Positions 1 through 64,000 of a stretch of DNA of 64,000 nucleotides are shown here, one piece after another (positions within the stretch are counted from its first letter, which is position 1; every line of letters starts with the position of its first letter). Made by a program: the position numbers and the translations under genes. The notes beneath the pieces are model-generated. The model did no database searches and was not told the DNA's origin. It was given only the letters and a program-made list of their open reading frames with translations. This DNA comes from Candidatus Curtissbacteria bacterium (GTDB taxonomy: Bacteria > Patescibacteriota > Microgenomatia > Curtissbacterales > GWA2-41-24): assembly GCA_030647775.1 (NCBI GenBank), contig JAUSJC010000010.1, positions 433,334 to 497,333 on the forward strand, written 5' to 3'.

Positions 1-134
1 TGTCCTTTGAAAGCAAATTAAATAAATTAGGTTACTCAGAGGTCGTATCCAAGATTATTCCGGTTGTAGTTATGGATAACTATAACGAGGTATTGCAACA
101 ACTGGCCGATAACCAATCAAAACAAAAGGCATGA
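1..134 (+). CDS. 3' end of a CDS that starts upstream of the window (...VVMDNYNEVLQQLADNQSKQKA*); its TGA overlaps the ATG of the next ORF
   Basis: open frame to TGA at 132-134 forming an ATGA overlap with the 131 ORF; too short for the ORF track. Confidence 0.3.
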   Translation, partial: SFESKLNKLGYSEVVSKIIPVVVMDNYNEVLQQLADNQSKQKA

Positions 135-340
135 ATGGCATTATGTTGAAAAAAATTAAAAGTCAGTATATTCACCTAATAATTTCTCTGGTTTGTTTAG
201 TTATTGTCCTCTATTTTGGAATCCTTATTTACAAAGAGTTTAAACCACAAAGTTACGATGCGAAGTATATGCATTGCCTAGAACTTCGAAACGATTTGGG
301 GTTGGGGTTATGCCTTAAGCAATTAGGCTCGAAAAAATAA
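131..340 (+). CDS. small hypothetical membrane protein (one TM helix)
   Basis: 69-aa ORF with a hydrophobic segment LIISLVCLVIVLYFGILIY. Confidence 0.35.
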   Translation: MNGIMLKKIKSQYIHLIISLVCLVIVLYFGILIYKEFKPQSYDAKYMHCLELRNDLGLGLCLKQLGSKK

Positions 341-374
341 AGAGGATTATTTCTCCAAATTAATTACGGATGTT

Positions 375-1004
375 ATGGACAGAAACGGTGATTATTCAGA
401 TTATTTAACAATTATTAAGTTTGCTGTAGAAAATATTTCTAAAGTAAAAAGTGTTGATGGGATAATATCATGTTTTCAAAACTCAATTGAAGACATCACA
501 GACAGAGATGAATTACATATGGCTCAACTTATATCAATGAATATCCCTGGACATGAAAACTATTTATTCAAGTTCAAAGAAAATTGCAGCTCATTTGGTG
601 AATTTAGTGTGGATTTTATTCCTACTAATCCGGAGGAGTTTACGAGAAATGGGATACGAGCTCTAGGGGGTCTAACTACTGAACCTTTATTTGATCAAAA
701 GCAACTCGCAAACTTTCGAGTTCAATTATTTGCAGACGGTTTATTGTCATTTACAAAACTAAGATGTAAAGTGATATTTGACTACATTATTAAGCAGTTT
801 GGTGAACCTAACCAATCTCCAATAGCAAAAGAGCACGCAAAGTTTTTAGAAGAAACCTGTGGAACTGAAATTAACTGCTGGCATTTTCAAAAAGAAGAAA
901 AAGATTACTTAATAACATTCTACTTTTTTAGGGATCCTAATAATATTAGGTCTTATGCTTCATTTTCAATATCGCTAGTCTTTCAAAATAAAGATAGATA
1001 CTAA
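375..1004 (+). CDS. hypothetical protein
   Basis: 209-aa ORF with no recognisable motif; AT-rich accessory context. Confidence 0.5.
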   Translation: MDRNGDYSDYLTIIKFAVENISKVKSVDGIISCFQNSIEDITDRDELHMAQLISMNIPGHENYLFKFKENCSSFGEFSVDFIPTNPEEFTRNGIRALGGLTTEPLFDQKQLANFRVQLFADGLLSFTKLRCKVIFDYIIKQFGEPNQSPIAKEHAKFLEETCGTEINCWHFQKEEKDYLITFYFFRDPNNIRSYASFSISLVFQNKDRY

Positions 1005-1055
1005 TTAAGCTCTGCTTTGAATTTTGGACTAAAATGATAAAAGATTAAGATAAAG

Positions 1056-1631
1056 ATGGACAAAACTTCTAAAACTCCCCTCCAGTACTTCGCTTTTACT
1101 AAAAATAACAAGCCCGATGGGAAATACTTGGCTATTGAAGTTTGGCCAGATGGATCTCCGAATAGAGTGAAAGGACGATACCTAGAGATAGATGCAAACA
1201 CTTTTTCTACAGACGAGACGAAATTAGACAGCCTCATTGCATATTGGGAAAAGGTAGCAAGTGATGAGGGATTTGAAAAGCCAATGATTACCATTCAGGC
1301 AGACTTTGGAATTGGCAGTGAGCTTGCCTACGCTTATACGGACGGTAGAGAAGAAGTGCCGCCAAATGCTAAGTCATATACTATCAAACCCCGATTTGAC
1401 AAAAATATCTTTCTGATGAGAACCGGAGGAGACGGTAAATCTCTTGTATACAGCAGCCCGCTCGACTCACCGACCATACGGGAAGAAATCTCTAACTTCA
1501 ACAAATTATTGGTGCAGTTTTTCAATGGAGCCTTTTATGAGGTGCTTACGGAATACTCGGACAGAGATATGGGGTGGGAACTGCTTAATGATCTTGTGAT
1601 TGATAACGCAAAACTTAGATCACCCAAATAA
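1056..1631 (+). CDS. hypothetical protein, translationally coupled to the downstream PP2C phosphatase
   Basis: 191-aa ORF; stop TAA overlaps the ATG of the next gene (TAATG at 1629-1633). Confidence 0.55.
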   Translation: MDKTSKTPLQYFAFTKNNKPDGKYLAIEVWPDGSPNRVKGRYLEIDANTFSTDETKLDSLIAYWEKVASDEGFEKPMITIQADFGIGSELAYAYTDGREEVPPNAKSYTIKPRFDKNIFLMRTGGDGKSLVYSSPLDSPTIREEISNFNKLLVQFFNGAFYEVLTEYSDRDMGWELLNDLVIDNAKLRSPK

Positions 1632-2422
1632 TGAACCCCAATCGTAGTAATAGTCCGGGGGAAATCTCCTTTAGGTATTCTGGACGATCTATTCCAAGTA
1701 TTGAGCATCCGGACCGGAATGAAGATTCAATCGCTTATGATCCTGAAGGAAGCTGGGCGGCTGTACTGGATGGTTTAGGTGGGACAAAGGCGGGTAAAGA
1801 AGCTAGCAACAAGGCACTGGAGGTAATAAAACTTAGACTCGAAGGCTGGAAACTAGAGGATGACCTTAAGGTTGAAGAGAACCTCAAAACAATGGTTAAA
1901 AAGGCTTCTTTGGCAGTAAGTAGGCAAGTTCCGGATGGATTAACTACAGCAGTTATTACCAAAATAGTTAGCCTTGAGGGTCAGAAGATCTTTTTTATAT
2001 CCAGCGTTGGTGACTCTAGGGTTTATTTATTTAGGAAAGGAACTCTGATCAAAATTACTCACGATGACAGTATTGTTCCCAACCGGATAGCCCAAAAACT
2101 CGAAAATGCTACTTCTGCTGACGAACTAAGCGAATTGGAAGGTAAGGCATTTTTGCTACGAAGCATTGTTACTCAATCTGTCGGTCAACTTGAAGAATTG
2201 GAAGTTCATGGTTATTCGGTAATTGCGATGATCGGCGATAAGTTGATCCTGACTTCTGATGGCATCCACGATAACTTAACCTTTAACGAAATAGAAGAAG
2301 TCGTTGGACACAGCGGTGATGTGGCTAAATTACTGGTTGAGGCGGCAAGCAAAAGATCCAAAGAAAATCATTTCAGGTCAAAGCCTGATGATATATCAGC
2401 CATTGTTATTGAGGCGTATTAA
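1631..2422 (+). CDS. PP2C-family Ser/Thr protein phosphatase
   Basis: motifs AAVLDGLGGTKAG (PP2C DGxGG), ISSVGDSRVYLF, LTSDGIHDNL. Confidence 0.8.
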   Translation: MNPNRSNSPGEISFRYSGRSIPSIEHPDRNEDSIAYDPEGSWAAVLDGLGGTKAGKEASNKALEVIKLRLEGWKLEDDLKVEENLKTMVKKASLAVSRQVPDGLTTAVITKIVSLEGQKIFFISSVGDSRVYLFRKGTLIKITHDDSIVPNRIAQKLENATSADELSELEGKAFLLRSIVTQSVGQLEELEVHGYSVIAMIGDKLILTSDGIHDNLTFNEIEEVVGHSGDVAKLLVEAASKRSKENHFRSKPDDISAIVIEAY

Positions 2423-2442
2423 ATCCTCCGGGTCATGGAATT

Positions 2443-2928
2443 TCATTTTGATTCCGGAAGGATTTCATTCAGACGGGCTAGTGCTGCCTCTACCGCCTCA
2501 TTAAGACTATCGTTGACCTTTTCTGCCTTATATCTACCTCTAAGTTTATAAGTCATATCAATCGCATCTTTTCTGACTTTATTATTGGGAAGGCTAAAAT
2601 AGGCTCTAGCCGATTGTTGGTTACGTTGGATTTGAATTAACTTTGCATCGGGGATTTTCCTTACTACGAACTCGATTTCTTTGTCTGTCATATCATTGGG
2701 AAAAATAAATTTGTCTATCTCCGAAGAATTAAGAAGTTGCCCATGTTTTTTAAGCACATCTTCTTCCGGTAAGTATTTTTCCATCAACGGCTGCCATCCT
2801 TTACTTCTGGTTAATTTCTGGGGGTTTTTAGCACTCGCCTTGGAATATCCGGCGTCGATCATAGATTTGCTGACATTTCCACCATTTTCCACCAATTTTG
2901 TAGCTGCTAATTTTTGCTTGGTGGTCAT
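2443..2928 (-). CDS. phage terminase small-subunit-like HTH protein (TerS-like); the full-length copy
   Basis: N-terminus MTTKQKLAATKLVENGGNVSKSMIDAGYSKASAK matches the TerS HTH pattern (KQ..F...Y...GN...A...AGYS); the ORF could extend to 2964 if the upstream Met is used. Confidence 0.6.
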   Translation of the reverse strand: MTTKQKLAATKLVENGGNVSKSMIDAGYSKASAKNPQKLTRSKGWQPLMEKYLPEEDVLKKHGQLLNSSEIDKFIFPNDMTDKEIEFVVRKIPDAKLIQIQRNQQSARAYFSLPNNKVRKDAIDMTYKLRGRYKAEKVNDSLNEAVEAALARLNEILPESK

Positions 2929-3029
2929 TTTTTGCGATTCTTTCCGATAAAAAAAGCGACTCACATAAAGATTCGATCTACATCTTCATATGAACCGCGC
3001 CGGTTTTTCCGTTAAGCGATACGATTTAA

Positions 3030-3458
3030 TTATAACATTGGCTCTGGCAATTTCCTTACCATTTTTTCAATTTCAGCTACAACTTCATCGGCAAACTTGT
3101 CTAAAAACTGATAGTCTTTAAGAATTGCCCTTTTAACTCCTCTTTGCTTCGCCTGTTCGTTAAATTCCGGCACAGATGAAATTGCAATAACTTTGTCTCC
3201 TCCAAACCTTTCTATATCAAAAACGTGGAACGAGCCGCCGAGCTTACAATCTCTGTCCAAAAGGACAATATCAAATTCAGCTTTGGGGTTACTGTTGACA
3301 TAATTTTCGACTTGGGTGTAGTCAGACAAGCTAATTATGCAGAACTCGTACGGCTGGTCGCCTTCGAGCCGTGAGAGCCTCCCCAAGAGCTTTGAAAGGG
3401 TCAGTAGGTCATCTTCTAAGATCAGAACCTTTTTACTTAATATCATGGAAAAATACAA
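3030..3458 (-). CDS. standalone CheY-like response-regulator receiver domain protein
   Basis: KVLILEDDLL ... DIVLLDRDCKLGG ... KVIAISSV has receiver-domain architecture with no output domain. Confidence 0.55.
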   Translation of the reverse strand: MYFSMILSKKVLILEDDLLTLSKLLGRLSRLEGDQPYEFCIISLSDYTQVENYVNSNPKAEFDIVLLDRDCKLGGSFHVFDIERFGGDKVIAISSVPEFNEQAKQRGVKRAILKDYQFLDKFADEVVAEIEKMVRKLPEPML

Positions 3459-3487
3459 ACGTTTGCTCCATAGATTTGAAAGATTAC

Positions 3488-3961
3488 TTATTTTTCTAGT
3501 TCTTCTATACGTGACTTACTAAGTTTCCAAAGTTTTTTATCAACTAGATAGCCGTTTTGCATTTGAGTTTCTTGATAGTCTTTAAGAGTGAGAATCCTTG
3601 CCTCTCGCCATTTTTTGTTGCTAAATTTTGTTAAAGCTTCTTTGATCGCTTCATCATCGCTTGGGTATTGGATGAGCATAATTTCAGTTTCCTCAAGAAG
3701 TTTCACGTTATCATGCAATCCTTGTTCATAATAGTAGGCTTCCATTTTGTTAAGTGCCCCCTGCAATATACCTTTAGGGTATGGCAATATTGATTCAGGA
3801 ATATTTATGTCAAAAAGCATTCTTACCCCTCCACTATGTTCAAGATGCACTCCCCATATTGAGACAATATTTTGTGCTTCTTCTAGGGTTAACTTTTCAG
3901 CAATATGCTTTGATCGCATTTCGTCAAGTTCTTCTGCTCTTTTCATTAAATCGACACTCAT
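3488..3961 (-). CDS. hypothetical protein
   Basis: 157-aa ORF co-oriented with the receiver gene; no recognisable motif. Confidence 0.5.
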   Translation of the reverse strand: MSVDLMKRAEELDEMRSKHIAEKLTLEEAQNIVSIWGVHLEHSGGVRMLFDINIPESILPYPKGILQGALNKMEAYYYEQGLHDNVKLLEETEIMLIQYPSDDEAIKEALTKFSNKKWREARILTLKDYQETQMQNGYLVDKKLWKLSKSRIEELEK

Positions 3962-4038
3962 ATTTTCACTATTGCATAGTAGTTACAGCAAGACAAGTTG
4001 CTTTCTAATATTATCTATTACTCAACATTTTTGAAACT

Positions 4039-4213
4039 TTAGGATTCTTTGAGATGGACTATTTTCGTGTCTAGCCGGTTTTCATTATAAGTGGGTTGTG
4101 TGTTCAGTGGGTGGGATTCGATTACACCTTTTAAATCATCCACGACCAAATGAGTATATTTTAAAGTGGTATTTAGGTTCGAATGTCCATCAATTCTCGC
4201 CAGCCTTTACTTT
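4039..4213 (-). pseudogene. 3'-terminal fragment (about last 58 codons) of a tyrosine integrase gene paralogous to 7625-8650
   Basis: minus-strand translation ...GHSNLNTTLKYTHLVVDDLKGVIESHPLN... parallels the intact integrase C-terminus VGHSSLNTTLKYTHLVVDDLKGVMENHPLN; nucleotide similarity of 4125-4213 to 7705-7795. Confidence 0.7.
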
Positions 4214-4337
4214 CAGTCAATTTTTGAGGGGTTTTAGCAGTATTTTTAGAATAACCGGCAGACTTCATCGCTTCACCGATATTTCCACCATTTTCCACCA
4301 ATTTTGAAGCTGCCAATTTTTGTTTAAAAGTAGCCAT
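4173..4337 (-). pseudogene. truncated 5' fragment (about 55 codons) of a second TerS-like HTH gene, fused out of frame to the integrase fragment
   Basis: MATFKQKLAASKLVENGGNIGEAMKSAGYSKNTAKTPQKLTESKGW..; 4205-4337 is about 80 percent identical to 2800-2930; the reading frame then runs into integrase-derived sequence and stops. Confidence 0.7.
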
Positions 4338-4419
4338 ATCTTTATTATCCCACAGTCCACGGTTATTAGATAAGTTTACCTGGTGATATAATTTCCAGGC
4401 GAAGTAGCGGAATAAATTT

Positions 4420-6180
4420 ATGAAAATTAGAAGTCTCACAATATCGCACTTTCGAGGAATACAAAGCCTGGAATGGAAACCAGCTAAGGATCTGATTTGT
4501 TTGATAGGCCCCGGCAACAGCACTAAAACAACCGTTCTCGACGCTATAAGCATGGCTCTCACTCCTCACTTCTCGGTTAATTTAACAGATGCCGATTTCT
4601 TCAACTGTGATGTCTCCCAAGGAATACAAATCGACGTAGTATTATCCAATATACCTGACGAGCTTCTTAGTTTCGACAATTTAGGTGGCATGATTTGTGG
4701 TGTGAAAGACAATGGTGAGGTTGTTCCAGACCCAATTCAGAACACAGAAAAGGCGATAATAGTGCGATTTAGGGCTGATTCGAGTTTAGAGCCAGTTTGG
4801 GAAGCATACAAACCAGACTCAGAGCTGCCTCCTCTTAGGCTTAGTTCTAGCATGCGAGCAAGCTTTGGACTATTTAGATTGGACGAACGGGTAGATGTGC
4901 ATATGCGTTGGAGTCGAGGGTCTGCACTAGCATTGCTTACAAGCGGTACGGATGCAACGGCTTCTGTAATCGCCCAGGCAAGACGGGCAGCACGAGCAGC
5001 AGTTTTTGGTATCAGTGACGAAGGACTTCGGTCGACAACTCAAATTGTGACAGAAGCAGCTCGTAAATTTGGTGCTACTAATTACACAGAACTTCGTCCT
5101 GGAATAGATCCAGCAAGCTTGAATAATGGCTATGGCTTGACACTCCATGATGGTGAAATTCCGGTGACGAATGAAGGGCTCGGGGTTCGACGACTAACAA
5201 GCTTAGCTATCCAAGATGCAGGAGCGACCAACGCCTCAATTGTTTTAATTGACGAAATAGAGCTAGGTTTAGAGCCTCATCGTCTATTGCACTTGATAAA
5301 CATTTTAAGAAAAAAGGTTGATGGGAACTGCCAAGTTATTTTAACCAGCCATTCCCCGCTAGTAGTGGAATCCTTAGGGACAAATATAGCAAGGGTAATG
5401 AGTCAAGGCTCTACAACGACAATTAAAGAAATTCCAGAAGAAGTTGCCAGTCTGGACTCTGACGCCATGCAAAAGATGATCAGATCAGGACCATCAGCCA
5501 TGCTTGCAACAAGAGTAATTGTGGTCGAGGGGACGACAGAAATGGGCATAATGCGAGCCTATTGTAGGGACTGGGATCGGGAACGAGAGCAAAACAATCG
5601 GAACCCGCTAGCAATTATTGGAACTGCTATTAGGAACGGGCAAGGTGATGATGTATGTCTCAAAAGAGCAGAAAGTCTTGCAAAGCTGGAATATGCGGTC
5701 ATGGCAGTCTTGGATAGTGACAAGCCCCTCCTAGCTGAGGAGCAGGCAGCGATAAGTGCAGGAGCCTCTGTCGTAAGGTGGGGGAATGGAATGGCTATAG
5801 AAGAAAAAATTGCAAGTGAAATTCCTGAAGACAAGCTCTCCGACCTGGTTACGCTCGCAGTTCAATTCAATACTACAGAAAACCCTTCAGAATCAGTGTT
5901 GGGAGCAATATCTGCCCAAATGCCAGGTAGTCCTACTCTTAGTAGTGCTAACCCAACAGACTGGACTGCTCCAATGGCCGACATCCGGGAAGCAATTGGA
6001 AAGGCTGCAAAAAGAAACAAGTGGTTTAAAGTCGAGGATAAGGGAGAAAAATTGGGCGAATTGCTTATTGAATCAATGGCTGATATGCAGGGAACAGATT
6101 TGGCAAAAAAGATGAACCTCATACGAAATTTTGCCTACACAGAAGTAGACCCACAGGAAGCAGAGGGCGAGGATGGATGA
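4420..6180 (+). CDS. gajA: OLD-family ATP-dependent nuclease (N-terminal ABC-type ATPase plus C-terminal Toprim), GajA-like
   Basis: Walker A region LIGPGNSTKTTVLDAI; Walker B IVLIDEIELGLEPHR; Toprim glutamate VIVVEGTTEMGIM and DxD in AVLDSDKP; 586 aa; overlaps the downstream helicase gene. Confidence 0.75.
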   Translation: MKIRSLTISHFRGIQSLEWKPAKDLICLIGPGNSTKTTVLDAISMALTPHFSVNLTDADFFNCDVSQGIQIDVVLSNIPDELLSFDNLGGMICGVKDNGEVVPDPIQNTEKAIIVRFRADSSLEPVWEAYKPDSELPPLRLSSSMRASFGLFRLDERVDVHMRWSRGSALALLTSGTDATASVIAQARRAARAAVFGISDEGLRSTTQIVTEAARKFGATNYTELRPGIDPASLNNGYGLTLHDGEIPVTNEGLGVRRLTSLAIQDAGATNASIVLIDEIELGLEPHRLLHLINILRKKVDGNCQVILTSHSPLVVESLGTNIARVMSQGSTTTIKEIPEEVASLDSDAMQKMIRSGPSAMLATRVIVVEGTTEMGIMRAYCRDWDREREQNNRNPLAIIGTAIRNGQGDDVCLKRAESLAKLEYAVMAVLDSDKPLLAEEQAAISAGASVVRWGNGMAIEEKIASEIPEDKLSDLVTLAVQFNTTENPSESVLGAISAQMPGSPTLSSANPTDWTAPMADIREAIGKAAKRNKWFKVEDKGEKLGELLIESMADMQGTDLAKKMNLIRNFAYTEVDPQEAEGEDG

Positions 6181-7594
6181 AGATTCTGGGCCAAACCCAA
6201 GCAGACTCCTATCAGACCTGCCTTGGTCTATTGTGCTACCCGCTGGTTGTGGTAAGACTCAACTAATTGTTGGAATTGCCGCTGCGACACCTACGGGCTC
6301 TAAGCCTCTTTTAATATTAACGCACACTAACGCAGGAGTTGATGCTCTTCGCAGCCGATTACGGAGACTAGGTGTTGAGCCCAAAAAGTATGATTTGCTC
6401 ACTATAGATAGTTGGGCCAAATTTCTTTCTGGCCACTTCCGTGTTTTGGCAACTAGTAACGACTCCTTAGCGGTAAATGAGGGCGATTGGTCATCAATAC
6501 GTGCAGGAGCCTTAAAAGTTATCGAGTCTGAACATATAGCAGATTTAATAAGAGCAAGCTATTCAGCTTCAATAGTAGATGAGTATCAAGATTGCGATCC
6601 AAGCCAACATGCCATAATTTCCAAGCTAAAAGAATATATACCAGTTGGTGTGCTTGGAGACCCCCTTCAGGGGATCTTTGAATTTGGCAGTTCAAGTGTG
6701 GTGGATTGGGACGCGGTAGAAGCTATTTTTCCAACAAAAAGCCTAGAGATAAAACCCTATCGCTGGATTGAGCGTAATCCTGAGTTAGGAGAGAGTCTGC
6801 TCGCAATACGAAAAAGATTATTGAAATCACAGCCAATCGATTTGTCACAGGAGGAAAAAATAAATTGGATTGAGGCCTCACCGAAGAACCAAAGAGATGT
6901 CTGCTTTGAGGCTCTTCATCGAGAAGGAAAGGTGATCGCCCTCCATCAGCAAGCCAATCAATGTTATAGCTTAGGAAGAAACCTCAAAGGGTGTTTTGGA
7001 GTAATGGAGGAGATTCAGTGCAGGATTGTAAGAGATTTTATAAAAATAGTTGATGAAGGAGACTCTGGCAAAATTGCATCAGCAACATTAAAGTTTGCTC
7101 GTGATTGTTGCATAGGTATTGGCAATCCTCTTGATAAAAAGTGCGAAACGGATTATTCAAATAAAATAAAAAGGAAATTTCAAAAAGGAAGTAAGCCAAG
7201 CGCCTCCATATCTGCCTTGAACGACATAGTTGACAATCCTAGCACGAGAAACATACGCATAGCCCTCAAAGCTTTAAGAGACATAGGGGAAGTTTTTCGC
7301 CGCGAAGCCTGGGTTATCTGCGTTAAAGTGCTTGAAGCGATGGAATTAAATCCGGAGAAAACTGGAATGGAAATATTAGACAAAATCCGAGGGCGAACTC
7401 GATTTATCGGGCGCTTTGAAAGGAAACGATTACTTTCCAGAACTTTACTCGTAAAAGGTCTAGAATATGACGAATGTATTGTTTTGAATGCCGATGGAAT
7501 GAACGCCCGTAATTTGTATGTTGCTCTAACACGGGGCATAGATAAGGTTACAGTGCTTAGTTCTAGCCCAGTCATCACACCCACAGGCTTCTAA
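6173..7594 (+). CDS. gajB: UvrD/PcrA-like superfamily-1 helicase, GajB-like
   Basis: Walker A LPAGCGKTQ; motif II IVDEYQDCDPSQ; 473 aa; 8-nt overlap with the OLD nuclease gene (translational coupling). Confidence 0.7.
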   Translation: MDEDSGPNPSRLLSDLPWSIVLPAGCGKTQLIVGIAAATPTGSKPLLILTHTNAGVDALRSRLRRLGVEPKKYDLLTIDSWAKFLSGHFRVLATSNDSLAVNEGDWSSIRAGALKVIESEHIADLIRASYSASIVDEYQDCDPSQHAIISKLKEYIPVGVLGDPLQGIFEFGSSSVVDWDAVEAIFPTKSLEIKPYRWIERNPELGESLLAIRKRLLKSQPIDLSQEEKINWIEASPKNQRDVCFEALHREGKVIALHQQANQCYSLGRNLKGCFGVMEEIQCRIVRDFIKIVDEGDSGKIASATLKFARDCCIGIGNPLDKKCETDYSNKIKRKFQKGSKPSASISALNDIVDNPSTRNIRIALKALRDIGEVFRREAWVICVKVLEAMELNPEKTGMEILDKIRGRTRFIGRFERKRLLSRTLLVKGLEYDECIVLNADGMNARNLYVALTRGIDKVTVLSSSPVITPTGF

Positions 7595-7624
7595 GTTTTT
7601 GTCTTGATTAAACTTTGTCAAACA

Positions 7625-8650
7625 CTAGTTAATCGTAAAATCGGGAACTTGCAGATTTTCCGCGCTCTCTGGCTTTTTAGCCACATTTAGAGGATGGTTT
7701 TCCATTACCCCTTTTAAATCATCAACCACCAAGTGTGTATATTTTAAAGTGGTATTAAGGCTCGAGTGGCCAACAATCCTTGCTACCTTTAGTGCCGGAG
7801 CTTCTGCTCTTATCAATTCCGTAATAAAACAGTGGCGCAGAAGGTGTAAATGTACCCGTTTCTTAATACCAAGGATTTTTGCCCGTGTTTTAAGTTCGTT
7901 TATGAAGGAGTGGGCAGCAATACGTTTGCTATCCTTAAAAAATGATTTGAAAAGGGGATCTTCCGGTTTAGCCTTTCTTATACTAAGCCACTCTTCTAAC
8001 CTTAAGCCTAAATCGGTAGGTAGGGGCACTAGTCTTGGTTTATTAAATTTGGCGTGTCGTATACGGATAACCATGTCGCCAAAATCAACATCCCCGACAT
8101 CAATAGCCACGGCTTCTGACCGTCTAAGCCCAGTACACGCCACCAACTCAATAAAAAAGTCGTAATATGCCCGATCAAGATACATGTGGCATTTATCATA
8201 GTTTCGTGGGCAGTTAATAATAGCCCTAATTTCATCTACAGTTAGCAGATCCGGGAAGAACGGATCGCTTCTGTTAGCTTTAATACAATATGAAATGTCG
8301 TCCGGCAAAAATCCCTCTTCCAGCCACAACCAACGCAAAAACTGCTTTGTGGATGAAATAATCGAGTTCACCGAAGCCGTAGTAAGACCCTTTTTCTTTC
8401 CCAAGCCGTTGGTTGATTTAGATTTCTGGTCTTTGCAAAAAAGGATGTAATCTCTGGCGGTATCTTTGTTTATTGGTTTCCCATCTATAAAAATAGGAAA
8501 TCGGCGCAAATTGTACCAATTTCGTTGGATTGTCTTTTCTGAAAGCCCTCTATAGCGGTAAAAATCGCCAAATTTGGCAAGAAATCGCTCCATTTGGGAT
8601 TTTTTTACTATTTTGCCCCTTTTACTTGTGTATGACATATAATAAACCAA
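7625..8650 (-). CDS. int: tyrosine site-specific recombinase / phage integrase
   Basis: C-terminal catalytic region HLHLLRHCFITELIRAEAPALKVARIVGHSSLNTTLKYTHL (R..HxxR..Y signature); N-terminal SAM-like domain. Confidence 0.85.
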   Translation of the reverse strand: MVYYMSYTSKRGKIVKKSQMERFLAKFGDFYRYRGLSEKTIQRNWYNLRRFPIFIDGKPINKDTARDYILFCKDQKSKSTNGLGKKKGLTTASVNSIISSTKQFLRWLWLEEGFLPDDISYCIKANRSDPFFPDLLTVDEIRAIINCPRNYDKCHMYLDRAYYDFFIELVACTGLRRSEAVAIDVGDVDFGDMVIRIRHAKFNKPRLVPLPTDLGLRLEEWLSIRKAKPEDPLFKSFFKDSKRIAAHSFINELKTRAKILGIKKRVHLHLLRHCFITELIRAEAPALKVARIVGHSSLNTTLKYTHLVVDDLKGVMENHPLNVAKKPESAENLQVPDFTIN

Positions 8651-8691
8651 GCATTTTGGCCACTTTTGCAGACCAAAACGTTTTAATTAGT

Positions 8692-9804
8692 ATGTCCTAT
8701 CAACCCAAAGTAGCATTAGTACATGATGATTTCGTCCAGCAAGGCGGAGCGGAAAATCTGTTTGCCGAGATCGCCCAAATCTATCCAAATGCCCCAATTT
8801 ATACATCACTGGTCGATTGGAATAAACCGCCTATGGGAATAGACCGAAATAGGGTCCGACCCTCTTTTATGCAGAGAATCCCCTTTGCCGCAAAATTTTA
8901 TAAATTACTTTTGTCTCTCTACCCTTTGGCATTTGAAAGTTTCAATCTTTCCGCCTTTGACGTGGTTATTTCATCAACCACCCGTTTTGCCAAAGGCGTT
9001 GTAACCCCGCCAGATACGATCCATATTTGTTACCTAAACTCCATTCCCAGGTTTCTTTGGCATACCGACCATAAGAAAAGTTATTTGCCGTCCTCTCTCG
9101 AATCTATTTTTCGGCCCATCATAAATTGGCTAAAGCGCTGGGATATGGCTGCTGCTTCACGGGTAGATTTTTTTATTGCCAACTCCCAAAATGTTAAAAC
9201 CCAAATCAAAAAAGTCTATAACCGAAATTCCCAAGTTATCTATCCATTTGCCGATACAGATTTTTTTAAGCCCCCCAAAATTCATAACTGGAGACTGAAG
9301 AGTCAAAAATATTATCTTATTGTTTCGCGCCTGGTTCGCTGGAAGAAAATCGAAATCGCCATTCGTGCCGCCAATAATTTAGGAATCAACCTTTTTGTTA
9401 TTGGTGAAGGGCCGGACAGGAGTCGACTGAAGCACTTTGCGGGGAAGAGCACTAAATTTATAGGCAAAATTTCAAAAGAGGAGCTGCGTCAACTCTATCA
9501 AAACGCCCAAGCGCTAATTGTTACCCAAGAAGAAGATTTTGGTATAGTAACTGTTGAGGCTCAAGCATGTGGCCTTCCTGTTATTGCTTATGACCATGGC
9601 GGCCAAAAAGAAATTATCAAAAATGGCCTTACTGGTTTATTTTTCCCCTCGCAAAGCACCAAGGCTCTGGAAGATGCAATTAATGCGTCAAGTGCGGTAA
9701 AATGGAATTTAGCCGAAATTGTAAAGAACGGTCAAAGGTTCTCAAAGAAACAGTTTGTCAAAAATTTAAAAGCGAAAGTAAAAGAGTATGCCAGCCAAAA
9801 ATAA
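8692..9804 (+). CDS. GT4-family glycosyltransferase
   Basis: KVALVHDDFVQQGGAE N-terminus and the EEDFGIVTVEAQACGLPVIAYDHGG (E-x7-E) motif; start moved to 8692 to avoid overlapping the integrase. Confidence 0.8.
   Translation: MSYQPKVALVHDDFVQQGGAENLFAEIAQIYPNAPIYTSLVDWNKPPMGIDRNRVRPSFMQRIPFAAKFYKLLLSLYPLAFESFNLSAFDVVISSTTRFAKGVVTPPDTIHICYLNSIPRFLWHTDHKKSYLPSSLESIFRPIINWLKRWDMAAASRVDFFIANSQNVKTQIKKVYNRNSQVIYPFADTDFFKPPKIHNWRLKSQKYYLIVSRLVRWKKIEIAIRAANNLGINLFVIGEGPDRSRLKHFAGKSTKFIGKISKEELRQLYQNAQALIVTQEEDFGIVTVEAQACGLPVIAYDHGGQKEIIKNGLTGLFFPSQSTKALEDAINASSAVKWNLAEIVKNGQRFSKKQFVKNLKAKVKEYASQK
8850..8863. repeat. copy of the 15-bp REP-like quasi-palindrome TAGGGTC[C/G]GACCCT(A), in frame inside the GT4 gene (encodes NRVRPS)
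   Basis: exact core GGGTCCGACCC. Confidence 0.7.
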
Positions 9805-10900
9805 TCAGCGAGATTTAAAAATCGTCCTTTTCTGTGGAGGCTCCGGGACGCGCATGTGGCCGGCCAGCCGCAAAGAAAAACCCAAGCAATTCCAACCCCT
9901 GGTGGGCGATACTTCGATGTTCCAGCAGGCAATGGCCCGCATCAAAAAGGGTTTTCCCATAAGAGACGTTTTCGTTATCACCGGCAGGCAATATGTCGGC
10001 CTTGTTGTTCAGCAGGAACCGGATCTGCCCTTAGAAAACGTCATTATCGAACCGGAAATGAGGGATACCCTAGCCGCCGTCGGTTTTGCCGCCGCAGTCC
10101 TGGATAAAAAATTTGATAACCCTATCGTTGCTTCCCTTTGGGCAGCCGACCACTTGGTCAAAAATGATGACCAGTTTATTAAATCCTTAAAAGCCGCTTA
10201 TGAATATGTTAAAGATACCGGCAAAATGGTCTCAATTGACGTCAAACCGACATACCCCAATATCCATGTTGGCTACATCCAGATCGGTAAAATGATTAAA
10301 AAAGTTAACGGTCATGCTTTCTTTGAATACGTAAAACAAATCGAAAAACCGGATCTGGCAACCGCCAAAAAATACGCTGCCTCGTGGGAATACCTCTGGC
10401 ACGCCGGTTACAAAGTCTGGCATACCCAGAAAATGCTTTCTCAGTTTAAAAAATTTACACCCAAAGTTGCCAGCGGACTTGAGACTATCCAAAAATCATG
10501 GGGGAGCGATAACCAGGATGAAGTTGTCAGGCGTGTTTATCCGGATTTTGAAAAGCAATCAATCGATTATGCAATTTTTGAAAAGATGGATCCGGATGAC
10601 CTCGTCGTTTTACCGGCCGATATTGGTTGGTCTGATATCGGTGCCTGGAATATTCTAAAAGAAGAGCTTGCCCAAAACCAGACGGATAATGTTGTTTCCG
10701 GTGACGTTATTGATTTTGATTGTGAAGACTGTTTAATTTACAACAAAAGCGAAAATAAAATTGTGGCCACAATCGGTCTCAAGGGTTTAATCGTCGTCGA
10801 TACCCCGGATGGCCTCTTGGTCTGTGATAAAGATAAAATTTCCCAAGTCAAAAAAGTCATAGAGAAAATCAAAGAGACAAAGCAAGATAAATTTCTCTAA
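9788..10900 (+). CDS. manC: mannose-1-phosphate guanylyltransferase-like sugar nucleotidyltransferase
   Basis: KIVLFCGGSGTRMWPASRKEKPKQFQPL matches the ManC/GMPP N-terminal signature. Confidence 0.75.
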   Translation: MPAKNNQRDLKIVLFCGGSGTRMWPASRKEKPKQFQPLVGDTSMFQQAMARIKKGFPIRDVFVITGRQYVGLVVQQEPDLPLENVIIEPEMRDTLAAVGFAAAVLDKKFDNPIVASLWAADHLVKNDDQFIKSLKAAYEYVKDTGKMVSIDVKPTYPNIHVGYIQIGKMIKKVNGHAFFEYVKQIEKPDLATAKKYAASWEYLWHAGYKVWHTQKMLSQFKKFTPKVASGLETIQKSWGSDNQDEVVRRVYPDFEKQSIDYAIFEKMDPDDLVVLPADIGWSDIGAWNILKEELAQNQTDNVVSGDVIDFDCEDCLIYNKSENKIVATIGLKGLIVVDTPDGLLVCDKDKISQVKKVIEKIKETKQDKFL

Positions 10901-10909
10901 AACCCCAAA

Positions 10910-11560
10910 GTGCTATACGATTTATTAAAACGCACGATCGATATTATTGGCAGCCTCATAATTTTGGCCGTCTTTTCTCCTGTTATCTTAATTACTGCCG
11001 TTTTAATTAAGATTAGTTCCCCCGGGCCGGCCATTTATACCCCCCTGCGTGTCGGCAGGGACGGCAATCTTTTCAAGATGCTTAAGTTCCGCAGTATGTA
11101 CATGTATAAAATTAACGGCAAATTTGTGCATGCTAAAAAATACCTTGAGAAAAATCCCAAACTTATGCGCGAGTACCGGGAAAATAGTTTTAAGCTTGCT
11201 CACGACCCGCGGGTTACGCAGATTGGCAAATTCATTCGTAAGTTTTCCATCGATGAACTGCCGCAGCTTATTAATGTCGCCAAAGGCGATATGTCGCTTG
11301 TCGGCCCTCGGGCTTACCAGGAGGATGAGCTTACCCATCAGCAAAGGGTCTATCCGCATACCAAAAAATATGTAAAAGTTATTTTAGAAGCAAGGCCCGG
11401 CGCATCCGGCCCCTGGCAGGTTTCCGGCCGTTCTTTTATTAATTTTGATAAAAGGGTCATAATGGATGCTAAGTATGTCGAGAGGAGATCAATCTTATAT
11501 GATCTTTGGATCATGATGAAAACTCCAATTGCCATGATTACCGGCAGAGGAGCGGTATGA
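10910..11560 (+). CDS. polyprenyl-phosphate sugar phosphotransferase (bacterial sugar transferase, WbaP/EpsL-like)
   Basis: LKFRSM ... DELPQLINVAKGDMSLVGPR motif; N-terminal TM helix. Confidence 0.8.
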   Translation: MLYDLLKRTIDIIGSLIILAVFSPVILITAVLIKISSPGPAIYTPLRVGRDGNLFKMLKFRSMYMYKINGKFVHAKKYLEKNPKLMREYRENSFKLAHDPRVTQIGKFIRKFSIDELPQLINVAKGDMSLVGPRAYQEDELTHQQRVYPHTKKYVKVILEARPGASGPWQVSGRSFINFDKRVIMDAKYVERRSILYDLWIMMKTPIAMITGRGAV

Positions 11561-13371
11561 GAAAAAGAATCATCTTCATTTTAATAGCAATCGTTATCAT
11601 ATACGTCATCTTTGGCGTTCTTACGGCTCTTTCCATCAAAAAGGCAATTGGTACTATAAACAGTGCGTCCTCCGCTATCAAAGTCCAGGATTTGGATAAG
11701 GCAAAAGCAGATCTAAAGACCGCTAAAGGGGAGTTCCAAACCTCCCAGAAGATAATGGTAGTTTTTGCCCCAATTCGTGTTATTCCGCTTCTTGGCTGGT
11801 ATGTTGCCGATGCCCAGAGGGGCGTCGCGGCCGCCGTTTCCGGGCTTGATGCCGCCTCAACCGCGGCCGACGCAATTACTCCTTACGCTGATGTCCTTGG
11901 CTTAAAAGGTAAAGGTACTTTCTTAGGCGGTACTGCCCAAGAAAGGTTAGCAAAAGCAATCGAAGCACTTTCCAAAGTTGGCCCCCAGCTTGACGAGGTC
12001 GGTGCAAGTCTTGCTTCAACCAGGAAAGATGTCGACCAAATAGAGTCTTGGCGCTATCCAAATTTTTTGCCCGGCAGTCCGGGCGCCAAAATCGACAATA
12101 TTAAAAAAGCCGTCGACCAATTTGAATCACTAATCGTTGATTCGCGCCCCCTGCTTTTGGTTCTTCCCCAAATCATGGGTCAGGACAAAGAGCGAAAGTA
12201 TCTCGTCCTTTTCCAAAACGACAAAGAGCTTCGCCCCACCGGCGGGTTTATTACCGCTTACGCTGTTTTTCGGGTCAACAAGGGTGTTATTTCCTCAGAG
12301 GGATCCGATGATATTTACCGTCTGGACAGTACGCTCTTGAAAAAGGTCTCGGCACCCGCTCCAATGGTTAAGTATTTAAATGTTTCAAACCTTAACATGC
12401 GGGATTCCAATTTTTCACCTGATTACCTTGCCTCAATGAAAACCTTTGAAGACCTTTATCAGTCTTCATCCGGCAAAAAAGATATTGATGGCATCATCTC
12501 TTTAGATACCCAATTTGTTCTTTCGATGATGCAAGTTTTAGGCCCTGTCGATGCTTACGGCACCAAGTTTACCATTGATAAAGTTGATGCCTGCTCCTGT
12601 CCGCAGATAATTTATGAACTCGAAAGATACGCCGATCAAATCGTCGCTTATGAAAAAGGTTCCCGAAAAGATATTATCGGCGTTTTAATGCAAAGCCTGA
12701 TGGCCAAAGCTTTCAATGCGCCAAAAGGCCAGTGGCCAAGCCTCCTTGAGGCAATCGTCAATGACCTTCGCCAAAAACATTTGCTTCTCTATTTCCATGA
12801 TCCCCCAAGCCAGGCCGCCGCTGAAAAAATTAATTTCGCCGGCAGAATTTACAACTACGACGGTGATTATTTGCACATTAACGAAGCCAATCTTGGAGGC
12901 GCCAAATCCAACCTTTATGTTCAGGAGAAAGTGAGCCAGGTTGTTAAAAAGGCCAAAGACGGCAATTTGGATAAAACGGTTACGATTAGTTACAAATATC
13001 CGAAGGAAATGGATAATTGCAATTTGGAGCGTAAAACCGGCCTTTGTCTTGCCGGAATCTACCAGGATTATATAAGAATTTATGTTCCCAAGGGATCAAA
13101 GCTGATTAAATCCTCCGGAGCCGAAGTTGCCTTCACAGCCTCCGAAGACCTGGATAAAACGGTATTTGAAGCTTTCTTTACGGTCCGCCCTCAGGGCACG
13201 GCCAAAATCGAGCTCGAATACTCTGTTCCTATCAAAGTTACAAACCAGTACAAGCTCCTAATCCAAAAACAGCCGGGCACGGAAGGCATCATGTACGATA
13301 TCGATGCCCTCGGCCACCGCCAAAAAGCTTTCCCGCTCACAAACGACAAGGAATTGATCGTTAAGCTTTAA
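11557..13371 (+). CDS. DUF4012 domain membrane protein (cell-envelope polysaccharide associated)
   Basis: LVLFQNDKELRPTGGFITAYAVFRV is the DUF4012 hallmark; N-terminal TM; ATGA overlap with the previous gene. Confidence 0.7.
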   Translation: MRKRIIFILIAIVIIYVIFGVLTALSIKKAIGTINSASSAIKVQDLDKAKADLKTAKGEFQTSQKIMVVFAPIRVIPLLGWYVADAQRGVAAAVSGLDAASTAADAITPYADVLGLKGKGTFLGGTAQERLAKAIEALSKVGPQLDEVGASLASTRKDVDQIESWRYPNFLPGSPGAKIDNIKKAVDQFESLIVDSRPLLLVLPQIMGQDKERKYLVLFQNDKELRPTGGFITAYAVFRVNKGVISSEGSDDIYRLDSTLLKKVSAPAPMVKYLNVSNLNMRDSNFSPDYLASMKTFEDLYQSSSGKKDIDGIISLDTQFVLSMMQVLGPVDAYGTKFTIDKVDACSCPQIIYELERYADQIVAYEKGSRKDIIGVLMQSLMAKAFNAPKGQWPSLLEAIVNDLRQKHLLLYFHDPPSQAAAEKINFAGRIYNYDGDYLHINEANLGGAKSNLYVQEKVSQVVKKAKDGNLDKTVTISYKYPKEMDNCNLERKTGLCLAGIYQDYIRIYVPKGSKLIKSSGAEVAFTASEDLDKTVFEAFFTVRPQGTAKIELEYSVPIKVTNQYKLLIQKQPGTEGIMYDIDALGHRQKAFPLTNDKELIVKL

Positions 13372-13399
13372 AGTGGGAAAACCTCAACGTGAAGAGACA

Positions 13400-14215
13400 A
13401 TGAAATCCCCAAATCACGCTTGGCTTTTCGATGTCGATGGCGTCATAACTCACCCGGAGAAAAAGCAAGTTGTACGCAAGGGAATTTTTACCGAGATTAT
13501 CAAGCGTTTAAAATTAGGAGAACCCGTGGCGCTCGTCACTGGACGGGCGCTTTCTTGGGTCATGGAGCGCGTCGTTAATCCGCTTTCAAGCGAGATCGAT
13601 GACAAAACTGTTCTTGATAGACTTTTTGTATCAGGCGAGTTTGGCGCGTCGCGAATTCAATGGAAGAATGGAAAACCATTTCACGGTATAGATTCTTCAA
13701 TTTCTCTTCCAAAGAAACTTGCAGAAGAAGCACGCAAAGCTGCGGAAGCCTATAAAGATACTCAACACATCGACCCTGATAAAGAGACAATGGTCTCAAT
13801 TGAAATGAACGATGGGCTAACAGTTGATGAATTCAGACGTAATCAATTGCCTTTGGCAAAAAGACTGAATGAAATTCTCGCAAGCCAAAATGCAGAGCGA
13901 AAATTTGAAGTTCATGTTGACAGAATTGCGACCAACGTCAGGCATAAAGCTATAAATAAACACTATGCCGCACAACAAGTAATTCGCTGGCTTTCAAAAA
14001 TAGGGCTTTCGCCTAAGCAATTTTTTGCGTTTGGCGATAGCGCCGGAGACCGTGAAATGGCAGATGAGTTACACCGAGAAGGGAAAGCGGTAACATTTGT
14101 CTTTGTAGGACATAAAGAAGAGCTAGGTTCAAAAGGGAAAGGGTATAAAACAGTTATTACAGAAGAACAATGTGATGACGGAACAGTAGAATTTCTTAAA
14201 AGTAAAGAGAGCTAA
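13400..14215 (+). CDS. HAD-superfamily hydrolase
   Basis: motif I WLFDVDGVIT close to the N-terminus; FGDSAGD motif III/IV; an alternative GTG start at 13373. Confidence 0.7.
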   Translation: MKSPNHAWLFDVDGVITHPEKKQVVRKGIFTEIIKRLKLGEPVALVTGRALSWVMERVVNPLSSEIDDKTVLDRLFVSGEFGASRIQWKNGKPFHGIDSSISLPKKLAEEARKAAEAYKDTQHIDPDKETMVSIEMNDGLTVDEFRRNQLPLAKRLNEILASQNAERKFEVHVDRIATNVRHKAINKHYAAQQVIRWLSKIGLSPKQFFAFGDSAGDREMADELHREGKAVTFVFVGHKEELGSKGKGYKTVITEEQCDDGTVEFLKSKES

Positions 14216-14751
14216 GCCTTCTTATTACTGGTTGATTTAAGATATTCTTTAATGTCACTGCGAAAAAATTTAGCATACTTTTTCGGGGAAAAGGAAATCT
14301 TCCTTAAAAGAGTTTCCCATTCTACCCATTCGGGTTTTTCTTCCGACTCTCTATTAGTAAAGGATTCACCGTCAAGAATAATTTCAAAGAGATAAGCAAT
14401 TTCGTGGTTATTAGGCAAGTCATTATTAAAGAAAGACAAAAGTCTCTTAATCTTAATGCCGTCAGGCAATGATCGGCCGCCAAACAGCTCTTCTTGCAAT
14501 TCACGCATGATCGCCTCATCCGGCGTCTCATCGGAGAGGATGTGACCAGCAACCGAGGCTTCATACAAACTCGCTCCTTGTACGGCGTTTTTGCTTCTTT
14601 TTTGTACCAAAACCCTTGTCTTTTGTTCGTCACTAAAGACTAATGCATGAGCGCATTGATGGAGAAGCCCTTTTGTATGGCATTGCGTCCAAGTAGCGGT
14701 ACCGATTTTATTGCCCTTTTTATCTACAACGTCGTATATTTCGTCAGCCAT
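14212..14751 (-). CDS. NUDIX hydrolase
   Basis: Nudix box GHILSDETPDEAIMRELQEELFG. Confidence 0.8.
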   Translation of the reverse strand: MADEIYDVVDKKGNKIGTATWTQCHTKGLLHQCAHALVFSDEQKTRVLVQKRSKNAVQGASLYEASVAGHILSDETPDEAIMRELQEELFGGRSLPDGIKIKRLLSFFNNDLPNNHEIAYLFEIILDGESFTNRESEEKPEWVEWETLLRKISFSPKKYAKFFRSDIKEYLKSTSNKKA

Positions 14752-14764
14752 TTAAAAGTTAGTA

Positions 14765-15535
14765 TCAGGCAATGACCGTTAAAAGATCAGCAAAATTTTC
14801 TACAGTCGCATCAGGTTTATCGGCCGAAACTGAATAATCACGCCAGCGTTTTGTAGATCTGTATTTTTCCGGAGGAACGTATAATATAGCCTTTGCCCCA
14901 GCCTTATGTGCGCACTCGACATCACGGATAGGGTCATCACCGACATAGATAATATCTGAAATAGGCCGGCCAAACCTCTCGGACGCAACTTCGAAAACTC
15001 TCGGGTCCGGTTTTTCAATTCCAATTTCCTCACTTGTTAAAAAATGATCAAAAAGATCGGCTACACCAAGCCAAGCCAGCGTTGATTGTGGAGTAAAACT
15101 TCTATCGTTGGAAATTACAGCTAAATGTTTCCCGCGATCCCGCAACCCTCGTAAGGTTACTCTAAGTTCTTCTTTTCTTGGATTATTCTCGAGTAACTCT
15201 TTAAAACTCTTACGATACTCTGCAAGAATCAGCGGACCAAGAAGGAACCTGATTTCTGCCGGAACATTTGCTTCGTGAAGCCCTGCTTGTATAAATGGTT
15301 CTTCTTGTGAAAAATGAGAAGCAAACTGAAAGTTTAAATTACTGTTTGCTTGGCTCCAAGATTCTACAAATAAATTCTCATCTAACTGAAAACCAAAACT
15401 GCCCTTTGCTATCTCGACAGCTTTTTGGCCAACCTCATTCTTTAAATCATCAAATGGGTCCAAAACCAACGTATTACCCCAATCAAATACAATGCTATTC
15501 CCTTGCAACCTCTCAGATTCTGCCACTTCCACCAT
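14765..15535 (-). CDS. HAD-superfamily hydrolase
   Basis: IVFDWGNTLV motif I; YVGDDPIRDVECAHKAGAKAIL motif IV. Confidence 0.75.
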   Translation of the reverse strand: MVEVAESERLQGNSIVFDWGNTLVLDPFDDLKNEVGQKAVEIAKGSFGFQLDENLFVESWSQANSNLNFQFASHFSQEEPFIQAGLHEANVPAEIRFLLGPLILAEYRKSFKELLENNPRKEELRVTLRGLRDRGKHLAVISNDRSFTPQSTLAWLGVADLFDHFLTSEEIGIEKPDPRVFEVASERFGRPISDIIYVGDDPIRDVECAHKAGAKAILYVPPEKYRSTKRWRDYSVSADKPDATVENFADLLTVIA

Positions 15536-15612
15536 ATTGATATTCTACAGTAGTGCTTGTACTAGTTCCACCCATACTTGATCCAAGCTCCCGGATACGA
15601 CATACTTAATAT

Positions 15613-16239
15613 ATGTACTTTGCAACCGAAGGAGTAATCCTAGCCCGCAAAAATTTCGGTGAAGCCGACAGGCTCCTGACAATCTACACCAAGGACCATG
15701 GCAAAATCTCCGCCATTGCCAAGGGCGTGCGCCGTCCACGTTCCAAAAAGGCCGGGCATTTGGAACTTGGCAACTGGTGCAAGGTTTTTGTGGCCAAAGG
15801 TAAAAACATTGATCTCTTAACGGAAGTGGAGGTTAAACGCGCCTTTGGCATCGCCGAGTTCGGCGAGAAAAAGGCCAATAAAATCTATCATCTTTTGGAA
15901 ATTGTCGATATTCTTACTCCTCATAATCAGAAAAATCTTCGCGTTTTTTCGCTTCTCGTCAGTTTTTTGAAAAAAACATCAAATGGTGAAGATTTTAATC
16001 TTGTTTCCAGCGCTTTTAAGACCAAACTTCTCTCCGCACTTGGTTTTTTCTCAAGCCACAACTTAAAAGACTCCAAAGCCAAAGACGTCTTATTAGTTTT
16101 AGAAAACGAGGACTTCTCCGTTGTCGCGGGGAAGTTAAATCTAACCGACTCATCGTATTTGAAACTCTTATCGTTTCTTGATAGCATGATAGAAAGTATC
16201 GCCGGCCAAAAATTAAAAACTGCCCGCTTCCTGACTTAA
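15613..16239 (+). CDS. recO: DNA repair protein RecO (short form)
   Basis: N-terminal OB-fold region GVILARKNFGEADRLLTIYTKDHGKISAIAKGVRR typical of RecO. Confidence 0.75.
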   Translation: MYFATEGVILARKNFGEADRLLTIYTKDHGKISAIAKGVRRPRSKKAGHLELGNWCKVFVAKGKNIDLLTEVEVKRAFGIAEFGEKKANKIYHLLEIVDILTPHNQKNLRVFSLLVSFLKKTSNGEDFNLVSSAFKTKLLSALGFFSSHNLKDSKAKDVLLVLENEDFSVVAGKLNLTDSSYLKLLSFLDSMIESIAGQKLKTARFLT

Positions 16240-16243
16240 TTGG

Positions 16244-17092
16244 ATGGATCAATCTAAGAAAAATACATACGTTATTGCCGCAGTAGTCTTTGTCGCACTC
16301 CTCGTCGGCATTTATTTTTTATTCATCTTTAAAAAAGGTCCAAGTCAAATTAAATCTCAAGACAACCAGGCGACTGATGTTAAGCAAATTACCGATATCG
16401 AGCTTGCCAAGCGCCCATATATAACCCTAACCCCGACTTCCGACGGTGCCGAGGTCATTATTTCCATTGAAAATATGGGTGCTTTCGACCGCATAGAATA
16501 CGAACTTACTTATCAGGCCGATAACCCGACTTCTCCGGGAACAAAAATCGAAAGGGGTGCAACCGGTACGGATATTAATACCAAGGATCCCAAGTACAAA
16601 AAAGATATTCTCCTTGGAACCGCTTCCCGCGGCGTTAGGAATCCCGATACCGGTGTTACCGAAGGCAAACTTGCTCTCCATATGTTTAAAGGCGATACCC
16701 AGTACGATTCTCAAACTCCATGGGATCTGGTTAGTGCCGGTCTGGCTGCTGCCTCCATTTCGGATAGGGGGAATAATATTACCCTCAAGCTTCCGGCTCT
16801 CGGCAAGAATTACTGGATAATTTTGGCAGATACTTTGGGTATTCCGAAAGGCGGTACTTTTGACGTTAAAAACGTTACTCTTCCCGTTTATGGTGCCTTT
16901 TCTATTGCCCCAACTTTCCCGTCACCGGTAAATCTTACGCTAAAATCAGGTGCCGCCAGCCCGACACTTTTTGCCTACAATCTTGCGGATCAGACGTGGC
17001 AAAAAGTAGACTCAACTTATGCGTCCGCTAGCAAAACTTTAACCGCCACTATCAATAATTTTGCTACTTTTGTTGTCACCGGCTCCAAATGA
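16244..17092 (+). CDS. hypothetical membrane-anchored/secreted protein
   Basis: N-terminal TM helix; Thr/Gly/Ser-rich extracellular region. Confidence 0.5.
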   Translation: MDQSKKNTYVIAAVVFVALLVGIYFLFIFKKGPSQIKSQDNQATDVKQITDIELAKRPYITLTPTSDGAEVIISIENMGAFDRIEYELTYQADNPTSPGTKIERGATGTDINTKDPKYKKDILLGTASRGVRNPDTGVTEGKLALHMFKGDTQYDSQTPWDLVSAGLAAASISDRGNNITLKLPALGKNYWIILADTLGIPKGGTFDVKNVTLPVYGAFSIAPTFPSPVNLTLKSGAASPTLFAYNLADQTWQKVDSTYASASKTLTATINNFATFVVTGSK

Positions 17093-17198
17093 TCATTTCA
17101 AATATTCTTCGAGCGCAGCGAGAAGTCCTAAATTTCTTATATAATAGTTCTCGATAAGAGCGCTTGTTTTTTGAAGACTCAAAATAAACTCGAACAAT

Positions 17199-18518
17199 AT
17201 GGTTAATCTAGAAAAGCTTGTTTCCCTAGCAAAACGAAGAGGTTTTATCTATCCCGGCTCCGAAATCTACGGCGGCCTTACCGGCACTTGGGATTATGGC
17301 CCTTTGGGCGTGGAGCTTAAAAACAATATTAAAAAAGAGTTCTGGAAAAGCATGGTCTACGACCGCGATGACGTTGTCGGTCTTGATGCGGCAATCCTTA
17401 TGAACCCCAAAGTTTGGGAAGCCTCCGGCCACGTTCAGGCTTTCACGGACCCCCTTGTCGAATGCAAAGTTTGTCATGCTAGGTTGCGCGCTGATCAAAA
17501 AGAAGAAATCGAAACACACGAAAACTCGCACAAGGGCCAGAAGGTTGTCTGGACCGAACCCAAGAGATTTAATCTTCTGGTTGAGGCCAAACTGGGTGTT
17601 TTGGAAGATGCCAAGCAAAAAGTTTATCTGCGCGGTGAGATTACCCAGGGTGTCCATGTTAATTTTAAAAACGTCATCGATTCTTCCCGTATGCAAATTC
17701 CCTTTGGTATTGCCCAAATAGGCAAAGCTTTTAGAAACGAAATTACACCCGGCAATTTTACTTTTCGCTCCCGCGAGTTTGAACAGATGGAACTGCAATT
17801 TTATGTAAAGGCTGACCTAAAAGAAGCAGAAAAATGGTTTTTGTATTGGAAAGAAGAACGGATGAAATGGTATGTCTCGCTTGGCATCGATAAATCAAAA
17901 CTCCGTTTCCGCCAACACGAAGAAAACGAACGGGCCCATTATGCCAAAGATGCGTGGGACATTGAATACGATTCGCCGTTTGGCTGGAAAGAATTTGAAG
18001 GTATCCATAATCGCGGTGATTGGGATCTTTCCCAGCACCAAAAACATTCCGGCCAGGATCTTACGTACTTTGATCAGGAGGAAAATAAACATTATCTGCC
18101 GTGGGTTATCGAGACTTCCGGCGGCGTTGACCGCGCCACATTATTTTTCCTTGCCGATGCTTATACCCAAGATGGGGATCGGACTGTTTTAAAACTTCAC
18201 CCGAAACTGGCGCCATACAAAGTAGCGGTTTTCCCTCTTCTTGCCAACAAACCCGATCTTGTTAAAAAAGCCCGCTCTGTCTATGAACTATTAACTATGA
18301 ACCATCAACTTGCTCCTGTCGTTTGGGATGATAGGGGCAATATCGGCAAGCGCTATTTATCTCAAGATGAAATAGGTACGCCTTACTGTATAACAATTGA
18401 TTTTGAGACATTGGAAGATGATACCGTTACCATCCGCGACCGTGATACGACCAAACAGGAAAGGGTCAAATCCGAAAAATTATCTGAAATCCTGATAGGG
18501 AAAATTGCCGCTGGTTGA
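17199..18518 (+). CDS. glyQS: glycine--tRNA ligase (alpha2 dimeric type)
   Basis: N-terminus LVSLAKRRGFIYPGSEIYGGLTGTWDYGPLGVELKNNIK is the GlyRS signature. Confidence 0.9.
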   Translation: MVNLEKLVSLAKRRGFIYPGSEIYGGLTGTWDYGPLGVELKNNIKKEFWKSMVYDRDDVVGLDAAILMNPKVWEASGHVQAFTDPLVECKVCHARLRADQKEEIETHENSHKGQKVVWTEPKRFNLLVEAKLGVLEDAKQKVYLRGEITQGVHVNFKNVIDSSRMQIPFGIAQIGKAFRNEITPGNFTFRSREFEQMELQFYVKADLKEAEKWFLYWKEERMKWYVSLGIDKSKLRFRQHEENERAHYAKDAWDIEYDSPFGWKEFEGIHNRGDWDLSQHQKHSGQDLTYFDQEENKHYLPWVIETSGGVDRATLFFLADAYTQDGDRTVLKLHPKLAPYKVAVFPLLANKPDLVKKARSVYELLTMNHQLAPVVWDDRGNIGKRYLSQDEIGTPYCITIDFETLEDDTVTIRDRDTTKQERVKSEKLSEILIGKIAAG

Positions 18519-18570
18519 CAATAAATTCCAAAAGAAGTCATACTGAAAGTAATCCGCCTGTTTCATCGAT

Positions 18571-20121
18571 ATGTTTCAAGACTTGGACTTTGATAATAAG
18601 CCCCATGATCACTGTGGCGTTGCCGGTTGTCTTGCGCCCAAAAATGTAAACGCTTCGAGCGTTGTTATAGAAATGGGCAAAGCCCTCCAGCATCGCGGTC
18701 AAAACGGGGGCGGTATTGCCACCAAAGCCCACGGTAAAAACCTTAAGGTCTACAAAAAGGCCCAAGCATTCAATGAAATTTTCCGCTCGACAGGAATTAT
18801 CGATGAAAATTCTCTGCGCGGTGAAGTTGCTATAGCCCATCTTCGCTATCCAACAGAGGGGAATTTGAGGCGGGATTGTGATACACAACCGTTTTTTGCC
18901 TCTTATAAAGGTTGGGAGCTGGCACTTGGCCATAACGGTAGTATTGTTGATCTGGCAAGACACAGGAAAAAGCTTGAAAAGTTCGGGATCGAACTGGAAT
19001 CTGATTCCGATTCCGAGATTCTGACTTGGCTCATTGTTACCGCCCAGGGCGCCAACTGGAGACAAAAAATCTCAAATGCCTTTTTGGACGTTAAAGGCGC
19101 TTATTCGCTTGTTATGCTAACTGGCGATGACAAGCTTATGGCTCTTCGTGATCCCTGGGGTGTTAGGCCGCTTGTTTGGAGCCAGGATAATGGTCACGTT
19201 TTCGCCGCCTCGGAAACTTGTGCCCTTGATAGAATCGATGTCCGTCATAGCCAAAGAATAGAACGGGGGCAGCTTTTAGTGGCAGATCAGGATGGCGTTT
19301 CAATTTCAAGCTTTATAAAACCTGCCAAAAGGAGTTTTTGCGTTTTTGAAAAACTCTACTTTTCGCACGAGACCTCACTTTGGGATGGTGTCATTGGGGA
19401 AAATAGGGAAAGCTTGGGTCGCCAACTGGCGAAAGAAGAGATTGAAAGAATTAAAAGCGGCGAGTTAAAAGCAGAAATCATCCAAAAAATAGATTATGTA
19501 GTTGCCGTTCCCGATACCGCGTCCCCCGGAGCGCATGCTTTTTGTGAAACTTTGATAAATGAATCCGCAGTAGGCGGCTTAAAACTTAAATACAAAAGGG
19601 GGCTTGTTAAAGAAAGGTACGATTATGCCAAAAGGACATTTATTGAAGACGATCCTTATCTTCGTCAAAAAAACATCGAAAAAAAGTTTTTCATCTCTCC
19701 TAGCATTATCGGTAAATCAATCTATCTGGTTGATGACACGGCTGTTCGCTTGAATACCTTCAAAATCCTTGTTGCTTATCTTCTGCGGGTAGGCGTTCGG
19801 GAGATCCATTGCCGCTTTTTAGCTCCCCGTTTCCTAAATCCCTGCTTTTTAGGTGTTAGTATCGGTTCTCGGGATGAGCTTGGGGCCGTCAGAACCACCA
19901 AGTCGGGTAAATACGAAGCGCTGGAAGAAGACGAAATAAAAAACAAGCTTAAGGTCAGCTCATTGCACTATTTGAGTATCTATGGCATGGCCGCATCCCT
20001 TGGTATGAATTTGGATGAACTAAAAACAACTCATTGCACCGGCTGTCTCGACTACAACAACCCCTTCGATATGCGCCCCTTCGACCCCGAGTTTCGAAAA
20101 ACCACATACCTCACCAAATAG
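18571..20121 (+). CDS. purF: amidophosphoribosyltransferase (PurF-like; N-terminal Ntn glutaminase domain plus PRTase domain)
   Basis: propeptide then CGVAG nucleophile region; PRTase motif IYLVDDTAVRLNTF; C-terminal Cys cluster CTGCLD (Fe-S-type PurF). Confidence 0.75.
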   Translation: MFQDLDFDNKPHDHCGVAGCLAPKNVNASSVVIEMGKALQHRGQNGGGIATKAHGKNLKVYKKAQAFNEIFRSTGIIDENSLRGEVAIAHLRYPTEGNLRRDCDTQPFFASYKGWELALGHNGSIVDLARHRKKLEKFGIELESDSDSEILTWLIVTAQGANWRQKISNAFLDVKGAYSLVMLTGDDKLMALRDPWGVRPLVWSQDNGHVFAASETCALDRIDVRHSQRIERGQLLVADQDGVSISSFIKPAKRSFCVFEKLYFSHETSLWDGVIGENRESLGRQLAKEEIERIKSGELKAEIIQKIDYVVAVPDTASPGAHAFCETLINESAVGGLKLKYKRGLVKERYDYAKRTFIEDDPYLRQKNIEKKFFISPSIIGKSIYLVDDTAVRLNTFKILVAYLLRVGVREIHCRFLAPRFLNPCFLGVSIGSRDELGAVRTTKSGKYEALEEDEIKNKLKVSSLHYLSIYGMAASLGMNLDELKTTHCTGCLDYNNPFDMRPFDPEFRKTTYLTK

Positions 20122-20125
20122 ATCC

Positions 20126-20203
20126 CACGGCCTAGGGCCGTGGTTCTCTGGTCTTCGCTCAAAATCCGCCACGTCAGACGTGGCTTGTCGAGTCTGACTC
20201 GAC
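20126..20203 (+). terminator. three consecutive perfect hairpins downstream of purF (CCACGGCC-TAGG-GCCGTGG; GCCACG-TCAGA-CGTGGC; GTCGAGTC-TGA-CTCGAC)
   Basis: inverted repeats read directly; no strong U-tract, so terminator function is uncertain. Confidence 0.3.
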
Positions 20204-20309
20204 GCTTCACCTCTGTTCTTAAGGCGGAGTTTTTCGTTCAGAATAAACTTTTTCAAGTAAAGAGAGATTAAATTGATCTTCTTTTAGGGGGTTGACAACG
20301 TATACGGTT

Positions 20310-20346
20310 ATGGTGAAAAATGGTAATAGATGGTGATAAATGGTGA
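20310..20346 (+). promoter_or_regulatory. four direct repeats of ATGGTRA at exact 10-bp phasing, immediately downstream of a TTGACA (20292-20297), upstream of mraZ; candidate MraZ operator/promoter
   Basis: repeats start at 20310, 20320, 20330 and 20340; MraZ proteins are known to bind short direct repeats in their own promoter. Confidence 0.5.
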
Positions 20347-20468
20347 TCTGCCAGCTGGCGGAACCACCTACTCCTGATAGCATATCGCTGCCCGGGAGAA
20401 AAGTCCGCTAAATGCGGCGAGGATGTAAGGGACCCTCCTTCACATAAAGTTTCGGAGGGTTAAAAAAA

Positions 20469-20870
20469 ATGTTTCTGGGCAGCTACAAACCTTCATTTGA
20501 TCTAAAATCACGAAGAATTGCTTTACCGAAAAAAATACGTGGCTATCTTGCGACAAGTGAAATCATATTGTCTTACGGTTTCGAGAAGTGCATTTTTGGC
20601 TTTGACACCAAGACTTGGGAAAAACAATCTGCTAAACAGCTGGAGGAATCTATTAACACGAGAAGCGCACGTGATATCAGGCGCTTCTTTTTCGCCTCTG
20701 CAGCTAGCAGTCCACTCGACGATCAGGGTAGGTTTATTATCCCTGGCAATTTACTGGAATACGCAAAAATTACGTCTCCAGTAATAATCGGTGCGGGTGA
20801 TCATTTCGAGATTTGGGAAGACTCTGTTTGGGAGAAGTTAAGAAGAGGTCTGGAGGAGAAGATGAAATGA
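20469..20870 (+). CDS. mraZ: transcriptional regulator MraZ
   Basis: MFLGSYKPSFDLKSRRIALPKKIR and a second DxxGR-type half-domain; first gene of the dcw cluster. Confidence 0.9.
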   Translation: MFLGSYKPSFDLKSRRIALPKKIRGYLATSEIILSYGFEKCIFGFDTKTWEKQSAKQLEESINTRSARDIRRFFFASAASSPLDDQGRFIIPGNLLEYAKITSPVIIGAGDHFEIWEDSVWEKLRRGLEEKMK

Positions 20871-21733
20871 TCTATCACGCGCCAGTACTTTTACATGCCT
20901 GTTTAGATTTCATAGACCCAAAACCGGGCGATTTGATAATAGACGCGACGATTGGGGGTGGGGGACACACAGAGGAGATTTTAAAAAAGGGTGCAAAAGT
21001 TTTAGGCATAGACAGAGATCCGGACGCGATCGAGCACATTAAGCGTGAATTGGAAATTGCAGAAAATTTACGCTTGGCAAAAGGCAACTTTAGCGACCTC
21101 GGTCAAATAGCACGGGAGAATGGATTTGACAAAGTCGATGGAATAATTTTCGACTTGGGCGTTTCATCTCATCAACTGGATGAACCGTCAAGGGGTTTTA
21201 GTTTCAGGCGCGATGGGCCCTTAGATATGCGCATGGACCCATCCTTAACTTTAAGGGCAAAAGATATAATCAATAATTTTCCAGAAAGGAAGCTCGATGA
21301 AATCTTTAAAACGTATGGTCAAGAAAAGTTTAGTCGGGCAATTGCTCATGCTGCTTGTATCTCCCGTCAAATAAAACCGGTAGAGACAACGGGGGAGTTG
21401 GCAGAAATTATTAGGGAGGTGTATGTCAAAAGACACGTTAGGGAAAAAATCGATCCGGCGACAAGAACTTTTCAGGCTTTAAGGATAGTTGTAAATAGTG
21501 AACTTTTAAATCTAGAAGAAAGTTTACCGCAGACTGAGGAACTTTTAAAAATAGGCGGCCGATTGGTAATAATAAGTTTTCATTCGCTTGAAGATGGCAT
21601 AGTCAAACGTTTCTTCAAACAAAGTAGAAGCTTTATGGTTTTAACCAAAAAACCAATCGGCCCGCAAGATGAAGAAATGCGCGCAAACCCGCGCAGCAGG
21701 AGCGCCAAACTGCGCGCCGCCGAAAAAGTGTAA
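20867..21733 (+). CDS. rsmH: 16S rRNA (cytosine1402-N4)-methyltransferase RsmH (MraW)
   Basis: HAPVLL, DATIGGGGHT, GIIFDLGVSSHQLD motifs. Confidence 0.9.
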   Translation: MIYHAPVLLHACLDFIDPKPGDLIIDATIGGGGHTEEILKKGAKVLGIDRDPDAIEHIKRELEIAENLRLAKGNFSDLGQIARENGFDKVDGIIFDLGVSSHQLDEPSRGFSFRRDGPLDMRMDPSLTLRAKDIINNFPERKLDEIFKTYGQEKFSRAIAHAACISRQIKPVETTGELAEIIREVYVKRHVREKIDPATRTFQALRIVVNSELLNLEESLPQTEELLKIGGRLVIISFHSLEDGIVKRFFKQSRSFMVLTKKPIGPQDEEMRANPRSRSAKLRAAEKV

Positions 21734-21790
21734 GGGGGCTATTAAAAAAAATTGGGCAGCAAGTAAATTTCCGCATATAAGGAGAAAACT

Positions 21791-22153
21791 TTGTTGTCAC
21801 AAGTAGACTTTAGAGTCAAACAAGAATATTACAAGCCTGTTTTTACAATCAGTGGCGCCGCGTCCCAGCGAAGCCGGTTATTTGATTGGGGATCAATCGG
21901 AAAAATAAAATTAAGAGTGCTCATAACTTTTAGTATTCTTTTAACTTGTTTATTTTTAACTCAATTGGTTTTTGCCGCCAACCTTTCAACGGATGGCCAA
22001 AAGTTAGCAATTGCCCAGGAGGCTATCGCCAAATATGAATCGGAAAACGCCGACATAAGAGCCCAAATTGCCCGGCAGTCTTCTCTTACAAATCTTTCCC
22101 AAAAAGCCGAAGCTCTCGGCTTTAGCGCCAATCCAAAGATAATTAACCCCTGA
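21791..22153 (+). CDS. ftsL: FtsL-like cell division protein (TTG start)
   Basis: single TM helix then a coiled-coil; position between rsmH and ftsI; AAGGAG RBS 7 nt upstream of the TTG. Confidence 0.6.
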   Translation: MLSQVDFRVKQEYYKPVFTISGAASQRSRLFDWGSIGKIKLRVLITFSILLTCLFLTQLVFAANLSTDGQKLAIAQEAIAKYESENADIRAQIARQSSLTNLSQKAEALGFSANPKIINP

Positions 22154-22170
22154 ACTGCTAAACTAAAATA

Positions 22171-23994
22171 GTGATAGACAGGCTTAATATTTTTAAGTTC
22201 CTAATTTTCGTTTTTGCCCTGGCTATTGTCGCCAGGCTTTTTTATTGGCAATTCCTTTCCACTTATAGCGGACGGAATGTCTATAGCCAGGAGAATGAAA
22301 TTCCGCCTACCCGCGGTGAAATCTTTGCCTCCGACAATTTCCCTCTTGTTACAAACCAGGAGGCGTTTTTAATCTATGCCAAGCCAAAGGAATTAAAAGA
22401 GGATCCGGCCGCACTTGCCAAAAAGATTGCCCCTTTTTTAATTTCTGAAAAATACGCCCGCCCGCCATCGACTGAAGCCCCGCCTGACTTCGAGTTGACG
22501 AAGTCAAGTCGGGCAGGCGTAGGCTCTGTCGGGCAGGCTACGAATTCTGCCGCTCTTTCCCCCGAAGAGCAAAAACAAAAAGACGGCGAAATTAAAAATA
22601 TAGAGGCAGATCTGACCAAAAAGCTTTCGGATAAAAATCTTTTTTGGGTACAAATTGCCAGAAAAATTACGAAGGATATTAAACAAAAAATAGAAGATCT
22701 TAAAATCGCAGGGTTTGGTTTTGAATCTGACGATAAACGCCTCTACCCCGAAGCCTCTATGGCCGCCCAGCTTTTAGGTTTTGTCGGTTCGGATAAATTT
22801 GGTAAGGATATAGGTTACTTCGGTTTGGAAGGTTATTATGACAAGCAAATACGCGGCAAACCCGGAAGGATTGGTAGTGAAAAAGACCCATTCGGCTTCC
22901 CGATTCTTGTTGGTAAATACCGCGAGGTTAAACCCCAAAAAGGCGCCTCGCTTTACACGACTCTTGATAGAGTAGTCCAGTTTATTGTTGAGCAGAAGTT
23001 AGCCCAAGCCGTCGAAAGGTACGGCGCCAAAGACGGTAGTGTCATAGTTGTTGATCCAAAAACCGGCCATATTTTGGCAATGGCGACTTACCCGAATTAT
23101 AATCCGGCATTTTTTTCTGAATTTGACCCCAAACTTTATAGGAATCCTGTTGTAGCCGATACTTATGAACCGGGTTCGACGTTTAAACTGGTCACCATGT
23201 CGGCCGCCCTTGAACTTTCTGTTGTCGGGCCCGAGACGCGCTGTAATGTTTGTTCCGGCCCGCGGCAGATTGGCGGTTTTGAAATTTCAACCTGGAATAA
23301 GAAATATTATCCCGATACGACAATGACCGAAGTTATTCAGCATTCCGATAATATTGGTATGACCTTTGTTGCGGATAAATTGGGGCTAGATCGTCTTTAT
23401 AGTTACATTAATAAGTTCGGGTTTGGCCGAAAAACAGGAATTGATCTTCAGGAAGAAACCCCGGCCCCAATAAGGGCGAAGGATGATTGGCGCAAAATCG
23501 ATCTTGCCACTGCCTCGTTCGGTCAAGGTATCGCCGTTACTCCAATTCAAATGCTTGAAGCCGTCGGTGCTATTGCCAATGGGGGCAAATTAATTTCCCC
23601 AAAGGTCGTCGCTAAAATTGTTGATAGAGGACAGGAAGAATTGATCAGGCCGGATCTTGAAAAGCAGATAATATCGCCAAAAACGGCAGCGCAAATAACC
23701 GAAATGATGGTTAATGCCGTCGACCACGGAGAAGCGCAGGCATTTAAACCGCAGGGCTTCAGAATTGCAGGCAAAACCGGTACGGCGCAAATTCCCCTTG
23801 CCGGTCATTACGATCCTAATAAAACAATTGCTTCGTTTGTTGGTTTTGCACCCGCCGACGATCCTAAATTTGTCATGATTGTTCGCTTCACGGAACCAAC
23901 TTCGTCGCCCTTTGGCTCTGAAACTGCCGCTCCCACTTTCTTCGCGATCGCCAAAGACCTTTTCAATTATTATGGTATCCCTCAAAATCGCTAG
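22171..23994 (+). CDS. ftsI: penicillin-binding protein, peptidoglycan D,D-transpeptidase FtsI/PBP2-like
   Basis: STFK (SxxK), SDN and KTGT active-site motifs; N-terminal TM anchor. Confidence 0.9.
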   Translation: MIDRLNIFKFLIFVFALAIVARLFYWQFLSTYSGRNVYSQENEIPPTRGEIFASDNFPLVTNQEAFLIYAKPKELKEDPAALAKKIAPFLISEKYARPPSTEAPPDFELTKSSRAGVGSVGQATNSAALSPEEQKQKDGEIKNIEADLTKKLSDKNLFWVQIARKITKDIKQKIEDLKIAGFGFESDDKRLYPEASMAAQLLGFVGSDKFGKDIGYFGLEGYYDKQIRGKPGRIGSEKDPFGFPILVGKYREVKPQKGASLYTTLDRVVQFIVEQKLAQAVERYGAKDGSVIVVDPKTGHILAMATYPNYNPAFFSEFDPKLYRNPVVADTYEPGSTFKLVTMSAALELSVVGPETRCNVCSGPRQIGGFEISTWNKKYYPDTTMTEVIQHSDNIGMTFVADKLGLDRLYSYINKFGFGRKTGIDLQEETPAPIRAKDDWRKIDLATASFGQGIAVTPIQMLEAVGAIANGGKLISPKVVAKIVDRGQEELIRPDLEKQIISPKTAAQITEMMVNAVDHGEAQAFKPQGFRIAGKTGTAQIPLAGHYDPNKTIASFVGFAPADDPKFVMIVRFTEPTSSPFGSETAAPTFFAIAKDLFNYYGIPQNR

Positions 23995-24030
23995 TGGTGA
24001 CATGTGCAGCCGTAAAGTGTACAATTATTC

Positions 24031-24288
24031 TTGATGGATAACTTTTTTGGGGGTATGAATCTACAGGGGAATTACGCACTCAATATACTTTTTGCTTTAA
24101 GCTTTGTTTGGTCAACTGCTTGGAAAGGGCTTGGGCTCTGGAATGCCGCTAAGAATAAACAGCAGTACTGGTTTGTGGCGATGCTGATTATAAATACGCT
24201 GGGTATTCTCGAAATCGTTTATCTTTTCCGCTTTGCCACAAAAAGGCTAACTATAAAAGAGCTTTTAAGCCTCGTCAAAAGGGGATAA
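24031..24288 (+). CDS. small hypothetical membrane protein (two TM helices)
   Basis: 85-aa ORF with two hydrophobic segments inside the dcw cluster. Confidence 0.4.
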   Translation: MMDNFFGGMNLQGNYALNILFALSFVWSTAWKGLGLWNAAKNKQQYWFVAMLIINTLGILEIVYLFRFATKRLTIKELLSLVKRG

Positions 24289-24376
24289 TCCCCAAAAATA
24301 GCCCGTCCTCTTCAGATTGTAATATCCCATAATAAATGGTACAATTTAGCTTCGGGACGGGATATAATATAAATAC

Positions 24377-25570
24377 ATGTGGCAAAGAATTAAAAACTAT
24401 TACCACCTAGCCCAAGCTTTTTTAGCAGCAGTCATTTTTAATTTTCCCTCAAATAAAATTAAGGTAATCGGCGTTACGGGAACAGACGGCAAGACAACGA
24501 CCGTCCATATGATTTATGAAATTATAAAAGCATCGGGGCAAAAAGTATCCATGATTTCCTCGGTGGGAGCCGCCATTGGATCTAAAGCTTTCGATACAGG
24601 TTTCCATGTTACAACTCCATCAAGCTGGCAGGTTCAAAAATATCTAAGAAAAGCGGCCGACAGCGGACATAAGTATTTCGTCCTGGAAACCACTTCCCAC
24701 GGCCTTGATCAAAACCGCCTGGCCTATGTGCACTTCGAAATTGGAGTCCTGACCAATATCACTCACGACCACCTTGATTACCACGGTACTTGGGAGAACT
24801 ATGCCGCCTCCAAAGCAAAACTTTTCAAAAACGTTGCTTATTCAATTTTGAATTACGATGACCATAAATCATTCTCTTTTCTCCAAAATAAAGCAGCAGG
24901 TCAAGTTATTCCCTATGGAATCAAAAGTGGTGCCGATATCAATACAAAAAATTTTCCGCTTAAGCTCAAAATTAAAGGGGACTACAATTTAGAAAATGCC
25001 TTAGCATCGGCCGCCGCAACCAAAGCGCTAGGTGTTTCAAAGCAAAAAATCGTGAGAGCCCTCGCCAAGTTTTCAAAGGTTCCGGGTAGGATGGAAGAAA
25101 TAAACCTTGGTCAGGGCTTTAACGTTATTGTTGATTTTGCCCATACCCCAAATGCCCTGTCCCAAGCCCTCAGAACCCTAAAACCCAAAAGGCCGGGCCG
25201 TCTCATGGCCGTTTTTGGAGCAGCGGGAGAGAGGGATAAACTCAAAAGGCCGATTATGGGCAGAGTTGCCGATGAGAATGCCGATATCATTATCCTGACT
25301 GCCGAAGATCCAAGAAACGAAAAGGTTTTAGATATCGCCAGCCAGATTAAAAAGGGTATTAAAAATAAAACCGAAGGCAAAAGTCTTTTTGTAATTGAGG
25401 ACAGGGAAAAAGCTATCGGGTATGCCATAAATCTGGCTGCCAAAAATGATATTGTCGGAATTTTTGGCAAGGGTCACGAGAAGAGTATGTGTTTCGGCAA
25501 GAAGGAATCGCCTTGGGACGAATTCCATGTTACTGCAACCGCTATTAGAAGGAGGGTAAATGGCAAGTAA
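24377..25570 (+). CDS. murE: Mur ligase, MurE-like (UDP-MurNAc-L-Ala-D-Glu:diamino acid ligase), lacks the N-terminal domain
   Basis: VIGVTGTDGKTTT P-loop; DYHGTWENYAASKAKLF; the position after ftsI is the conserved murE slot. Confidence 0.75.
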   Translation: MWQRIKNYYHLAQAFLAAVIFNFPSNKIKVIGVTGTDGKTTTVHMIYEIIKASGQKVSMISSVGAAIGSKAFDTGFHVTTPSSWQVQKYLRKAADSGHKYFVLETTSHGLDQNRLAYVHFEIGVLTNITHDHLDYHGTWENYAASKAKLFKNVAYSILNYDDHKSFSFLQNKAAGQVIPYGIKSGADINTKNFPLKLKIKGDYNLENALASAAATKALGVSKQKIVRALAKFSKVPGRMEEINLGQGFNVIVDFAHTPNALSQALRTLKPKRPGRLMAVFGAAGERDKLKRPIMGRVADENADIIILTAEDPRNEKVLDIASQIKKGIKNKTEGKSLFVIEDREKAIGYAINLAAKNDIVGIFGKGHEKSMCFGKKESPWDEFHVTATAIRRRVNGK

Positions 25571-27554
25571 AAATAATTTCGCGGCAGTGGTGCTTGCGGC
25601 GGGTGTCGGCAAAAGGATGAAGTCCAAGACCTCAAAAGTTTTGCACGAAGTCGCCGGCAAACCAATAATTACACGCACCGTGGGGATCGTTGCATCCCTA
25701 AACCCCAGCCAAATAGTTATCGTTGCCAGTTCGCAAAATGCTAAAGACGTAAAAAGAATATTAAACGAAAAACCGGCCATCGCAATTCAAAAAGAGGCCC
25801 TAGGTACTGCTGATGCGACGAAGGCGGGATTGACAAAAATTAAAGAAGGCATAAAAGATATTGCGGTTCTCTATGGTGATGACACCGCCTTTTACAAGCC
25901 GCAGACTATCCTAAACGTCTTTGCGCTTCACCGAAAAACTTCTGCAAAAATTACTTTCGTCACTTTAGAAAAAGAAAATCCGTCTGGTCTTGGCAGAATC
26001 GTCAGAGAGAATGGTAAGCTTATCGGCATTGTCGAGGAAAAGGACGCGACAAAAAAAGAAAGGCAAATCAAAGAAATAAATGACGGTTTATATTTTTTCA
26101 GCAAAGACTGGCTTTTACAAAATCTTTCCAAACTTTTACCCTCTCCAGTAACAGGAGAATATTACTTGACCGATCTTATCAAAATTGCCCTTTCCCAAAA
26201 TCAAAAGGTCGAAACCTATAAATTAAAAGATCCCGGCCAGTGGCACGGAATAAATACCCCCGAAGAGTTGGAAGAAGCCAACAGCAAACTCAAAAACAAA
26301 ATCCATATTATGGGAATCGTCGGTGCCGGTGCAGCGGCCGTTGCCGGAATTGCCAAAGCATACGGTTTTAAAGTTTCTGGATGCGATATTTCGCCGCAGT
26401 CGGCTTACTCAAAAGGGTTAGGTATTAAGGTCCAAAAAGGCCATGACTCCGGCCATTTGAAAGCAGCCGACATGCTTATAATCTCTCCGGCCGTCTTAAA
26501 ACTAGATCCCAAAAACCGGGAGGTGGCAAAAGCAAAAAGTTTAAAAATCCCCGTTTCAACATGGCAGGAATTTCAGGGGGAATATTTACAAGAAGGTAAA
26601 TTTGTTATTGCCGTGGCGGGAGCTTATGGGAAATCAACGACAACCGCCATGGTTTCTCAAATATTAATCGATGCTGGTCTCGACCCGACATGTGAAGTTG
26701 GTGCAAAAGTCCTTTCATGGGATAAAAACTTTAGAGTCGGCAAGTCAAAATACTTCGTCTGCGAGGCGGACGAATACAATAATAACTTTTTAAATTACTC
26801 GCCGGATATTGCCGTCATCTTAAATATCGTCTGGGAGCATCCGGACTTTTTCAAGTCCGAAAAGGATATCACCGCATCGTATCAAAAATTTATTGATAAT
26901 ATCAAACCCGGCGGCACCCTAATCACAGGGTCCGACCCTCTGATACTTAAGCACAGAAAAAACGTCAAAACAGAGAAAATAGGGTCCGACCCTAACATTA
27001 CTAACATTAAACTTTCAATAATCGGTAATTTCCGAAAAGAAAACGCCGCCGCCGCGCTTTCCGTCGCCAAAGCGCTAAACCTTGATCTCCAAAAAGCCAA
27101 AAAATCGATAGAAAATTTCAAAGGCTTGGGGCGCCGTTTGGAGTTAAAAGGGGAGATAGACGGCGTCAAATTTTACGATGATTATGCCGTTCAGCCTTAT
27201 ACGGTCAAAACTACCGCGGACGCGTTAAAAGAAGAATTTAAAGATAAAAAAGTTTTGCTCGTTTTTGAACCACATACTTTTTCTCGCATCGAAACTTTTT
27301 TTGGCGATTTTGTCTCTGCGCTTAAAAAATCAAATGTCGATAAAATCTATATAACAGAAGTTTTTACGGCTAGGGAAAAAGGCAACAAAAAAACACTCGC
27401 TAAAAAACTGGCTAAAAAGGTAGGGAAAAAGGCAAAATTTACCGGATCGCTTGCCCAAACAGCGCAAGAAGTTAAAGATAATCTCGGGAAGTTTGAGATT
27501 GTCCTCTCGATGGGCGCCGGCGATATTTATAAGTTATACGATTTTTTTAAATAA
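25560..27554 (+). CDS. murC: fusion protein: N-terminal GlmU-like sugar-1-phosphate nucleotidyltransferase domain (no LbH acetyltransferase domain) plus C-terminal UDP-N-acetylmuramate--L-alanine ligase MurC
   Basis: N-terminus VVLAAGVGKRMKSKTSKVLHEVAGKPII ... LGTADA ... YGDD (GlmU pyrophosphorylase motifs); C-terminus IMGIVGAGAAAVAGIAKAYGFKVSGCDIS and VIAVAGAYGKSTTT (MurC). Confidence 0.75.
   Translation: MASKNNFAAVVLAAGVGKRMKSKTSKVLHEVAGKPIITRTVGIVASLNPSQIVIVASSQNAKDVKRILNEKPAIAIQKEALGTADATKAGLTKIKEGIKDIAVLYGDDTAFYKPQTILNVFALHRKTSAKITFVTLEKENPSGLGRIVRENGKLIGIVEEKDATKKERQIKEINDGLYFFSKDWLLQNLSKLLPSPVTGEYYLTDLIKIALSQNQKVETYKLKDPGQWHGINTPEELEEANSKLKNKIHIMGIVGAGAAAVAGIAKAYGFKVSGCDISPQSAYSKGLGIKVQKGHDSGHLKAADMLIISPAVLKLDPKNREVAKAKSLKIPVSTWQEFQGEYLQEGKFVIAVAGAYGKSTTTAMVSQILIDAGLDPTCEVGAKVLSWDKNFRVGKSKYFVCEADEYNNNFLNYSPDIAVILNIVWEHPDFFKSEKDITASYQKFIDNIKPGGTLITGSDPLILKHRKNVKTEKIGSDPNITNIKLSIIGNFRKENAAAALSVAKALNLDLQKAKKSIENFKGLGRRLELKGEIDGVKFYDDYAVQPYTVKTTADALKEEFKDKKVLLVFEPHTFSRIETFFGDFVSALKKSNVDKIYITEVFTAREKGNKKTLAKKLAKKVGKKAKFTGSLAQTAQEVKDNLGKFEIVLSMGAGDIYKLYDFFK
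26926..26994. repeat. two copies of the REP-like 15-mer 54 bp apart, in frame inside the MurC fusion gene (each encodes GSDP)
   Basis: cores at 26928-26938 and 26982-26992. Confidence 0.75.
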
Positions 27555-27555
27555 A

Positions 27556-28551
27556 ATGCCAAATTACGAAGAATTAAAAAATATTCTAGGGCCACTAAGG
27601 GTTTTTGAAAATGAACCACTGGCAAACCATACCTATTTTAAAATCGGCGGCCCGGCGCGGCTTTTTTTCGAGGCTAAAAGCTTGGATGATCTCAAGCTGG
27701 CCATAACAACAGCCAAAGAAAATAAAATCCCATTTGTTATTCTTGGCGGCGGCGCTAACGTACTTGTATCGGATAAAGGCTTTAACGGACTGGTTATTAA
27801 AAACAGGGCGGATGGTATAAAACTGGTTGGTTTAAAAGGGACAATCGACAAAACCGGGACCGGGATCAAAAACGCTCTTGTTTGGGCTTCATCTGGTACG
27901 CCGATGAATCAGCTTGCCCGCTTTACCATTGATCAAGGCTTGGAGGGGTTGGAATTTTTACTGTCTGTCCCCGGAACTATTGGCGGCGGGCTTAAAATTA
28001 ATGCCCATTTCGAAGTTGAGAAAGGCGATTTTATCGGCAGCCGGTTAGTTTCCGCGCTACTCTTTAACACAAAAACCAACCAAATAAAAAACGTAGACCA
28101 GACTTATTTCGAATTTTCTTACGACTATTCCAAAATCCAACAAACCGGTGAAATAGTTCTAGAAGCCGTTTTTCGGCTGGACAGAGCCCAAGATTCCCAA
28201 GGCCTTTGGCAAAGAGCGATGGATAATGTCAAAAGAAGAAATGACCAGCAGCCGGTCGGAATTGCCTGCTCCGGTTGTGTCTTCCGCAACATTTCACACG
28301 AGGATGCAGTTCATCTGGCCACTCCTAACCTGACAACATCAACCGGCTACATTATCGATAGCCTTGGCCTTAAAGGTACCAAAATTGGAGGCGCCGAAAT
28401 TTCTACCCACCACGCCAATTTTATCTTAAATACCGGAGGCGCCATGGCCCAAGATGTTATAGAATTGATTAACCTGATCAAGGCCAAAGCTAAAGAAACA
28501 TACGGTTTGGATTTAAAAGAAGAAATATTTTTGATCGGAGATTTTTTATGA
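27556..28551 (+). CDS. murB: UDP-N-acetylenolpyruvoylglucosamine reductase MurB
   Basis: FKIGGPARLFFEAKSLDDL ... FVILGGGANVLVSD FAD-binding signature. Confidence 0.9.
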   Translation: MPNYEELKNILGPLRVFENEPLANHTYFKIGGPARLFFEAKSLDDLKLAITTAKENKIPFVILGGGANVLVSDKGFNGLVIKNRADGIKLVGLKGTIDKTGTGIKNALVWASSGTPMNQLARFTIDQGLEGLEFLLSVPGTIGGGLKINAHFEVEKGDFIGSRLVSALLFNTKTNQIKNVDQTYFEFSYDYSKIQQTGEIVLEAVFRLDRAQDSQGLWQRAMDNVKRRNDQQPVGIACSGCVFRNISHEDAVHLATPNLTTSTGYIIDSLGLKGTKIGGAEISTHHANFILNTGGAMAQDVIELINLIKAKAKETYGLDLKEEIFLIGDFL

Positions 28552-29804
28552 TTACTTATGAGATAACTGGCGGCACAAAACTTTCAGGCAAAATCAAAGT
28601 TGCCGGTAATAAAAACTCAATTCTGCCCATTATGGCCGCTTGTCTTCTAACAGAAGACACTTGTACCATCAAAAACGTTCCCCAAATTTCCGATGTGGAT
28701 GTGATGAAAAAGCTGCTCGAGCTAACCGGAGCAAAAATTGAGTGGAAGGATAAATCAACGCTTGTTATAAGCGCCAAAGAAGTAAAACCAGTAGATTTTC
28801 CCCAAGAATTGACACAAAAGCTAAGAGCGGCTGTCCTCCTCATGGGGCCGATGTTGGCTAGATGCGGTGAAGTTAAAATGGGCCACCCGGGAGGAGATAT
28901 TATTGGCAGAAGACCTCTAGATACCCATATCCAATCACTTATTGCCCTCGGTGCCAAAATAAAAGAAGGCGATTTTTATGAAGGCTCGACCAAAGGCTTT
29001 AAGGGTACAGGTATCTTTTTAGAAGAGGCCTCTGTTACTGCTACCGAAAACGTCATTATGGCATCTGTTTTAGCAAGCGGTACAACCACGATCAGGAGAG
29101 CTGCTTCAGAGCCACACGTTATCGACCTATGCCAGTTTTTAAACAAAATGGGGGCACAAATCTCCGGTATCGGCTCAAACGTTCTAACAATTGTCGGCGT
29201 AAAACGTCTAAAAGGTACAACTTTCAAAGTCCGCCCCGATCATATTGAAGTTGGTACTTTTGCGATTTTGGCACTAGTTACCGCTACCAAGTTGGAAATA
29301 GCCCCTGTCATCAAAGAAGATGTCGAAATGATACTTCTTACTCTTTCAAAGTTCGGAGCCAAATATAAGCTGGGGAAAGAAACGCTTACTGTTTTCGGCA
29401 GTAAGCTTAAAGCCATAGAAAAAGTAGTAACTGGCGTCTGGCCGGGTTTTCCGACTGACCTAATTGCACCAATGATTGTTTTGGCAACCCAGGCCAAGGG
29501 CGTGACTATTATTCACGATTGGATGTACGAATCGCGGATGTTTTTTGTCGACAAACTTCTTTCGATGGGTGCTAAAGTTGAAATTGCTGATCCTCACAGA
29601 GTGCTTGTGTACGGCCCAACGAAGCTTTTCGGCCAAAGGCTGGACACTCCCGATATTAGGGCCGGTATCGCCATTGTTATCGCCGCACTTTCTGCAACAG
29701 GTAAGAGCCAAATCGATAAAGCCGAGCTTATCGAGAGAGGTTATGAAAATATAGTGGAAAGACTTTTAGCTCTCGGTGCCCAAATAACCCGTAGGCAGTC
29801 ATAA
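28548..29804 (+). CDS. murA: UDP-N-acetylglucosamine 1-carboxyvinyltransferase MurA
   Basis: ITGGTKLSGKIKVAGNKNSILPIMAACLL EPSP-synthase-fold signature. Confidence 0.9.
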   Translation: MITYEITGGTKLSGKIKVAGNKNSILPIMAACLLTEDTCTIKNVPQISDVDVMKKLLELTGAKIEWKDKSTLVISAKEVKPVDFPQELTQKLRAAVLLMGPMLARCGEVKMGHPGGDIIGRRPLDTHIQSLIALGAKIKEGDFYEGSTKGFKGTGIFLEEASVTATENVIMASVLASGTTTIRRAASEPHVIDLCQFLNKMGAQISGIGSNVLTIVGVKRLKGTTFKVRPDHIEVGTFAILALVTATKLEIAPVIKEDVEMILLTLSKFGAKYKLGKETLTVFGSKLKAIEKVVTGVWPGFPTDLIAPMIVLATQAKGVTIIHDWMYESRMFFVDKLLSMGAKVEIADPHRVLVYGPTKLFGQRLDTPDIRAGIAIVIAALSATGKSQIDKAELIERGYENIVERLLALGAQITRRQS

Positions 29805-30731
29805 ATGTCCAAGAAATTAAAAGTTGGTGTTCTTTTTGGCGGCAAATCACCCGAGCACGAGATTTCAAAAATTTCCGGCAGGGAAGTCATCAAAAATCTG
29901 AATAAGGATAAATACGAAATAATCCCAATTTATATTGACAAAGACGGCAATTTTGATTCCCCCGCAAAAGTAGGATCGCTAAAAAAGCTAATCGATATTG
30001 CTTTCATTGCCATGCATGGTCCGTTAGGGGAAGATGGCACGATTCAGGGACTCCTTGAGTTTTTAGGAATCCCATATACCGGTTCCAGAGTTCTAGCATC
30101 GGCTTTGGGCATGGACAAAATTTCCTCGCTCGCAATATTTGCTCAAGAAGGTTTAAAAATACCCAAATATGTGGTTGTCGACAATCCCCATGTAGATATT
30201 AAAGATTTCAAACTGCCAGTTTTTGTCAAACCGGCAAATCATGGATCTTCAGTCGGCGTCTCAAAAGTTATACATAAAAATCAGCTCAAGCAAGCAATCA
30301 CTCTCGCCCTAAAATACAGTCCAGAAGTTCTCGTACAGGAATTTATTGATGGGGTAGAGGTAACCTGCGCAATCCTTGGGAATGACAAGCCAAAAGCTCT
30401 ACCTCTTGTTGAAATCGTTCCCAAAAAAGAATTTTTCGATTATGAAGCCAAATATGATGCAAATCTTACCGACGAAATCGTTCCGGCAAGAATCAGCAAG
30501 TCTCTAACAAAAAAAGCTCAAGAAGCCGCCTTAAAAGCTTACAGAGCGATCGGTTGCAAAGATTTTGGACGGGTAGACATGATCATTCGCGGCAAAGATA
30601 TCTATGCCCTCGAGATCAACACAATTCCCGGACTTACACCCGTTTCTCTTTTCCCCAAAGCCGCCAAGGCTGCCGGCATCTCATACGAAAAACTGCTGGA
30701 TAAAATTATTTCCCTCTCGCAAGAAAATTAA
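29805..30731 (+). CDS. ddl: D-alanine--D-alanine ligase
   Basis: KVGVLFGGKSPEHEIS N-terminus; ATP-grasp motifs. Confidence 0.9.
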   Translation: MSKKLKVGVLFGGKSPEHEISKISGREVIKNLNKDKYEIIPIYIDKDGNFDSPAKVGSLKKLIDIAFIAMHGPLGEDGTIQGLLEFLGIPYTGSRVLASALGMDKISSLAIFAQEGLKIPKYVVVDNPHVDIKDFKLPVFVKPANHGSSVGVSKVIHKNQLKQAITLALKYSPEVLVQEFIDGVEVTCAILGNDKPKALPLVEIVPKKEFFDYEAKYDANLTDEIVPARISKSLTKKAQEAALKAYRAIGCKDFGRVDMIIRGKDIYALEINTIPGLTPVSLFPKAAKAAGISYEKLLDKIISLSQEN

Positions 30732-30776
30732 CTCCAGTTCTTTGAATTAAGTGCCCAAAAAAGATATAATAGCAGA

Positions 30777-31985
30777 TTGATGATGTTTAATACCGATATT
30801 TTTGAAGAGGTCAGATCATGGAAAAAACCTCTCCATAAATCAAGGAATTATATTGCCAAAAATTACCTCAAACTTCTTCCGGAAGTCGAGGTAATCGGTA
30901 TTACCGGTAGCGTTGGTAAAACCCTAACCCAAAACGCAATTTATTCGGTACTTTCCCAAAAATTTAACGTCGCCACCGGCGGCGAAAATCTTGATCCTAC
31001 ATTTCGTATTCCCCAAACGATTCTTGCAACCAAGCCGTGGAATCAAAAAGTAGTCCTCGAATATGGAGTCGAAAAACCCGGCAATATGGATCATTACCTT
31101 TCTATCGTCAAACCTAAAATTGCGGTTGTTACGACTATCTCCCCGACCCACACAAAATATTTTAAAGATATCGAGGGTATCTATAGTGAAAAGGTTAAGT
31201 TGGTAAAGGCTCTTGGTAAAAGCGGCTATGCAGTCTTAAACGCCGATGATCCAAACGTCACGAAAATGGCAAATGAAACCGAAGCCAGAATTTATTGGTA
31301 CGGTAAAAAGGCAGCCGACGGCGTAAAAATATCGCATTTTTCGCAAAGTCTTACCGGGTCAACCTTTCGTTTGCACTACAAAAGCCAAAAAGCTACTGTC
31401 AGCTGGAAGGCAGTGGGCGAACATCAATTAACTTCGGCATATGCCGCTGCAGCCGTCGGTCTTTTGGAGGGTTTGACTTTAAAACAAATCGCCAAGGGGC
31501 TTTCCCAAGTGAAATTGCCCGTGCACCGTCTGACTCCGCTTGTTACCAAAAACTTCAATATTATCGACGATACTTATAATTCTTCTCCAAAAGCGGCTCT
31601 TGAAGCCTTGAAAACGTTCCTCAAATTATCGAAAAATTTGCATAAAATAATTGTCCTCGGTCCGATGAAGGACTTGGGTCATTTATCCCTCGAAGAACAC
31701 AAAAAACTTGGGTCAGCCATTGCCAAATCTAAAATTAATGTTCTTATCACATACGAAAAGGTTGCCGAAATTATCGGCAAATCAGCCAAAAAATACGGCT
31801 TTGTCGGTAGAGTTCTAAATTCCGATTCAACGCAAGAAATTATAAAAGAAATTAAAAAACTCAAAAAGGCAAACAGCGTAATTCTAATTAAGGGCTCCCG
31901 CCATGCCCACCTGGAAAGAGTCGTTAATGGGCTTTTAGGAAAATCGACAAAGCTAAACTGTTACCACTGTGGTAATCTTAAATAA
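30777..31985 (+). CDS. murF: UDP-MurNAc-tripeptide--D-alanyl-D-alanine ligase MurF
   Basis: VIGITGSVGKTLT P-loop; position before mraY. Confidence 0.85.
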   Translation: MMMFNTDIFEEVRSWKKPLHKSRNYIAKNYLKLLPEVEVIGITGSVGKTLTQNAIYSVLSQKFNVATGGENLDPTFRIPQTILATKPWNQKVVLEYGVEKPGNMDHYLSIVKPKIAVVTTISPTHTKYFKDIEGIYSEKVKLVKALGKSGYAVLNADDPNVTKMANETEARIYWYGKKAADGVKISHFSQSLTGSTFRLHYKSQKATVSWKAVGEHQLTSAYAAAAVGLLEGLTLKQIAKGLSQVKLPVHRLTPLVTKNFNIIDDTYNSSPKAALEALKTFLKLSKNLHKIIVLGPMKDLGHLSLEEHKKLGSAIAKSKINVLITYEKVAEIIGKSAKKYGFVGRVLNSDSTQEIIKEIKKLKKANSVILIKGSRHAHLERVVNGLLGKSTKLNCYHCGNLK

Positions 31986-32004
31986 CTGCTCAAAATTAAT
32001 TTAG

Positions 32005-33036
32005 ATGGTTCAAATTTTAGGCTTACTGCTATTATCATTTTTTACAATCAGTATTCTCCTGGTTCCGTTTATAAACGCCCTCTATAAAATAAGATTTCAA
32101 AGACGCAGTCAAAAAACTCGCGACATCTTTGAGGCTAGGACTCCAATTTTTGATAAACTTCATGGCCATAAAGTCGGCACTCCGGTAGGCGGTGGAGCCC
32201 TGGTAATTTTAGTTGTGACTGCCCTTTATCTGGTTATTGTAAGTCTTGCCCCGCAGTTGGGGATTGAAAGAACCGCCGTCTACCCTTACAAAAAAGAAGT
32301 CCAAGTTCTCCTCTTCACTTTTCTCTCATTTGGTCTTTTAGGTGCATACGATGATCTTAGAAAAACTTTCGGTTTTACAAAAAATAAATTCTGGGGGATG
32401 CGCTTTCGCCATAAATTCGCTGTCCAGTGGGCCTTAGCACTGGCAGTTGCCTGTTTTCTTTATTTTGGCTTGGGAATTCACATTGTTAACGTCAGATTTT
32501 TTGATGTTTTTGACCTCGGCCTTTTATATATCCCTTTTGCCGCTTTTGTCATCGTTTCTTTTGCCAACGCCGTCAATATTTCAGATGGTCTTGACGGCCT
32601 GGCAACGGGGCTTCTCTTAATTTGCCTCCTAGCCTTCTTAATAATATCCCGCACGATTTTAGATACCACTCTTTCAACATTTTTGGGCCTTTGGATCGGC
32701 GCCCTTATCGCTTTTCTTTATTTCAACATTTGGCCCGCCAGGATTTGGCTTGGCGATGTCGGTGCTCTCTCCTTCGGCGCCACTCTTGCCGTTATCGGTC
32801 TTATTTTAGGAAAGTCAATTGCCCTTCCGGTTATTGGCGGCATGTTTATTGTTGAAGTTGCCTCCTCGCTCGCGCAAATAGTTTCTAAAAAAATCAGGCA
32901 TAAAAAACTTTTCGAGGTTGCCCCGATTCATCTCTGGCTCCAGAATAAAGGCTGGGAAGAATCAAAAATAGTTTTCCGGTTTTGGCTGGCTCAAATTATG
33001 TTCGCCGTATTTGGCCTCTGGCTCTCCTTTTTCTAA
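32005..33036 (+). CDS. mraY: phospho-N-acetylmuramoyl-pentapeptide transferase MraY
   Basis: NISDGLDGLATG and other MraY motifs; polytopic membrane protein. Confidence 0.9.
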   Translation: MVQILGLLLLSFFTISILLVPFINALYKIRFQRRSQKTRDIFEARTPIFDKLHGHKVGTPVGGGALVILVVTALYLVIVSLAPQLGIERTAVYPYKKEVQVLLFTFLSFGLLGAYDDLRKTFGFTKNKFWGMRFRHKFAVQWALALAVACFLYFGLGIHIVNVRFFDVFDLGLLYIPFAAFVIVSFANAVNISDGLDGLATGLLLICLLAFLIISRTILDTTLSTFLGLWIGALIAFLYFNIWPARIWLGDVGALSFGATLAVIGLILGKSIALPVIGGMFIVEVASSLAQIVSKKIRHKKLFEVAPIHLWLQNKGWEESKIVFRFWLAQIMFAVFGLWLSFF

Positions 33037-33074
33037 TTTTATGAGCGAAAACGAAGAAAATAAGCTCTCTTAAG

Positions 33075-33857
33075 ATGCAAGATAAACGACCAATAGGACT
33101 TTTTGATTCCGGTGTTGGCGGCCTCTCCGTTCTTTTGGAAATTGCCAAAATCCTCCCCAACGAAAACTTCATTTTTCTGGCTGATCAGCTAAACGTTCCC
33201 TATGGCGGCAAAACTAAAAGGGAACTGGAAGACCTAACTGAACGAATCACTTACTTCTTAATGAAGAAAAAAATAAAAGCTCTGGTGGTTGCCTGTAACA
33301 CGGCAACTTGTTACGCCTTGGATTATTTAAGGTTCAATTTCGATATTCCCATAGTCGGCGTCGTTCCGGCCGTTAAGCCCTCCGCCAAACTTACCAAAAC
33401 CGGGAAAATTGCCATTATGTCCACACCAGCCACAGCCAAAAGCGCCTATTTGGCTTCTCTAATAGTAGAATTCGGTAAGCATAAAAATTTCCTTAAACTA
33501 GGATGCGATGGTTTAGAAGATGCTGTCGAGACCTTAGATACAAATGCACTTGAGAAGCTTTTAGATAAATATTGCGCACAGATTAAAAAATTTGGTGCGG
33601 ATGTTGTGATCTTAGGTTGTACCCACTTCCCATTTCTAAAAGAAGATATTAAAAAAAGGCTTGGCCCCAATGTGAAAGTTATTGATTCAGGCCAAGCAAT
33701 TGCTAGGCGTGTTAAGTATCTTCTCAAGAGGAAAGACATTCTTTCTTCATCAAAAGATAGCGACCTTTTTTTTACTACGGGTGACGAGAAAGAATTTTCG
33801 CGCGTTGCTTCCCAACTTTTAGAATCTATTATCAAGTCCCAAAAAGCAGAGATCTAA
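33075..33857 (+). CDS. murI: glutamate racemase MurI
   Basis: IGLFDSGVGGLSVL and VVACNTAT motifs. Confidence 0.9.
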   Translation: MQDKRPIGLFDSGVGGLSVLLEIAKILPNENFIFLADQLNVPYGGKTKRELEDLTERITYFLMKKKIKALVVACNTATCYALDYLRFNFDIPIVGVVPAVKPSAKLTKTGKIAIMSTPATAKSAYLASLIVEFGKHKNFLKLGCDGLEDAVETLDTNALEKLLDKYCAQIKKFGADVVILGCTHFPFLKEDIKKRLGPNVKVIDSGQAIARRVKYLLKRKDILSSSKDSDLFFTTGDEKEFSRVASQLLESIIKSQKAEI

Positions 33858-33858
33858 A

Positions 33859-35208
33859 ATGAATAGAAACAGCGGCGTGAAGATTCTAAGAGAAAAATAT
33901 CCAGTATTTGAATACTCAAGTTTTTCTTATAAGAAAAAGGCTAAATCACTTGTTATCTCTTTTCTTTTTAAGATCCGTCCGGATATTGTATTTGAACCCG
34001 TTTTAGAAATTAAAAATGTTGATAATTTTGAAAATATAGAAAACTTTATTTTCCATTTAGGGTTAATTGAAATGTTGAGCTATTGGAAAGTCACCTGCTC
34101 TCCACTCATAAAAATAAAAGCTGGGTCATTAAACCAAAAACAAATAAATTGGTGGAAAAACTTACTTATAAAAGGTCTTGGAGAATTCTTCTATCAAAAT
34201 GATATCGACTTTAAAGAAGAAGATTTTGTGAGAATTGAAAGTGCTGGCAAAAAACTTTTTCAATATGACAAAGTCGGCCATAAAGATCGTTATTTAATTC
34301 TAAATGGAGGGGGAAGGGATTCTGTTGTCTCATTAGAATTTTTAAAAGAGCTTAAAAAACAAACAAAAATTTTAATGCTCAACCCTACCCAAGCCCAATT
34401 AGCTGTAACCAGAGTTTCTGGCGTAGATAATCCGATCATTGTTAAAAGAGAAATTGATAAAAGATTACTAGATCTAAACCAGAAAGGATATTTAAATGGC
34501 CATACTCCATTCTCGGCATATTTATCTTTCCTTTCTATTCTATGTTCTAAACTTTTTGACTATAAATACATTATTTCTTCAAATGAAAGAAGCTCTAACG
34601 AAGGAAACCTTGAATTTAAAGGCGAGAAGATTAATCACCAATATTCCAAAAGCTTCGAATTCGAGAAATCTTTTAGACAATATGCAAAAGAGAATCTATC
34701 AGATGACATAGAATATTTAAGTTTATTAAGGCCGCTTTACGAAATTCAAATTTCCAGGATATTTTCGAATTACAAACAATATTTCGGTGCATTTAAAAGC
34801 TGCAATAGGGGGCAAAAAACCAACAGCTGGTGTGGGAAATGCCCAAAGTGTCTTTCAATTTTTATTTCCTTATATCCATTCGTAGGTGAAGGTCAGGCAG
34901 AAATAATCTTCGGGAAAAACTTATATAAAGACACAGATCTCGTTGGTCTTCTCGGAGAAATCAGCGGTGAGGGCGAGAACAAACCTTTTGAGTGCGTAGG
35001 AACTTTTGAAGAAATTTTAACAGGTCTTTATCTAAGCTCAAAAAAGGCCGGAGAACAATTAAAAGAACTTCCTCTTTTGGAATTTGCGGTTTCTGAAATT
35101 TTACCTAAATATAATATGGAAGAAATTCAAGAAAGAATCATTAATGGTTGGGACGACGAAAATTTTCTGCCGGGAAAAATTGTTACTACACTCAAAAATA
35201 ATGTTTGA
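33859..35208 (+). CDS. uncharacterised protein with a PP-loop-like motif and a C-terminal Cys cluster, embedded between murI and murD
   Basis: LILNGGGRDSVV resembles the SGGxDS adenine-nucleotide alpha-hydrolase PP-loop; CNRGQKTNSWCGKCPKC Cys cluster; about 140-aa N-terminal region without a recognisable motif. Confidence 0.5.
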   Translation: MNRNSGVKILREKYPVFEYSSFSYKKKAKSLVISFLFKIRPDIVFEPVLEIKNVDNFENIENFIFHLGLIEMLSYWKVTCSPLIKIKAGSLNQKQINWWKNLLIKGLGEFFYQNDIDFKEEDFVRIESAGKKLFQYDKVGHKDRYLILNGGGRDSVVSLEFLKELKKQTKILMLNPTQAQLAVTRVSGVDNPIIVKREIDKRLLDLNQKGYLNGHTPFSAYLSFLSILCSKLFDYKYIISSNERSSNEGNLEFKGEKINHQYSKSFEFEKSFRQYAKENLSDDIEYLSLLRPLYEIQISRIFSNYKQYFGAFKSCNRGQKTNSWCGKCPKCLSIFISLYPFVGEGQAEIIFGKNLYKDTDLVGLLGEISGEGENKPFECVGTFEEILTGLYLSSKKAGEQLKELPLLEFAVSEILPKYNMEEIQERIINGWDDENFLPGKIVTTLKNNV

Positions 35209-36571
35209 AGAATTCAAAGATAAAAATATTTTGATTCTGGGAGCAGGTCGGGAAGGGTTTTCTGCTTTAAAGTTGCTAAGAAAGATTTTCCCACGGAAAA
35301 GATTAACTATCTGCGATGAGAAAAATTTAGAGAAACTTGATAAAGAAATTCAGGAAATCGTCAGGGGTGATAAAAATTTAGAAGCAAATTTTGGCAAACA
35401 CTATTTAGATTTTCCTGGAAATATCGATCTTATAATTAAATCTCCTGGTATCCCGCGAAAAAAATTGGGAAAAATATCTGCGCAGATAACATCAGCAACG
35501 AAAATATTCTTCAAATACTGCAAAGGGACCATAATTGGTATCACCGGAACTAAAGGCAAAAGCACTACATCGTCACTTGTTTATAAGATTCTCAAAGACA
35601 ATGGTTTTAATGTTGAACTGGTAGGTAATATTGGTAAACCGGCAATTATATATCTTGACGCAAAAACAGAAGACAAAATTTTTATTTATGAACTATCAAG
35701 TTTCCAGCTTGAAGATCTACGTCAAAGCCCGCATATTGGGGTTATTTTGAATATCTATGAGGAACATCTGGATTATCACGAAAGCTTCGAAGATTATAAA
35801 AAAAGTAAAGTAAATATTACCCGGTGGCAAAAACCTAATGATTTTTTAATTTATAATTTTAATGCAGACTTAAAAGCGGTAATTATTTCCCAGACAAAGG
35901 CACAAAAAATCCCCTTTAGTATTTCAGAAGCAATAAATGACGGCTATTCTATTGAAAACGACTGGATAGTTAACGCAACGGACGGAAAGAAAGAAAAAAT
36001 AATGTCGCTTGATAATATAAATCTTATCGGAAAATTTAATTTGAATAATGTAATTGCTTCTATTGCAGTTACTAAAATTTTTGGGATCGAGAACAGAAAA
36101 ATAGAAAAATCCGTTAAATCATTTAAACCGCTGGAGCATCGTCTTCAGCTTGTAGGCACTTTCAGAGGCATTACATTTTATAATGATTCTATAGCCACAA
36201 ATCCGGGGGCAACGATAGCAGCAATGGATGCTCTTGGGGATAATTTGCAAACGATAATCCTTGGCGGATACGAACGGGGATTAAATTTCGATAATCTGGC
36301 AACGGAGTTAATCAACAGCAAGGTTGAAAACACTATTCTCTTTCCCGTAACCGGCAAGAGAATAAAGGAAGCAATACTTACACAAAAGCCGGACTGCAAG
36401 ATTCATTTCTATGATGCTAGTAATATGTCAGAAGCCGTGGCACTTGCTTGCTCAAATACGCAAGAGGGCAAAATTTGTTTACTCTCCCCAGCTTCGCCGA
36501 GTTTTAACATGTTCAAAAATTACGAGGACCGCGGCAGGCAGTTTGCCGCCGAAGTTAATAAACTAACGTGA
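35201..36571 (+). CDS. murD: UDP-N-acetylmuramoylalanine--D-glutamate ligase MurD
   Basis: ILILGAGREGFSALKLL; IGITGTKGKSTT P-loop; start set at MFEEFK (overlaps the stop of the previous gene). Confidence 0.85.
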   Translation: MFEEFKDKNILILGAGREGFSALKLLRKIFPRKRLTICDEKNLEKLDKEIQEIVRGDKNLEANFGKHYLDFPGNIDLIIKSPGIPRKKLGKISAQITSATKIFFKYCKGTIIGITGTKGKSTTSSLVYKILKDNGFNVELVGNIGKPAIIYLDAKTEDKIFIYELSSFQLEDLRQSPHIGVILNIYEEHLDYHESFEDYKKSKVNITRWQKPNDFLIYNFNADLKAVIISQTKAQKIPFSISEAINDGYSIENDWIVNATDGKKEKIMSLDNINLIGKFNLNNVIASIAVTKIFGIENRKIEKSVKSFKPLEHRLQLVGTFRGITFYNDSIATNPGATIAAMDALGDNLQTIILGGYERGLNFDNLATELINSKVENTILFPVTGKRIKEAILTQKPDCKIHFYDASNMSEAVALACSNTQEGKICLLSPASPSFNMFKNYEDRGRQFAAEVNKLT

Positions 36572-37686
36572 GAAATTATTTGGTCAGGTCAAAACAAAAG
36601 GCACTGGACCTGCCTTTTATTACTGCCACTGTCCTTATGGTTATACTTGGTCTCGTCATCATCTATGATGCCACGCCGGTTGCCGCCTTTCATGATTTTG
36701 GCGACAAGCTTTACTACTTCAAAAACCAGCTCATTTGGGCAACATTAGGTTCTTTTGCCCTCATCTTCTTTAGTTTTTTTGATTACCATAAGCTCTTGAA
36801 ATTTGCTTACCCGCTCCTTTCGGCAAGCGTTCTTCTTTTATTGGCAGTTCTTGTGCCCGGTATCGGTTCTAAAATTTACGGGGCCCGCCGTTGGATTTCT
36901 ATTGCCGGTTTTTCTTTTCAACCTTCGGAAATTGCCAAACTGGCGCTAATTTTCTACGAAACTGCGGTTATCTCCAAATTTGAAAACTTTAAAATTTCTT
37001 TTAAAGATGCTTTTTTAGTAATCTTTCTGCCGGCGTTTGCCGTTACCGGTCTTGTCCTAGTCCAGCCGGACCTGGGAACAGCCTTAATTTTGGCTAGCCT
37101 TACTTTAACAATTTACTTTGTAGGCGGTGGTCCACTTAAACATCTTGTTTTGGCCCTTTCTGCCATAATTGTTGCGGGAGTTGGTGCAATAATTCTTGAA
37201 CCATACCGTTTTGCTAGGTTCAAATCGTTCCTCGACCCCGCTCACGACCCGCAAGGTGCTTCTTACCAGATAAACCAAATATTAATCGCTCTTTCCCAAG
37301 GCGGGCTTTTCGGTGTCGGGCTTGGAGGCTCCCGCAGCAAGTTTGACTTCATCCCCGAAGTTCAGGGAGACGCAATTTTTGCCGTTTTTGTTGAAGAACT
37401 GGGCTTTATTGGTGCCGTACTTTTAATTGCGCTTTTCCTTTTTATCATCTCCAGGGGCATCGCCATTGCCAGAAATGCCCCGGACCCGACCGGCAAAATT
37501 TTGGCAATCGGACTGGTTGGCTTAATTGCCGTCCAGGCGCTTTTTAATCTGGCTTCTGTCGTTGCCCTTGTCCCCCTAACCGGTGTACCGCTTCCGTTTA
37601 TTTCCTATGGTGGTTCGTCGCTTTTTGTTATAGTTGCCGCGATTGGTATTCTTATTAATATTGAAAGGCAATCGCAAAAAGCATGA
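36568..37686 (+). CDS. ftsW: FtsW (SEDS family peptidoglycan polymerase / lipid II flippase)
   Basis: SEDS motifs (FQPSE, PDLGT, ISYGGSS); position between murD and murG. Confidence 0.9.
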   Translation: MRNYLVRSKQKALDLPFITATVLMVILGLVIIYDATPVAAFHDFGDKLYYFKNQLIWATLGSFALIFFSFFDYHKLLKFAYPLLSASVLLLLAVLVPGIGSKIYGARRWISIAGFSFQPSEIAKLALIFYETAVISKFENFKISFKDAFLVIFLPAFAVTGLVLVQPDLGTALILASLTLTIYFVGGGPLKHLVLALSAIIVAGVGAIILEPYRFARFKSFLDPAHDPQGASYQINQILIALSQGGLFGVGLGGSRSKFDFIPEVQGDAIFAVFVEELGFIGAVLLIALFLFIISRGIAIARNAPDPTGKILAIGLVGLIAVQALFNLASVVALVPLTGVPLPFISYGGSSLFVIVAAIGILINIERQSQKA

Positions 37687-38780
37687 AAAAGATTGTAATC
37701 ACAGGGGGACATCTAACGCCGGCACTGGCCGTGGTAGAAGCCTTAGCAAATAAAAAAGAATACAAAATAATCTTCTTCGGCCGCAAGATTGCCACGGACG
37801 GATCCGATAGCGTGTCGGCCGAATTCCGGGAAATCGGCAAAAGGAATATTACTTTTGTAGATATCGTCTCGGGGAGGCTTACCCGAAAATTTACAAAATA
37901 CTCAATTCCTTCGCTGCTCAAGATTCCGCTGGGGGTTTTAATGTCATTTCTTTATCTCGCCAAATACAGACCTTCTCTTGTTGTTTCTTTCGGCGGATAC
38001 TTATCTACTCCCGTAGTCTTTTGCGCCTGGCTTTTGGGAATCGACTGCCTAACTCACGAGCAGGCGGTGGTTCCCGGTTTTGCCAACAGGCTGAATAGTC
38101 TTTTTGTTAAAAAAATCTTTTTGTCTTGGGAGCAGACAAAAAATTACTTTCCCAAAGAAAAATACCAGGTAATCGGAACCCCTCAACCCCAATCGTTATT
38201 GGAAAAATCCGCGGGCGAAAAAAAGGTCAAAGCAATTCTTGAAAGAATTGGGGACATGGTCGTGGTAGCCGGCGGTTCCCAGGGTTCACACATCATCAAT
38301 AACCTGGTTTTTGAAAATCTTGATCTTTTCGCGAGAAACTTGGTTTTTCACCAGATAGGTACTGCCAATTATAAAAACGACCACGCCAAAGCGGCCAAAA
38401 TCAGGAAAAATAATTATTTCGCCATTGACTACGTAAGCCCCGAAGATATTGGTGCCGTATTTTCTCGCGCCAAGTTCGTTATCTCACGCTCCGGCGCCAA
38501 CACCGTTTGGGATCTGGCAATGCTTGCCAAACCGGCCATTTTAATCCCCTTGGCCATTGCCGCGGGGGATGAACAAACCAAAAACGCCCAAATTCTCGAA
38601 ACCGCCGGTTCGGCAATTATCCTCAGCCAAAATAGCCTTTCCCGCGCCTCCTTAAAAGAAGCAATCAAAAAAATGGAAGACAATCTCTCTGAATTTGAAA
38701 AATCTGCCCGCGCCTTCCAAAAAACTCTACCCCAAAATTCAACCGAAAAACTCGTTCAGTATATTTATCAAATCCTCTAA
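37683..38780 (+). CDS. murG: undecaprenyldiphospho-muramoylpentapeptide beta-N-acetylglucosaminyltransferase MurG
   Basis: ITGGHLTPALAV N-terminus; GT28 C-terminal motifs. Confidence 0.9.
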   Translation: MKKIVITGGHLTPALAVVEALANKKEYKIIFFGRKIATDGSDSVSAEFREIGKRNITFVDIVSGRLTRKFTKYSIPSLLKIPLGVLMSFLYLAKYRPSLVVSFGGYLSTPVVFCAWLLGIDCLTHEQAVVPGFANRLNSLFVKKIFLSWEQTKNYFPKEKYQVIGTPQPQSLLEKSAGEKKVKAILERIGDMVVVAGGSQGSHIINNLVFENLDLFARNLVFHQIGTANYKNDHAKAAKIRKNNYFAIDYVSPEDIGAVFSRAKFVISRSGANTVWDLAMLAKPAILIPLAIAAGDEQTKNAQILETAGSAIILSQNSLSRASLKEAIKKMEDNLSEFEKSARAFQKTLPQNSTEKLVQYIYQIL

Positions 38781-38818
38781 TCCCCACCGCTACCACCTAC
38801 ATCCCAACTAAGATTAGA

Positions 38819-38887
38819 CCCGAGCGTTTGCGAGGGTCGCATGGTACTGTATTAGATTTGTTTAACAAATCGCATGGCACTGTATAT
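38819..38887. repeat. intergenic (murG-ftsQ) repeat: CCGAGCG..CGAGGG.CGCATGG.ACTGTAT with an internal direct repeat of CGCATGGYACTGTAT separated by the hairpin GATTTGTT-TAA-AACAAATC
   Basis: a second copy of the same motif at 55021-55052. Confidence 0.6.
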
Positions 38888-38896
38888 ACTTAAATC

Positions 38897-39415
38897 ATGC
38901 GCAAGATTTTGTGGGCTGTTTTTACTATACTCTTGGCAGGACTGATTTTTTTTGGGCTGACTAAAATCTCCAAAAATTTCAGCTTTAAAAAATCTGCCGC
39001 TGTTCAAAGTGTAAACGTTGAGCCGGTTGTCCAAATCGAAGGTACCGATCTTTATCTTGCCGAAAACGGAGAAGTAGTTGCCAGATCTGGTTCTAAAAAG
39101 CCGCTTCTATATCTGGACAAAAATATAAAATTCGCGGCCGGTCAAAAAATTACCCAGGGGCAGATTTTATTTGCCGCCAAAATCGCCGCCGGTTTAATAA
39201 AATCGGATTTCACAGTTGCCACTATCAGGCTTTTGGATTCTCGCGATATCGCCGTTTATAATCCCCAGGACGCGATTGCCGTTTTTTCCAGCAATAAAGA
39301 CGCGAATTTGCAGATTGACTCTTTACAGCAGGTCCTGGCCAAAGCTAAAATAGATGCGACAAAAATTGTAAAAATCGATTTGCGTTTTGATAAGCCTGTT
39401 ATCGCCTTTAAATAA
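38897..39415 (+). CDS. ftsQ: FtsQ/DivIB-like cell division protein (short, TM plus POTRA-like)
   Basis: N-terminal TM; position between murG and ftsA. Confidence 0.6.
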   Translation: MRKILWAVFTILLAGLIFFGLTKISKNFSFKKSAAVQSVNVEPVVQIEGTDLYLAENGEVVARSGSKKPLLYLDKNIKFAAGQKITQGQILFAAKIAAGLIKSDFTVATIRLLDSRDIAVYNPQDAIAVFSSNKDANLQIDSLQQVLAKAKIDATKIVKIDLRFDKPVIAFK

Positions 39416-39420
39416 TCTCT

Positions 39421-40698
39421 ATGCCTAAAGATAAAATTATAACTGGAATCGATATCGGTTCATCCAAAATTACCACCATCATCGCCCAGGCCACGGAAGC
39501 TTCAAAGCTCAATATTATCGGCGTCTCGTCTGTCGGGGCCCGCGGCTTAAAAAAGGGCCAGGTCGTCGATATCGAAGAGGCTGTAAAGGCAATTACCCAG
39601 TCTCTGGAATCGGCAGAGAGGATGGCCGGTTACTCCGTCGGCAGCGCCTTTATTTCAACAGATGGTACCCACATTGAGTCACAAAACAGTAAAGGAGTTG
39701 TCGCCGTTTCTAGCCCCAGCGGGGAAATATCCGAGGAAGACGTCATCCGCGTTGTCGAAGCCGCCCGCGCCATTTCCCTTCCCTCATCAAAAGAAATTCT
39801 TCACGTAATCCCCAGGTTTTTCATCATCGATTCCCAAAGCGGCATCAAAGACCCGATCGGCATGACCGGTGTCCGGCTGGAGGTTGAAACCCACATTATA
39901 ACCGGCGCCACCACAGCCCTCAGGAATATCGCCAAGTGCGCCAGCCTTGTCGGCATCGACGTAGATGGGTTGGTTTTTTCCGGGCTGGCGGGTGCTTACT
40001 CGGTTCTTACCGATACCGAGCGGGAACTCGGGGTAATTTTGGTCGATTTCGGAGGCGGAACTACCGATATTACCATTTTCACCGACGGTGCCCCGGTTCA
40101 TAGCGCTGTTTTGCCAATCGGTGCCAAAAATGTCACCAACGATTTGGCAATCGGCCTTCGTGTTTCTTTGGAATCCGCCGAAAAAATCAAGCTGGCGCTT
40201 TCATCTGCCCCAAAAATAGCCGTAGAAATGGACGAAGAAGGTAACGCGCAAGACAAAAAGGAATCCGATAAATTGGACCTTGCCGGCCTTGGCATCGAAG
40301 AAGATTTAAGAAACATTTCCAAAAAAACCTTAACCGACGGCATTATCAAGCCGCGCCTGCGCGAAATCATCAATATGGTTAAACTCGAAATCCAAAAATC
40401 CAACTACGCGGGCCTCACGCCCTCGGGCGTCGTTTTAACGGGCGGCGGTGCCCAAACTACCGGCATGATGGATCTTGCCCGTCAGGAACTCGGTATGCCG
40501 GTTCGAATTGGCAGCCCTATGGGTGCCACCGGCTTAGTCGAAGAAGTTTCCTCGCCCGCCAGTGCTGCCAGCCTTGGTCTTGTCGTCTATGGCAGCCAGT
40601 TCCAAACCGATGACGTCCGCCTGCCCCTGGTCGGCCGTATCCAGATTAAAGGCGCCGTCACCCGCGGCCTCGGCTGGATCAAATCTTTATTACCTTAA
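39421..40698 (+). CDS. ftsA: cell division protein FtsA
   Basis: IITGIDIGSSKITTIIA actin-fold phosphate-1 motif; VDFGGGTTDITIF. Confidence 0.9.
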   Translation: MPKDKIITGIDIGSSKITTIIAQATEASKLNIIGVSSVGARGLKKGQVVDIEEAVKAITQSLESAERMAGYSVGSAFISTDGTHIESQNSKGVVAVSSPSGEISEEDVIRVVEAARAISLPSSKEILHVIPRFFIIDSQSGIKDPIGMTGVRLEVETHIITGATTALRNIAKCASLVGIDVDGLVFSGLAGAYSVLTDTERELGVILVDFGGGTTDITIFTDGAPVHSAVLPIGAKNVTNDLAIGLRVSLESAEKIKLALSSAPKIAVEMDEEGNAQDKKESDKLDLAGLGIEEDLRNISKKTLTDGIIKPRLREIINMVKLEIQKSNYAGLTPSGVVLTGGGAQTTGMMDLARQELGMPVRIGSPMGATGLVEEVSSPASAASLGLVVYGSQFQTDDVRLPLVGRIQIKGAVTRGLGWIKSLLP

Positions 40699-41016
40699 CT
40701 CTATATTTTAATCCTGAGCGAAGTCGAAGGACCTCCTCCCTTAACACAAACTGTCATCCTGAACTCGATTGCAAATTTATGAGTAATAAGCTCTCTTATT
40801 CAGGATCTGGTGTTGGTTCAGGATCTTTTTTAGATTCCGGATCAGGTCCGGAATGACGATGAGGTGCGGGTTGCAAACAGCCTCAGATTATGTTGTTTAG
40901 GGAGTGCTATTGAAACAACGATTTCAATAGCTTTCGTACTAACATCCGGACGAAGTCGGAATAAATTCGCGCACGATAATTACTTCCTCGGTGACTGTTG
41001 CAAATAGGGTTGTATT
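40699..41016. repeat. ftsA-ftsZ intergenic region (318 bp) composed largely of fragments of the palindromic element family (ATCCTGAGCGAAGTCGAAGGAC; GTCATCCTGAACTCGATT; TTCAGGATC x2; CCGGATCAGGTCCGG; TCCGGACGAAGTCGGA; hairpin CTATTGAAA...TTTCAATAG)
   Basis: motifs read directly; the same motifs recur at 42140, 45459, 52532, 53388, 55070 and 58939. Confidence 0.65.
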
Positions 41017-42132
41017 GTGCTTAAATGCCGCTTGCAAATGTTAATCAAGCCCGACGTCAATCGTTTTGCCAAAATTAAAGTCCTCGGCGTTGGCGGGGGC
41101 GGCGTAAACGCCCTCAATTCCATGGTTGCCAATTCTCAAATTCAAGGTGTCGATTTTGTGGCCGTCAATACCGACCAACAGCATCTTTTGGCCTCCATTG
41201 CCCAAACCAAAGTCCAAATCGGGGACGGCATCACCAAAGGTTTAGGTGCCGGTGCCGACCCGGAAATTGGCAAAAAAGCGGCCGAAGAATCTCTCGAGCG
41301 CATTAAACAGGTAATCTCCGGTGCCGACATGGTTTTTATTACTTATGGCGCCGGCGGCGGAACCGGAACCGGTGCCGGTCCGGTAATTGCCGATCTGGCG
41401 CGCAAAATGGGGATTCTGACAGTTGCCGTTGTCACCAAGCCTTTCGGTTTTGAAGGCACCCGCCGAATCGTTGTTGCCGACGAGGGCATAGAAAACCTCC
41501 GCGACCGCGTGGATACTTTAATCGTTATCCCAAACCAAAAACTTTTGGAAGTTGTCGATAAAACCGTTTCCCTTCTGGAAGCTTTCAAGCTTGCCGATTC
41601 CATTCTTTCACAAGGAGTTCAGGGGATTTCCGATATCATTGTCATGCCGGGCCTGATCAATGTTGATTTTGCCGACGTTAAGACCATTATGACCAATGCC
41701 GGCACAACCCTGATGGGTGTTGGTGTCGCCTCCGGCGAAAACCGCGCCGCCACAGCCGCCCGCGCCGCTATTGTCTCACCGCTTCTGGACTCTTCCATCG
41801 AAGGCGCCCGCGGAGTCCTATTTAACATTACCGGCGGTACCGATATGACCATGAACGAAGTCGATGAAGCCGCCAAAGTCATCACCGCCCAGGCCGACCC
41901 TGATGCCCAAATTATTTTTGGCGCCGCCATCGACGAAAAGTTAATCGATCAGATCAAAGTCACCGTTGTCGCCACCGGTTTTGACGAGCAGAGAAGAAGA
42001 TACGTTCAAATGACCACGGAAGATAAAGAAATTCAGGAGCAAGTCCAGTCGCAATCCCAAAACCAGGAAGAAGAACCGGTCATCGACGAAGACGAATTCG
42101 ACATCCCCACCTTCCTCCGCCAAATTCGATAA
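41017..42132 (+). CDS. ftsZ: cell division GTPase FtsZ
   Basis: KVLGVGGGGVNA tubulin signature and GGTGTGAGPV T7 region; the start could be the ATG at 41038. Confidence 0.95.
   Translation: MLKCRLQMLIKPDVNRFAKIKVLGVGGGGVNALNSMVANSQIQGVDFVAVNTDQQHLLASIAQTKVQIGDGITKGLGAGADPEIGKKAAEESLERIKQVISGADMVFITYGAGGGTGTGAGPVIADLARKMGILTVAVVTKPFGFEGTRRIVVADEGIENLRDRVDTLIVIPNQKLLEVVDKTVSLLEAFKLADSILSQGVQGISDIIVMPGLINVDFADVKTIMTNAGTTLMGVGVASGENRAATAARAAIVSPLLDSSIEGARGVLFNITGGTDMTMNEVDEAAKVITAQADPDAQIIFGAAIDEKLIDQIKVTVVATGFDEQRRRYVQMTTEDKEIQEQVQSQSQNQEEEPVIDEDEFDIPTFLRQIR
42089..42132 (+). repeat. left copy of a 44-bp direct repeat (the 3' end of ftsZ)
   Basis: GAAGACGAATTCGACATCCCCACCTTCCTCCGCCAAATTCGATAA versus 42894-42937 (2 mismatches). 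Confidence 0.8.
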
Positions 42133-42139
42133 CCTACCC

Positions 42140-42166
42140 ATCATCATCCTGAACTCGATTCAGGAT
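42140..42166. repeat. hairpin element CATCATCCTGAACTCGATTCAGGATC directly after the ftsZ stop
   Basis: 8-bp stem ATCCTGAA/TTCAGGAT; same family as 40753-40770. Confidence 0.65.
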
Positions 42167-42235
42167 CTATTCAAATATAACTGTAGTATAATAAATCCGT
42201 AATGAAAGATTGCAAAGTAGTATAATATTCGTATT

Positions 42236-42472
42236 ATGAAAGTAATATTTGGAAAAAACATTGTTGCAGATCCAGAAGTTCTTGCAGGTAAACCCGTGAT
42301 TCGCGGGACAAGAATTCCTGTGGATTTAATTCTTAAAAAACTGGCTGAAAATATAACCACGGATAAAATTTTAAAAGATTACCCAAGGCTTACAAAAGGA
42401 CATATCCAGGAAATTCTAAAATACGCCCACTCACTTGTTGCTAGAGAAGAAGTTTATCCAGCGAACCCCTAA
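42236..42472 (+). CDS. DUF433-family antitoxin-like protein
   Basis: 78 aa; GKPVIRGTRIPVDLIL is the DUF433 hallmark; paired with a PIN-like partner. Confidence 0.65.
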   Translation: MKVIFGKNIVADPEVLAGKPVIRGTRIPVDLILKKLAENITTDKILKDYPRLTKGHIQEILKYAHSLVAREEVYPANP

Positions 42473-42481
42473 AAGTACTAA

Positions 42482-42853
42482 ATGTCCAAAAAATTGAAAT
42501 TTCTTGCAGACGAAAGTCTGGAATATTCAATTGTGTTATGGCTCCGCAGCTTAAATTACGATGTAACATCGATTGCCGAAGATTGTCCTTCCGTTGAAGA
42601 TGGAAAGGTACTTAAAAAAGCCACTCAAGAAAACAGAATTATAATTACCAATGACAAAGATTTCGGTGATCTTGTATTTCTCAATAAACTTTCCCACAAG
42701 GGAGTAATCCTGCTAAGGTTTAGGACAGAAGAAGTAGAAACTAAAATTAAATTCCTAAAATCTTTCTTGAACAATTATTCGGACAAAATTACCAATAGAT
42801 TTACCGTAATTGACGAGTCAAAAATTCGCATTAGACAATCTGACGACGCGTGA
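42482..42853 (+). CDS. DUF5615 / PIN-like (Mut7-C-like) putative toxin nuclease
   Basis: KFLADESLEYSIVLWLRSLNYDV ... IIITNDKDFGDL matches PIN-like DUF5615 proteins that partner DUF433. Confidence 0.6.
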   Translation: MSKKLKFLADESLEYSIVLWLRSLNYDVTSIAEDCPSVEDGKVLKKATQENRIIITNDKDFGDLVFLNKLSHKGVILLRFRTEEVETKIKFLKSFLNNYSDKITNRFTVIDESKIRIRQSDDA

Positions 42854-42893
42854 AAATTTTTCAGAATAATTGAAGTAATGGAGTTGAAGACGA

Positions 42894-42937
42894 ATTCGAC
42901 ATCCCCACCTTCCTCCGACAAATTCGTTAATTGTTCT
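42894..42937 (+). repeat. right copy of the 44-bp ftsZ-3'-end direct repeat, non-coding, downstream of the DUF433/PIN-like cassette
   Basis: GAAGACGAATTCGACATCCCCACCTTCCTCCGACAAATTCGTTAA. Confidence 0.8.
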
Positions 42938-42999
42938 TATAACATTAATTGTGCGACGCTCTAATAATTTGTTAACTTTAGTACAATAGTAAATAAAAA

Positions 43000-43299
43000 A
43001 TGAAGTATTCAGAGATGGACGATGAAAGCCTAATACAACACATCAAGGATGGTATTGGACCAGGAGGTACTGCTGCCGCTCAATCCGAGCTGATGAAGCG
43101 GTGGCTTTCAAAGCTAAATGGTGCAGTAAGTAAGGTTGAATCTTCTGCTTTGTCAGTTTCAAGTGCCGTCGATGAATTGCATAAGACGATTAAGAATTTT
43201 AATAAACAATCCGCAAGGTCAACGAAATGGATCATTGTACTTACTATAGTCATGGCTCTGCTAGCATCGGCACAAATAATCGTATCATTTGTTAACTGA
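43000..43299 (+). CDS. hypothetical protein with a C-terminal TM helix
   Basis: 99-aa ORF; hydrophobic C-terminus. Confidence 0.4.
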   Translation: MKYSEMDDESLIQHIKDGIGPGGTAAAQSELMKRWLSKLNGAVSKVESSALSVSSAVDELHKTIKNFNKQSARSTKWIIVLTIVMALLASAQIIVSFVN

Positions 43300-43359
43300 C
43301 AAGTTACGACTTCGGGTAAAAGAGGAAGGCACCTATTTTTGTATAAGTGAAGTTAAGCT

Positions 43360-43809
43360 CTACTTTTTAAGTAGACTTTCGTATCTTTTTTCGATTTCTT
43401 CCATTCTAATGCTCCAGTTTCTGATTTCGTCATAGTTTATATCTACCCCAAGTCCAGACCATTCAAAACCAGTCACCCATTCATCCAAATTTTTTGTGTA
43501 ATCCCGCCAATCGGTTGTGACCTCAAACAGCTTCTTGGTGTCGTGTTTAAGTCTTTCTGACAGCTTGACAAAATTCTCTCTTGTTTGCTGTGCACCAAAC
43601 TTTGCCTCAACTAAGTTTTTTCTAACATCTTTATCCTCCTTCTCGTCAATGAAAGATTCAAGTCTCTTAATGGATTTAGAATATGCACGATTAGCGAATA
43701 ACTGGAGGATTGGGATTTTTATTCCTTTTGGAGCGTAGTGAAGCGCAAACCAATATACAACAACTCCGATGGCCAAAGAAAAGATAAACCTGAGAATATT
43801 GTCTAGCAT
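43360..43809 (-). CDS. hypothetical protein with an N-terminal TM helix
   Basis: 149-aa ORF. Confidence 0.45.
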   Translation of the reverse strand: MLDNILRFIFSLAIGVVVYWFALHYAPKGIKIPILQLFANRAYSKSIKRLESFIDEKEDKDVRKNLVEAKFGAQQTRENFVKLSERLKHDTKKLFEVTTDWRDYTKNLDEWVTGFEWSGLGVDINYDEIRNWSIRMEEIEKRYESLLKK

Positions 43810-43902
43810 ACTGCTAACCTTTCTCAGAACCTAAATAGGGTAGATGACTTAGGAATGCCAACTTCCCTCCGCCGAAAAGTTAGTTAGCTTATAATAACAT
43901 CT

Positions 43903-44457
43903 ATGAAAGTTTTAGTAACGAGGGAAGAAGCAATTATTGAAACTATGCCCTTTTCCAGGGAACTGGTATTGTGGTGTAAAACATACCCCGATTTTGCAAA
44001 AGCATTAAAAATTGTGTACCCAGACAAATTTCTCACTTTAGGTGCTATTGTAACCAGTTTCTGCTCATATAAGCCCAAAGACCAGGTTATCGGAATTTAC
44101 GCCTATGCCTATACGATGAAAGAACCAATCTTCAAGCAAGATTTCGTAATAAACAAAGGGAGTTTACATAAACGATTCATTCTTTATACAAGATACCCAA
44201 CTGCAAGCAAAATGATAAAGGACATTTCTGATTTTTATCGAACTTATGGCATGGATAACAACTATATTAATACTCATCATTTGACCTTCGAGCAATTACC
44301 TGACAAGGTAAAACCAGCGGGACTGAGAGCAGTACAGCTTGCCGAAAAAATTCGCAAAAATGGTCTTTTAAAGAATGACCCGTTCCATACAAAAAAAATA
44401 TATGAAGGTATCATACGAGCTAAAAAAACTGATTGGTTCACAAAAGAAAAATTGTAA
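43903..44457 (+). CDS. hypothetical protein
   Basis: 184-aa ORF; no recognisable motif. Confidence 0.45.
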   Translation: MKVLVTREEAIIETMPFSRELVLWCKTYPDFAKALKIVYPDKFLTLGAIVTSFCSYKPKDQVIGIYAYAYTMKEPIFKQDFVINKGSLHKRFILYTRYPTASKMIKDISDFYRTYGMDNNYINTHHLTFEQLPDKVKPAGLRAVQLAEKIRKNGLLKNDPFHTKKIYEGIIRAKKTDWFTKEKL

Positions 44458-44615
44458 AATTTATTTGTGTTTTATAAGTAGCCAGGCGTTGCTGAGGCCG
44501 GGCGGGAAGCCGTGCGTTTTTACAAGCGCGAACGAACCCTTTACCTTTGATTGGTACAAATAGTGAATATCCGGTGTTGGTGTGGGAGAAATCGGTACAA
44601 TTCCTATAACGAATA

Positions 44616-44840
44616 TTATTCGGTTGAAACGGTTAGACCCAAATGATCTTCAATTGTAGTAATCCTTCTTGTATGAGATTCTAATGTTTCTTTGATTTCC
44701 GTTACATCTTCAGAAACTTCAGAGAGTTGAGCTACAATGCCATCCAGCTTGTTAGTGTGCTCGTCAAGGGTTTCCTTAATGGGTTCTAGTTTTTCTTCAA
44801 TTAGTGCTCCGATTTGTTCCAAATCAGTTTTATTCATCAA
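44616..44840 (-). CDS. small acidic coiled-coil protein
   Basis: 74 aa, Glu/Leu-rich heptad pattern. Confidence 0.35.
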   Translation of the reverse strand: MMNKTDLEQIGALIEEKLEPIKETLDEHTNKLDGIVAQLSEVSEDVTEIKETLESHTRRITTIEDHLGLTVSTE

Positions 44841-44918
44841 TAGCCATTATTGGCGCGTCACAATTATATGTCAATAAGTACTTTACCAAACCCGCCACGG
44901 ATAAGGTAAAATCATCTA

Positions 44919-45455
44919 ATGATTGTCGCCCTTGGCTCCAAAAACCCCGCCAAAATTGGGGCGGCAAAAATCGCTTTCGAAAAAGTTTTTTCTAAGGAAA
45001 AAATAAAAATTGTCGGCGTGGAAGTTAAATCGGGCATTTCCAGCCAGCCCATGTCAGACAGGCAGTCAATCCGCGGGGCTATTAACCGCGCAAAACAAGC
45101 ACTCAAATCAATCAAAGGCGCGGATTTTGGGGTTGGTATGGAGGGTGGTATCCACAAAATCGGCAAAAAGTGGTTTGAATCCGGCTGGATCGCCGTTGTC
45201 GATAAAACCGGCAAAATCGGCCTTGGCACTTCCGCCCGCTGGGAAATGTCGGCTAAAGTCATGGGCAAATTGGAAGGAAAAGGCGAACTGAGCCATGTCT
45301 TTGAAGATTTGGCCAAAATCGAAAACGCCAAAGATGTCGGTGGGGTCATGGGCCTTGTCACCAAAAATATCCTGCCGAGGGATCTGGCTTATTCCCACGG
45401 CGTCATCTTCGCCCTCGCTCCATTTTTCTCCGACCCGGTTTTCTGGGATGAGTAA
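44919..45455 (+). CDS. non-canonical purine NTP phosphatase (YjjX/ITPase-like, DUF84)
   Basis: IVALGSKNPAKIGAAK ... GVGMEGG ... similar to YjjX inosine/xanthosine triphosphatase. Confidence 0.65.
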   Translation: MIVALGSKNPAKIGAAKIAFEKVFSKEKIKIVGVEVKSGISSQPMSDRQSIRGAINRAKQALKSIKGADFGVGMEGGIHKIGKKWFESGWIAVVDKTGKIGLGTSARWEMSAKVMGKLEGKGELSHVFEDLAKIENAKDVGGVMGLVTKNILPRDLAYSHGVIFALAPFFSDPVFWDE

Positions 45456-45458
45456 AAT

Positions 45459-45507
45459 TGTCATCCCGAACTTGTTTCGGGATCTAAATCCTCTAAATCG
45501 GGATTTA
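45459..45507. repeat. two adjacent hairpins (GTCATCCCGAA-cttgt-TTCGGGATC; TAAATCC-tctaaatcg-GGATTTA) between convergent yjjX-like and GIY-YIG genes; the first supplies the last codons and stop of the GIY-YIG gene
   Basis: palindromes read directly. Confidence 0.65.
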
Positions 45508-45757
45508 CGCTCTTTATCAAATTTATTTTCCAATCTCTGTGCCAATTTTTTAATTGTTTTTCTCGAGCAATAGCTTCCTTGGCCTGACTATACTGTTCTA
45601 GATAGATAAGTTTTTTTAATTTATATTTCTTTGTAAACCCGTCAACAAATTCGTTTCTGTGCTCGTAAACCCTACGAGTCAAATCATTTGTGACGCCGAT
45701 GTAAAAAGTAGTGTTATGGAAATTAGTTAGGATATAGACAAAATAATTTTTTGTCAT
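45461..45757 (-). CDS. GIY-YIG nuclease-domain protein (UPF0213/YhbQ-like)
   Basis: YFVYILTNFHNTTFYIGVTNDLTRRVYEH contains GIY...YIG and the conserved Arg and Glu; the last about 9 codons and the stop come from a palindromic repeat element. Confidence 0.8.
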   Translation of the reverse strand: MTKNYFVYILTNFHNTTFYIGVTNDLTRRVYEHRNEFVDGFTKKYKLKKLIYLEQYSQAKEAIAREKQLKNWHRDWKINLIKSVNPDLEDLDPETSSG

Positions 45758-46367
45758 GAGCTATTATATACAGATGCTGAAGCGAGTTCAGCATGACAAA
45801 TTAATGGACGAACAAAAACTCCTTGACGAAATTGCCGAAGAGATAGAAAAGTGCAAAACCTGTAAAGTTGGTAAAACAGGCAAGCCTGTTCCCGGTGAGG
45901 GCGATCCAAACGCCGAAATTGTTTTTATCGGTGAAGCACCGGGCCGGACGGAAGGGGAGACAGGTCGGCCGTTTATCGGCCGTTCCGGCCAGTATTTAAC
46001 AAAACTGATCGAGTCAATCGGCTTGAACCGAAGCGACGTTTTTATTACCAGCCCCGTTAAATATTTCCCAATTAAATCCGGCAAAGGCAGGGCGCCGACC
46101 GACGCCGAAATTGCCCACGGAAGGAAGCATTTATTAAAACAACTAGTAATAATCGATCCAAAACTCATCATCCTTCTAGGAAAAGTTGCCTCAAAAGCCA
46201 TCCTAAAAAAAGATATACTAGTATACTTGGACCATGGAAAGCTCTTGAGAGAAAATGGCAGGACATATTTCATCACCTATCACCCCGCCGCCGCCATCCG
46301 TTTCCAGAAATTTAAGGCTTTAATAGAACAAGACTTCAAACTGCTCAAACGGTTAATAAAAAAGTAG
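45756..46367 (+). CDS. family-4 uracil-DNA glycosylase
   Basis: CxxC N-terminus; GEAPGRTEGETGRPFIGRSGQ motif. Confidence 0.85.
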   Translation: MSYYIQMLKRVQHDKLMDEQKLLDEIAEEIEKCKTCKVGKTGKPVPGEGDPNAEIVFIGEAPGRTEGETGRPFIGRSGQYLTKLIESIGLNRSDVFITSPVKYFPIKSGKGRAPTDAEIAHGRKHLLKQLVIIDPKLIILLGKVASKAILKKDILVYLDHGKLLRENGRTYFITYHPAAAIRFQKFKALIEQDFKLLKRLIKK

Positions 46368-46432
46368 TAATAATCTTTTCTCGCGTGCGTTACAATATAA
46401 GTTAGCTTGTTTCTCACAAGCTCGAAATAGGG

Positions 46433-47725
46433 ATGGAAAAAGAAGACGTAATCGAAAAAGACTTAGAAATAACAGCCGCCACCGGTGGTGCCGCGCCTGT
46501 TCAATTACCGGGTAAGGTTATTTCGGTTTTCCCGGCATTGGCGCACCGGAATTTTCAGCTCTATTTTGCCGGCCAGGCAATCTCTTTAATTGGTTTTTGG
46601 CTGCAGCAGGTTGGACTCGGCTTTTACGTTTTCCATCTTACCAATTCCCCGTTTTGGGTCGGTGTTGTCGCATCTGTCGGCGGATTGCCGGTTCTGCTTT
46701 TTACCACATTTGCCGGCGTTTATATAGATAAAGTCGATAAGCAGAAACTTTTGATTTGGACGCAGGTTGTCGAGGCCGCCATTGCTTTTATTTTTGGAAT
46801 TGCCGTTTTCACCCACACGGCCACTTTGCCCCTCATCATTGTTTTGGCTTTTGCCGGCGGAACGGTTACGGCACTCGACCTTCCGGCCCGCCTCACTTTT
46901 ATAGTGGAAATGGTTGGCAAAAAAGATTTGGCTAGCGCCATTCCTATCAACAACGGCGTTTTCAACTCCGCCCGTTTTATCGGGCCGGCAATCGCCGGGG
47001 CTTTAATTGCAACAGTCGGAGTGGGCTGGACCTTTATTTTAAACGGCCTAAGTTTTATTGCCGGTATCTGGGCAATTTCCAAAATGCGCCCCGTTTTTTC
47101 TCACGAACCGGAGAAAAATGTCCACCCCTTCGAATCGCTCAAGATTGGTATTAAATATTCATTTACCCACCCCCAAATTTTCTATTTGATGATTCTTGCC
47201 GCTTCCGCCGCCATTTTTATCTGGCCGTACCAGCCGCTTATGCCCGTAATTTCCGGGGAAGTATTTCAGTCTGGCGCCGCCGGTCTTGGCTCCCTTCTTT
47301 CTGCCGCGGGTGCCGGTTCCTTAACGGGGGCTTTTGTAACTTCCGCCCTGTCTCGTAGGAAAAACAAGGTACCGCAGATTATGGCGGGGCTTTTAATATC
47401 AAGTGTAACCATGATTCTGTTTTCCCTAAATACGAATTTTCTTGTTGCCCACATTCTTCTTTACATCATCGGGTTCGGGGTGCTGATTCAGGTCTCAACA
47501 ATTAACACTCTTGTCCAGCTGGCTTCGCCGGACCAGATGCGCGGCCGCGTGATGTCGGTTTACTTAACAATGTTTGTCGGCATGATGCCCGTCGGCGCTT
47601 TTCTTTCCGGGTTCATTGCCGATAGGACATCGGCACTGTTTACCATTGGGCTTGGGGGAAGCGCGATGCTTTTAATCGGCACAGCCTTTTATTTTAAAGG
47701 AGTCTTCAAAAACCTTGCACTTTGA
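46433..47725 (+). CDS. MFS transporter
   Basis: 12 predicted TM helices and MFS-like loop motifs. Confidence 0.75.
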   Translation: MEKEDVIEKDLEITAATGGAAPVQLPGKVISVFPALAHRNFQLYFAGQAISLIGFWLQQVGLGFYVFHLTNSPFWVGVVASVGGLPVLLFTTFAGVYIDKVDKQKLLIWTQVVEAAIAFIFGIAVFTHTATLPLIIVLAFAGGTVTALDLPARLTFIVEMVGKKDLASAIPINNGVFNSARFIGPAIAGALIATVGVGWTFILNGLSFIAGIWAISKMRPVFSHEPEKNVHPFESLKIGIKYSFTHPQIFYLMILAASAAIFIWPYQPLMPVISGEVFQSGAAGLGSLLSAAGAGSLTGAFVTSALSRRKNKVPQIMAGLLISSVTMILFSLNTNFLVAHILLYIIGFGVLIQVSTINTLVQLASPDQMRGRVMSVYLTMFVGMMPVGAFLSGFIADRTSALFTIGLGGSAMLLIGTAFYFKGVFKNLAL

Positions 47726-47732
47726 AGTAAAA

Positions 47733-47747
47733 TAGGGTCCGACCCTA
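47733..47747. repeat. REP-like 15-mer TAGGGTCCGACCCTA immediately upstream of the RAYT gene (overlaps its ATG)
   Basis: perfect quasi-palindrome with a C centre. Confidence 0.8.
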
Positions 47748-47904
47748 TGCCGGCTAAAAATTCTATTAAACAATTCGTAGAAAACGGAATCTATCACCTT
47801 TACAACAGGGGAGTGGAGAAACGGAATATATTCCTTGACGAGCAAGATTATTCGGTTTTTCTTGGTTACATCAAGCAGTACCTAGATGACACAGAGCCTG
47901 ATAC

Positions 47905-47919
47905 AGGGTCGGACCCTAA
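47905..47919. repeat. REP-like 15-mer (G-centre orientation) inside the RAYT gene, in frame (TGSDP)
   Basis: CAGGGTCGGACCCTA. Confidence 0.75.
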
Positions 47920-48173
47920 ATCATTAGCAGGTGAGATAGATCTTCTGGCCTTTTGTCTTATGCCGAACCATTTTCATTTTCTGGTTAAACAGACCACAAA
48001 AGATGGTATCACTAAGTTTATAAGGGCAGTGTGCACAAATTACGTCATGTATTTCAATAAGAAATACGACAGGGTCGGCACTTTATTTCAAGGCAAATAT
48101 AAAGGGCTTTTAATCGATAACGATGTTTATCTTTTGCATCTTTCTCGCTATATTCACCTCAACCCTCTTAAAA

Positions 48174-48188
48174 TAGGGTCCGACCCTA
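48174..48188. repeat. REP-like 15-mer (C-centre) inside the RAYT gene, in frame (IGSDP)
   Basis: TAGGGTCCGACCCTA. Confidence 0.75.
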
Positions 48189-48407
48189 AACAAAGCTATT
48201 CTAGTTACAGTTATTACCTCGGCAGAAAGCAGGCTAAATGGTTAAAGCCTGATACGGTCCTTGACTTTTTTAGAACAGCCAGCAAAACTAGCTTAACAGA
48301 TTATTTATCCTACGAAAGCTTTGTAGATGATTATGTTGAAGAGCCCGGAACGGTCATCGAGGATCTGACTCTTGAAGACGAGAGCGAAGATTAGGATAAA
48401 TTAGTAA

Positions 48408-48423
48408 ATTAGGGTCGGACCCT
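48408..48423. repeat. REP-like 15-mer (G-centre, inverted relative to the upstream copy) just downstream of the RAYT gene
   Basis: TTAGGGTCGGACCCTT. Confidence 0.8.
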
Positions 48424-48432
48424 TGGATTTGA

Positions 48433-48738
48433 ATGATTTTAATTCTCACAACCTTTCCCAATAAAACCGAAGCGGTAAAAATCGGCGAGGCGATTTTAGA
48501 CGAAAAACTGGCTGTTTGCTGGAATCTATTTCCGGTGGATTCAAATTATCGCTGGAAAGGCAAAATAGTAAAAGATAAAGAACTTTTGATGATCATTAAA
48601 ACCAAAGACGAAAACTTTGAGAAGATCGAAGATTTTATAAAAAAGAATCATTCCTACGAAGTTCCGGAGATTATATCCGTAAAAGCAAATAAAATAAACG
48701 CTTCTTATTTAGCTTGGGTCAATCAAGAAACTTCATGA
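48433..48738 (+). CDS. cutA: divalent-cation tolerance protein CutA
   Basis: ILTTFPNKTEAVKIGEAILDEKLAVCWN ... YEVPEI CutA1 signature. Confidence 0.8.
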   Translation: MILILTTFPNKTEAVKIGEAILDEKLAVCWNLFPVDSNYRWKGKIVKDKELLMIIKTKDENFEKIEDFIKKNHSYEVPEIISVKANKINASYLAWVNQETS

Positions 48739-49346
48739 GACTAATCGATCTGTCAGTACCGATCAACGAAGATACTCCGATTTATCCGGGAGATCCGAAA
48801 ACAGAGATTAAGCCAAATGGAGTTATGGATACAGATGGTTACGAGGACCATTTTGTTTGTGTCGGTACTCATGTGGGGACTCACGTTGATGCTCCTCGGC
48901 ACATGATTAAGGACGGCAAATCATTAGATCAAATAACACCTGATAACTTTGCGGGGAGAGGAATTGTCATTGACGTTAGAAATGGCTTTAGCCTCGAAAA
49001 GGTTAAAGCAGCTGATATAAAAGAGGGGGACATAGTGCTTTTCTACACCGGTATGAGCCATCGCTACCACCAGTCAGCTTATTATGATGCCTATCCGGCG
49101 ATTACGGAAGAAATTGCCGGATACCTAGTCGAGAAAAAAATAAAAATGGTCGGTGTCGATATGTGTAGCGTTGACCATGAGCCGTTTAAAGTCCACAAAA
49201 TTTTTCTAAAAGAGCAAATTCTCATAATCGAAAATCTCACCAACCTTGAAGCATTGATTGGCAGAGAATTTAAAATCTATGCTTTTCCGATAAAACTGCA
49301 AATCGACGGAGCACCGGCAAGGGTTATCGCAGAAATTTTAGGTTGA
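48735..49346 (+). CDS. cyclase-family protein (kynurenine formamidase-like)
   Basis: HVGTHVDAPRH metal-binding motif. Confidence 0.8.
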   Translation: MRLIDLSVPINEDTPIYPGDPKTEIKPNGVMDTDGYEDHFVCVGTHVGTHVDAPRHMIKDGKSLDQITPDNFAGRGIVIDVRNGFSLEKVKAADIKEGDIVLFYTGMSHRYHQSAYYDAYPAITEEIAGYLVEKKIKMVGVDMCSVDHEPFKVHKIFLKEQILIIENLTNLEALIGREFKIYAFPIKLQIDGAPARVIAEILG

Positions 49347-49715
49347 TTTCCTCTTAATTTCATTAATCCTCTTGTCGGAAATCCCGAAATGATGGGCAAT
49401 TTCATGCTCAACGGTGTCGATAATCAGCTTACGGATTTTCTCCTCATCTCCTCTTGCCAAAAATTCAATCGGTCCTCGAAAAATAGTGATTTTGTCAGGA
49501 ATCTGTAACCCTTGCCATCTTCCCCAAACCGTTTTTGGAATTCCGTGATAAAGCCCTAAAAGCAGGAGTCCTCTAGCAACTCTGCTGTTTGGCCACTCCT
49601 CGACCACGATACTTACATTATCCATTGCCGCCTTAAATTCTTCAGGCAAATCTTCGATAGCTTCATCAACCAGCTTTTCGAACTTGCTAATTTCCATCAA
49701 CTCAAATTTTACCAT
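49338..49715 (-). CDS. zincin-like metallopeptidase family protein (DUF1025-like)
   Basis: HEIAHHFG (HExxH) motif; N-terminus FEKLVDEAIEDLPEEF typical of the family; start moved to the internal Met (the ORF track gives 49838). Confidence 0.6.
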   Translation of the reverse strand: MVKFELMEISKFEKLVDEAIEDLPEEFKAAMDNVSIVVEEWPNSRVARGLLLLGLYHGIPKTVWGRWQGLQIPDKITIFRGPIEFLARGDEEKIRKLIIDTVEHEIAHHFGISDKRINEIKRKST

Positions 49716-49736
49716 TCTGCTAGAATTATTCCTGTC

Positions 49737-50420
49737 ATGTATAGAGAAGAAAGAAGGTTTAAAAATAGCAGAAGCCTGACACTTGCCGCCATTTACGAAG
49801 GCAAAAACAAAAACGCCCCGGTAGTTATCATGTGTCATGGCTATAGCAGTAGCAAAACAAGACCCTCTACAAGAACTTTAGCCAAAAGATTAACCAATGC
49901 AGGGCTGAGTGTTTATCGTTTCGATTTTACAGGCAATGGAAAGTCAGAAGGGAATTTAAAAAACCTTACACCAATTGTGGGTCTAGATGATTTAAAAAGC
50001 GCAATTAAAGATTTGGGCAGAAAAGATTTTGCCCTTTTTGGCTCCAGTTTCGGTGGCTATGTAGCATTGTTATACGCATTAGAAAACCCCATTATGGCAC
50101 TGGCACTGCGCGCGCCGGTTTCTAGCTACCCAGCCGTTTATGAGCCGAAATATAAAGAAGAAATGAAGAAAATTGTAAAAGAGGTAGCGGCAATAGATAT
50201 TTATAAGGAAGCAAAGAATATTAAATGCCCCGTACAAATTACCCATGGCGACGCCGACGATGTAGTACCAATTGCTCAAAGCAAAAAACTCCTCGAATCT
50301 TTATCAGGCATTAAACAGCTGGAGATCATTAAAGGGTCTAGGCATGCTCCAAAAGGAAAGTATTTGTCTAAATCAAATAGAGTTTTAGCCCAATTTCTTA
50401 CACAAACTCTGTTGAAGTAA
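49737..50420 (+). CDS. alpha/beta hydrolase (dienelactone hydrolase-like)
   Basis: GSSFGG nucleophile elbow; HGDADD; VIMCHGYSSS. Confidence 0.7.
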   Translation: MYREERRFKNSRSLTLAAIYEGKNKNAPVVIMCHGYSSSKTRPSTRTLAKRLTNAGLSVYRFDFTGNGKSEGNLKNLTPIVGLDDLKSAIKDLGRKDFALFGSSFGGYVALLYALENPIMALALRAPVSSYPAVYEPKYKEEMKKIVKEVAAIDIYKEAKNIKCPVQITHGDADDVVPIAQSKKLLESLSGIKQLEIIKGSRHAPKGKYLSKSNRVLAQFLTQTLLK

Positions 50421-50449
50421 GCATTTCCATCTGACATAATTAGCTTCAT

Positions 50450-53383
50450 ATGGCAAAACAGCAAAAATTTAAGCCCGTTGACCCAAAACAGGATTTTGTG
50501 GCGATGGAGAAAAAGCTTTTGGACTACTGGTACAAAGAGGGGATAGTCGAAAAATATCTCAAGAAAAACCGAAGTTCCAAAAAGAAATTCTCATTCCTCG
50601 ACGGCCCGATAACCGCCAACAACCCAATGGGCATCCACCACGCATGGGGAAGGACTTACAAGGATCTTTGGCAGCGTTTTTACAATATGCAGGGTTACGC
50701 CGGCCGTTTCCAAAACGGTTTTGACGAGCAAGGTCTTTGGGTCGAAGTCGAAGTCGAAAAAGAGCTGGGTTTTAAAAATAAAAAAGATATCGAAAAATTT
50801 GGAATCGACAAGTTCGTTAATCTTTGCAAAGAACGTGTCAAAAAATTCTCGCGCGTTCAAACCGAGCAAAGCAAACGCTTGGGTTACTTTATGGACTGGG
50901 AAAATTCCTATCACACCTCTTCTGACGAAAATAACTATGCCATCTGGAATTTCCTGAAAGTTTGTAATCAAAAAGGATATTTATATAAAGGCCGCGATTC
51001 CGTGCCCTGGTGCCCCCGTTGCGGCACGGCCATTTCCCAGCACGAAATCTTAACAGAAGAATACAAAGAAATAACCCACGATTCGATCTACTTCAAACTA
51101 CCTCTTATCGACCAGCCACACAAGTATCTTCTAGTATGGACAACCACACCCTGGACCATTCCCGGGAATGTTGCTGTAACCGTCGACCCTAAAGAAACCT
51201 ATACCGAATATCCCATTAGCAGTAACGAATATGTTTTAGTAATGAAAAAGGCCGTTGAGAGGCTAATAAAAGAAAAAGTATTAGAAAGAACTACCGCAAT
51301 AATAACGGATGAGGTTCTGGGGGCATCACTCCTCGACAAAAAATATATTGCCCCATTTGACGATTTTGAAGGAGTAAAGAAATCTCTAGATGGTTACGTA
51401 CATAAAGTCGTAGCAAGTGATGAGCAAATATTACCTATCTCGTCAGAAGAGGGAACAGGGATTATTCACCTTGCTCCGGGCGCAGGGGCAGAAGATTTTG
51501 CTATTTCAAAAAAAGAGAACTTACCAGTAGTCGAGCTAATCGATGAAGAAGCGAATTACCTTTCCGGCTTAGGCAAATTTTCTGGCCAAAGTGCTAAAGA
51601 CCATCCGGAATTAATCACGTCTTATTTAAAAGAAAAAGACAAGGGAAACTTTTTGCTCACAGTCCAACCTTACACTCATCGTTACCCGACTTGCTGGCGC
51701 TGCAAAACAGAACTGGTTTGGCGAGTCGTCGATGAATGGTATATCGCCATGGACCGTAAAGATCCCGATGACAAGAAGGGTCGGACCCTACGCCAGGAAA
51801 TGGTCGATGTCGCCAAAAAGATCACGTGGATTCCAAAGTTTGGCTTGGGAAGAGAGCTCGACTGGCTTAAAAATATGCACGACTGGCTGATTTCCAAAGA
51901 AAGATACTGGGGGTTGGCGCTGCCAATTTGGGAATGCACCAAGTGCGGCAGCTTTGAAGTCATTGGATCAAAAGAAGAACTAAAAGAGAGAGCTGTAGCC
52001 GGCTGGGACGGGTTTGAGGGGCAGTCTCCCCACAGGCCTCAAATTGACGAAATAAAAATAAAATGTTCCAAGTGCGCTGAAACAGTGACCAGAATTAAAG
52101 CGGTCGGCAATGTTTGGCTGGATGCCGGCATCGTGCCTTTTTCTACCATGTCCCAAGACTGGTTTCCGGCGGATTTCATTACCGAATCTTTTCCCGGCCA
52201 GTTTAAAAACTGGTTTTATAGCTTAATTGCCATGTCCACGGTTTTGAAAAATGAAAATTCTTTTAAAACCGTTTTAGGCTTCGCCACACTACTGGACGAA
52301 AAAGGCGAGGAGATGCACAAGTCGAAAGGTAACGCCATCGAATTCAACGAAGCCGCCGACAAAATCGGCGTCGACGTCATGCGTTGGATGTACGCAAAGC
52401 AAAACCCCGTTAATAATCTTTTATTTGGTTATCATGTTGCAGATGAAGTCCGAAGACGCTTTTATTTAATTCTTTGGAATGTTTATTCATTTTTCGTAAC
52501 CTACGCCAATCTAAACGACTTTTCTCTTCCCCGTCATTCTGGGGAGCGAAGCGACTCCAGAATCGATTCTGGACAAGTCCTTCGACTTCGCTCAGGACCT
52601 CAGGACCGTGAGTTTACCGAATCGGCCAGAGTGACAAAGAATGCCCTCGATAACTGGATAATCTCCCGACTAAACTCAACTATAAAAATGGTTACCGATT
52701 CGCTTACCAAATACGATGCTCAAATTGCCTCTACCGCCATTGAAGATTTTGTCATCGGCGATCTTTCTACCTGGTACATAAGAAGAAGCAGGGACAGGGT
52801 AGAGGAGGCGCTGCCTACGATCTACGATATTCTAGTCACGCTCTCAAAATTACTTTCACCATTCACGCCCTTTATCGCCGAAGAAATATATATGAATTTG
52901 GTAGAGGAGCAGTCCGTAAACCTTGCCGACTTCCCTACTTCCAACGCAAAACTCATTGATAAAAATCTCGAAGACCAAATGGCAATTGCACGGACTATTG
53001 TTGAAAAAGCCCATTCGGCAAGAAAAGAAGCCGGCATCAAAGTCCGCCAGCCGCTTGCATCTCTAACTTACGGTGAAGAAAAACTTCCCGAGCAAATCGA
53101 GAAAATAATCGCTGACGAAGTTAATGTTAAAGAAGTAATTACCAAAAAGGGATCAAAAATTACTCTCGATACTAAATTCACTCCGGCGCTAGTTGCAGAG
53201 GGTCAAGCCCGCGAGATAATCCGCAGTATCCAGCAGGCCAGAAAAGATGCCGGCTGTGATCTTGCCGAAAAAGTTACGGTGACACTCCCCGATTGGCCCA
53301 AGGAATTTGAGGAAGAAATTAAAAAGCAAACATTAACGTCGAAACTTGTTAAAGGCAAGAAGCTTGAAATCATTAGGTCTTAA
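50450..53383 (+). CDS. ileS: isoleucine--tRNA ligase (type 2-like) with a degenerate HIGH region and an in-frame repeat-derived insertion
   Basis: GFDEQGLWVEVEVEKELGF (compare IleRS GWDCHGLPIE), DWLISKERYWGLALPIWEC, KMSKS as HKSKGN; about 30-aa Ser/Arg-rich insertion at 52532-52610. Confidence 0.8.
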   Translation: MAKQQKFKPVDPKQDFVAMEKKLLDYWYKEGIVEKYLKKNRSSKKKFSFLDGPITANNPMGIHHAWGRTYKDLWQRFYNMQGYAGRFQNGFDEQGLWVEVEVEKELGFKNKKDIEKFGIDKFVNLCKERVKKFSRVQTEQSKRLGYFMDWENSYHTSSDENNYAIWNFLKVCNQKGYLYKGRDSVPWCPRCGTAISQHEILTEEYKEITHDSIYFKLPLIDQPHKYLLVWTTTPWTIPGNVAVTVDPKETYTEYPISSNEYVLVMKKAVERLIKEKVLERTTAIITDEVLGASLLDKKYIAPFDDFEGVKKSLDGYVHKVVASDEQILPISSEEGTGIIHLAPGAGAEDFAISKKENLPVVELIDEEANYLSGLGKFSGQSAKDHPELITSYLKEKDKGNFLLTVQPYTHRYPTCWRCKTELVWRVVDEWYIAMDRKDPDDKKGRTLRQEMVDVAKKITWIPKFGLGRELDWLKNMHDWLISKERYWGLALPIWECTKCGSFEVIGSKEELKERAVAGWDGFEGQSPHRPQIDEIKIKCSKCAETVTRIKAVGNVWLDAGIVPFSTMSQDWFPADFITESFPGQFKNWFYSLIAMSTVLKNENSFKTVLGFATLLDEKGEEMHKSKGNAIEFNEAADKIGVDVMRWMYAKQNPVNNLLFGYHVADEVRRRFYLILWNVYSFFVTYANLNDFSLPRHSGERSDSRIDSGQVLRLRSGPQDREFTESARVTKNALDNWIISRLNSTIKMVTDSLTKYDAQIASTAIEDFVIGDLSTWYIRRSRDRVEEALPTIYDILVTLSKLLSPFTPFIAEEIYMNLVEEQSVNLADFPTSNAKLIDKNLEDQMAIARTIVEKAHSARKEAGIKVRQPLASLTYGEEKLPEQIEKIIADEVNVKEVITKKGSKITLDTKFTPALVAEGQAREIIRSIQQARKDAGCDLAEKVTVTLPDWPKEFEEEIKKQTLTSKLVKGKKLEIIRS
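51777..51790. repeat. REP-like 15-mer inside ileS, in frame (KKGRTLRQ)
   Basis: AGGGTCGGACCCTA. Confidence 0.7.
52532..52610. repeat. palindromic element (GTCATTCTGGGGAGCGAAGCGACTCCAGAATCGATTCTGGACAAGTCCTTCGACTTCGCTCAGGACCTCAGGACC) inserted in frame in ileS
   Basis: shares the core CCTTCGACTTCGCTCAGGA with intergenic copies; encodes RHSGERSDSRIDSGQVLRLRSGPQDRE. Confidence 0.7.
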
Positions 53384-53525
53384 ACTGGTCATCCGAACTC
53401 GTCTCGGCATCTAGATCCTGAAACAAGTTCAGGATGACGCTAAGATTGCTTCGCGGAGTTTACCCCGACCTGAACAGATCCTTCGCTTCGCTCAGGATGA
53501 CAGGGAGGGGCGCGCAATGACATAA
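53384..53525. repeat. ileS-SEDS intergenic cluster of palindromic elements (GTCATCCGAAC...GATCCTGAA-acaag-TTCAGGATGAC; GATCCTTCGCTTCGCTCAGGATGACAG; CGCAATGAC)
   Basis: read directly. Confidence 0.65.
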
Positions 53526-53532
53526 TCTAAAA

Positions 53533-54576
53533 ATGCAACGTAAGTGGGATCTTCCGGCGCTTTTCCTGATTCTGGCGCTTGGCGCGATTTCTCTTTTGGT
53601 TATTTTCTCAATCAGCAGAAACCTTGCCACAAATCAGCTTATCTTTTGGATTATTGGCCTTGCCGTTCTTTCGGCAACATCACTTTTTCCCTACAATAAT
53701 TGGCAACGGCTATCCGTCCCCTTTTATATTTTTGTCCTTATTTGTCTTTTCCTCTTATTTTTTATTGGCCAGCCAATTCGTGGTTCTATCCGCTGGATCG
53801 ATTTGGGGCCATTCCGGTTCCAGCCTTCGGAACTGGCCAAAATCGCCAGCATTTTTCTTTTGGCCAATTTCTATAGCGAAAGGTCCGCCCGACAACTTAA
53901 AAATCTCATCACAAGTTTTGCCATCATTCTGCCGGCCATTGTTCTTATTTTCTTTGAGCCGGATCTTGGCAATTCTCTGGCCTTAATTGCCATTTGGTTT
54001 GGTATTTCCCTTGTTTCCGGATTTAAGCTAAAAACGATTGGCGTTTTTGTTTTGGCTGCCCTCATCTTTACTTTTTTTGGGTATGAGCTATTGTCCGGTT
54101 ACCAAAAGGACCGCATTGCCACGTTTATTAATCCGGCAAAGGATCCGCTTGGCACAGGCTACAACATTATCCAATCTAAAATTGCCATCGGTTCCGGTCA
54201 GTTCTTTGGAAGGGGACTGGGACACGGTTCACAGTCACAGCTTAAGTTCCTTCCGGAGGCGGAGAGCGATTTTATTTTCGCTTCGATTGCTGAACAGCTT
54301 GGTTTTCTGGGCGCAGTCCTAATAGTTTTACTTCAGGGCAGTTTAATCCTAAGGATCATCGGATTTTTGCAAAATGCCGAAAAATTCGGCCGGCTCGTCA
54401 TAATCGGCGCTGTTTCTTTTCTCCTTTTACAATTTATGGTTAATGTCGGCATGAACATGGGCCTTCTTCCCGTTACGGGAATCACTCTCCCGCTGGTTTC
54501 CTACGGCGGCTCCTCGCTAATTTCCACGCTTTTCCTCCTCGGAATTGTATTTTCAGTAAAGCGATATCAGTACTAA
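53533..54576 (+). CDS. second SEDS-family protein (RodA/FtsW-like)
   Basis: SEDS motifs FQPSE, PDLGN, VSYGGSS. Confidence 0.85.
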   Translation: MQRKWDLPALFLILALGAISLLVIFSISRNLATNQLIFWIIGLAVLSATSLFPYNNWQRLSVPFYIFVLICLFLLFFIGQPIRGSIRWIDLGPFRFQPSELAKIASIFLLANFYSERSARQLKNLITSFAIILPAIVLIFFEPDLGNSLALIAIWFGISLVSGFKLKTIGVFVLAALIFTFFGYELLSGYQKDRIATFINPAKDPLGTGYNIIQSKIAIGSGQFFGRGLGHGSQSQLKFLPEAESDFIFASIAEQLGFLGAVLIVLLQGSLILRIIGFLQNAEKFGRLVIIGAVSFLLLQFMVNVGMNMGLLPVTGITLPLVSYGGSSLISTLFLLGIVFSVKRYQY

Positions 54577-54650
54577 CCGAACCCTTCCGTAGCTCCCTTG
54601 GAGCGAAGGAGGGTCGGCGTCGTTTTTTCGGTAGAAAGATACCAGTATTG
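54577..54650. repeat. small GC-rich insert (CCGAACCCTTCCGTAGCTCCCTTGGAGCGAAGGAGGGTCGGCGTC) flanked by an imperfect duplication of the 3' end of the SEDS gene (AAAGCGATATCAGTACTAA / AAAGATACCAGTATTGAAA)
   Basis: read directly; the duplication is imperfect (5 differences over 19-20 nt). Confidence 0.35.
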
Positions 54651-54691
54651 AAAGCTGGAGCCGCAAAATGTTAGAATTCTTCCTTAATATG

Positions 54692-54994
54692 TGGGCAGTT
54701 ATTAAAACCGGCGGGAAACAATACAAAGTTACAGAAGGTCAGTCTTTGGCTGTGGAAAAACTCGATGGTAAAGACGGCAAGGTCACTTTTGATCAGGTTC
54801 TTGCTTTAGGCGGCGACAAAGTCCAGGTTGGCACACCATTCTTGGACAAAGTTAAAGTAACCGGTAAGGTTTTGGAACAATTCAGGGGTGACAAAATAAG
54901 GGTTGTTAAGTTTAAATCCAAATCGCGCTATACCAGGACAACCGGCCACAGGCAGAACCTTACAAGGGTTTTGATCGAGAAAATTTCCACTTAA
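54692..54994 (+). CDS. rplU: 50S ribosomal protein L21
   Basis: MWAVIKTGGKQYKVTEGQ. Confidence 0.9.
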   Translation, partial: WAVIKTGGKQYKVTEGQSLAVEKLDGKDGKVTFDQVLALGGDKVQVGTPFLDKVKVTGKVLEQFRGDKIRVVKFKSKSRYTRTTGHRQNLTRVLIEKIST

Positions 54995-54999
54995 CCAAA

Positions 55000-55130
55000 G
55001 CGTCATGCCGAACTCTAGCCCCGAGCGAAGCGAGGGCGCATGGCACTGTATATTTCGGCATCTTTTTAGATCCTGAATCAAGCCTTCGAGGCCGTGAGCC
55101 CTCAGGCCGAATCGGTTCAGGATGACAAAG
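55000..55130. repeat. rplU-rpmA intergenic cluster of palindromic elements (GTCATGCCGAA...TTCGGCATC including the CCGAGCGAAGCGAGGGCGCATGGCACTGTAT motif; GATCCTGAATC...GGTTCAGGATGAC)
   Basis: read directly. Confidence 0.65.
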
Positions 55131-55206
55131 GGAATAGATCAAATAGTAACGGAAATATCTCATTGACACTGCGTGAAAAGCACGGTAGAATTTCAACGGA
55201 ACTAAA

Positions 55207-55452
55207 ATGGCACACAAAAAAGCAGGCGGAGCAGTAACAAAAAACCGCGACACAGGTGGAAAGCGCTTAGGCGTTAAGATTTACGGCGACCAAAAAGCCG
55301 CGCCCGGCAATATTATTCTTAGGCAGCGCGGTACCAAATTTTTCCCGGGCAATGGTACCAAAATGGGCCGGGACCACACGATTTTCGCTATCGTTCAGGG
55401 CATTGTAAAATTCAAGCAAAAAATCGGCAGAAAGTTTATTGAAGTAGTCTAA
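55207..55452 (+). CDS. rpmA: 50S ribosomal protein L27
   Basis: [24 protein letters not shown]. Confidence 0.95.
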
Positions 55453-55457
55453 GTTTA

Positions 55458-56288
55458 ATGGAAGACTTCCAGATCTTCGAAATCGATATTGATATGTTGC
55501 AGCCAAACCCGCTGCAGCCCCGTGGTTTAATTACCCCCGATTCTTTAATAGAAATAGTTGACTCCGTCAGGGAACACGGTGTTTTGGAACCACTGGTTGT
55601 TGCCAAAACTCCGGCCGGTTATCAGATTATTGCCGGTGAGCGCAGGTGGCGGTCCGCAAAAATCGCCGGCCTTTCCAAGGTTCCGGTCATCATCAAAGAA
55701 ACCACTCCCCAGGGAATGCTTGAGATGGCTATCATCGAAAATGTCCAGAGGGTCGATTTAAATCCCCTGGAACGGGCCCAGGCTTTCAGGAGGTTATTGG
55801 ACGAATTCGGCCTTTCAACCGGTGAAATCGCCGTTAAAGTCGGCAAAAGCGCCCCCTATGTTTCCAATACCCTGCGGCTTCTTACGGTGCCGGATGTTTT
55901 AAAAGACGCCCTTGCTTCCGGTGCAACGACCGAAGGCCACGTCCGCGCTCTTGCTTCTCTTGAGGATCCTCATTTGATACTGGAAGCTTACAAACTCATT
56001 CTTTCTAAAAACCTTTCCGTCCGCGGAGCCGAAGAGCTTTCAAGAAAGATGAAAGCCCGCGAAAATATCGCGCCGAAACAGCAGCAGCCGCAACTCCGGC
56101 TTCAAAATGAAGATATGGATAACTACCAGGAAGAAATGACAGCCAAACTAAATACAGAAGGCGCCGGCGTCAAAGTTAAAATCAGCCAATCAAGGATTGA
56201 AGCAAAGATGTTAATTGTTGTCCGCGGCAAAGTTGAGGCGACTTCAGCGGTAATTAAGCGTGTCAGGGATGCCGTAATTAACTCTTGA
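55458..56288 (+). CDS. parB: ParB/Spo0J-like partition protein
   Basis: ParB box GVLEPLVV ... IIAGERRWRAA-like; HTH region. Confidence 0.85.
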   Translation: MEDFQIFEIDIDMLQPNPLQPRGLITPDSLIEIVDSVREHGVLEPLVVAKTPAGYQIIAGERRWRSAKIAGLSKVPVIIKETTPQGMLEMAIIENVQRVDLNPLERAQAFRRLLDEFGLSTGEIAVKVGKSAPYVSNTLRLLTVPDVLKDALASGATTEGHVRALASLEDPHLILEAYKLILSKNLSVRGAEELSRKMKARENIAPKQQQPQLRLQNEDMDNYQEEMTAKLNTEGAGVKVKISQSRIEAKMLIVVRGKVEATSAVIKRVRDAVINS

Positions 56289-56822
56289 GATGATTCTTAC
56301 CCCCTGGCTTTGACTGGTTTTAAAAATCGGGAAATAAATAAGCCAGGCTCTCCCTCTTATACTCTCTTTCTCAATCGGCCCAAAAACCCTAGAATCCGAA
56401 GATGAGCCCCGATTGTCCCCCAGAACGAAATATTGGTTGTCACCAAGCGTCACATTGATATTGCCCTGGGTCTGCTGTGTTTCGTAAGGTTCTTTTAGTT
56501 TTTGGTTATTGATAAAAATTGCGTTGTCTTCAACCCTTACATTTTCTCCCGGTAGACCGATGATCCTTTTTATAAAGTCAACGTCTCTTGGCCCCGGGGC
56601 CTTAAAAACAATCACGTCCCCCCTCGCCGGTTTATAAAGCCGGTAAGTAACTTTTTCCGTCAACAGGAGTTCGCCATCCGCAAAATTGGGAACCATCGAT
56701 TCGCCCTTGACCCGATGGGGCTGCACCAGGAAAATGTAAACGAAAAAGAAAATCGCCAGTGAAATTGCGATTGTTTGGGCAACTTCTTTGAAAGTATCTA
56801 GAAGAAAACTTTTTAAACTCAT
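56244..56822 (-). CDS. lepB: signal peptidase I
   Basis: GESMVPNF (catalytic Ser), RGDVIVFK, GLPGE motifs. Confidence 0.85.
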   Translation of the reverse strand: MSLKSFLLDTFKEVAQTIAISLAIFFFVYIFLVQPHRVKGESMVPNFADGELLLTEKVTYRLYKPARGDVIVFKAPGPRDVDFIKRIIGLPGENVRVEDNAIFINNQKLKEPYETQQTQGNINVTLGDNQYFVLGDNRGSSSDSRVFGPIEKESIRGRAWLIYFPIFKTSQSQGVRIISRVNYGIPDTLNYR

Positions 56823-56899
56823 AAAGTAATTGTATAATTTCTCAGGCGTTTAATGTAGAGCCAATCAAGGACAACTAGCTCAGCGCCTAATAATTATTT

Positions 56900-56972
56900 G
56901 CACGCATAGCTCAGCGGTTAGAGTGCTTGTATCACACACAAGAGGTCCCTGGTTCGAATCCAGGTGCGTGCA
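56900..56972 (+). tRNA. tRNA-Val (anticodon CAC)
   Basis: cloverleaf folded by hand: acceptor GCACGCA/TGCGTGC; anticodon loop aTCACac; T-loop TTCGAAT; no encoded CCA. Confidence 0.8.
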
Positions 56973-56988
56973 CACTGCCGCCTAATCT

Positions 56989-58185
56989 ATGGAGTTTATT
57001 AAATTACTTTTAATTGTCACTTTCTTAACACTCATCCCCGGCCAGGTTTTAAGGATTCCTCCGGATTCCTCATTTGGGGCCATAACCTTGACCGATATCA
57101 GCGTTTTGGTGCTTGATTTCTCTTTTCTTTTCTATTCGCTGGCCATTAAAAAATCGCTTAAATTTCCGCCAAAAATATTTTTCCCGTTTGCCATTTTTTC
57201 TGTCTGGTCTCTTGCCACGATCATTTGGGCAGCAAGGTTGCTTTCTGCCGGCGAAATTTTGATCTCCTCACTTTTTTTGGTGCGGTTTATCATTTATTTT
57301 TTTCTCGCGGTTATCGCGTTCAATATTGTTGAAAAAGATAAAATCAGGCGCTGGATAGAATTAATCCTTACGATCGGCGTCATTTATATCTTAATTGGGT
57401 TTGTCCAGTTTTTCACCATACCCGACCTTTCGTTTTTAACGCCTTTTGGCTGGGATCCGCACCAAAGAAGAATTGTCTCAACAGTTATCGACCCGAATTT
57501 TTCCGGATTTATTTTTGTTTTGCTTTTCTCGATGGCAACCTCTTTTTATTTTTACTCGGCAAAAAAGCTGCCGTATTTTATTATCGCCCTCGGTTCTTTT
57601 ATCGCCCTGATTCTTACTTTTTCCAGAAGTTCTTATCTGGCATTCATTGCGGCCATTGTCGTAATCGGAATTGTTAAATCAAGGAAATTGCTACTGGGGA
57701 CTCTTCTAGTCCTTCTTTTGATATTTACAATTGTCCCTCAAGTTAGAACAAGGGTTGTTGGCGCGTTGACTCTCGATGAAACAGCCCAGGCAAGGATCGA
57801 AAGCTGGCAAAATGCCCTTACCGTAACCCGTGACAACCCGTTTTTTGGTGTTGGTTTTAATACTTACCGTTTTACCCAGGAAAGGTACAATTTTTTCGCG
57901 AGCGATAATCCCGAAGGCGGCCATTCCGGCGGGGGAGTAGATTCCAGCCTTCTTTTGGTAAGTGCCACAACCGGCATTATCGGCCTTGCACTTTTTATTT
58001 TCTTTTTGGGATCAATTGTTAAAGCTGCCGCGAAAAATGTAAGCGCAAGTCCTCTTCACTTGGCAACGCTGGCGTCGGCAGCTGCACTTCTCGTGCATTC
58101 AATATTTGTAAACTCGCTTTTTTTCCCGCAAATTATGCTTTTAATTTTCCCGCTAGTCGGCCTAGCCGCAAAGGATGATAAATAA
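56989..58185 (+). CDS. O-antigen ligase-like (Wzy_C) polytopic membrane protein
   Basis: multiple TM helices; TFSRSSYLAFIAAIV region typical of the O-antigen ligase family. Confidence 0.6.
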   Translation: MEFIKLLLIVTFLTLIPGQVLRIPPDSSFGAITLTDISVLVLDFSFLFYSLAIKKSLKFPPKIFFPFAIFSVWSLATIIWAARLLSAGEILISSLFLVRFIIYFFLAVIAFNIVEKDKIRRWIELILTIGVIYILIGFVQFFTIPDLSFLTPFGWDPHQRRIVSTVIDPNFSGFIFVLLFSMATSFYFYSAKKLPYFIIALGSFIALILTFSRSSYLAFIAAIVVIGIVKSRKLLLGTLLVLLLIFTIVPQVRTRVVGALTLDETAQARIESWQNALTVTRDNPFFGVGFNTYRFTQERYNFFASDNPEGGHSGGGVDSSLLLVSATTGIIGLALFIFFLGSIVKAAAKNVSASPLHLATLASAAALLVHSIFVNSLFFPQIMLLIFPLVGLAAKDDK

Positions 58186-58240
58186 TATTTTCCATTTTAT
58201 CCGCCACCAAGTGAGGGGTGGCACCAGTGAAAGGGCTCAC

Positions 58241-58273
58241 GGCGGCGCACACCCCGCCCTTTTTGGAATCAAT
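58241..58273 (+). terminator. GC-rich hairpin GGCGG-cgcacacc-CCGCC followed by CTTTTT; candidate intrinsic terminator of the preceding gene
   Basis: 5-bp GC stem plus T5 tract, 56 nt after the stop at 58185. Confidence 0.35.
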
Positions 58274-58363
58274 CTCAATATCCGGAATTTTACTAGAACT
58301 CGAAAAGGGCTGGGGAGCACCGACGGGAGGGAAACTGGTGACAGGACCCCGAACAACAAAAAC

Positions 58364-59506
58364 ATGATACTTAAAATCTTTATCTTTTGGCGCATATCTC
58401 TGTTCGTACTGACATATCTTGGCTCGGTTATTTTCCCCAAAGTTGCCAATGGGGGAATTGGGGCAATCGGTCAGGGCAAAACTTTTGATTTCTTATCCTC
58501 TTGGGCCCAGTGGGACGGCGGCCATTTTATAAATATTGCCCGCCTTGGCTATTTTAATCCGCAGGAATACGCTTTTTTTCCGCTTCTGCCAAATTTAATT
58601 AGGTTTGTAACTATTTTTACTTTCGGAAATCTAGTCCTTGCCGGGTTAATTATCTCGAATGTTTCCTTTTTAGCGTTCCTAATCATTTTTCATAAATTGG
58701 TTAATAAAAAATTTGGCAGTCAGATTGCGAACATATCAGTTTTCACCTTTCTTACATTCCCATCGGCTTTTTTTGGAGTCGCCGTGTATTCCGAATCAAT
58801 CTTCCTGCTTCTTGCCGTACTCGCTCTATATTTTTTGGAAAGCAAAAGATTCTTATATGCGGCCCTCTGTGCGTCTCTTGCCGGCGCCACGAGGGTTGTG
58901 GGGGTTTTTCTTATTATTCCGTTCACAATATCTCTTCTGTCATTGCGAGGAGCCCTTCGACTTCGCTCAGGGCGACAAAGCAATCTCGAACAGATTGCTT
59001 CGCTCACTACGTTCGCTCGCAATGACATTGTTAAAGCGTTATTAATTCCCCTGTCGGTGTCCGGCCTGTTTTTGTATTCTCTTTATCTTTACCTGAAATT
59101 TGGCGACCCTTTTTATTTTTCAACCGTGGAATCTGTTTGGCACCGCTCCTTTGTTAATCCTTTCTCAACGATCTATTCTTATTTAACTATCAACGTTTTT
59201 GCCAAGCCGTTTAATGATTATCTTGATATTGCCGCTACCCTCGGATTTCTGGTAATTCTAGCCCTTGGCTTTAGGAAAATACCAAAATCGTGGTGGTTTT
59301 ATAGCCTTTTGGTTATCTTGGTTCCGGCCTCCACCGGAACCTTAACCAGCATGCCACGCTATGTTCTTTCGGCTTTTCCTGTTTTTATTTTGCTGGGGAT
59401 TTACCTAAAAGACAGGCAGATTTTGAGAATGATAACTTGGGGAATTTTTCTTGTCTTGCAAGTTGCTCTGGCTATTATGTTCGTCAATGGTTTTTGGACT
59501 GCCTAA
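58364..59506 (+). CDS. GT-C-fold membrane glycosyltransferase (PIG-V/mannosyltransferase-like) carrying an in-frame repeat insertion
   Basis: WAQWDGGHFINIARLGY resembles the PIG-V family motif; about 10 TM helices; start moved from 58175 because 58186-58363 is GC-rich, Gly/Arg-rich and lacks TM helices. Confidence 0.55.
   Translation: MILKIFIFWRISLFVLTYLGSVIFPKVANGGIGAIGQGKTFDFLSSWAQWDGGHFINIARLGYFNPQEYAFFPLLPNLIRFVTIFTFGNLVLAGLIISNVSFLAFLIIFHKLVNKKFGSQIANISVFTFLTFPSAFFGVAVYSESIFLLLAVLALYFLESKRFLYAALCASLAGATRVVGVFLIIPFTISLLSLRGALRLRSGRQSNLEQIASLTTFARNDIVKALLIPLSVSGLFLYSLYLYLKFGDPFYFSTVESVWHRSFVNPFSTIYSYLTINVFAKPFNDYLDIAATLGFLVILALGFRKIPKSWWFYSLLVILVPASTGTLTSMPRYVLSAFPVFILLGIYLKDRQILRMITWGIFLVLQVALAIMFVNGFWTA
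58939..59026. repeat. palindromic element with 11-bp terminal inverted repeats GTCATTGCGAG...CTCGCAATGAC and an internal hairpin AAGCAATCT-cgaac-AGATTGCTT, inserted in frame in the GT-C membrane protein gene
   Basis: contains the shared core CCCTTCGACTTCGCTCAGGG; encodes LRGALRLRSGRQSNLEQIASLTTFARNDI. Confidence 0.7.
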
Positions 59507-60770
59507 GAACTTTGCCGATATCGTGTCTTAGGTGCATGCCGGCAAAGTAGACACCCCCCGTGCCGATCGCGGAGTAAACTTTTCTGCGCGCTTCCGGCAT
59601 TGTTTTGCCAAATGCCGTAACTCCCAAAACCCTACCGCCGTTTGTCACAATTTTGCCATTCTCGTTTTTAGTCCCTGCATGAAAAACCTCAATATTCTCG
59701 CCACGGTTTATATCAAGTCCGCCGATAGTTTTTCCGGTTTTATACTCGCCGGGGTAACCTCCGGAAGCAAGCACTACGCAAAGCGCCGCACCCGTCCTGA
59801 AAGAGACTAGATTCGATTTAAGCGTTCCGTTCGCGCACGATTTCAAAACACCAAAAAGGTCAGAGGCAAGAAGCATCATCAGCGGTTGGGTTTCCGGATC
59901 GCCGAATCGGGCATTATACTCAAGCACTTTTGGACCATGGCCTGTAATCATTAAGCCCGCGTAAAGCACTCCTTTATAAATATGTCCCTCCCGGCGCATA
60001 CCGTCTATTGTCCGTTCAAGGATCGTTTCATAAATTTCTTTTTTTAATTTCGCGTCCATCTGTACCGGTGCAAAAGCTCCCATGCCGCCCGTATTGGGGC
60101 CGCGGTCACTGTCATTGATCCTCTTATGATCCTGGGCGGGTAGCATTGGAACAATCGTTTTGCCGTCGCAAAATGCCAGTTGCGAGACTTCCCGTCCAAG
60201 AAGTCTCTCCTGGATCAGTACTTCCCGGGAAGGTCCAAACTCTTCGTCCTTCATGATCCGCCGCAAAGCGTCTTGGGCTTCTTTCAAAGAAGCCGGTAAA
60301 AAAACTCCTTTTCCGGCCGCCAGCCCTGTCGCCTTAATGACGATCTTTTGCGGCCCGCGGGTTTTGATGTAATCCAACGCTTTTTTATAATCCTTGATAG
60401 CCAGCGATTTTGGGTGGGGGATATTGTGCCTTTCCATAAAGGCGGTTGCCCAGGATTTATCGGTTTCTAAAAGTGCCGCCTTGCGCGTCGGCCCAAAAAT
60501 TAGAAGACCGGCCTTTTCAAATGCATCGACTATCCCCGCCTCCAGCGGGACTTCCGGGCCAACCATTGTCAATGCGATTTTATTATCTTTGGCAAACTTT
60601 ACCAGTTTGTCTATTTCGCCGGCGCCAATCTCAACATTTTTTCCAAGTAGACCAGTTCCGGCGTTGCCGGGTGCAAAATACAAATCCGAAACCTTCCGCG
60701 ACTGCCTGATTTTCCAACCCAGGGCGTGCTCTCTTCCGCCGGCGCCAACAATCAATACTTTTGCGCCCAT
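59484..60770 (-). CDS. purD: phosphoribosylamine--glycine ligase PurD
   Basis: MGAKVLIVGAGGREHALGWKI N-terminus; ATP-grasp motifs. Confidence 0.9.
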   Translation of the reverse strand: MGAKVLIVGAGGREHALGWKIRQSRKVSDLYFAPGNAGTGLLGKNVEIGAGEIDKLVKFAKDNKIALTMVGPEVPLEAGIVDAFEKAGLLIFGPTRKAALLETDKSWATAFMERHNIPHPKSLAIKDYKKALDYIKTRGPQKIVIKATGLAAGKGVFLPASLKEAQDALRRIMKDEEFGPSREVLIQERLLGREVSQLAFCDGKTIVPMLPAQDHKRINDSDRGPNTGGMGAFAPVQMDAKLKKEIYETILERTIDGMRREGHIYKGVLYAGLMITGHGPKVLEYNARFGDPETQPLMMLLASDLFGVLKSCANGTLKSNLVSFRTGAALCVVLASGGYPGEYKTGKTIGGLDINRGENIEVFHAGTKNENGKIVTNGGRVLGVTAFGKTMPEARRKVYSAIGTGGVYFAGMHLRHDIGKVLRQSKNH

Positions 60771-61492
60771 TACTTGGAAAAGTTAACTTTCATTTTTACA
60801 ATTTTTGTATTCCCCGCAAGATCCACTGCTTTTATTTCCATATTGTTGTCTCCGGCCGCAAGCGGAACAAAGACTTCAAACGCCCCGTCCAGATTTGTGT
60901 TTGCCAAAAAGCCGTTTGCCCAAACCTGTACATTTTGATCGGTTTTTCCGGATACCCTGATGCGGTTATTCCCCGAAAAGCTCTGCCCGTCTGCGGGATT
61001 GTCAACGTCAAGCCTTGGTTCTTTGTGCAAAAACGCCACCTTTTTTACCTGGGAGAAATCACTTTCTTTCCCCTGGCCGGAAATTGCTTTCGCCGCAATG
61101 TTGTTGTCGCCGTCATTTAAAATAAAATCGTCGTATCTAAACTTTCCCGCTTGCGATGTTGTTTCGCCAACTTTTTCATCATTATCAAAGATTAAAATTT
61201 TACCGTCCGTTGCCGAAAAACCGGAAATAGAAAGTCGAGCACTGTTCGTCGCGTCGGGAAGCGGGTCAAGGATTGGTGCCTGGGGAATAAATTTATCGGT
61301 ACTTACTTGCTCTTGGGTTTTATTTTTAAACACCACATCCAAAAAATCGGCAAATTTCCCAAGCATGGGAACACCGAGAGTAAAAATAAAAATCAAAAGG
61401 AATATACTGACCACAAAAAGATAAACGATCTTTTTAACCGTTGCCTTTTCTTCTCTCCGGTTTAGCCTGTATAATCTCGAACTTCTTTTCAT
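60770..61492 (-). CDS. hypothetical membrane-anchored protein with a beta-rich (Ig-like) ectodomain; stop overlaps the purD start
   Basis: N-terminal TM; start trimmed to the internal Met so that it does not overlap tRNA-Thr. Confidence 0.5.
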   Translation of the reverse strand: MKRSSRLYRLNRREEKATVKKIVYLFVVSIFLLIFIFTLGVPMLGKFADFLDVVFKNKTQEQVSTDKFIPQAPILDPLPDATNSARLSISGFSATDGKILIFDNDEKVGETTSQAGKFRYDDFILNDGDNNIAAKAISGQGKESDFSQVKKVAFLHKEPRLDVDNPADGQSFSGNNRIRVSGKTDQNVQVWANGFLANTNLDGAFEVFVPLAAGDNNMEIKAVDLAGNTKIVKMKVNFSK

Positions 61493-61508
61493 AAGCAAAT
61501 TATACTTG

Positions 61509-61580
61509 AGCCGGTGGTGAGAATCGAACTCACGATCCACTGTTTACGAAACAGTTGCTCTACCACTGAGCCACACCGGC
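61509..61580 (-). tRNA. tRNA-Thr (anticodon CGT)
   Basis: reverse complement folds as GCCGGTG acceptor, TGGCTCAGTGGTAGAGCA D-arm, anticodon loop tTCGTaa, T-loop TTCGATT. Confidence 0.8.
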
Positions 61581-61639
61581 AGCCTAGCCCATTTTAGCTT
61601 TTTAAATCTTTCTATTCAAACTATAGTACAAGTGGGGAA

Positions 61640-62068
61640 TTAATACTCTAGCTCAACAATCTCAGCTTCTTTTTGAAGAATGACCTTTTTGAATCTATCG
61701 AAGAAACCAATTCCACCTAATAGTAAAGTACTCATATCATAACTAAAATCAACTTCGGTCCTGAAATGGAAACCCTGATCAAAAAATAATTCGATACCTA
61801 AGTGTCTATAAGTAATAATTTGATGGTTTCCGATACCTGTTGTCACATATTCTTTACCTTTTTTAACATTCAACCCTAAAACTTCTCCTACTTCAGCAGG
61901 GAATAAATTCCTGTCAGCACCACTATCAATTAAACCTGCAACAGGCCTAGTGAATTTGTGGTTTATTTTAAACATGAACCAAATATGTGGACGATAAATC
62001 ATTTCAAGGAATTTGCCTTCTTTATCTTGAACAACGAAGTTTATGTATTCCCCAACTAAAGTAGGCAT
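61640..62068 (-). CDS. retropepsin-like (clan AA) aspartic protease domain protein
   Basis: LIDSGADRNLFP contains the D-S/T-G-A catalytic motif; 142 aa. Confidence 0.65.
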   Translation of the reverse strand: MPTLVGEYINFVVQDKEGKFLEMIYRPHIWFMFKINHKFTRPVAGLIDSGADRNLFPAEVGEVLGLNVKKGKEYVTTGIGNHQIITYRHLGIELFFDQGFHFRTEVDFSYDMSTLLLGGIGFFDRFKKVILQKEAEIVELEY

Positions 62069-62251
62069 TTATGGAGCAAACGTGCCGATGAACGGAGGCA
62101 ATTTCATTAAATATACCTTTTGTTTTGTATTACCTAAAATTTTTAAAAGCCCTCGATATGTATCCGACGCGTAAATTACCTTGGACCTTTTCTCATCTAA
62201 AGCGATCCATTTGTTCGAGTATTTACGAATGTTTTTAATCTCCTTTTTCAT
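62069..62251 (-). CDS. DUF5678-like small protein, upstream partner of the retropepsin-like gene
   Basis: YSNKWIALDEKRSKVIYASDTYRGLLKIL matches the DUF5678 pattern (..kW.A...dk.v.asgd....l); 60 aa; directly abuts the protease gene. Confidence 0.5.
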   Translation of the reverse strand: MKKEIKNIRKYSNKWIALDEKRSKVIYASDTYRGLLKILGNTKQKVYLMKLPPFIGTFAP

Positions 62252-62398
62252 ATTAGTATTATATTACAACAAACAAACTATATTTTTCGATTAACCGTAG
62301 AGCATTAAGCGGGAGACGCAAATTATTTTGAACCGCTTCTCCCAGACATCCTGACACATTTTAGCAAGTTAATGAAGATTTGTATGTACAATAAATAA

Positions 62399-62647
62399 TT
62401 ATTTTTTTGGATCTAGTACCTCTCCTATAAAATGCACACCTTCTCCTGTAATTCTAATGCCTCTATCATCTACTTCACATAGTTGCGCTTGTGCAAGCTG
62501 TCCTACAGCAATAACGGTTTCTACTGTTAATCCCTGTTCAACTAAGGAAGTATCTATAACTCCCTTATCACCTAATTCACGAAGGATACGATATAATTCC
62601 GTCGGAGTGGGTTCTTCTAGGGCTAGTTCAACAGCTGCCTGGTTCAA
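62399..62647 (-). CDS. hypothetical protein (TTG start), possibly the 3' part of a gene interrupted by an in-frame TGA
   Basis: 82-aa ORF; an upstream 47-codon ORF (62647-62790) ends in a TGA immediately followed by this TTG. Confidence 0.35.
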   Translation of the reverse strand: MNQAAVELALEEPTPTELYRILRELGDKGVIDTSLVEQGLTVETVIAVGQLAQAQLCEVDDRGIRITGEGVHFIGEVLDPKK

Positions 62648-63045
62648 TCAAGTTCTTCTAGTTCTCATCTCGTCTTTTTCAGCAAGAGGTAGAGTTGTTT
62701 TACGATCTGGAGGAATACCCATTGGCCACTCCATAGCCCCTCTTGATCCACGCACAAGTATGCCTGCTAGTGTACATCTTTCAGCCATGCCCGCATCGTA
62801 TCAAAATCTGACGAGAATTTCAAATTTTAACTAACATTATAACTACTCACCATTATGATACGATTTCGTCATCTTGAGGCTGAAAGCCAAAAGGCCTAGA
62901 TTCTTTGCTACGATCAGAATGGCGACTTGTATCAGCAATGGTGAACAGTTACTTAACATTTTGTAAGAAAGGAGTAGGACTCGAACAAATTTGAGGCTAA
63001 ATATTGTTGAAGACATGATTGGAAGACGGGACACCCGATTAAAAT

Positions 63046-63107
63046 ACTATGGAGCGGGATACGAGAATCGAACTCGCGTCTCCAACTTGCCTGCCCGCCA
63101 GCTTGTG
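63046..63107 (-). pseudogene. tRNA 3'-half fragment (variable region, T-arm, acceptor 3' strand, CCA) without the 5' half
   Basis: reverse complement ...GAGACGCGAGTTCGATTCTCGTATCCCGCTCCA has a canonical T-loop and terminal CCA but no matching 5' acceptor/D-arm. Confidence 0.45.
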
Positions 63108-63180
63108 AGCGGTGGACCGGATTCGAACCGGCGACCTTCTGCTTGGGAAGCAGACGTTCTACCAACTGAACTACCACCGC
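63108..63180 (-). tRNA. tRNA-Gly (anticodon CCC)
   Basis: reverse complement GCGGTGGTAGTTCAGTTGGTAGAACGTCTGCTTCCCAAGCAGAAGGTCGCCGGTTCGAATCCGGTCCACCGCT folds as a cloverleaf; anticodon loop tTCCCaa. Confidence 0.8.
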
Positions 63181-63248
63181 AGGCATTGCAGGCGGGGGAA
63201 GCTGGCATACTACCATTGTATTAATCCCGCGATTATGAATAAAACAGC

Positions 63249-63285
63249 ATTCTGCCTAGGCCCGCAGTTCTGCATTGCAGAACGA
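63249..63285. repeat. 37-bp direct repeat TAGGCCCGCAGTTCTGCATTGCAGAACGAGAACCGCA containing the hairpin GTTCTGC-att-GCAGAAC; second copy at 63963-63999
   Basis: two copies with 1 mismatch flank the LysM gene. Confidence 0.7.
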
Positions 63286-63326
63286 GAACCGCATGGCTTT
63301 GTCTCTTAAACCACACCTGCGCTTGC

Positions 63327-63367
63327 ACTATTTTACTATAAACTATGAACGATGAACTATAAACTAT
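63327..63367. repeat. short tandem direct repeat (TATAAACTATGAAC x2, about 21-bp unit) immediately 3' of the LysM gene
   Basis: read directly. Confidence 0.5.
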
Positions 63368-63375
63368 GAACTAAA

Positions 63376-63981
63376 TCAGCGGGGAATTGTAAGTGTAGCA
63401 CCGGCAAAAATTAAAGGGTTGCCGTTTGACAGGTAGCCGACATTATTGGCTTTTGCCAAAACCGGCCATTTCCAGCCGTCGGCGTAGACCTTTTGGGCAA
63501 TAATAAACAGGGTATCGCCTTCCTGTACTTGATACGACGTTGCACTTAAATCCTTTATGATTACATCCGCCTCTGTTTTAGGCGGAACTTCCAAAGTTGT
63601 ATCAGTGTAAATTAAATCGGGGTAGATAATTGCATTTTTTACCGCCAGCACATTCCACATTGCCGGATCGCCGTAAGTTCTTTTGGCAATTACAGATAGC
63701 GAATCACCCTCTTTGACCTTGTATTCCCTCTTTGGCTCAAGCGTTTGGTTTTCTACACTTGTTTTTATACCATCACCGATTTCTCCCATCGGGCTGGAAT
63801 TTCTCGTTAGGAAACTGGCCACCAGAAATCCCAAAACGACGACAACAATCGCTCCAAGAAAAAGTCCGGTGTAGGATTGGTATGGGTTAAACTGTTTTAG
63901 TTTCTTTTTGAAACGCCTAAAAGTAGAATTTCTTGCCATATCAATTTGAAACAAGCTCTCTTTAGGCCCGCAGTTCTGCAT
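63376..63981 (-). CDS. membrane-anchored protein with two LysM peptidoglycan-binding domains
   Basis: YKVKEGDSLSVIAKRTYGD and YQVQEGDTLFIIAQKVYAD LysM signatures; N-terminal TM. Confidence 0.8.
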   Translation of the reverse strand: MQNCGPKESLFQIDMARNSTFRRFKKKLKQFNPYQSYTGLFLGAIVVVVLGFLVASFLTRNSSPMGEIGDGIKTSVENQTLEPKREYKVKEGDSLSVIAKRTYGDPAMWNVLAVKNAIIYPDLIYTDTTLEVPPKTEADVIIKDLSATSYQVQEGDTLFIIAQKVYADGWKWPVLAKANNVGYLSNGNPLIFAGATLTIPR

Positions 63982-63999
63982 TGCAGAACGAGGACCGCA
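63963..63999. repeat. second copy of the 37-bp direct repeat (window ends here)
   Basis: TAGGCCCGCAGTTCTGCATTGCAGAACGAGGACCGCA. Confidence 0.7.
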
Positions 64000-64000
64000 A

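Follow-up and report, generated by a model that had tools for sequence, protein, structure and literature searches.

A tightly packed cell-wall gene cluster in a Candidatus Curtissbacteria genome carries, between the glutamate racemase gene murI and the ligase gene murD, an open reading frame for a 449-aa protein. Two questions follow: what does this protein contribute to peptidoglycan synthesis, and why does it stand next to an intact racemase gene? A first-pass annotation of the window (the whole 64-kb stretch of DNA analysed here) regarded the activity as uncharacterised and offered ATP-dependent epimerisation or amidation of the stem peptide as examples. The activity has in fact been assayed: MurL (XOO_1319) and its partner ligase MurD2 (XOO_1320) have been characterised biochemically from Xanthomonas oryzae, Micromonospora and Salinispora (PMC8788868, PMC5808125), and the family has curated models in NCBIfam and Pfam. 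The enzyme requires one ATP, gives off AMP and acts in the L-to-D direction only (Feng et al. reviews; PMC8788868, PMC5808125). Most probably the 449-aa protein belongs to the MurL family and acts together with the MurD2-type ligase encoded by the overlapping downstream gene.

Gene setting and MurL family membership

The coordinates, start codon and neighbour matches all confirm that the ORF lies between murI and murD in the dcw cluster. The cluster reads as follows.

20813: mraW
22171: ftsI-like PBP
24377: murE-like ligase
25560: NTP-transferase-MurC fusion
between the fusion and mraY: murB, murA, ddl and murF
32005..33036, plus strand: mraY, left edge of the variable D-Glu module slot
33075..33857, plus strand: murI, glutamate racemase, 260 aa, intact
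33859..35208, plus strand: murL, the ORF under study, ATG start, 449 aa
35201..36571, plus strand: murD (MurD2-type), TIGR01087
36568..37686, plus strand: ftsW, right edge of the slot
after ftsW: murG, ftsQ, ftsA and ftsZ

A single base separates the TAA stop of murI at 33857 from the murL ATG. The murL and murD genes share the 8 nt ATGTTTGA, an overlap already read correctly in the first pass, and murD and ftsW share 4 nt (GTGA). The name murI also stands (TIGR00067, 217 bits against a cutoff of 146.65), with the DSGVGG, ACNTA and GCTH motifs present in the product. The name murD holds at the family level (TIGR01087, 341 bits, cutoff 211.95) and missed that the ligase is of the MurD2 type. 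In NCBI records the window protein and most of its named homologues are called ‘hypothetical protein’, and the partner is called D-glutamate ligase. The identical protein is deposited from a Candidatus Curtissbacteria MAG, which bears out the placement in Patescibacteria assumed in the first pass.

The comparison with MurL, which the first-pass annotation had proposed as a check, was decisive. The only NCBIfam match of the protein is NF041275 (MurL, UDP-N-acetyl-alpha-D-muramoyl-L-alanyl-L-glutamate epimerase; E 9.7e-74), with aa 56-447 aligned to positions 53-445 of the 447-position profile (393 of 447 positions). Two numbers speak against the MurL/MurD2 reading: the 27% identity of the window protein to a Xanthomonadales MurL, that of Xanthomonas sacchari, and its score of 248 bits against the equivalog cutoff of 700 bits, set for a model built for Xanthomonadales. 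All 10 of the other non-Xanthomonadales homologues tested, from CPR, Bacteroidota, Acidobacteria-labelled and other MAGs, scored 230-277 bits against the same model. Given these ten scores, the window MurL is part of a large CPR/Bacteroidota branch whose members all lie about equally far from the characterised Xanthomonadales clade. The low value shows distance from that clade and no exclusion from the MurL family. The precomputed annotation of a newer Pfam release places PF26299 (MurL_N) and PF26298 (MurL_epimerase_C) on the window protein and all listed relatives; an older release, which predates the MurL models, gave zero matches for the window protein.

The X. sacchari sequence comes from an annotated murL-murD pair in a plasmid-collection record, and tblastn reached its murL at E 8e-49. 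The two MurL proteins have in common 34 of 40 near-invariant family positions, defined as at least 97% identical across 98 family sequences, Xanthomonas MurL included. These comprise, among others, G152, D154, R197, G214-H215-P217, E243, S245, N259-H260-Q261, K264, E269, S314-C315-N316, W324-C325, C328, K330-C331 and K375-P376-C379-G381. The window MurL keeps to the family residue at all 77 columns with a conservation of 93% or more.

The partner ligase and the spread of the pair

If MurL acts on a precursor that already carries L-glutamate, its partner should be a ligase that adds this isomer. The specificity of such ligases has been traced to a few residues: E. coli MurD has D182, K348, A414 and L416 where X. 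oryzae MurD2 has E197, R358, P433 and F435, the E197D/R358K double mutation turns MurD2 to D-Glu, and K319T gives E. coli MurD the use of L-Glu (PMC8788868, PMC5808125). The corresponding residues are listed here in the order of E. coli positions 182/319/348/414/416.

Window MurD: E188/I331/R359/P433/F435
X. sacchari MurD2: E/I/R/P/F, all five the same as in the window MurD
63 MurL-linked MurDs of species-representative genomes: E in 61 at 182; L or I in 61 at 319 (Q and F once each); R in 63 of 63 at 348; P, A, S or T at 414; F or Y at 416 (L once)
E. coli MurD: D/K/K/A/L
PDB 7sir MurD: D/K/K/A/F
S. agalactiae MurD (3lk7): T/K/R/A/W
murI-linked Curtissbacteria MurDs: E / F or Y / K / A / F

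Linkage to MurL is tracked best by Arg at 348 together with a non-Lys aliphatic residue at 319; Glu182 alone does not track it. In a neighbour-joining tree the window MurD groups with the MurL-linked MurDs, apart from the murI-linked ones, and it deviates at one of 60 conserved columns (E316Q, conservative). By residues and clade, the window MurD is a putative L-Glu-adding ligase of the MurD2 type, on a signature that is not fully diagnostic: murI-linked CPR MurDs carry Glu at 182, and the D-Glu-specific Streptococcus MurD carries Arg at 348. Its identity to the X. sacchari MurD2 is 28%. Within the 64-kb window there is no second MurD-like gene, and the single MurD is of the MurD2 type. The protein is also an orphan lineage, whose best non-self match among 5.8 billion proteins reaches 55% identity.

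Gene linkage extends this pairing well beyond the window. MurL relatives occur in at least 579 species-representative genomes and in at least about 8,000 protein clusters (E < 1e-5), spanning Patescibacteria, Bacteroidales, Marinilabiliales, Acidobacteria-labelled MAGs and others. A survey of gene neighbourhoods, another check suggested at the outset, covered the best 80 of these species-level loci: a murD homologue comes next after murL in 63, and three more loci encode MurL-MurD fusions in one ORF (L044, 769 aa; L045, 842 aa; L071, 929 aa). The functional tie to Mur ligases that had been read from gene position is thereby upheld. The order in CPR genomes is mraY-murL-murD-ftsW-murG; in Bacteroidales, Marinilabiliales and others the murL-murD pair lies outside the dcw cluster. 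No murI was found within 8 kb of murL in any of the best 80 loci.

Reviews name only Xanthomonadales, a few Alphaproteobacteria and rare actinobacteria as MurL/MurD2 hosts; a fungus, cyanobacteria and an amoeba are listed with orthologues of low similarity, and this restriction to relatively few genera has led to its proposal as a narrow-spectrum drug target (PMC8788868, PMC5808125). The literature searched contained no paper joining MurL or MurD2 with CPR bacteria. The murL-murD2 pair is thus common in Patescibacteria and Bacteroidota, beyond a few genera, which extends the searched literature. Pathway reconstructions for Patescibacteria that look for murI would be misled where MurL/MurD2 go unannotated.

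The mraY-ftsW slot and its mosaic history

The published MurL/MurD2 organisms lack D-Glu-forming enzymes (PMC8788868, PMC5808125). The window genome departs from this pattern of murL hosts, which have neither a glutamate racemase nor a D-amino-acid aminotransferase: its intact murI lies directly upstream of murL, and this neighbour, passed over in the first-pass annotation, is the real anomaly of the locus. Absence of murI from the host is a correlate of the MurL family, outside its definition. Because the racemase gene is intact, under selection and immediately adjacent, the alternative route is not obviously needed in this genome.

In other Curtissbacteria and close relatives, the space between mraY and ftsW is filled in one of two ways, mraY-murI-murD-ftsW (type A) or mraY-murL-murD-ftsW (type B). 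The former is the classical route of murI with a canonical murD. The closest relatives of the window MurI are Curtissbacteria MurIs (63-80% identity), those of type-A relatives at 76-80%, and all seven contexts examined among these relatives are type A without murL (L086/87, L088/89, L090/91, L092, L111, L112 and L113/114). The slot without murI, type B, is found in L083-85, L006, L118 and L082; in L082 the MraY C-terminus runs directly into murL. The flanking proteins of type-A and type-B genomes are 77-91% identical to those of the window. The order murI-murL-murD2 was seen in the window only, among the loci examined, and a metagenome scan with MurI returned one close relative, of type A. 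That Curtissbacteria alternate murI-murD and murL-murD2 in the same dcw slot is new beyond the searched literature. On the preferred reading the slot is prone to recombination, and the window genome is a mosaic that has murI in addition to murL-murD2.

An assembly chimera at the murI-murL junction can be set aside, as an independent Logan contig (run SRR13727527) matches the window at 100% identity through the whole module, for 7,350 bp. Type-A locus L111 was recovered from that run too. Presumably murI and murL have no sequence in common on which an assembler could have switched from one gene to the other.

The history of the module is uneven along its length, and one segment stands out.

34880..36473, plus strand: ~1.6-kb segment with the murL 3′ end and nearly all of murD, of more distant ancestry than its flanks; boundaries approximate

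Against type-B L082, blastn identity is 86% over murL nt 33886-34880, undetectable to 36473, and 80% thereafter. At the protein level, MurL aa 1-340 are 85% identical to L082 (dS 0.61) and aa 341-449 are 39% identical (dS 1.69); MurD is 51% identical with saturated dS, compared with dS values of 0.95 for ftsW and 1.23 for murG. To the left, murF-mraY-murI has the gene order of type-A L112, with a DNA identity of 79% that lasts to the end of murI. These patterns place a recombination breakpoint inside murL. The break in identity and dS against L082, the distant MurD and the L112-like left side together indicate that the locus combines at least three ancestries.

The window MurD is 45-51% identical to type-B and 40-43% identical to type-A MurDs, and its nearest relative, at 55%, sits in a type-B locus. 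It is not a mosaic of the two types; identity stays uniformly low from one end of the gene to the other, and nowhere is type A the closer of the two. A Tajima test counts 91 unique changes in the window MurD versus 39 (p 5e-6). Pure rate acceleration is disfavoured, because synonymous divergence is raised too and the break is sharp. Replacement of the MurD segment by a distant allele fits better, with no donor above 55% identity in the database. The cassette is also poor in GC: murL has 0.32 and murD 0.36, against 0.41-0.45 in the neighbours, with GC3 of 0.28 and 0.33. A recent horizontal gain specific to this genome was considered for it and discarded, since the dip recurs in L082 and L083; the murL-murD cassette is low in GC throughout the lineage.

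There is no sign of decay in murI or murL, whose conserved residues are kept. The dN/dS of murI is low, at 0.06-0.08 with dS near saturation, and the gene is not accelerated (6-9 unique changes in the window versus 15-20 in relatives); at its conserved columns MurI has only the conservative changes A103S and A134G. The omega of murL against L082 is 0.23, compared with 0.06-0.12 in the flanks, and murL is thus under looser constraint than they are.

The simplest reading of murI-murL-murD2 is a recombinant that encodes both routes. What this means for the pathway is a separate matter from the identity of the protein. The two routes could be redundant, with MurL and MurD2 functional, MurI supplying D-Glu, the locus an intermediate of recombination between routes, and murI or murL destined for loss. 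We regard this as a real possibility, though somewhat short of an even chance. It agrees with the relatives with similar flanks, which carry one module only (murI-murD in seven distinct loci), with the window as the only three-gene case seen, and with the mosaic locus, its breakpoint inside murL and the raised omega of murL. Against it, all three genes are intact at conserved positions, murI is under strong constraint by its omega and shows no acceleration, and D-Glu made by MurI would have no obvious canonical ligase nearby, as the sole MurD of the window is of a type that in X. oryzae barely uses D-Glu (PMC8788868, PMC5808125).

Alternatively, the three genes could form a maintained dual system, in a slot that is a recombination hot spot and with the alternative route a major one in Patescibacteria and many Bacteroidota; we put this forward only tentatively. 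In one version, MurI may convert salvaged glutamate between its D and L forms, and MurD2 and MurL would make the commitment of L-Glu to the wall precursor irreversible. In another, MurL may rescue precursors with mis-incorporated L-Glu. If the hot-spot view is true, recombination at the mraY-ftsW slot of Curtissbacteria swaps two non-homologous answers to the D-Glu problem. The either/or choice of module among close relatives, together with parts of both in the window genome, offers a concrete system for studying the displacement of an essential pathway step by a non-homologous one.

Fold, proposed chemistry and known systems

Four features of the protein bear on its chemistry.

33859..34278, plus strand: N-terminal domain MurL_N (PF26299), about aa 1-140; boundary approximate
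34306..34323, plus strand: PP-loop GGGRDS, aa 150-155, predicted ATP pyrophosphatase site
34801..34851, plus strand: Cys cluster C315-x9-C325-x2-C328-x2-C331, CNRGQKTNSWCGKCPKC, aa 315-331, predicted structural zinc site
34981..35004, plus strand: KPFECVGT motif with invariant Cys379, candidate acid/base residue

The first-pass annotation had recognised GGGRDS as a PP-loop-like motif and noted the Cys cluster, and both are substantiated. In the family profile, G-G-G-K/R-D-S aligns to the SGGKDS PP-loop of TtuA (E 4e-6) and MnmA. Eight residues (G151, G152, D154, S155, C315, C325, C328 and C331) are invariant in 27 homologues; six of them, G151 and S155 being the exceptions, also reach at least 97% identity in the set of 98 sequences with Xanthomonas MurL, as do K375, P376, C379 and G381. 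The N-terminal 140 aa had been described as lacking obvious similarity. This is accurate with respect to solved structures, as the domain has zero sequence matches in the PDB, and inaccurate with respect to Pfam, which defines MurL_N there (PF26299 is annotated on a protein identical to that of the window). The domain is beta/alpha, is modelled confidently by AlphaFold2 and may bind substrate.

The AlphaFold2 model, built from a 27-sequence alignment, has a mean pLDDT of 93.2 and a pTM of 0.92. A Foldseek search with it, likewise foreseen in the first pass, found a QueC-like PP-loop core: the best matches in the PDB are all PP-loop ATP pyrophosphatases, including QatC (435 aligned columns), B. 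subtilis QueC 3bl5 (TM 0.70 on the target), TtuA, MnmA, ThiI, Cap9, argininosuccinate synthase and NMN synthetase. Since all four Cys are invariant and the domain superposes on QueC 3bl5, the Cys4 cluster is a predicted structural zinc site as in QueC. Of the features looked for in a comparison with QueC, the window protein has the PP-loop, in the alignment given above, and a Cys-x9-Cys-x2-Cys-x2-Cys pattern that may correspond to the QueC zinc site. Candidates for C-alpha proton exchange are the invariant Cys379, His215, His260 and Lys264.

QueC chemistry starts with carboxylate adenylation. The modelled PP-loop/QueC-like fold is consistent with the ATP- and Mg-dependent, AMP-yielding epimerisation of MurL and gives its ATP-to-AMP chemistry a structural rationale. 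Previously, MurL was described as an enzyme that ‘lacks known conserved domains’, with adenylation of the Glu alpha-carboxylate proposed (Feng et al.; PMC8788868, PMC5808125). In the route that we propose, MurD2 would first ligate L-glutamate, not D-glutamate, onto UDP-MurNAc-L-Ala. MurL would then bind ATP at its QueC-like PP-loop domain and adenylate the alpha-carboxylate of the terminal L-Glu, after which it would invert the acidified C-alpha and hydrolyse the adenylate. Published work on the enzymes of Xanthomonas and of actinobacteria supplies the reaction, the ATP/AMP stoichiometry and the one-way direction; the MurL homology, the PP-loop fold, the motifs, the MurD2 signature and clade, and the gene linkage with its fusions come from the window and its homologues. 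By analogy, the distant CPR branch would have the activity of these characterised enzymes. ATP-dependent epimerisation of the stem peptide, one of the activities first suggested, is accordingly the one best supported by MurL homology and the predicted MurD2 partner.

The other suggestion, amidation, fares poorly. Here the adenylated Glu alpha-carboxylate would be passed to ammonia to give a D-iso-glutamine precursor, in the manner of MurT/GatD or AsnB/LtsA. Amidation of an adenylated carboxylate is common among PP-loop enzymes, for example in QueC, NAD synthetase and asparagine synthetase, the fold matches that superfamily, and with murI present epimerisation is not strictly required. Yet the characterised members of the MurL family are epimerases (PMC8788868, PMC5808125), the catalytic-looking motifs are common to the window protein and Xanthomonas MurL, a partner ligase with an L-Glu signature would leave an L residue unless it were epimerised, and the module has no glutaminase partner, all of which makes amidation very improbable. 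That a QueC-like deazapurine or tRNA-modification enzyme (QueC, TilS) came to lie in the dcw cluster by chance, the case that the first pass had named as refuting its proposal, is the least credible reading of all: Foldseek matches QueC, QatC and Cap9, homologues go under the name ‘QueC’ in some JGI records and a single one has a PF06508 match, but the likeness is at the level of the fold only (13-18% identity, over the core), Pfam and NCBIfam searches of the window protein gave no QueC family match (PF06508 / TIGR00364), the MurL_N domain is extra, and linkage or fusion to murD recurs across phyla.

Epimerisation by MurL remains the preferred reading, and the protein can be set beside three known systems. 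With QueC, QatC and Cap9 it has in common the PP-loop ATP-pyrophosphatase fold and, apparently, a C-terminal Cys cluster. Unlike them, it has an additional N-terminal domain and a C-terminal helical region, and its context is cell-wall synthesis instead of queuosine synthesis or phage defence. Classical MurI acts on free glutamate, reversibly and without ATP, whereas MurL acts on a nucleotide-peptide, consumes ATP and proceeds in one direction.

The closest system is that of Xanthomonas. MurL of the XOO_1319 family has the same two-domain architecture (451 aa, compared with 449 in the window), and both proteins carry the PP-loop, the Cys4 cluster and the NGH-P, SNE-S, NHQ-SK and KPFECVG motifs. 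In both organisms murL lies directly upstream of, and overlaps, the gene for a MurD2-type ligase; the window MurD follows in the same gene order as XOO_1320 and has the specificity residues of X. sacchari MurD2. Unlike XOO_1319, the window murL lies inside the dcw cluster, between mraY and ftsW. The MurL family was thus known already, and the window MurL is a new member of it, from the CPR/Bacteroidota branch and in an unusual, murI-adjacent mosaic context.

Linkage and composition of the murL-murD cassette

The coupling of murL to murD varies across lineages. The two genes overlap in Curtissbacteria and Bacteroidota, whereas they lie 0.5-3.9 kb apart in several CPR loci (L003, L016, L019, L047 and other Paceibacteria/Nealsonbacteria-type loci), where the gap holds one to three unannotated ORFs of 145-688 aa. 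At the other extreme, three homologous loci carry the two as one fused ORF; each is a single ORF as read, and a sequencing frameshift is possible in each.

MurL-MurD fused ORFs (single as read; sequencing frameshift possible)
L044 6545-8854: 769 aa, Microgenomates MAG
L045 7947-10475: 842 aa, unclassified MAG
L071 7911-10700: 929 aa, Marinilabiliales MAG

The cassette also differs in composition from its surroundings. Its GC3 (window 33800-36200) is 0.28-0.33, compared with 0.39-0.49 for the dcw genes around it, and this higher AT content is consistent between the window genome and two murL-carrying relatives (L082 and L083). The low GC may stem from lower expression, from relaxed constraint or from frequent exchange of the cassette.

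Several MAG records (L004, L014, L049, L054, L058 and others) combine low GC with CPR-type gene order under titles that read 'uncultured Enterobacteriaceae', 'Pseudomonadales' or 'Saccharibacteria'. Taxonomy taken from record titles in the searched genome and MAG collection is unreliable.

MurL-like proteins on Pseudonocardia plasmids

A MurL-like protein is encoded on the Pseudonocardia alni plasmid pPaSha1.

L116 3866-5266: MurL-like protein, plasmid pPaSha1

It keeps 30 of the 40 positions that are conserved in at least 97% of 98 MurL-family sequences, the PP-loop, Cys cluster and KPFECVG motif among them. The annotated neighbours of its gene are WD40, ParA-like and HTH proteins. Because murD is absent from these annotated neighbours, the protein may be a MurL paralogue acting on a different substrate. 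Two further MurL-like matches (H3 and H4) likewise come from Pseudonocardia plasmids.

Other genes in and near the dcw cluster

The dcw clusters of type-A Curtissbacteria, which have the order mraY-murI-murD-ftsW, show variants of their own. One genome (L090/L091) carries a 472-aa ORF without a Pfam match between ddl and murF (3238-4656). In another (L113, 5785-7063), murD, the neighbour of murI, is called as two ORFs of 74 aa and 357 aa, so that either the gene is frameshifted or its sequence was misread.

Two other genes lie in the window itself.

25560-27554, + strand: nucleotidyltransferase-MurC fusion, 664 aa
18571-20118, + strand: class-II glutamine amidotransferase-domain protein (GATase_6/7), 516 aa

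The fusion joins an N-terminal NTP_transferase/IspD-like nucleotidyltransferase to a complete MurC-type Mur ligase. Comparable fusions occur in relatives L083 (874 aa) and L088 (662 aa), one with an extra HAD domain, and the arrangement could couple MurC to a MurU-like sugar-nucleotide step. The GATase_6/7 protein, whose gene precedes the dcw cluster by a few kb, contains no recognised synthetase domain; it could be an AsnB/LtsA-like amidotransferase, a candidate relevant to stem-peptide amidation.

Follow-up and report, generated by a model that had tools for sequence, protein, structure and literature searches.

How a toxin-antitoxin (TA) module came to lie directly behind ftsZ, between two copies of the end of that essential gene, is the question raised by this locus of a Candidatus Curtissbacteria genome. 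The window, as the term is used here, is the whole 64,000-nt stretch of DNA that was analyzed.

The end of ftsZ and the cassette behind it

Repeat finding and a DNA search identified in the window a single pair of 45-nt direct repeats, and no shuffle of the window gave a match like it. The first copy is the working 3′ end of an intact ftsZ, the product of which matches the Pfam Tubulin and FtsZ_C families and is 100% identical to a protein (P0001) found by homology search and annotated as FtsZ of Candidatus Curtissbacteria. Exact look-ups of the window FtsZ and PIN-like proteins returned no match. The second copy lies beyond a two-gene cassette:

41038-42132, + strand: ftsZ, 364 aa, intact, with the conserved C-terminal peptide DIPTFLRQIR at its end
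42088-42132, + strand: copy 1, the functional ftsZ 3′ end with its TAA stop codon, 45 nt, GAAGACGAATTCGACATCCCCACCTTCCTCCGCCAAATTCGATAA
42144-42168, + strand: hairpin repeat TCATCCTGAACTCGATTCAGGATCT, 8-bp stem, -8.8 kcal/mol
42183-42216, + strand: partial tandem duplicate of the -10 box and start codon region, GTAGTATAAT...ATGAAAG, 34-bp period
42217-42235, + strand: left edge of the cassette, with -10-like GTAGTATAAT ~10 nt before the start codon
42236-42472, + strand: DUF433 (COG2442) antitoxin-type gene, 78 aa, PF04255 (76.9 bits, E 1.1e-21)
42482-42853, + strand: DUF5615/Mut7-C PIN-like toxin-type gene, 123 aa, PF18480 (83.8 bits, E 9.4e-24)
42854-42885, + strand: joint, 10 nt common to other cassettes (AAATTTTTCA) and 22 unique nt (GAATAATTGAAGTAATGGAGTT)
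42886-42930, + strand: copy 2, an ftsZ terminus displaced from the gene, in non-coding context, 43/45 identical to copy 1

The copies differ at 42120/42918 (C/A) and 42129/42927 (A/T); both differences are synonymous (for the window alone, two of two gives P = 0.046), and each copy encodes EDEFDIPTFLRQIR followed by a stop codon. Copy 2 is ftsZ-like along its full length, with homology breaking off sharply at both ends, on the left at 42886 and on the right precisely at the stop codon, and it has no ORF context, an in-frame stop codon lying at 42871-42873 and the strand holding no ORF there. The lineage-specific codons ACC TTC CTC CGN are common to both copies, which are closer to one another than either is to the ftsZ end of any relative. 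The sequence-only reading had described a 44-bp repeat with two mismatches, a second copy at 42894-42937, and an intervening segment of 760 bp. The repeat of the terminus and its two mismatches are real; its length is 45 nt, the figures for the second copy were ~8 nt too high, and the segment between the copies (42133-42885) measures 753 bp. The preservation of an intact ftsZ through a second terminus copy that arrived with the insert was borne out, as was the presence between the copies of a repeat hairpin and of DUF433 and DUF5615/PIN-like genes (Pfam, repeat search).

An assembly artifact, in which a strain variant or circular molecule was threaded into the chromosome at the 45-bp repeat, would be compatible with the origin of the window from a metagenome-assembled genome (P0001 contig, 526,960 bp) and with the extreme strain heterogeneity 3′ of ftsZ. 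However, the two differences between the copies, a repeat length below typical read size, and like structures in independent assemblies (L096, L166/L167, L165, and L005) leave this explanation hardly credible.

The DUF433 and PIN-like genes are co-oriented, antitoxin-type first, with a 9-nt gap. The PIN-like product also matches PF01927 (26.7 bits, E 6.6e-6), and all three matches exceed the curated Pfam cut-offs (23.6 bits for PF04255, 23.8 bits for PF18480, and 23.3 bits for PF01927); the closest relatives of the PIN-like protein in the homology search are at most 85% identical. By family and gene layout, the pair is predicted to be an intact type II TA system of the VapBC10 type. VapBC10 of Synechocystis PCC 6803 (ssr2962/slr1767; PMC3834315) is also a predicted system of PMC2701414, and growth arrest by the toxin and neutralization by the antitoxin have been demonstrated for it (PMC3834315). 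The likeness, which is one of family and layout, takes in gene order, gene sizes, the gap, both Pfam families, and the possession of an own -10 box by the window cassette; unlike in Synechocystis VapBC10, the window toxin is DUF5615/Mut7-C PIN-like, the host belongs to the CPR, and the place directly behind ftsZ is unusual.

The conserved cassette has tight edges, opening at the -10 box and closing ~10 nt beyond the stop codon, in at least five different contexts; the -10-like left edge is kept in six contexts, with upstream sequence that differs from context to context. Neither the 22-nt stretch left of copy 2 nor the sequence to its right gave an informative match in any retrieved locus. G+C content falls from ~0.5-0.57 in ftsZ to 0.32-0.39 from 42150 to ~44900. 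Pfam and repeat searches detected no transposase, recombinase, or terminal repeats in the cassette, no known RNA family was found in 40600-45900, and counts in a consensus promoter and terminator scan of 42050-44000 were not above those of shuffles. Further copies of the hairpin repeat occur in the window at 45772-45796 and 53413-53437, both on the - strand; the hairpin also stands between ftsZ and the cassette in L001/L082 and L168 and before the cassette in L169 and L172.

Stacked layers at the FtsZ C-terminal codons

Beyond copy 2, the low-G+C DNA holds an older layer and a third copy of the ftsZ end:

42935-42960, + strand: terminator-like hairpin remnant, 3′ half ATTGTGCGACGC at 42948-42959
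43000-43809: older-layer cargo, two low-G+C ORFs with no family assignment
43000-43299, + strand: membrane-anchored ORF of this cargo, 99 aa
43360-43809, - strand: second ORF of this cargo, 149 aa
43827-43856, + strand: arm motif GAACCTAAATAGGGTAGATGACTTAGGAAT, 30 nt
43857-43887, + strand: copy 3, decayed ftsZ terminus in which CCAACTTCCCTCCGCCGAA matches CCACCTT-CCTCCGCCAAA
43903-44840: further low-G+C ORFs of 184 aa (+ strand) and 74 aa (coiled-coil, - strand), reaching to a core NTPase gene at 44919

Local alignment of copy 3 to the ftsZ end has p ~0.004 against shuffles, and no fourth ftsZ-end or arm copy was found in the window. As a further candidate for a decayed ftsZ end, ATTGTGCGACGC was rejected, its local alignments being no better than those of shuffles (p 0.085-0.9); it is the 3′ half of a terminator-like hairpin that stands directly 3′ of the cassette in L168, L169, and L001.

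A relative with 97% identical FtsZ (L166) carries at its ftsZ end a 7.3-kb tyrosine-integrase element bounded by ftsZ-end repeats (attL 11054-11098, attR 18371-18415) and containing an integrase (PF00589, phrog_1), a replication-initiator-like gene, and an HTH gene. The PF00589 integrase adjoins ftsZ in L166 and L167, and the sequence past the L166 attR matches the DNA 3′ of ftsZ in L165. The window arm motif agrees at 29/30 positions with the sequence immediately to the left of attR in the L166 element. Because that element shares the arm motif with window copy 3, the codons for the FtsZ C-terminal peptide form an attachment hotspot with stacked layers; copy 3 is the attR left by an old integrase-type insertion, and the TA module is the youngest of the layers. 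The site-specific attachment site proposed from the sequence is upheld by the L166 element and by the third copy with the same arm motif, and att-like sequences elsewhere are found in that decayed copy and in the ftsZ-end repeats around the L166 element. The reading of the TA module as DNA inserted at the extreme 3′ end of ftsZ is sustained as well. In the nearest relatives, with 97% and 92% identical FtsZ, the cassette is missing and other DNA stands 3′ of ftsZ. None of the relatives compared was found to have the exact empty site, in which the sequence from 42931 on would come straight after ftsZ.

Neither the arm motif nor the L166 integrase matched IMG/VR viral contigs, L172 showed no terminal overlap that would mark a circular element, and there was no tRNA or tmRNA target near any compared locus. 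No report of ftsZ as an attB or integration target was found in the searchable literature library, which bounds this negative. Recurrent insertion at the FtsZ C-terminal-peptide codons in the CPR involves Curtissbacteria and at least one distant Patescibacteria lineage; mobile elements and routes of gene flow in the CPR are poorly known.

A proven att site makes an integrase route to the youngest layer plausible, and site-specific accretion is the main rival to the displacement of the gene end that we favor below. Under accretion, the 798-bp hairpin, TA module, and att core would be an integrase-less CIME-like unit integrated by a tyrosine recombinase acting in trans, and copies 1 and 2 would be attL and attR. 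It finds support in the L166 element, in the arm motif at copy 3, in L165 and L005, where cargo without an integrase is bounded by ftsZ-end repeats, and in L169 and L172, where arm and core directly precede the hairpin and TA module without ftsZ. Repeat identity also drops away from ftsZ, 96% and then ~70%, as when the newest element adjoins the gene, insertion of the newest element next to the target gene being described in PMC5704250 and tandem ssrA islands in PMC3146451; element-borne mimics of the gene end would likewise differ at synonymous sites only. Yet the left side of copy 2 is ftsZ sequence without the arm motif that marks the attR sites of the L166 integrase family, and its left neighbor is 22 unique nt. 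The distance from the toxin stop codon to the copy, only 32 nt in the window and 0 nt in L096, leaves no room for arm-type sites, and the repeat-flanked cassettes at secA and at an intergenic site (see below) are beyond the reach of an ftsZ-specific integrase. The DNA from copy 1 to copy 3 contains no integrase, Pfam and recombinase searches having found no recombinase domain in 42133-44900, and the sole tyrosine recombinase in the window (7625-8650), 34 kb distant, is only 25% identical to the L166 enzyme. Furthermore, the mutual closeness of copies 1 and 2 restricts any mimic to a conspecific source. We judge accretion unlikely, while giving it more weight than the other alternatives.

Accretion and CIMEs at the 3′ end of a target gene are known from ICESt1/ICESt3 at fda and from IMEs (PMC5704250), and tandem islands from ssrA of Dehalococcoides (PMC3146451). 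As in those islands, direct repeats of the target 3′ end bound stacked downstream segments, a conserved short motif (the arm) lies just upstream of displaced repeats, layers without an integrase are found alongside a relative that has one, and the region is hypervariable from strain to strain. Unlike in those islands, insertion is into the coding end of ftsZ, the copy 2 layer has no arm motif, and the window layers, at 0.8 and 0.9 kb, are very short. Among the definitions of PMC5704250, only that of a CIME applies to the window insert, which keeps both repeats and has no recombinase within.

The cassette family at other loci

The cassette family is found 3′ of ftsZ in four other lineages, and all three with downstream sequence lack an intact second copy. 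In L001/L082 and L168, the cassette occupies the same ftsZ junction with no intact second copy, so the duplication is no obligatory by-product of the cassette. Relatives carrying the cassette without a duplication had been named in advance as evidence against an insertion; the finding of such relatives counts in part against that reading, and it does not show that the cassette is native. In L096, the cassette lies 3′ of secA, and the last 75 nt of secA (SEC-C motif), up to the stop codon, are repeated on its two sides, with nothing between the PIN stop codon and the secA-end copy. In L081, it occupies an intergenic site flanked by a 21-nt repeat, with the TA module at the left and an arm motif 3.2 kb rightward. 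The flanking repeat therefore varies in length by locus (21, 45, and 75 nt); three members of the close cassette family are repeat-flanked, at three different targets, and 7/10 close relatives have no repeat. Family-wide, exact flanking repeats of at least 13 nt were detected at 11/60 loci (18%) versus 9/804 control positions (~1%), in a scan that reached 200-250 nt per side and so favored short inserts; among the distant cases, some (L141 and L143) are arrays of cassettes separated by repeated spacers.

Across seven lineages, third-position identity is 0.61-0.71 for the cassette versus 0.44-0.50 for their ftsZ. This excess, the absence of the cassette from the 97% and 92% relatives, and its unameliorated G+C content (0.35 versus 0.5 in the host) together indicate that the cassette is horizontally mobile. 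Pooled over five loci, the differences between gene-end copies comprise 25 synonymous versus 10 non-synonymous nt, a synonymous excess with P = 6e-10 versus the 22% neutral expectation and P = 1.7e-4 versus the 40% that free decay of one copy would predict. Given this bias, the gene-end copies look like two diverged functional alleles, not the products of fill-in target duplication.

Intrinsic target-duplicating movement, by staggered cuts 20-75 nt apart and possibly by the PIN-like nuclease, would make the repeats true target-site duplications, and it is favored by the three repeat-flanked members at three targets, by the enrichment of flanking repeats, and by the sharp, conserved cassette edges. 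However, the synonymous bias conflicts with fill-in and neutral decay, at both genes the stop codon is precisely where the repeat ends, terminal repeats are absent, as is any recombinase or transposase domain, most close relatives have no repeat, and some distant cases are arrays. We consider such movement highly improbable, and the target-duplicating insertion of the sequence-only reading fails on the lack of a transposase and inverted repeats, the variable repeat lengths, and the synonymous bias. A DDE or other transposon was rejected (no transposase, no terminal inverted repeats, unfixed repeat lengths, synonymous bias), as was an integron gene cassette, the repeat being ftsZ coding sequence and not an imperfect palindrome, with no integrase nearby.

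Alignment with L168, L169, and L001/L082 shows the window to have 71 extra nt in one clean block, made up of copy 2 and 26 flanking nt, between the cassette and the terminator-like hairpin. The TA unit, from hairpin to terminator, could accordingly be an old resident forming the left end of a 1.7-kb element from copy 1 to copy 3, and the block a later insertion, for example another element's footprint or a template-switch copy of the ftsZ end. The hairpin-TA-terminator unit is kept in four lineages, and the arm motif at 43827 closes such a unit, similarly to L081. Yet no known mechanism inserts a 45-nt copy from 750 bp upstream along with 22 unrelated nt, the TA unit is absent in the 97% relatives, and the parallel secA and L081 repeats around the cassette are left unexplained; we regard the resident unit and its late insertion as improbable.

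Origin of the second ftsZ end

The explanation that we favor, to which we give an even chance, is that copy 2 is the resident ftsZ end, displaced by a recombined replacement terminus together with the hairpin and TA module. The donor would be a close relative already carrying ftsZ, hairpin, and TA module in that order; the left crossover would be homologous and within conserved ftsZ, and the right end would be attached by a non-homologous joint 45 nt ahead of the stop codon of the resident gene. The route may be homology-facilitated illegitimate recombination (HFIR) or, equivalently, single-crossover integration of a circularized fragment with 45 nt of ftsZ. The incoming end would keep ftsZ intact, with the addiction-type module immediately behind it, and the older layer (42931-43856 and copy 3) would have been left by a tyrosine-integrase element at the same codons. 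Both the enzymology and the donor of the youngest event are what we infer from the locus: the predicted recipient allele is ftsZ followed directly by TTGTTCTTATAAC, and the predicted donor allele is the cassette followed by AAATTTTTCAGAATAATTGAAGTAATGGAGTT and then by other sequence. Repeats of 21, 45, and 75 nt fit arbitrary illegitimate joints. For RecA-dependent exchange, 45 nt of homology lies close to the minimum.

Several points weigh against displacement. Neither a donor sequence nor an exact empty site was found, and sliding identity versus the 97% relatives (L161/L166) revealed no mosaic, donor-derived break in the 3′ part of the window ftsZ. Relative to L168, L169, and L001, copy 2 and its 26 nt resemble an insertion between the cassette and the terminator-like hairpin, and the presence of that hairpin after the cassette in those loci means that displacement needs a hairpin after ftsZ, or one heading the older element, before the import.

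One-sided or single-crossover recombination makes duplications of a homologous gene end (PMC3240628), and for the displaced 3′ ends of Rhs and T6SS effector-immunity arrays, HFIR has been put forward as the mechanism (PMC5361080); HFIR is rare where measured (PMC3240628, PMC5361080). The order of gene end, insert, and gene end, with a repeat as long as the homology carried, is that of the E. coli lacZ single-crossover assay (PMC3240628), whereas the repeats there are 109-950 bp and the plasmid is engineered. In the C-terminal displacement arrays of Rhs, CdiA, and T6SS effector-immunity loci, for which HFIR was proposed (PMC5361080), a toxin/protector pair with a piece of the upstream gene likewise replaces the 3′ end and leaves the old end orphaned downstream, the arrays being built by repeated events. 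Unlike in those arrays, the upstream gene here is a housekeeping, essential gene (ftsZ, or secA in L096) and not a toxin, and the displaced piece is 45-75 nt encoding the same peptide, so that the host gene is functionally unchanged.

If the gene end was displaced as proposed, an essential gene would tolerate insertion by receiving a synonymous replacement end from the incoming DNA, and the locus, with its parallel at secA, would be a concrete case of a TA module spreading between lineages by riding conserved gene termini. If general, this would join TA mobility to the C-terminal displacement logic of polymorphic toxins, and displaced gene-end fossils could serve to date insertion layers and to establish their order. 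A PIN-type addiction module behind ftsZ could also couple loss of the region to cell death, stabilizing the end of the division gene cluster. More speculatively, and in our view doubtfully, DUF433/DUF5615 cassettes may be recombinase-free or PIN-nuclease-assisted selfish units that carry the last 20-150 nt of a conserved neighbor gene. The gene-end piece would then serve as portable homology or as a pseudo-att site, the resident end would be left behind at each entry, constrained C-terminal peptides of essential genes (ftsZ, secA) would be preferred, and the family-wide excess of flanking repeats would be the trace of this gene-end-borne lifestyle.

A minor observation concerns the start of the antitoxin-type gene, where 42183-42208 and 42217-42242 form a promoter/start tandem duplication (73% identity) that is absent from the aligned relatives; like copy 3 and the arm motif, it had no place in the sequence-only reading.

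The repeated ftsZ end and the DNA around it

The terminal 45 nt of ftsZ, TAA stop included, recur downstream with 43/45 identity, and shuffles of the window gave no match to this repeat. The second copy announced by the sequence-only reading is thus present, at coordinates about 8 nt lower than it had placed them. Neither mismatch (42120/42918 or 42129/42927) alters the encoded peptide, which is EDEFDIPTFLRQIR followed by the stop in the two copies alike, and the ORF list of the window gives no ORF context for the second copy. Two genes lie in the 753-bp interval, one of DUF433 and one of DUF5615/Mut7-C PIN-like type, and each scores far above its Pfam threshold.

Features at the end of ftsZ (window coordinates unless a comparison locus, L-number, is named)
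42088-42132: end of the working ftsZ, copy 1
42144-42168: hairpin with an 8-bp stem, a dispersed repeat within this genome
42183-42242: 34-bp tandem duplication of the cassette -10 box/start codon region, copies 73% identical
42236-42472: DUF433 antitoxin-type gene
42482-42853: DUF5615/Mut7-C PIN-like toxin-type gene
42886-42930: repeated ftsZ end, copy 2
42948-42959: motif ATT(G/C)TGCGAC(G/A)C, also at L166:17141, L169:861 and 3519, L168:3886 and L001:6033
43827-43856: arm motif
43857-43887: decayed ftsZ end, copy 3
45772-45796 (minus strand), 53413-53437 (minus strand), 40754-40770: other sites of the hairpin repeat
L166 11054-11098: attL, GAATTCGACATCCCCACATTCCTAAGACAGATCAGATAGCCTCTT
L166 18371-18415: attR, GACTTAGGAATCCCCACATTTCTGAGACAGATCAGATAACTTCTT

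G+C content falls from ~0.5-0.57 in ftsZ to 0.32-0.39 over 42150 to ~44900, so foreign-looking DNA extends beyond copy 2. The 34-bp tandem duplication is missing from all relatives compared. Against the related loci L168, L169 and L001, copy 2 plus 26 nt forms a clean extra block of 71 nt that separates the cassette from a terminator-like hairpin of a type that recurs elsewhere in these islands; this block would fit an entry of copy 2 with the toxin-antitoxin (TA) unit already in place, a reading we consider improbable.

Across four ftsZ loci and secA, the copies differ by 25 synonymous and 10 non-synonymous nucleotides, a synonymous bias with P = 6e-10 against the 22% neutral expectation and P = 1.7e-4 against the 40% expected with one copy free to decay. 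The copies therefore diverged while each of them coded for a functional peptide; the pair consists either of a donor and a resident allele or of the resident end and a mimic borne by an element, and is not a filled-in staggered cut. A transposon-type duplication is very unlikely, and an assembly artefact unlikelier still.

The dispersed hairpin repeat, TCATCCTGAA-N5-TTCAGGATCT, is positioned at gene ends, is found too in L002, L001/L082, L168 and L169, and may be a terminator or a mobile mini-element. A GC-rich hairpin with T-runs after it has the motif ATT(G/C)TGCGAC(G/A)C as its 3' half; this hairpin folds well in L169 (-15.1 kcal/mol, z -3.4) and is probably a common terminator of island cargo genes.

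The ftsZ end as an attachment site

The ftsZ end is an attachment site, and we regard the att site as proven. Directly behind ftsZ in L166 starts a 7.3-kb segment encoding an integrase (PF00589; phrog_1, E 8e-52), an HTH regulator and a weak replication-initiator match; it is bounded by attL and attR, and the sequence past attR is homologous to DNA directly behind ftsZ in L165. The 16-mer immediately left of attR, GAACCTAAATAGGGTA, matches the window exactly at 43827-43842, within a 30-nt stretch that matches L166 at 29/30 positions and is followed by the decayed ftsZ end (alignment p about 0.004). The window thus holds two layers without an integrase and three copies of the ftsZ end. The identity of the repeat drops with distance from ftsZ, from 96% to roughly 70%, the order expected if newcomers insert beside the target gene, as they do in CIME/IME accretion (PMC5704250) and in tandem ssrA islands (PMC3146451).

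In L165 the ftsZ-end duplication surrounds 4.9 kb of cargo, and the arm motif is degenerate. In L005, a Patescibacteria locus whose FtsZ is only 61% identical, a single CNNM/CBS gene lies between the ftsZ-end copies (7090-8430); the second terminus reads WDIPAFLR... through the stop, and four of the differences are synonymous. In L169 and L172 the arm motif and an ftsZ-end-like core (IPTFLRQIR and stop) stand directly 5' of the hairpin-TA unit, with cargo genes rather than ftsZ upstream; this is read most economically as the insertion of a further element between ftsZ and the TA unit.

In the main rival to the origin proposed below, an integrase acting in trans inserted a minimal att-bearing TA unit by CIME-like accretion. 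In its favor, the att site is proven, the layers are stacked, and arm and core stand directly 5' of hairpin-TA at L169/L172. Copy 2 lacks the arm, however, and we hold this reading possible but doubtful.

Elsewhere in the window, the region 6173-8650 may mark another island: a tyrosine recombinase of 341 aa, encoded on the minus strand at 7625-8650 and sharing 25% identity with the L166 integrase, adjoins a 473-aa helicase-like ORF there.

The cassette at other loci

The DUF433-PIN pair is, by its sequence, a predicted member of the DUF433(COG2442)-PIN TA class, of which VapBC10 of Synechocystis has been validated (PMC3834315). The cassette has few close relatives (PIN identity 67-85%). It stands behind ftsZ, in most cases together with the same hairpin, in L001/L082, L168 and L084, whose FtsZ is 79-84% identical to that of the window; an intact second ftsZ-end copy is missing from L001/L082 and L168, and the L084 contig, which stops within the toxin gene, is uninformative on this point. 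Further contexts of the cassette include a site 5' of a glycosyltransferase gene (L085, L170, L171), and its conservation is limited to the -10 box through ~10 nt beyond the toxin stop. Third-codon-position identity over seven cassette lineages is 0.61-0.71, compared with 0.44-0.50 for ftsZ of the same hosts, and dS between the window and L001 is ~1.05 for the cassette, 2.0 for ftsZ and 3.3 for ftsA. The cassette thus coalesces later than its hosts, which indicates horizontal spread.

A cassette belonging to this family (DUF433 69% identical, toxin frameshifted) lies directly behind secA in L096 (172-3496), flanked by a ~75-nt secA-terminus repeat (2716-2790, 3422-3496). Each copy codes for the SEC-C zinc motif as far as the stop codon; the displaced one still reaches the Pfam threshold and begins at the toxin stop codon with zero spacer. 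In L081 (4690-8600) a 21-nt repeat flanks the cassette at an intergenic, non-ftsZ site. Duplication therefore accompanies the cassette at three different targets, with lengths of 21, 45 and 75 nt; the targets other than ftsZ and the missing spacer in L096 argue further against an integrase in trans. L081 also carries GAACCTAAATAGGGTA and a decayed core 3.2 kb downstream, past five small membrane-protein genes.

A first scan of the metagenome loci L081-L160, with 250-nt flanks, found exact repeats of 13 nt or longer in 11 of 60 DUF433-DUF5615 loci and at 9 of 804 control positions (18% versus 1%). Extended repeats measured 13-154 nt (for example, L097, 61 nt; L159, 37 nt; L149/L151, 38 nt). It is conceivable, given this excess, that the family habitually travels with conserved gene termini. 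Different TA cassettes are arrayed in L141 (346-1295) and L143 (4567-6290) with ~150-nt repeats between them, 90%+ identical; the L143 repeat bears a fragment resembling a TIR-type protein N-terminus (NDKPAVRELYQKL), in three occurrences. In L149 (81-2733) an ABC-transporter ATPase fragment (…SGMYVRLAFAVAAHLEPEILLVDE…) lies on either side of a DUF433-PIN cassette, its two copies separated by about 2.3 kb, which suggests a larger duplication.

Origin of the duplication and the region behind ftsZ

Our best model, to which we give an even chance, is gene-end replacement by recombination within ftsZ, or integration of a circle by single crossover. A fragment from a close relative (ftsZ 3' part, hairpin and TA unit) would recombine homologously inside ftsZ, its far end being joined illegitimately 45 nt 5' of the resident stop codon; alternatively, a single crossover would integrate the circularised fragment. 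The terminator-like hairpin that now follows the 71-nt block would have to have stood directly behind ftsZ, or headed the older element, before import. One-sided recombination or single crossover is documented to yield a gene end-insert-gene end arrangement (PMC3240628), and the same routes have been proposed to build the arrays of displaced 3' ends in Rhs and T6SS loci (PMC5361080). The recombination model would explain why copy 2 has an ftsZ-type left half and no arm motif, why homology ends sharply and the repeats vary in length, and why there are parallels at secA and in L081. Neither a donor nor an exact empty site was found, and no mosaic break was seen in ftsZ.

In the way it works, the locus resembles both tandem island accretion at a gene 3' end and C-terminal displacement. 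It differs from them in that its target is the coding end of ftsZ, for which we found no report in the literature searchable here, its layers are tiny, and the displaced piece and the working end code for one and the same peptide of an essential housekeeping protein.

A Candidatus Curtissbacteria MAG has an annotated protein that is 100% identical to the window FtsZ. What follows ftsZ is unrelated small genes and a HicAB pair in L161/L162 (FtsZ 97%), the tyrosine-integrase element in L166/L167 (97%), a P-type ATPase cluster in L165 (92%) and a convergent gene in L002 (83%). None of these has the cassette, so the region is hypervariable even between close strains. L001, L003, L004, L008 and others have FtsZ clearly of Curtissbacteria/CPR type under record titles such as 'uncultured Gammaproteobacteria' or 'Pseudomonadales', and the bins behind them are likely mislabelled MAGs.

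Follow-up and report, generated by a model that had tools for sequence, protein, structure and literature searches.

What does a small transposase-like gene do when the same short quasi-palindrome stands immediately before it, immediately after it, twice within it and again in other genes of the region? The question is raised by a 64-kb stretch of DNA from Candidatus Curtissbacteria, here called the window, in which a first-pass annotation had recognized a RAYT (REP-associated tyrosine transposase) gene in the classic REP-RAYT arrangement. The Patescibacteria that host this clade of genes have genomes of 0.5-1 Mb and almost no intergenic space. What role RAYTs play in their hosts is described as an open question (PMC5581495, PMC6006769).

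We consider it probable (about 0.7) that the open reading frame encodes a domesticated RAYT-like Y1 HUH single-stranded DNA (ssDNA) nuclease/ligase and that the quasi-palindrome AGGGTCSGACCCT is its cognate recognition element. The locus is a genuine, if unusual, form of the known REP/RAYT arrangement, and the first-pass idea is supported in part. New here are the four-site architecture of the palindromes at the gene, their co-variation with the protein across Patescibacteria, and perfect copies in essential genes.

The protein and its predicted fold

The gene and its catalytic motifs lie at the following positions of the window.

47747..48394, + strand: gene for a RAYT-like Y1 HUH nuclease of 215 aa (Pfam Y1_Tnp, invariant catalytic residues, AlphaFold2 and Foldseek)
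47969-47977, + strand: HUH motif H75-F-H77, inside the 215-aa open reading frame
48149-48151, + strand: catalytic tyrosine Y135, within YIHLNP, inside the same frame

The open reading frame is as first described: its 215-aa translation includes MPNHFHFLV and YIHLNPLK. The Y1 transposase match proposed as a check was obtained, since Pfam Y1_Tnp (PF01797) scored 37.7 bits against a cut-off of 23 over residues 63-137. Across 26 homologs, N74-H75-F-H77 and Y135-I-H-L-N139-P140 are invariant; the motifs read from the protein and its homologs are NHFH, LFQG, YIHLNP and YSSY. Profile and single-sequence searches of the PDB gave no relevant match by sequence, and fold comparison alone led to the structure 4er8. 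The AlphaFold2 model of the protein had a mean pLDDT of 74.8. Its top Foldseek match was 4er8_A, the E. coli RAYT with a REP hairpin (E 2e-7; target-length-normalised TM-score 0.64), followed by 2xm3, 2vjv, 2a6o, 2f4f and 2ec2, with the TnpA proteins of ISDra2, IS608 and IS200 among them. The C-terminus of the model consists of only three short helices of low confidence, and the Pfam search at E <= 0.1 returned no C-terminal HTH-like domain (Bac_DnaA_C, HTH_23 or HTH_28). From the profile match, the conserved residues and the modelled fold, the protein is a Y1 HUH enzyme with its catalytic residues and, as predicted, the HUH nuclease fold.

The narrower identification as a RAYT holds only partly. 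The Y1 HUH class, a fold nearest to 4er8 and cognate flanking hairpins speak for it; on the other side, the RAYT equivalog of NCBIfam (NF047646, REP_Tyr_transpos) scored 40.4 bits, below its cut-off of 80, and the motifs are of the subclass 2.1 type.

A database record with the identical protein sequence is named "transposase" of Candidatus Curtissbacteria, and Microgenomates (Curtiss-, Davies- and Levybacteria) have many homologs at 55-79% identity. An exhaustive homolog search, clustered at 50% identity, gave 22,387 representatives at E <= 1e-3 and 348 at E <= 1e-30. The clade formed by the latter (~350 clusters) is widespread in Patescibacteria.

The palindrome in the window

47733..47747, + strand: hairpin palindrome TAGGGTCCGACCCTA flanking the gene on its 5' side, central base C; it shares its last A with the ATG (sequence reading and shuffle test)
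48410..48424, + strand: hairpin palindrome TAGGGTCGGACCCTT flanking the gene on its 3' side, central base G; 16 nt past the stop codon (48392-48394)

These two copies stand directly 5' of the gene, overlapping the ATG, and 3' of it, just as had been noted. The core GGGTCSGACCC has eight matches in the window, at 8852, 26928, 26982, 47735, 47906, 48176, 48412 and 51778, and none in 100 of 100 dinucleotide-preserving shuffles of the window. The dispersal of this 11-bp core, previously reported with positions within 1-2 nt of ours, is thus borne out. The 13-mer AGGGTCSGACCCT is the extended form common to all eight window copies. As ssDNA, the palindromes are predicted to fold into hairpins of -3.2 to -5 kcal/mol; the 5' flanking copy gave a 7-bp stem with a 3-nt loop at -5 kcal/mol (z = -5.6). 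An Rfam scan of 47000-49000 matched no RNA family. Canonical REPs are defined by a GT[AG]G guide tetranucleotide. This tetranucleotide was absent from the 5' foot of the hairpin in the contexts examined, which read AATA, ATAC, AATT, CACA and AGAA.

The palindrome is perfect around one unpaired central base. Since everything else is perfectly palindromic, the "orientation" of a copy amounts to whether the central base is C or G. At the gene it is C in the 5' copy and G in the 3' copy. The flanks are therefore inverted, as first claimed, for this gene; the claim rests on one base, however, and among 13 close homologs with both flanks the arrangement was inverted in eight and direct in five. Inverted flank orientation is not a conserved property. 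One would not expect this if an asymmetric hairpin loop were read on one strand.

Unconserved orientation fits a symmetric duplex site better, and it brings in a different explanation: the Y1 protein may no longer move DNA, the palindromes being fixed operators or architectural sites of a domesticated DNA-binding protein, autoregulation included. We regard this as quite unlikely. The invariant HUH histidines and tyrosine argue for retained catalysis, and HUH enzymes are known as readers of ssDNA hairpins, not of duplex DNA. Further evidence on both sides of it comes from the promoter region and from the scattered copies (below).

Flanking hairpins across related loci

The preferred reading, a nuclease/ligase with its own hairpin, draws its main evidence from comparison. 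We collected 80 related loci from species-representative genomes and 80 from metagenomes, with ~20 kb each; 148 were distinct loci with enough flank, and 93 were loci with a 13-mer core. An identical hairpin core of at least 11 nt was found on both flanks in 101 of the 148. Almost all homologs are flanked by short quasi-palindromes, which share a build (4-7 bp stem, 1-5 nt centre, consensus A-R-G-G-T-Y-N-R-A-C-C-Y-T), and their sequence is lineage-specific; examples are AAGGTCCGTCCTT, AGGGTCTGACCCT, AAGGTGTCACCTT and GAGGTTGAACCTC.

The 93 loci carried 51 different 13-mer cores. Pairs of loci agreed in their core less and less often as protein identity fell: 97% of pairs did so at 70-90% identity, 68% at 60-70%, 6% at 50-60%, 2% at 40-50% and 0.4% below 40%. 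Some metagenome-assembled genomes (MAGs) hold two genes; the paralogs are then divergent (42-48% identical) and each has its own hairpin (L016/L026, L009/L027 and L028/L047). The hairpin thus co-diverges with the protein across Patescibacteria, in more than 90 lineages. Nothing else argues as strongly that the Y1 protein reads the hairpin, and in sequence terms this co-variation has the hallmark of what would be a cognate enzyme-site pair. With a 13-nt hairpin target, a 215-aa enzyme and dozens of natural specificity variants, the family offers a minimal system for studying RAYT specificity. Inverted doublets resembling REPINs were seen in L003, L005, L006 and L143-L154.

The same data bear on whether the palindrome belongs to some other system, such as a restriction-modification or methylase site, a DNA-uptake sequence or a site of a neighbouring tyrosine recombinase, or is a by-product of the peptide GSDP, which the core encodes in some frames. 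An integrase (tyrosine recombinase) gene does lie ~200 bp from the copy at 8852. The copies are nevertheless densest around the Y1 gene and change along with it, and their density is far too low for an uptake sequence. On density and co-variation with the gene we rejected both an uptake sequence and a restriction-modification site. With the codon data of the next section, we hold this group of explanations to be highly improbable.

Copies inside the gene

47904..47918, + strand: internal site A CAGGGTCGGACCCTA, in frame, G54-S-D-P57, in the loop before the HUH strand
48174..48188, + strand: internal site B TAGGGTCCGACCCTA, in frame, G144-S-D-P147, in the loop after the catalytic-Tyr helix

That two cores fall inside the RAYT frame was an observation of the first-pass annotation; both prove to be in frame and both encode GSDP. 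Sites A and B fall in surface loops, which the AlphaFold2 model gives at low confidence.

GSDP is conserved as a peptide in close homologs, as would be expected if the protein motif came first. Its codons tell otherwise. Among 17 distinct close homologs (64-78% identity), exact GGGTCSGACCCT was found at 29 of 31 internal GSDP sites, whereas codon usage in the same 17 genes (GGG 13%, TCC+TCG 19%, GAC 30%, CCT 31%) gives an expectation of 0.0022 (0.22%) per site. The synonymous centre base was C or G in 29 of these sites and T in just one. Internal copies are therefore under selection at the DNA level, against codon usage. Other lineages and other genes, moreover, use other frames and peptides for the core (RVRP, GRTL, KGPSF and others). 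On the codon test and the other reading frames we rejected GSDP as a protein motif.

Across the 93 loci, 53 had their own core inside the gene with <=2 mismatches, against 1 of 93 in a control with foreign cores. The internal copies cluster at 20-30% and 65-75% of gene length. Distant lineages have their own core in the same two places, with frames and peptides that differ between lineages (KGRTF/KGPSF, KGVTF, EVEPR/GGSTS and QGQAL/AGPGP). Extra residues are present at site A in many relatives.

Copies in other genes

8850..8864, + strand: dispersed copy in a GT4 glycosyltransferase gene (likely start ATG at 8692), frame R-V-R-P
26926..26940, + strand: dispersed copy in an NTP-transferase/MurC-like fusion gene (25560..27554), in frame, GSDP
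26980..26994, + strand: second copy in the same murC-like gene, in frame, GSDP, 54 bp from the first
51776..51790, + strand: dispersed copy in ileS (50450..53383), frame K-G-R-T-L

Since four of the four copies away from the gene sit inside coding genes, the palindrome is not extragenic in the window. In L088 the orthologous site of ileS carries the copy without a single nucleotide change, although synonymous positions around it are different. In the murC-like gene, L162 and L163 have the same 11-mers at the same 54-bp spacing, with a diverged 43-nt spacer; the sites are absent from the closest orthologs (72-79% identity, e.g. L164), and in a more distant Curtissbacteria clade the murC-like protein reads GSDP-14 aa-GSDP. 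We rejected the 54-bp spacing as a rule: a four-way codon alignment is in register, and the pattern is equally well explained by a common ancestor whose sites were lost in the lineage of L164. No further 54-bp pairs occurred among the 13-mer copies family-wide.

Across the family, 1.39 Mb of sequence contained 42 exact copies away from the gene, or ~1 per 33 kb, where chance would give ~0.04. A second count, of 13-mer cores only, gave 38 copies away from the gene at varied positions, 45% of them outside open reading frames. On the baseline used for this count (open reading frames >= 100 aa), 9% of bases are non-ORF; the family as a whole thus prefers extragenic space. The close relatives L002, L082, L084 and L095 had no copies away from the gene within 20 kb.

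Fixed sites of a DNA-binding protein would be few and conserved at orthologous places, as these scattered copies are. Against that explanation, the 38 exact 13-mer copies away from the gene include new ones in different places, and site A and murC show in-frame differences in length that have the look of insertions. Nor is the perfect conservation of the scattered copies explained by simple selfish spread. Hairpins that are few, tiny and partly embedded in coding sequence, kept nucleotide-perfect and co-evolving with a protein argue for a maintained function over selfish spread.

The 5' and 3' ends of the gene

47705..47733, + strand: promoter-like TTCAAA-17 nt-TAAAAT, putative (from a consensus scan only; weak match, 9/12)

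The last base of the -10 hexamer is the first base of the 5' palindrome, which spans the predicted transcription start to the ATG. In close homologs a -10-like TATGATATCATAT directly precedes the palindrome, and in more distant homologs TTGACA is fused to it. With the 5' copy between the -10 hexamer and the ATG, a protein bound there would repress transcription. This placement also suits the DNA-binding protein described above. At the other end, the 3' palindrome includes the stop codon in most close homologs.

Two further roles for the flanking copies were considered and rejected. As terminators they have no T-run after either flank on the + strand, and the sole terminator-like call is on the - strand, with no gene reading into it. 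A Shine-Dalgarno/anti-Shine-Dalgarno pair (stems RRGG...CCYY) would have to act from a 5' copy that lies 20-70 nt from the ATG in most lineages, and it does not serve as a general explanation.

Neighbourhood and inheritance

Tight bracketing, with a hairpin that abuts the ATG and another that overlaps the stop codon in most homologs, is also what an autonomous IS200-like insertion sequence would present. The unit hairpin-tnpA-hairpin would then be mobile, the flanks being its left and right ends and the scattered copies solo ends or footprints. With IS200/IS605 TnpA the protein shares its fold and presumably its catalytic chemistry, and hairpins stand at both ends of a unit of ~0.7 kb. The position of the gene relative to cutA/ileS shifts among relatives, too: L084 and L088 have it near cutA and ileS, L020 and L127 near ftsA/ftsZ and ileS, and in L002, L082 and L095 it is in a different context, away from both. 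Some MAGs, as noted, have two genes.

We nonetheless judge an insertion sequence very unlikely. The tyrosine motif is of class 2 (Y...NP) and not the Y...Q of IS200, and the C-terminal tail is long (Table 1, PMC6006769). In the window, where the neighbours of the gene are an MFS transporter gene and cutA, no tnpB partner lies beside it and the Y1 gene is present in one copy in 64 kb. Near-identical multiple copies, as of IS200/IS605, were not seen in the window or the collected loci; the paralogs within a MAG are as divergent as described and have different hairpins. Homologs at 44% to 71% identity still share part of the neighbourhood, and the family is rare on mobile replicons: homologs were found in 24 of 72,556 plasmid records, at 39% identity at most, and are nearly absent from phages. 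Finally, in-frame internal copies and conserved copies in ileS and murC would be unexpected of insertion-sequence ends. The distribution looks housekeeping-like and resembles the RAYT pattern of PMC5581495.

A possible mode of action

For the way in which a domesticated nuclease/ligase might use its hairpin, E. coli TnpAREP and IS608 TnpA can serve as models. In single-stranded DNA the palindrome would extrude as a hairpin (5-7 bp stem, 3-nt loop), and the enzyme would bind this hairpin and could cut and rejoin the DNA beside it. In this way new copies would arise, or old ones be renewed, close to the enzyme's own gene and now and then elsewhere. Bound at the 5' copy, the enzyme would, judging from the position of that copy, repress its own transcription.

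A more specific proposal is that the palindromes are not selfish REPs and form a conserved four-site architecture (5' flank, loop A, loop B and 3' flank). The domesticated Y1 nuclease would act on its own gene through these sites, by self-repression or by hairpin-guided cutting and rejoining or copy-correction of the segment that encodes the catalytic core, and would also keep a few nucleotide-perfect sites in murC and ileS across Patescibacteria. We offer this tentatively and think it rather unlikely. If true, it would describe a housekeeping ssDNA-processing system with cis-sites written into protein-coding loops.

Relation to known REP and RAYT systems

Whatever its action, the proposed hairpin-reading nuclease/ligase can be placed among described Y1 proteins. 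The call of a "classic REP-RAYT" does not stand. The likeness to canonical REP/REPIN-RAYT systems (E. coli TnpAREP, subclass 2.2; Pseudomonas, subclass 2.5) lies in a Y1 HUH protein with a fold closest to 4er8, a cognate flanking hairpin, hairpin-protein co-evolution, paralog-specific hairpins and, in some lineages, REPIN-like doublets. The element here, however, has no GT[AG]G foot and measures 13-15 bp instead of the 20-40 bp of REPs. Judged from the window and the 20-kb loci, it would occur in tens of copies at most and not in hundreds, and the four window copies away from the gene are all in coding genes and not extragenic. The score of the protein, too, is under the cut-off of the RAYT equivalog of NCBIfam.

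TnpAY1 subclass 2.4 (Cyanobacteria/Bacteroidetes) offers a parallel for the internal copies, with cognate palindromes in its own gene that leave the frame intact and fall in peripheral loops. The two sites here differ in that they avoid the HuH-Y core, site A preceding HuH and site B following the Tyr helix, and in their length of 13-15 bp. The tyrosine motif differs as well (YIHLNP here, YIxNNP in subclass 2.4).

The nearest described group is TnpAY1 subclass 2.1 (Quentin et al. 2018, PMC6006769), which corresponds to RAYT group 1 (Bertels et al. 2017, PMC5581495) and to TIRYT/TIRtron (Di Nocera et al. 2013, PMC3733652). The signature of subclass 2.1 (NH[YF]H, FQ, Y[IV]HLNP and SS in the proximal tail; Table 1 of PMC6006769) is matched here by reading of the motifs, not by the HMMs of that study. 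A length of ~215-240 aa, few gene copies, short inverted or self-complementary flank repeats and a small genomic family are further points in common; group 1 has ~12 occurrences of the flanking 16-mer per replicon. There are four differences. Subclass 2.1, group 1 and TIRYT are described as having no REPs, or only flanking inverted repeats (PMC6006769, PMC3733652), and Quentin et al. found no REP-like structures, whereas about two thirds of the loci here have a compact hairpin at each end of the gene. The C-terminal HTH (Bac_DnaA_C-like) of the subclass went undetected by Pfam in our protein. In-frame copies at two fixed loops are undescribed for the subclass. The hosts here, CPR/Patescibacteria, are outside those surveys.

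Literature on RAYT or TnpAREP in CPR/Patescibacteria yielded no description of this clade; a preprint of 2026 lists a K07491 match in an archaeon and no more than that. Our data extend the association with hairpins to the group 1/subclass 2.1 branch, previously reported without REPs. The published flank consensus GGGGWSAS bears some resemblance to AGGGTCMG here; the fit to it varies and is 6/8 positions for AGGGTCCG, 7/8 for AGGGTCAG of L005 and 8/8 for GGGGTCAC of L018.

A second palindromic repeat family, extragenic

Besides the main palindrome that flanks the RAYT-like Y1 gene, the window contains a second family of palindromic repeats with the pattern ATCCTGAA-N5-TTCAGGAT, which has 4 matches in the window against 0.39 expected:

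42146-42166, strong copy, shortly past the ftsZ stop codon
45463-45483, strong copy, shortly past the stop codon of an NTPase_I-T gene
53415-53435, strong copy, shortly past the ileS stop codon
45774-45794, weaker copy

The repeat 3' of ileS has a doublet-like appearance. A reading as classical terminators was ruled out, since no T-run follows the copies in the window. This second family is REP-like and truly extragenic. Within the window, no Y1 gene adjoins its copies.

The main-palindrome core in distant Y1 homologs

The core found in the window, AGGGTCSGACCCT, is also used by a distant clade of Y1 homologs (loci L143, L144, L148, L152 and L154; about 41-45% identical), where each end of the gene carries it as a closely spaced inverted doublet (two 13-mers separated by 5 nt). 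Branches of the family that do not adjoin each other thus have this core in common.

Genes holding or near copies of the main palindrome

The murC-like gene (25560-27554), which carries the copies at 26928 and 26982, encodes a fusion protein in which a sugar-phosphate nucleotidyltransferase forms the N-terminal part and is joined to a Mur ligase; this fusion is kept in many Curtissbacteria as orthologs of ~660 aa. The copy at 8852 lies ~200 bp from the following gene, to which no link was found:

7625-8650, minus strand, tyrosine recombinase of the phage integrase family

Other repeats in the window

A perfect 21-nt inverted match (TCCTGAGCGAAGTCGAAGGAC and its reverse complement) pairs an intergenic site past ftsA (40712-40732) with one inside ileS (52577-52597). 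The first copy of a 45-nt repeat (42088-42132) codes for the ftsZ C-terminal tail, EDEFDIPTFLRQIR, and the second (42886-42930; 96% identical) lies ~800 bp downstream, past the DUF5615 gene. Finally, the two copies of a 37-nt direct repeat, TAGGCCCGCAGTTCTGCATTGCAGAACGAGRACCGCA (63257-63293 and 63963-63999; 97% identical), bracket one gene:

63376-63981, minus strand, LysM-domain gene, with adjoining tRNA genes

Within the 37-nt repeat lies a hairpin (7-bp stem, 3-nt loop).
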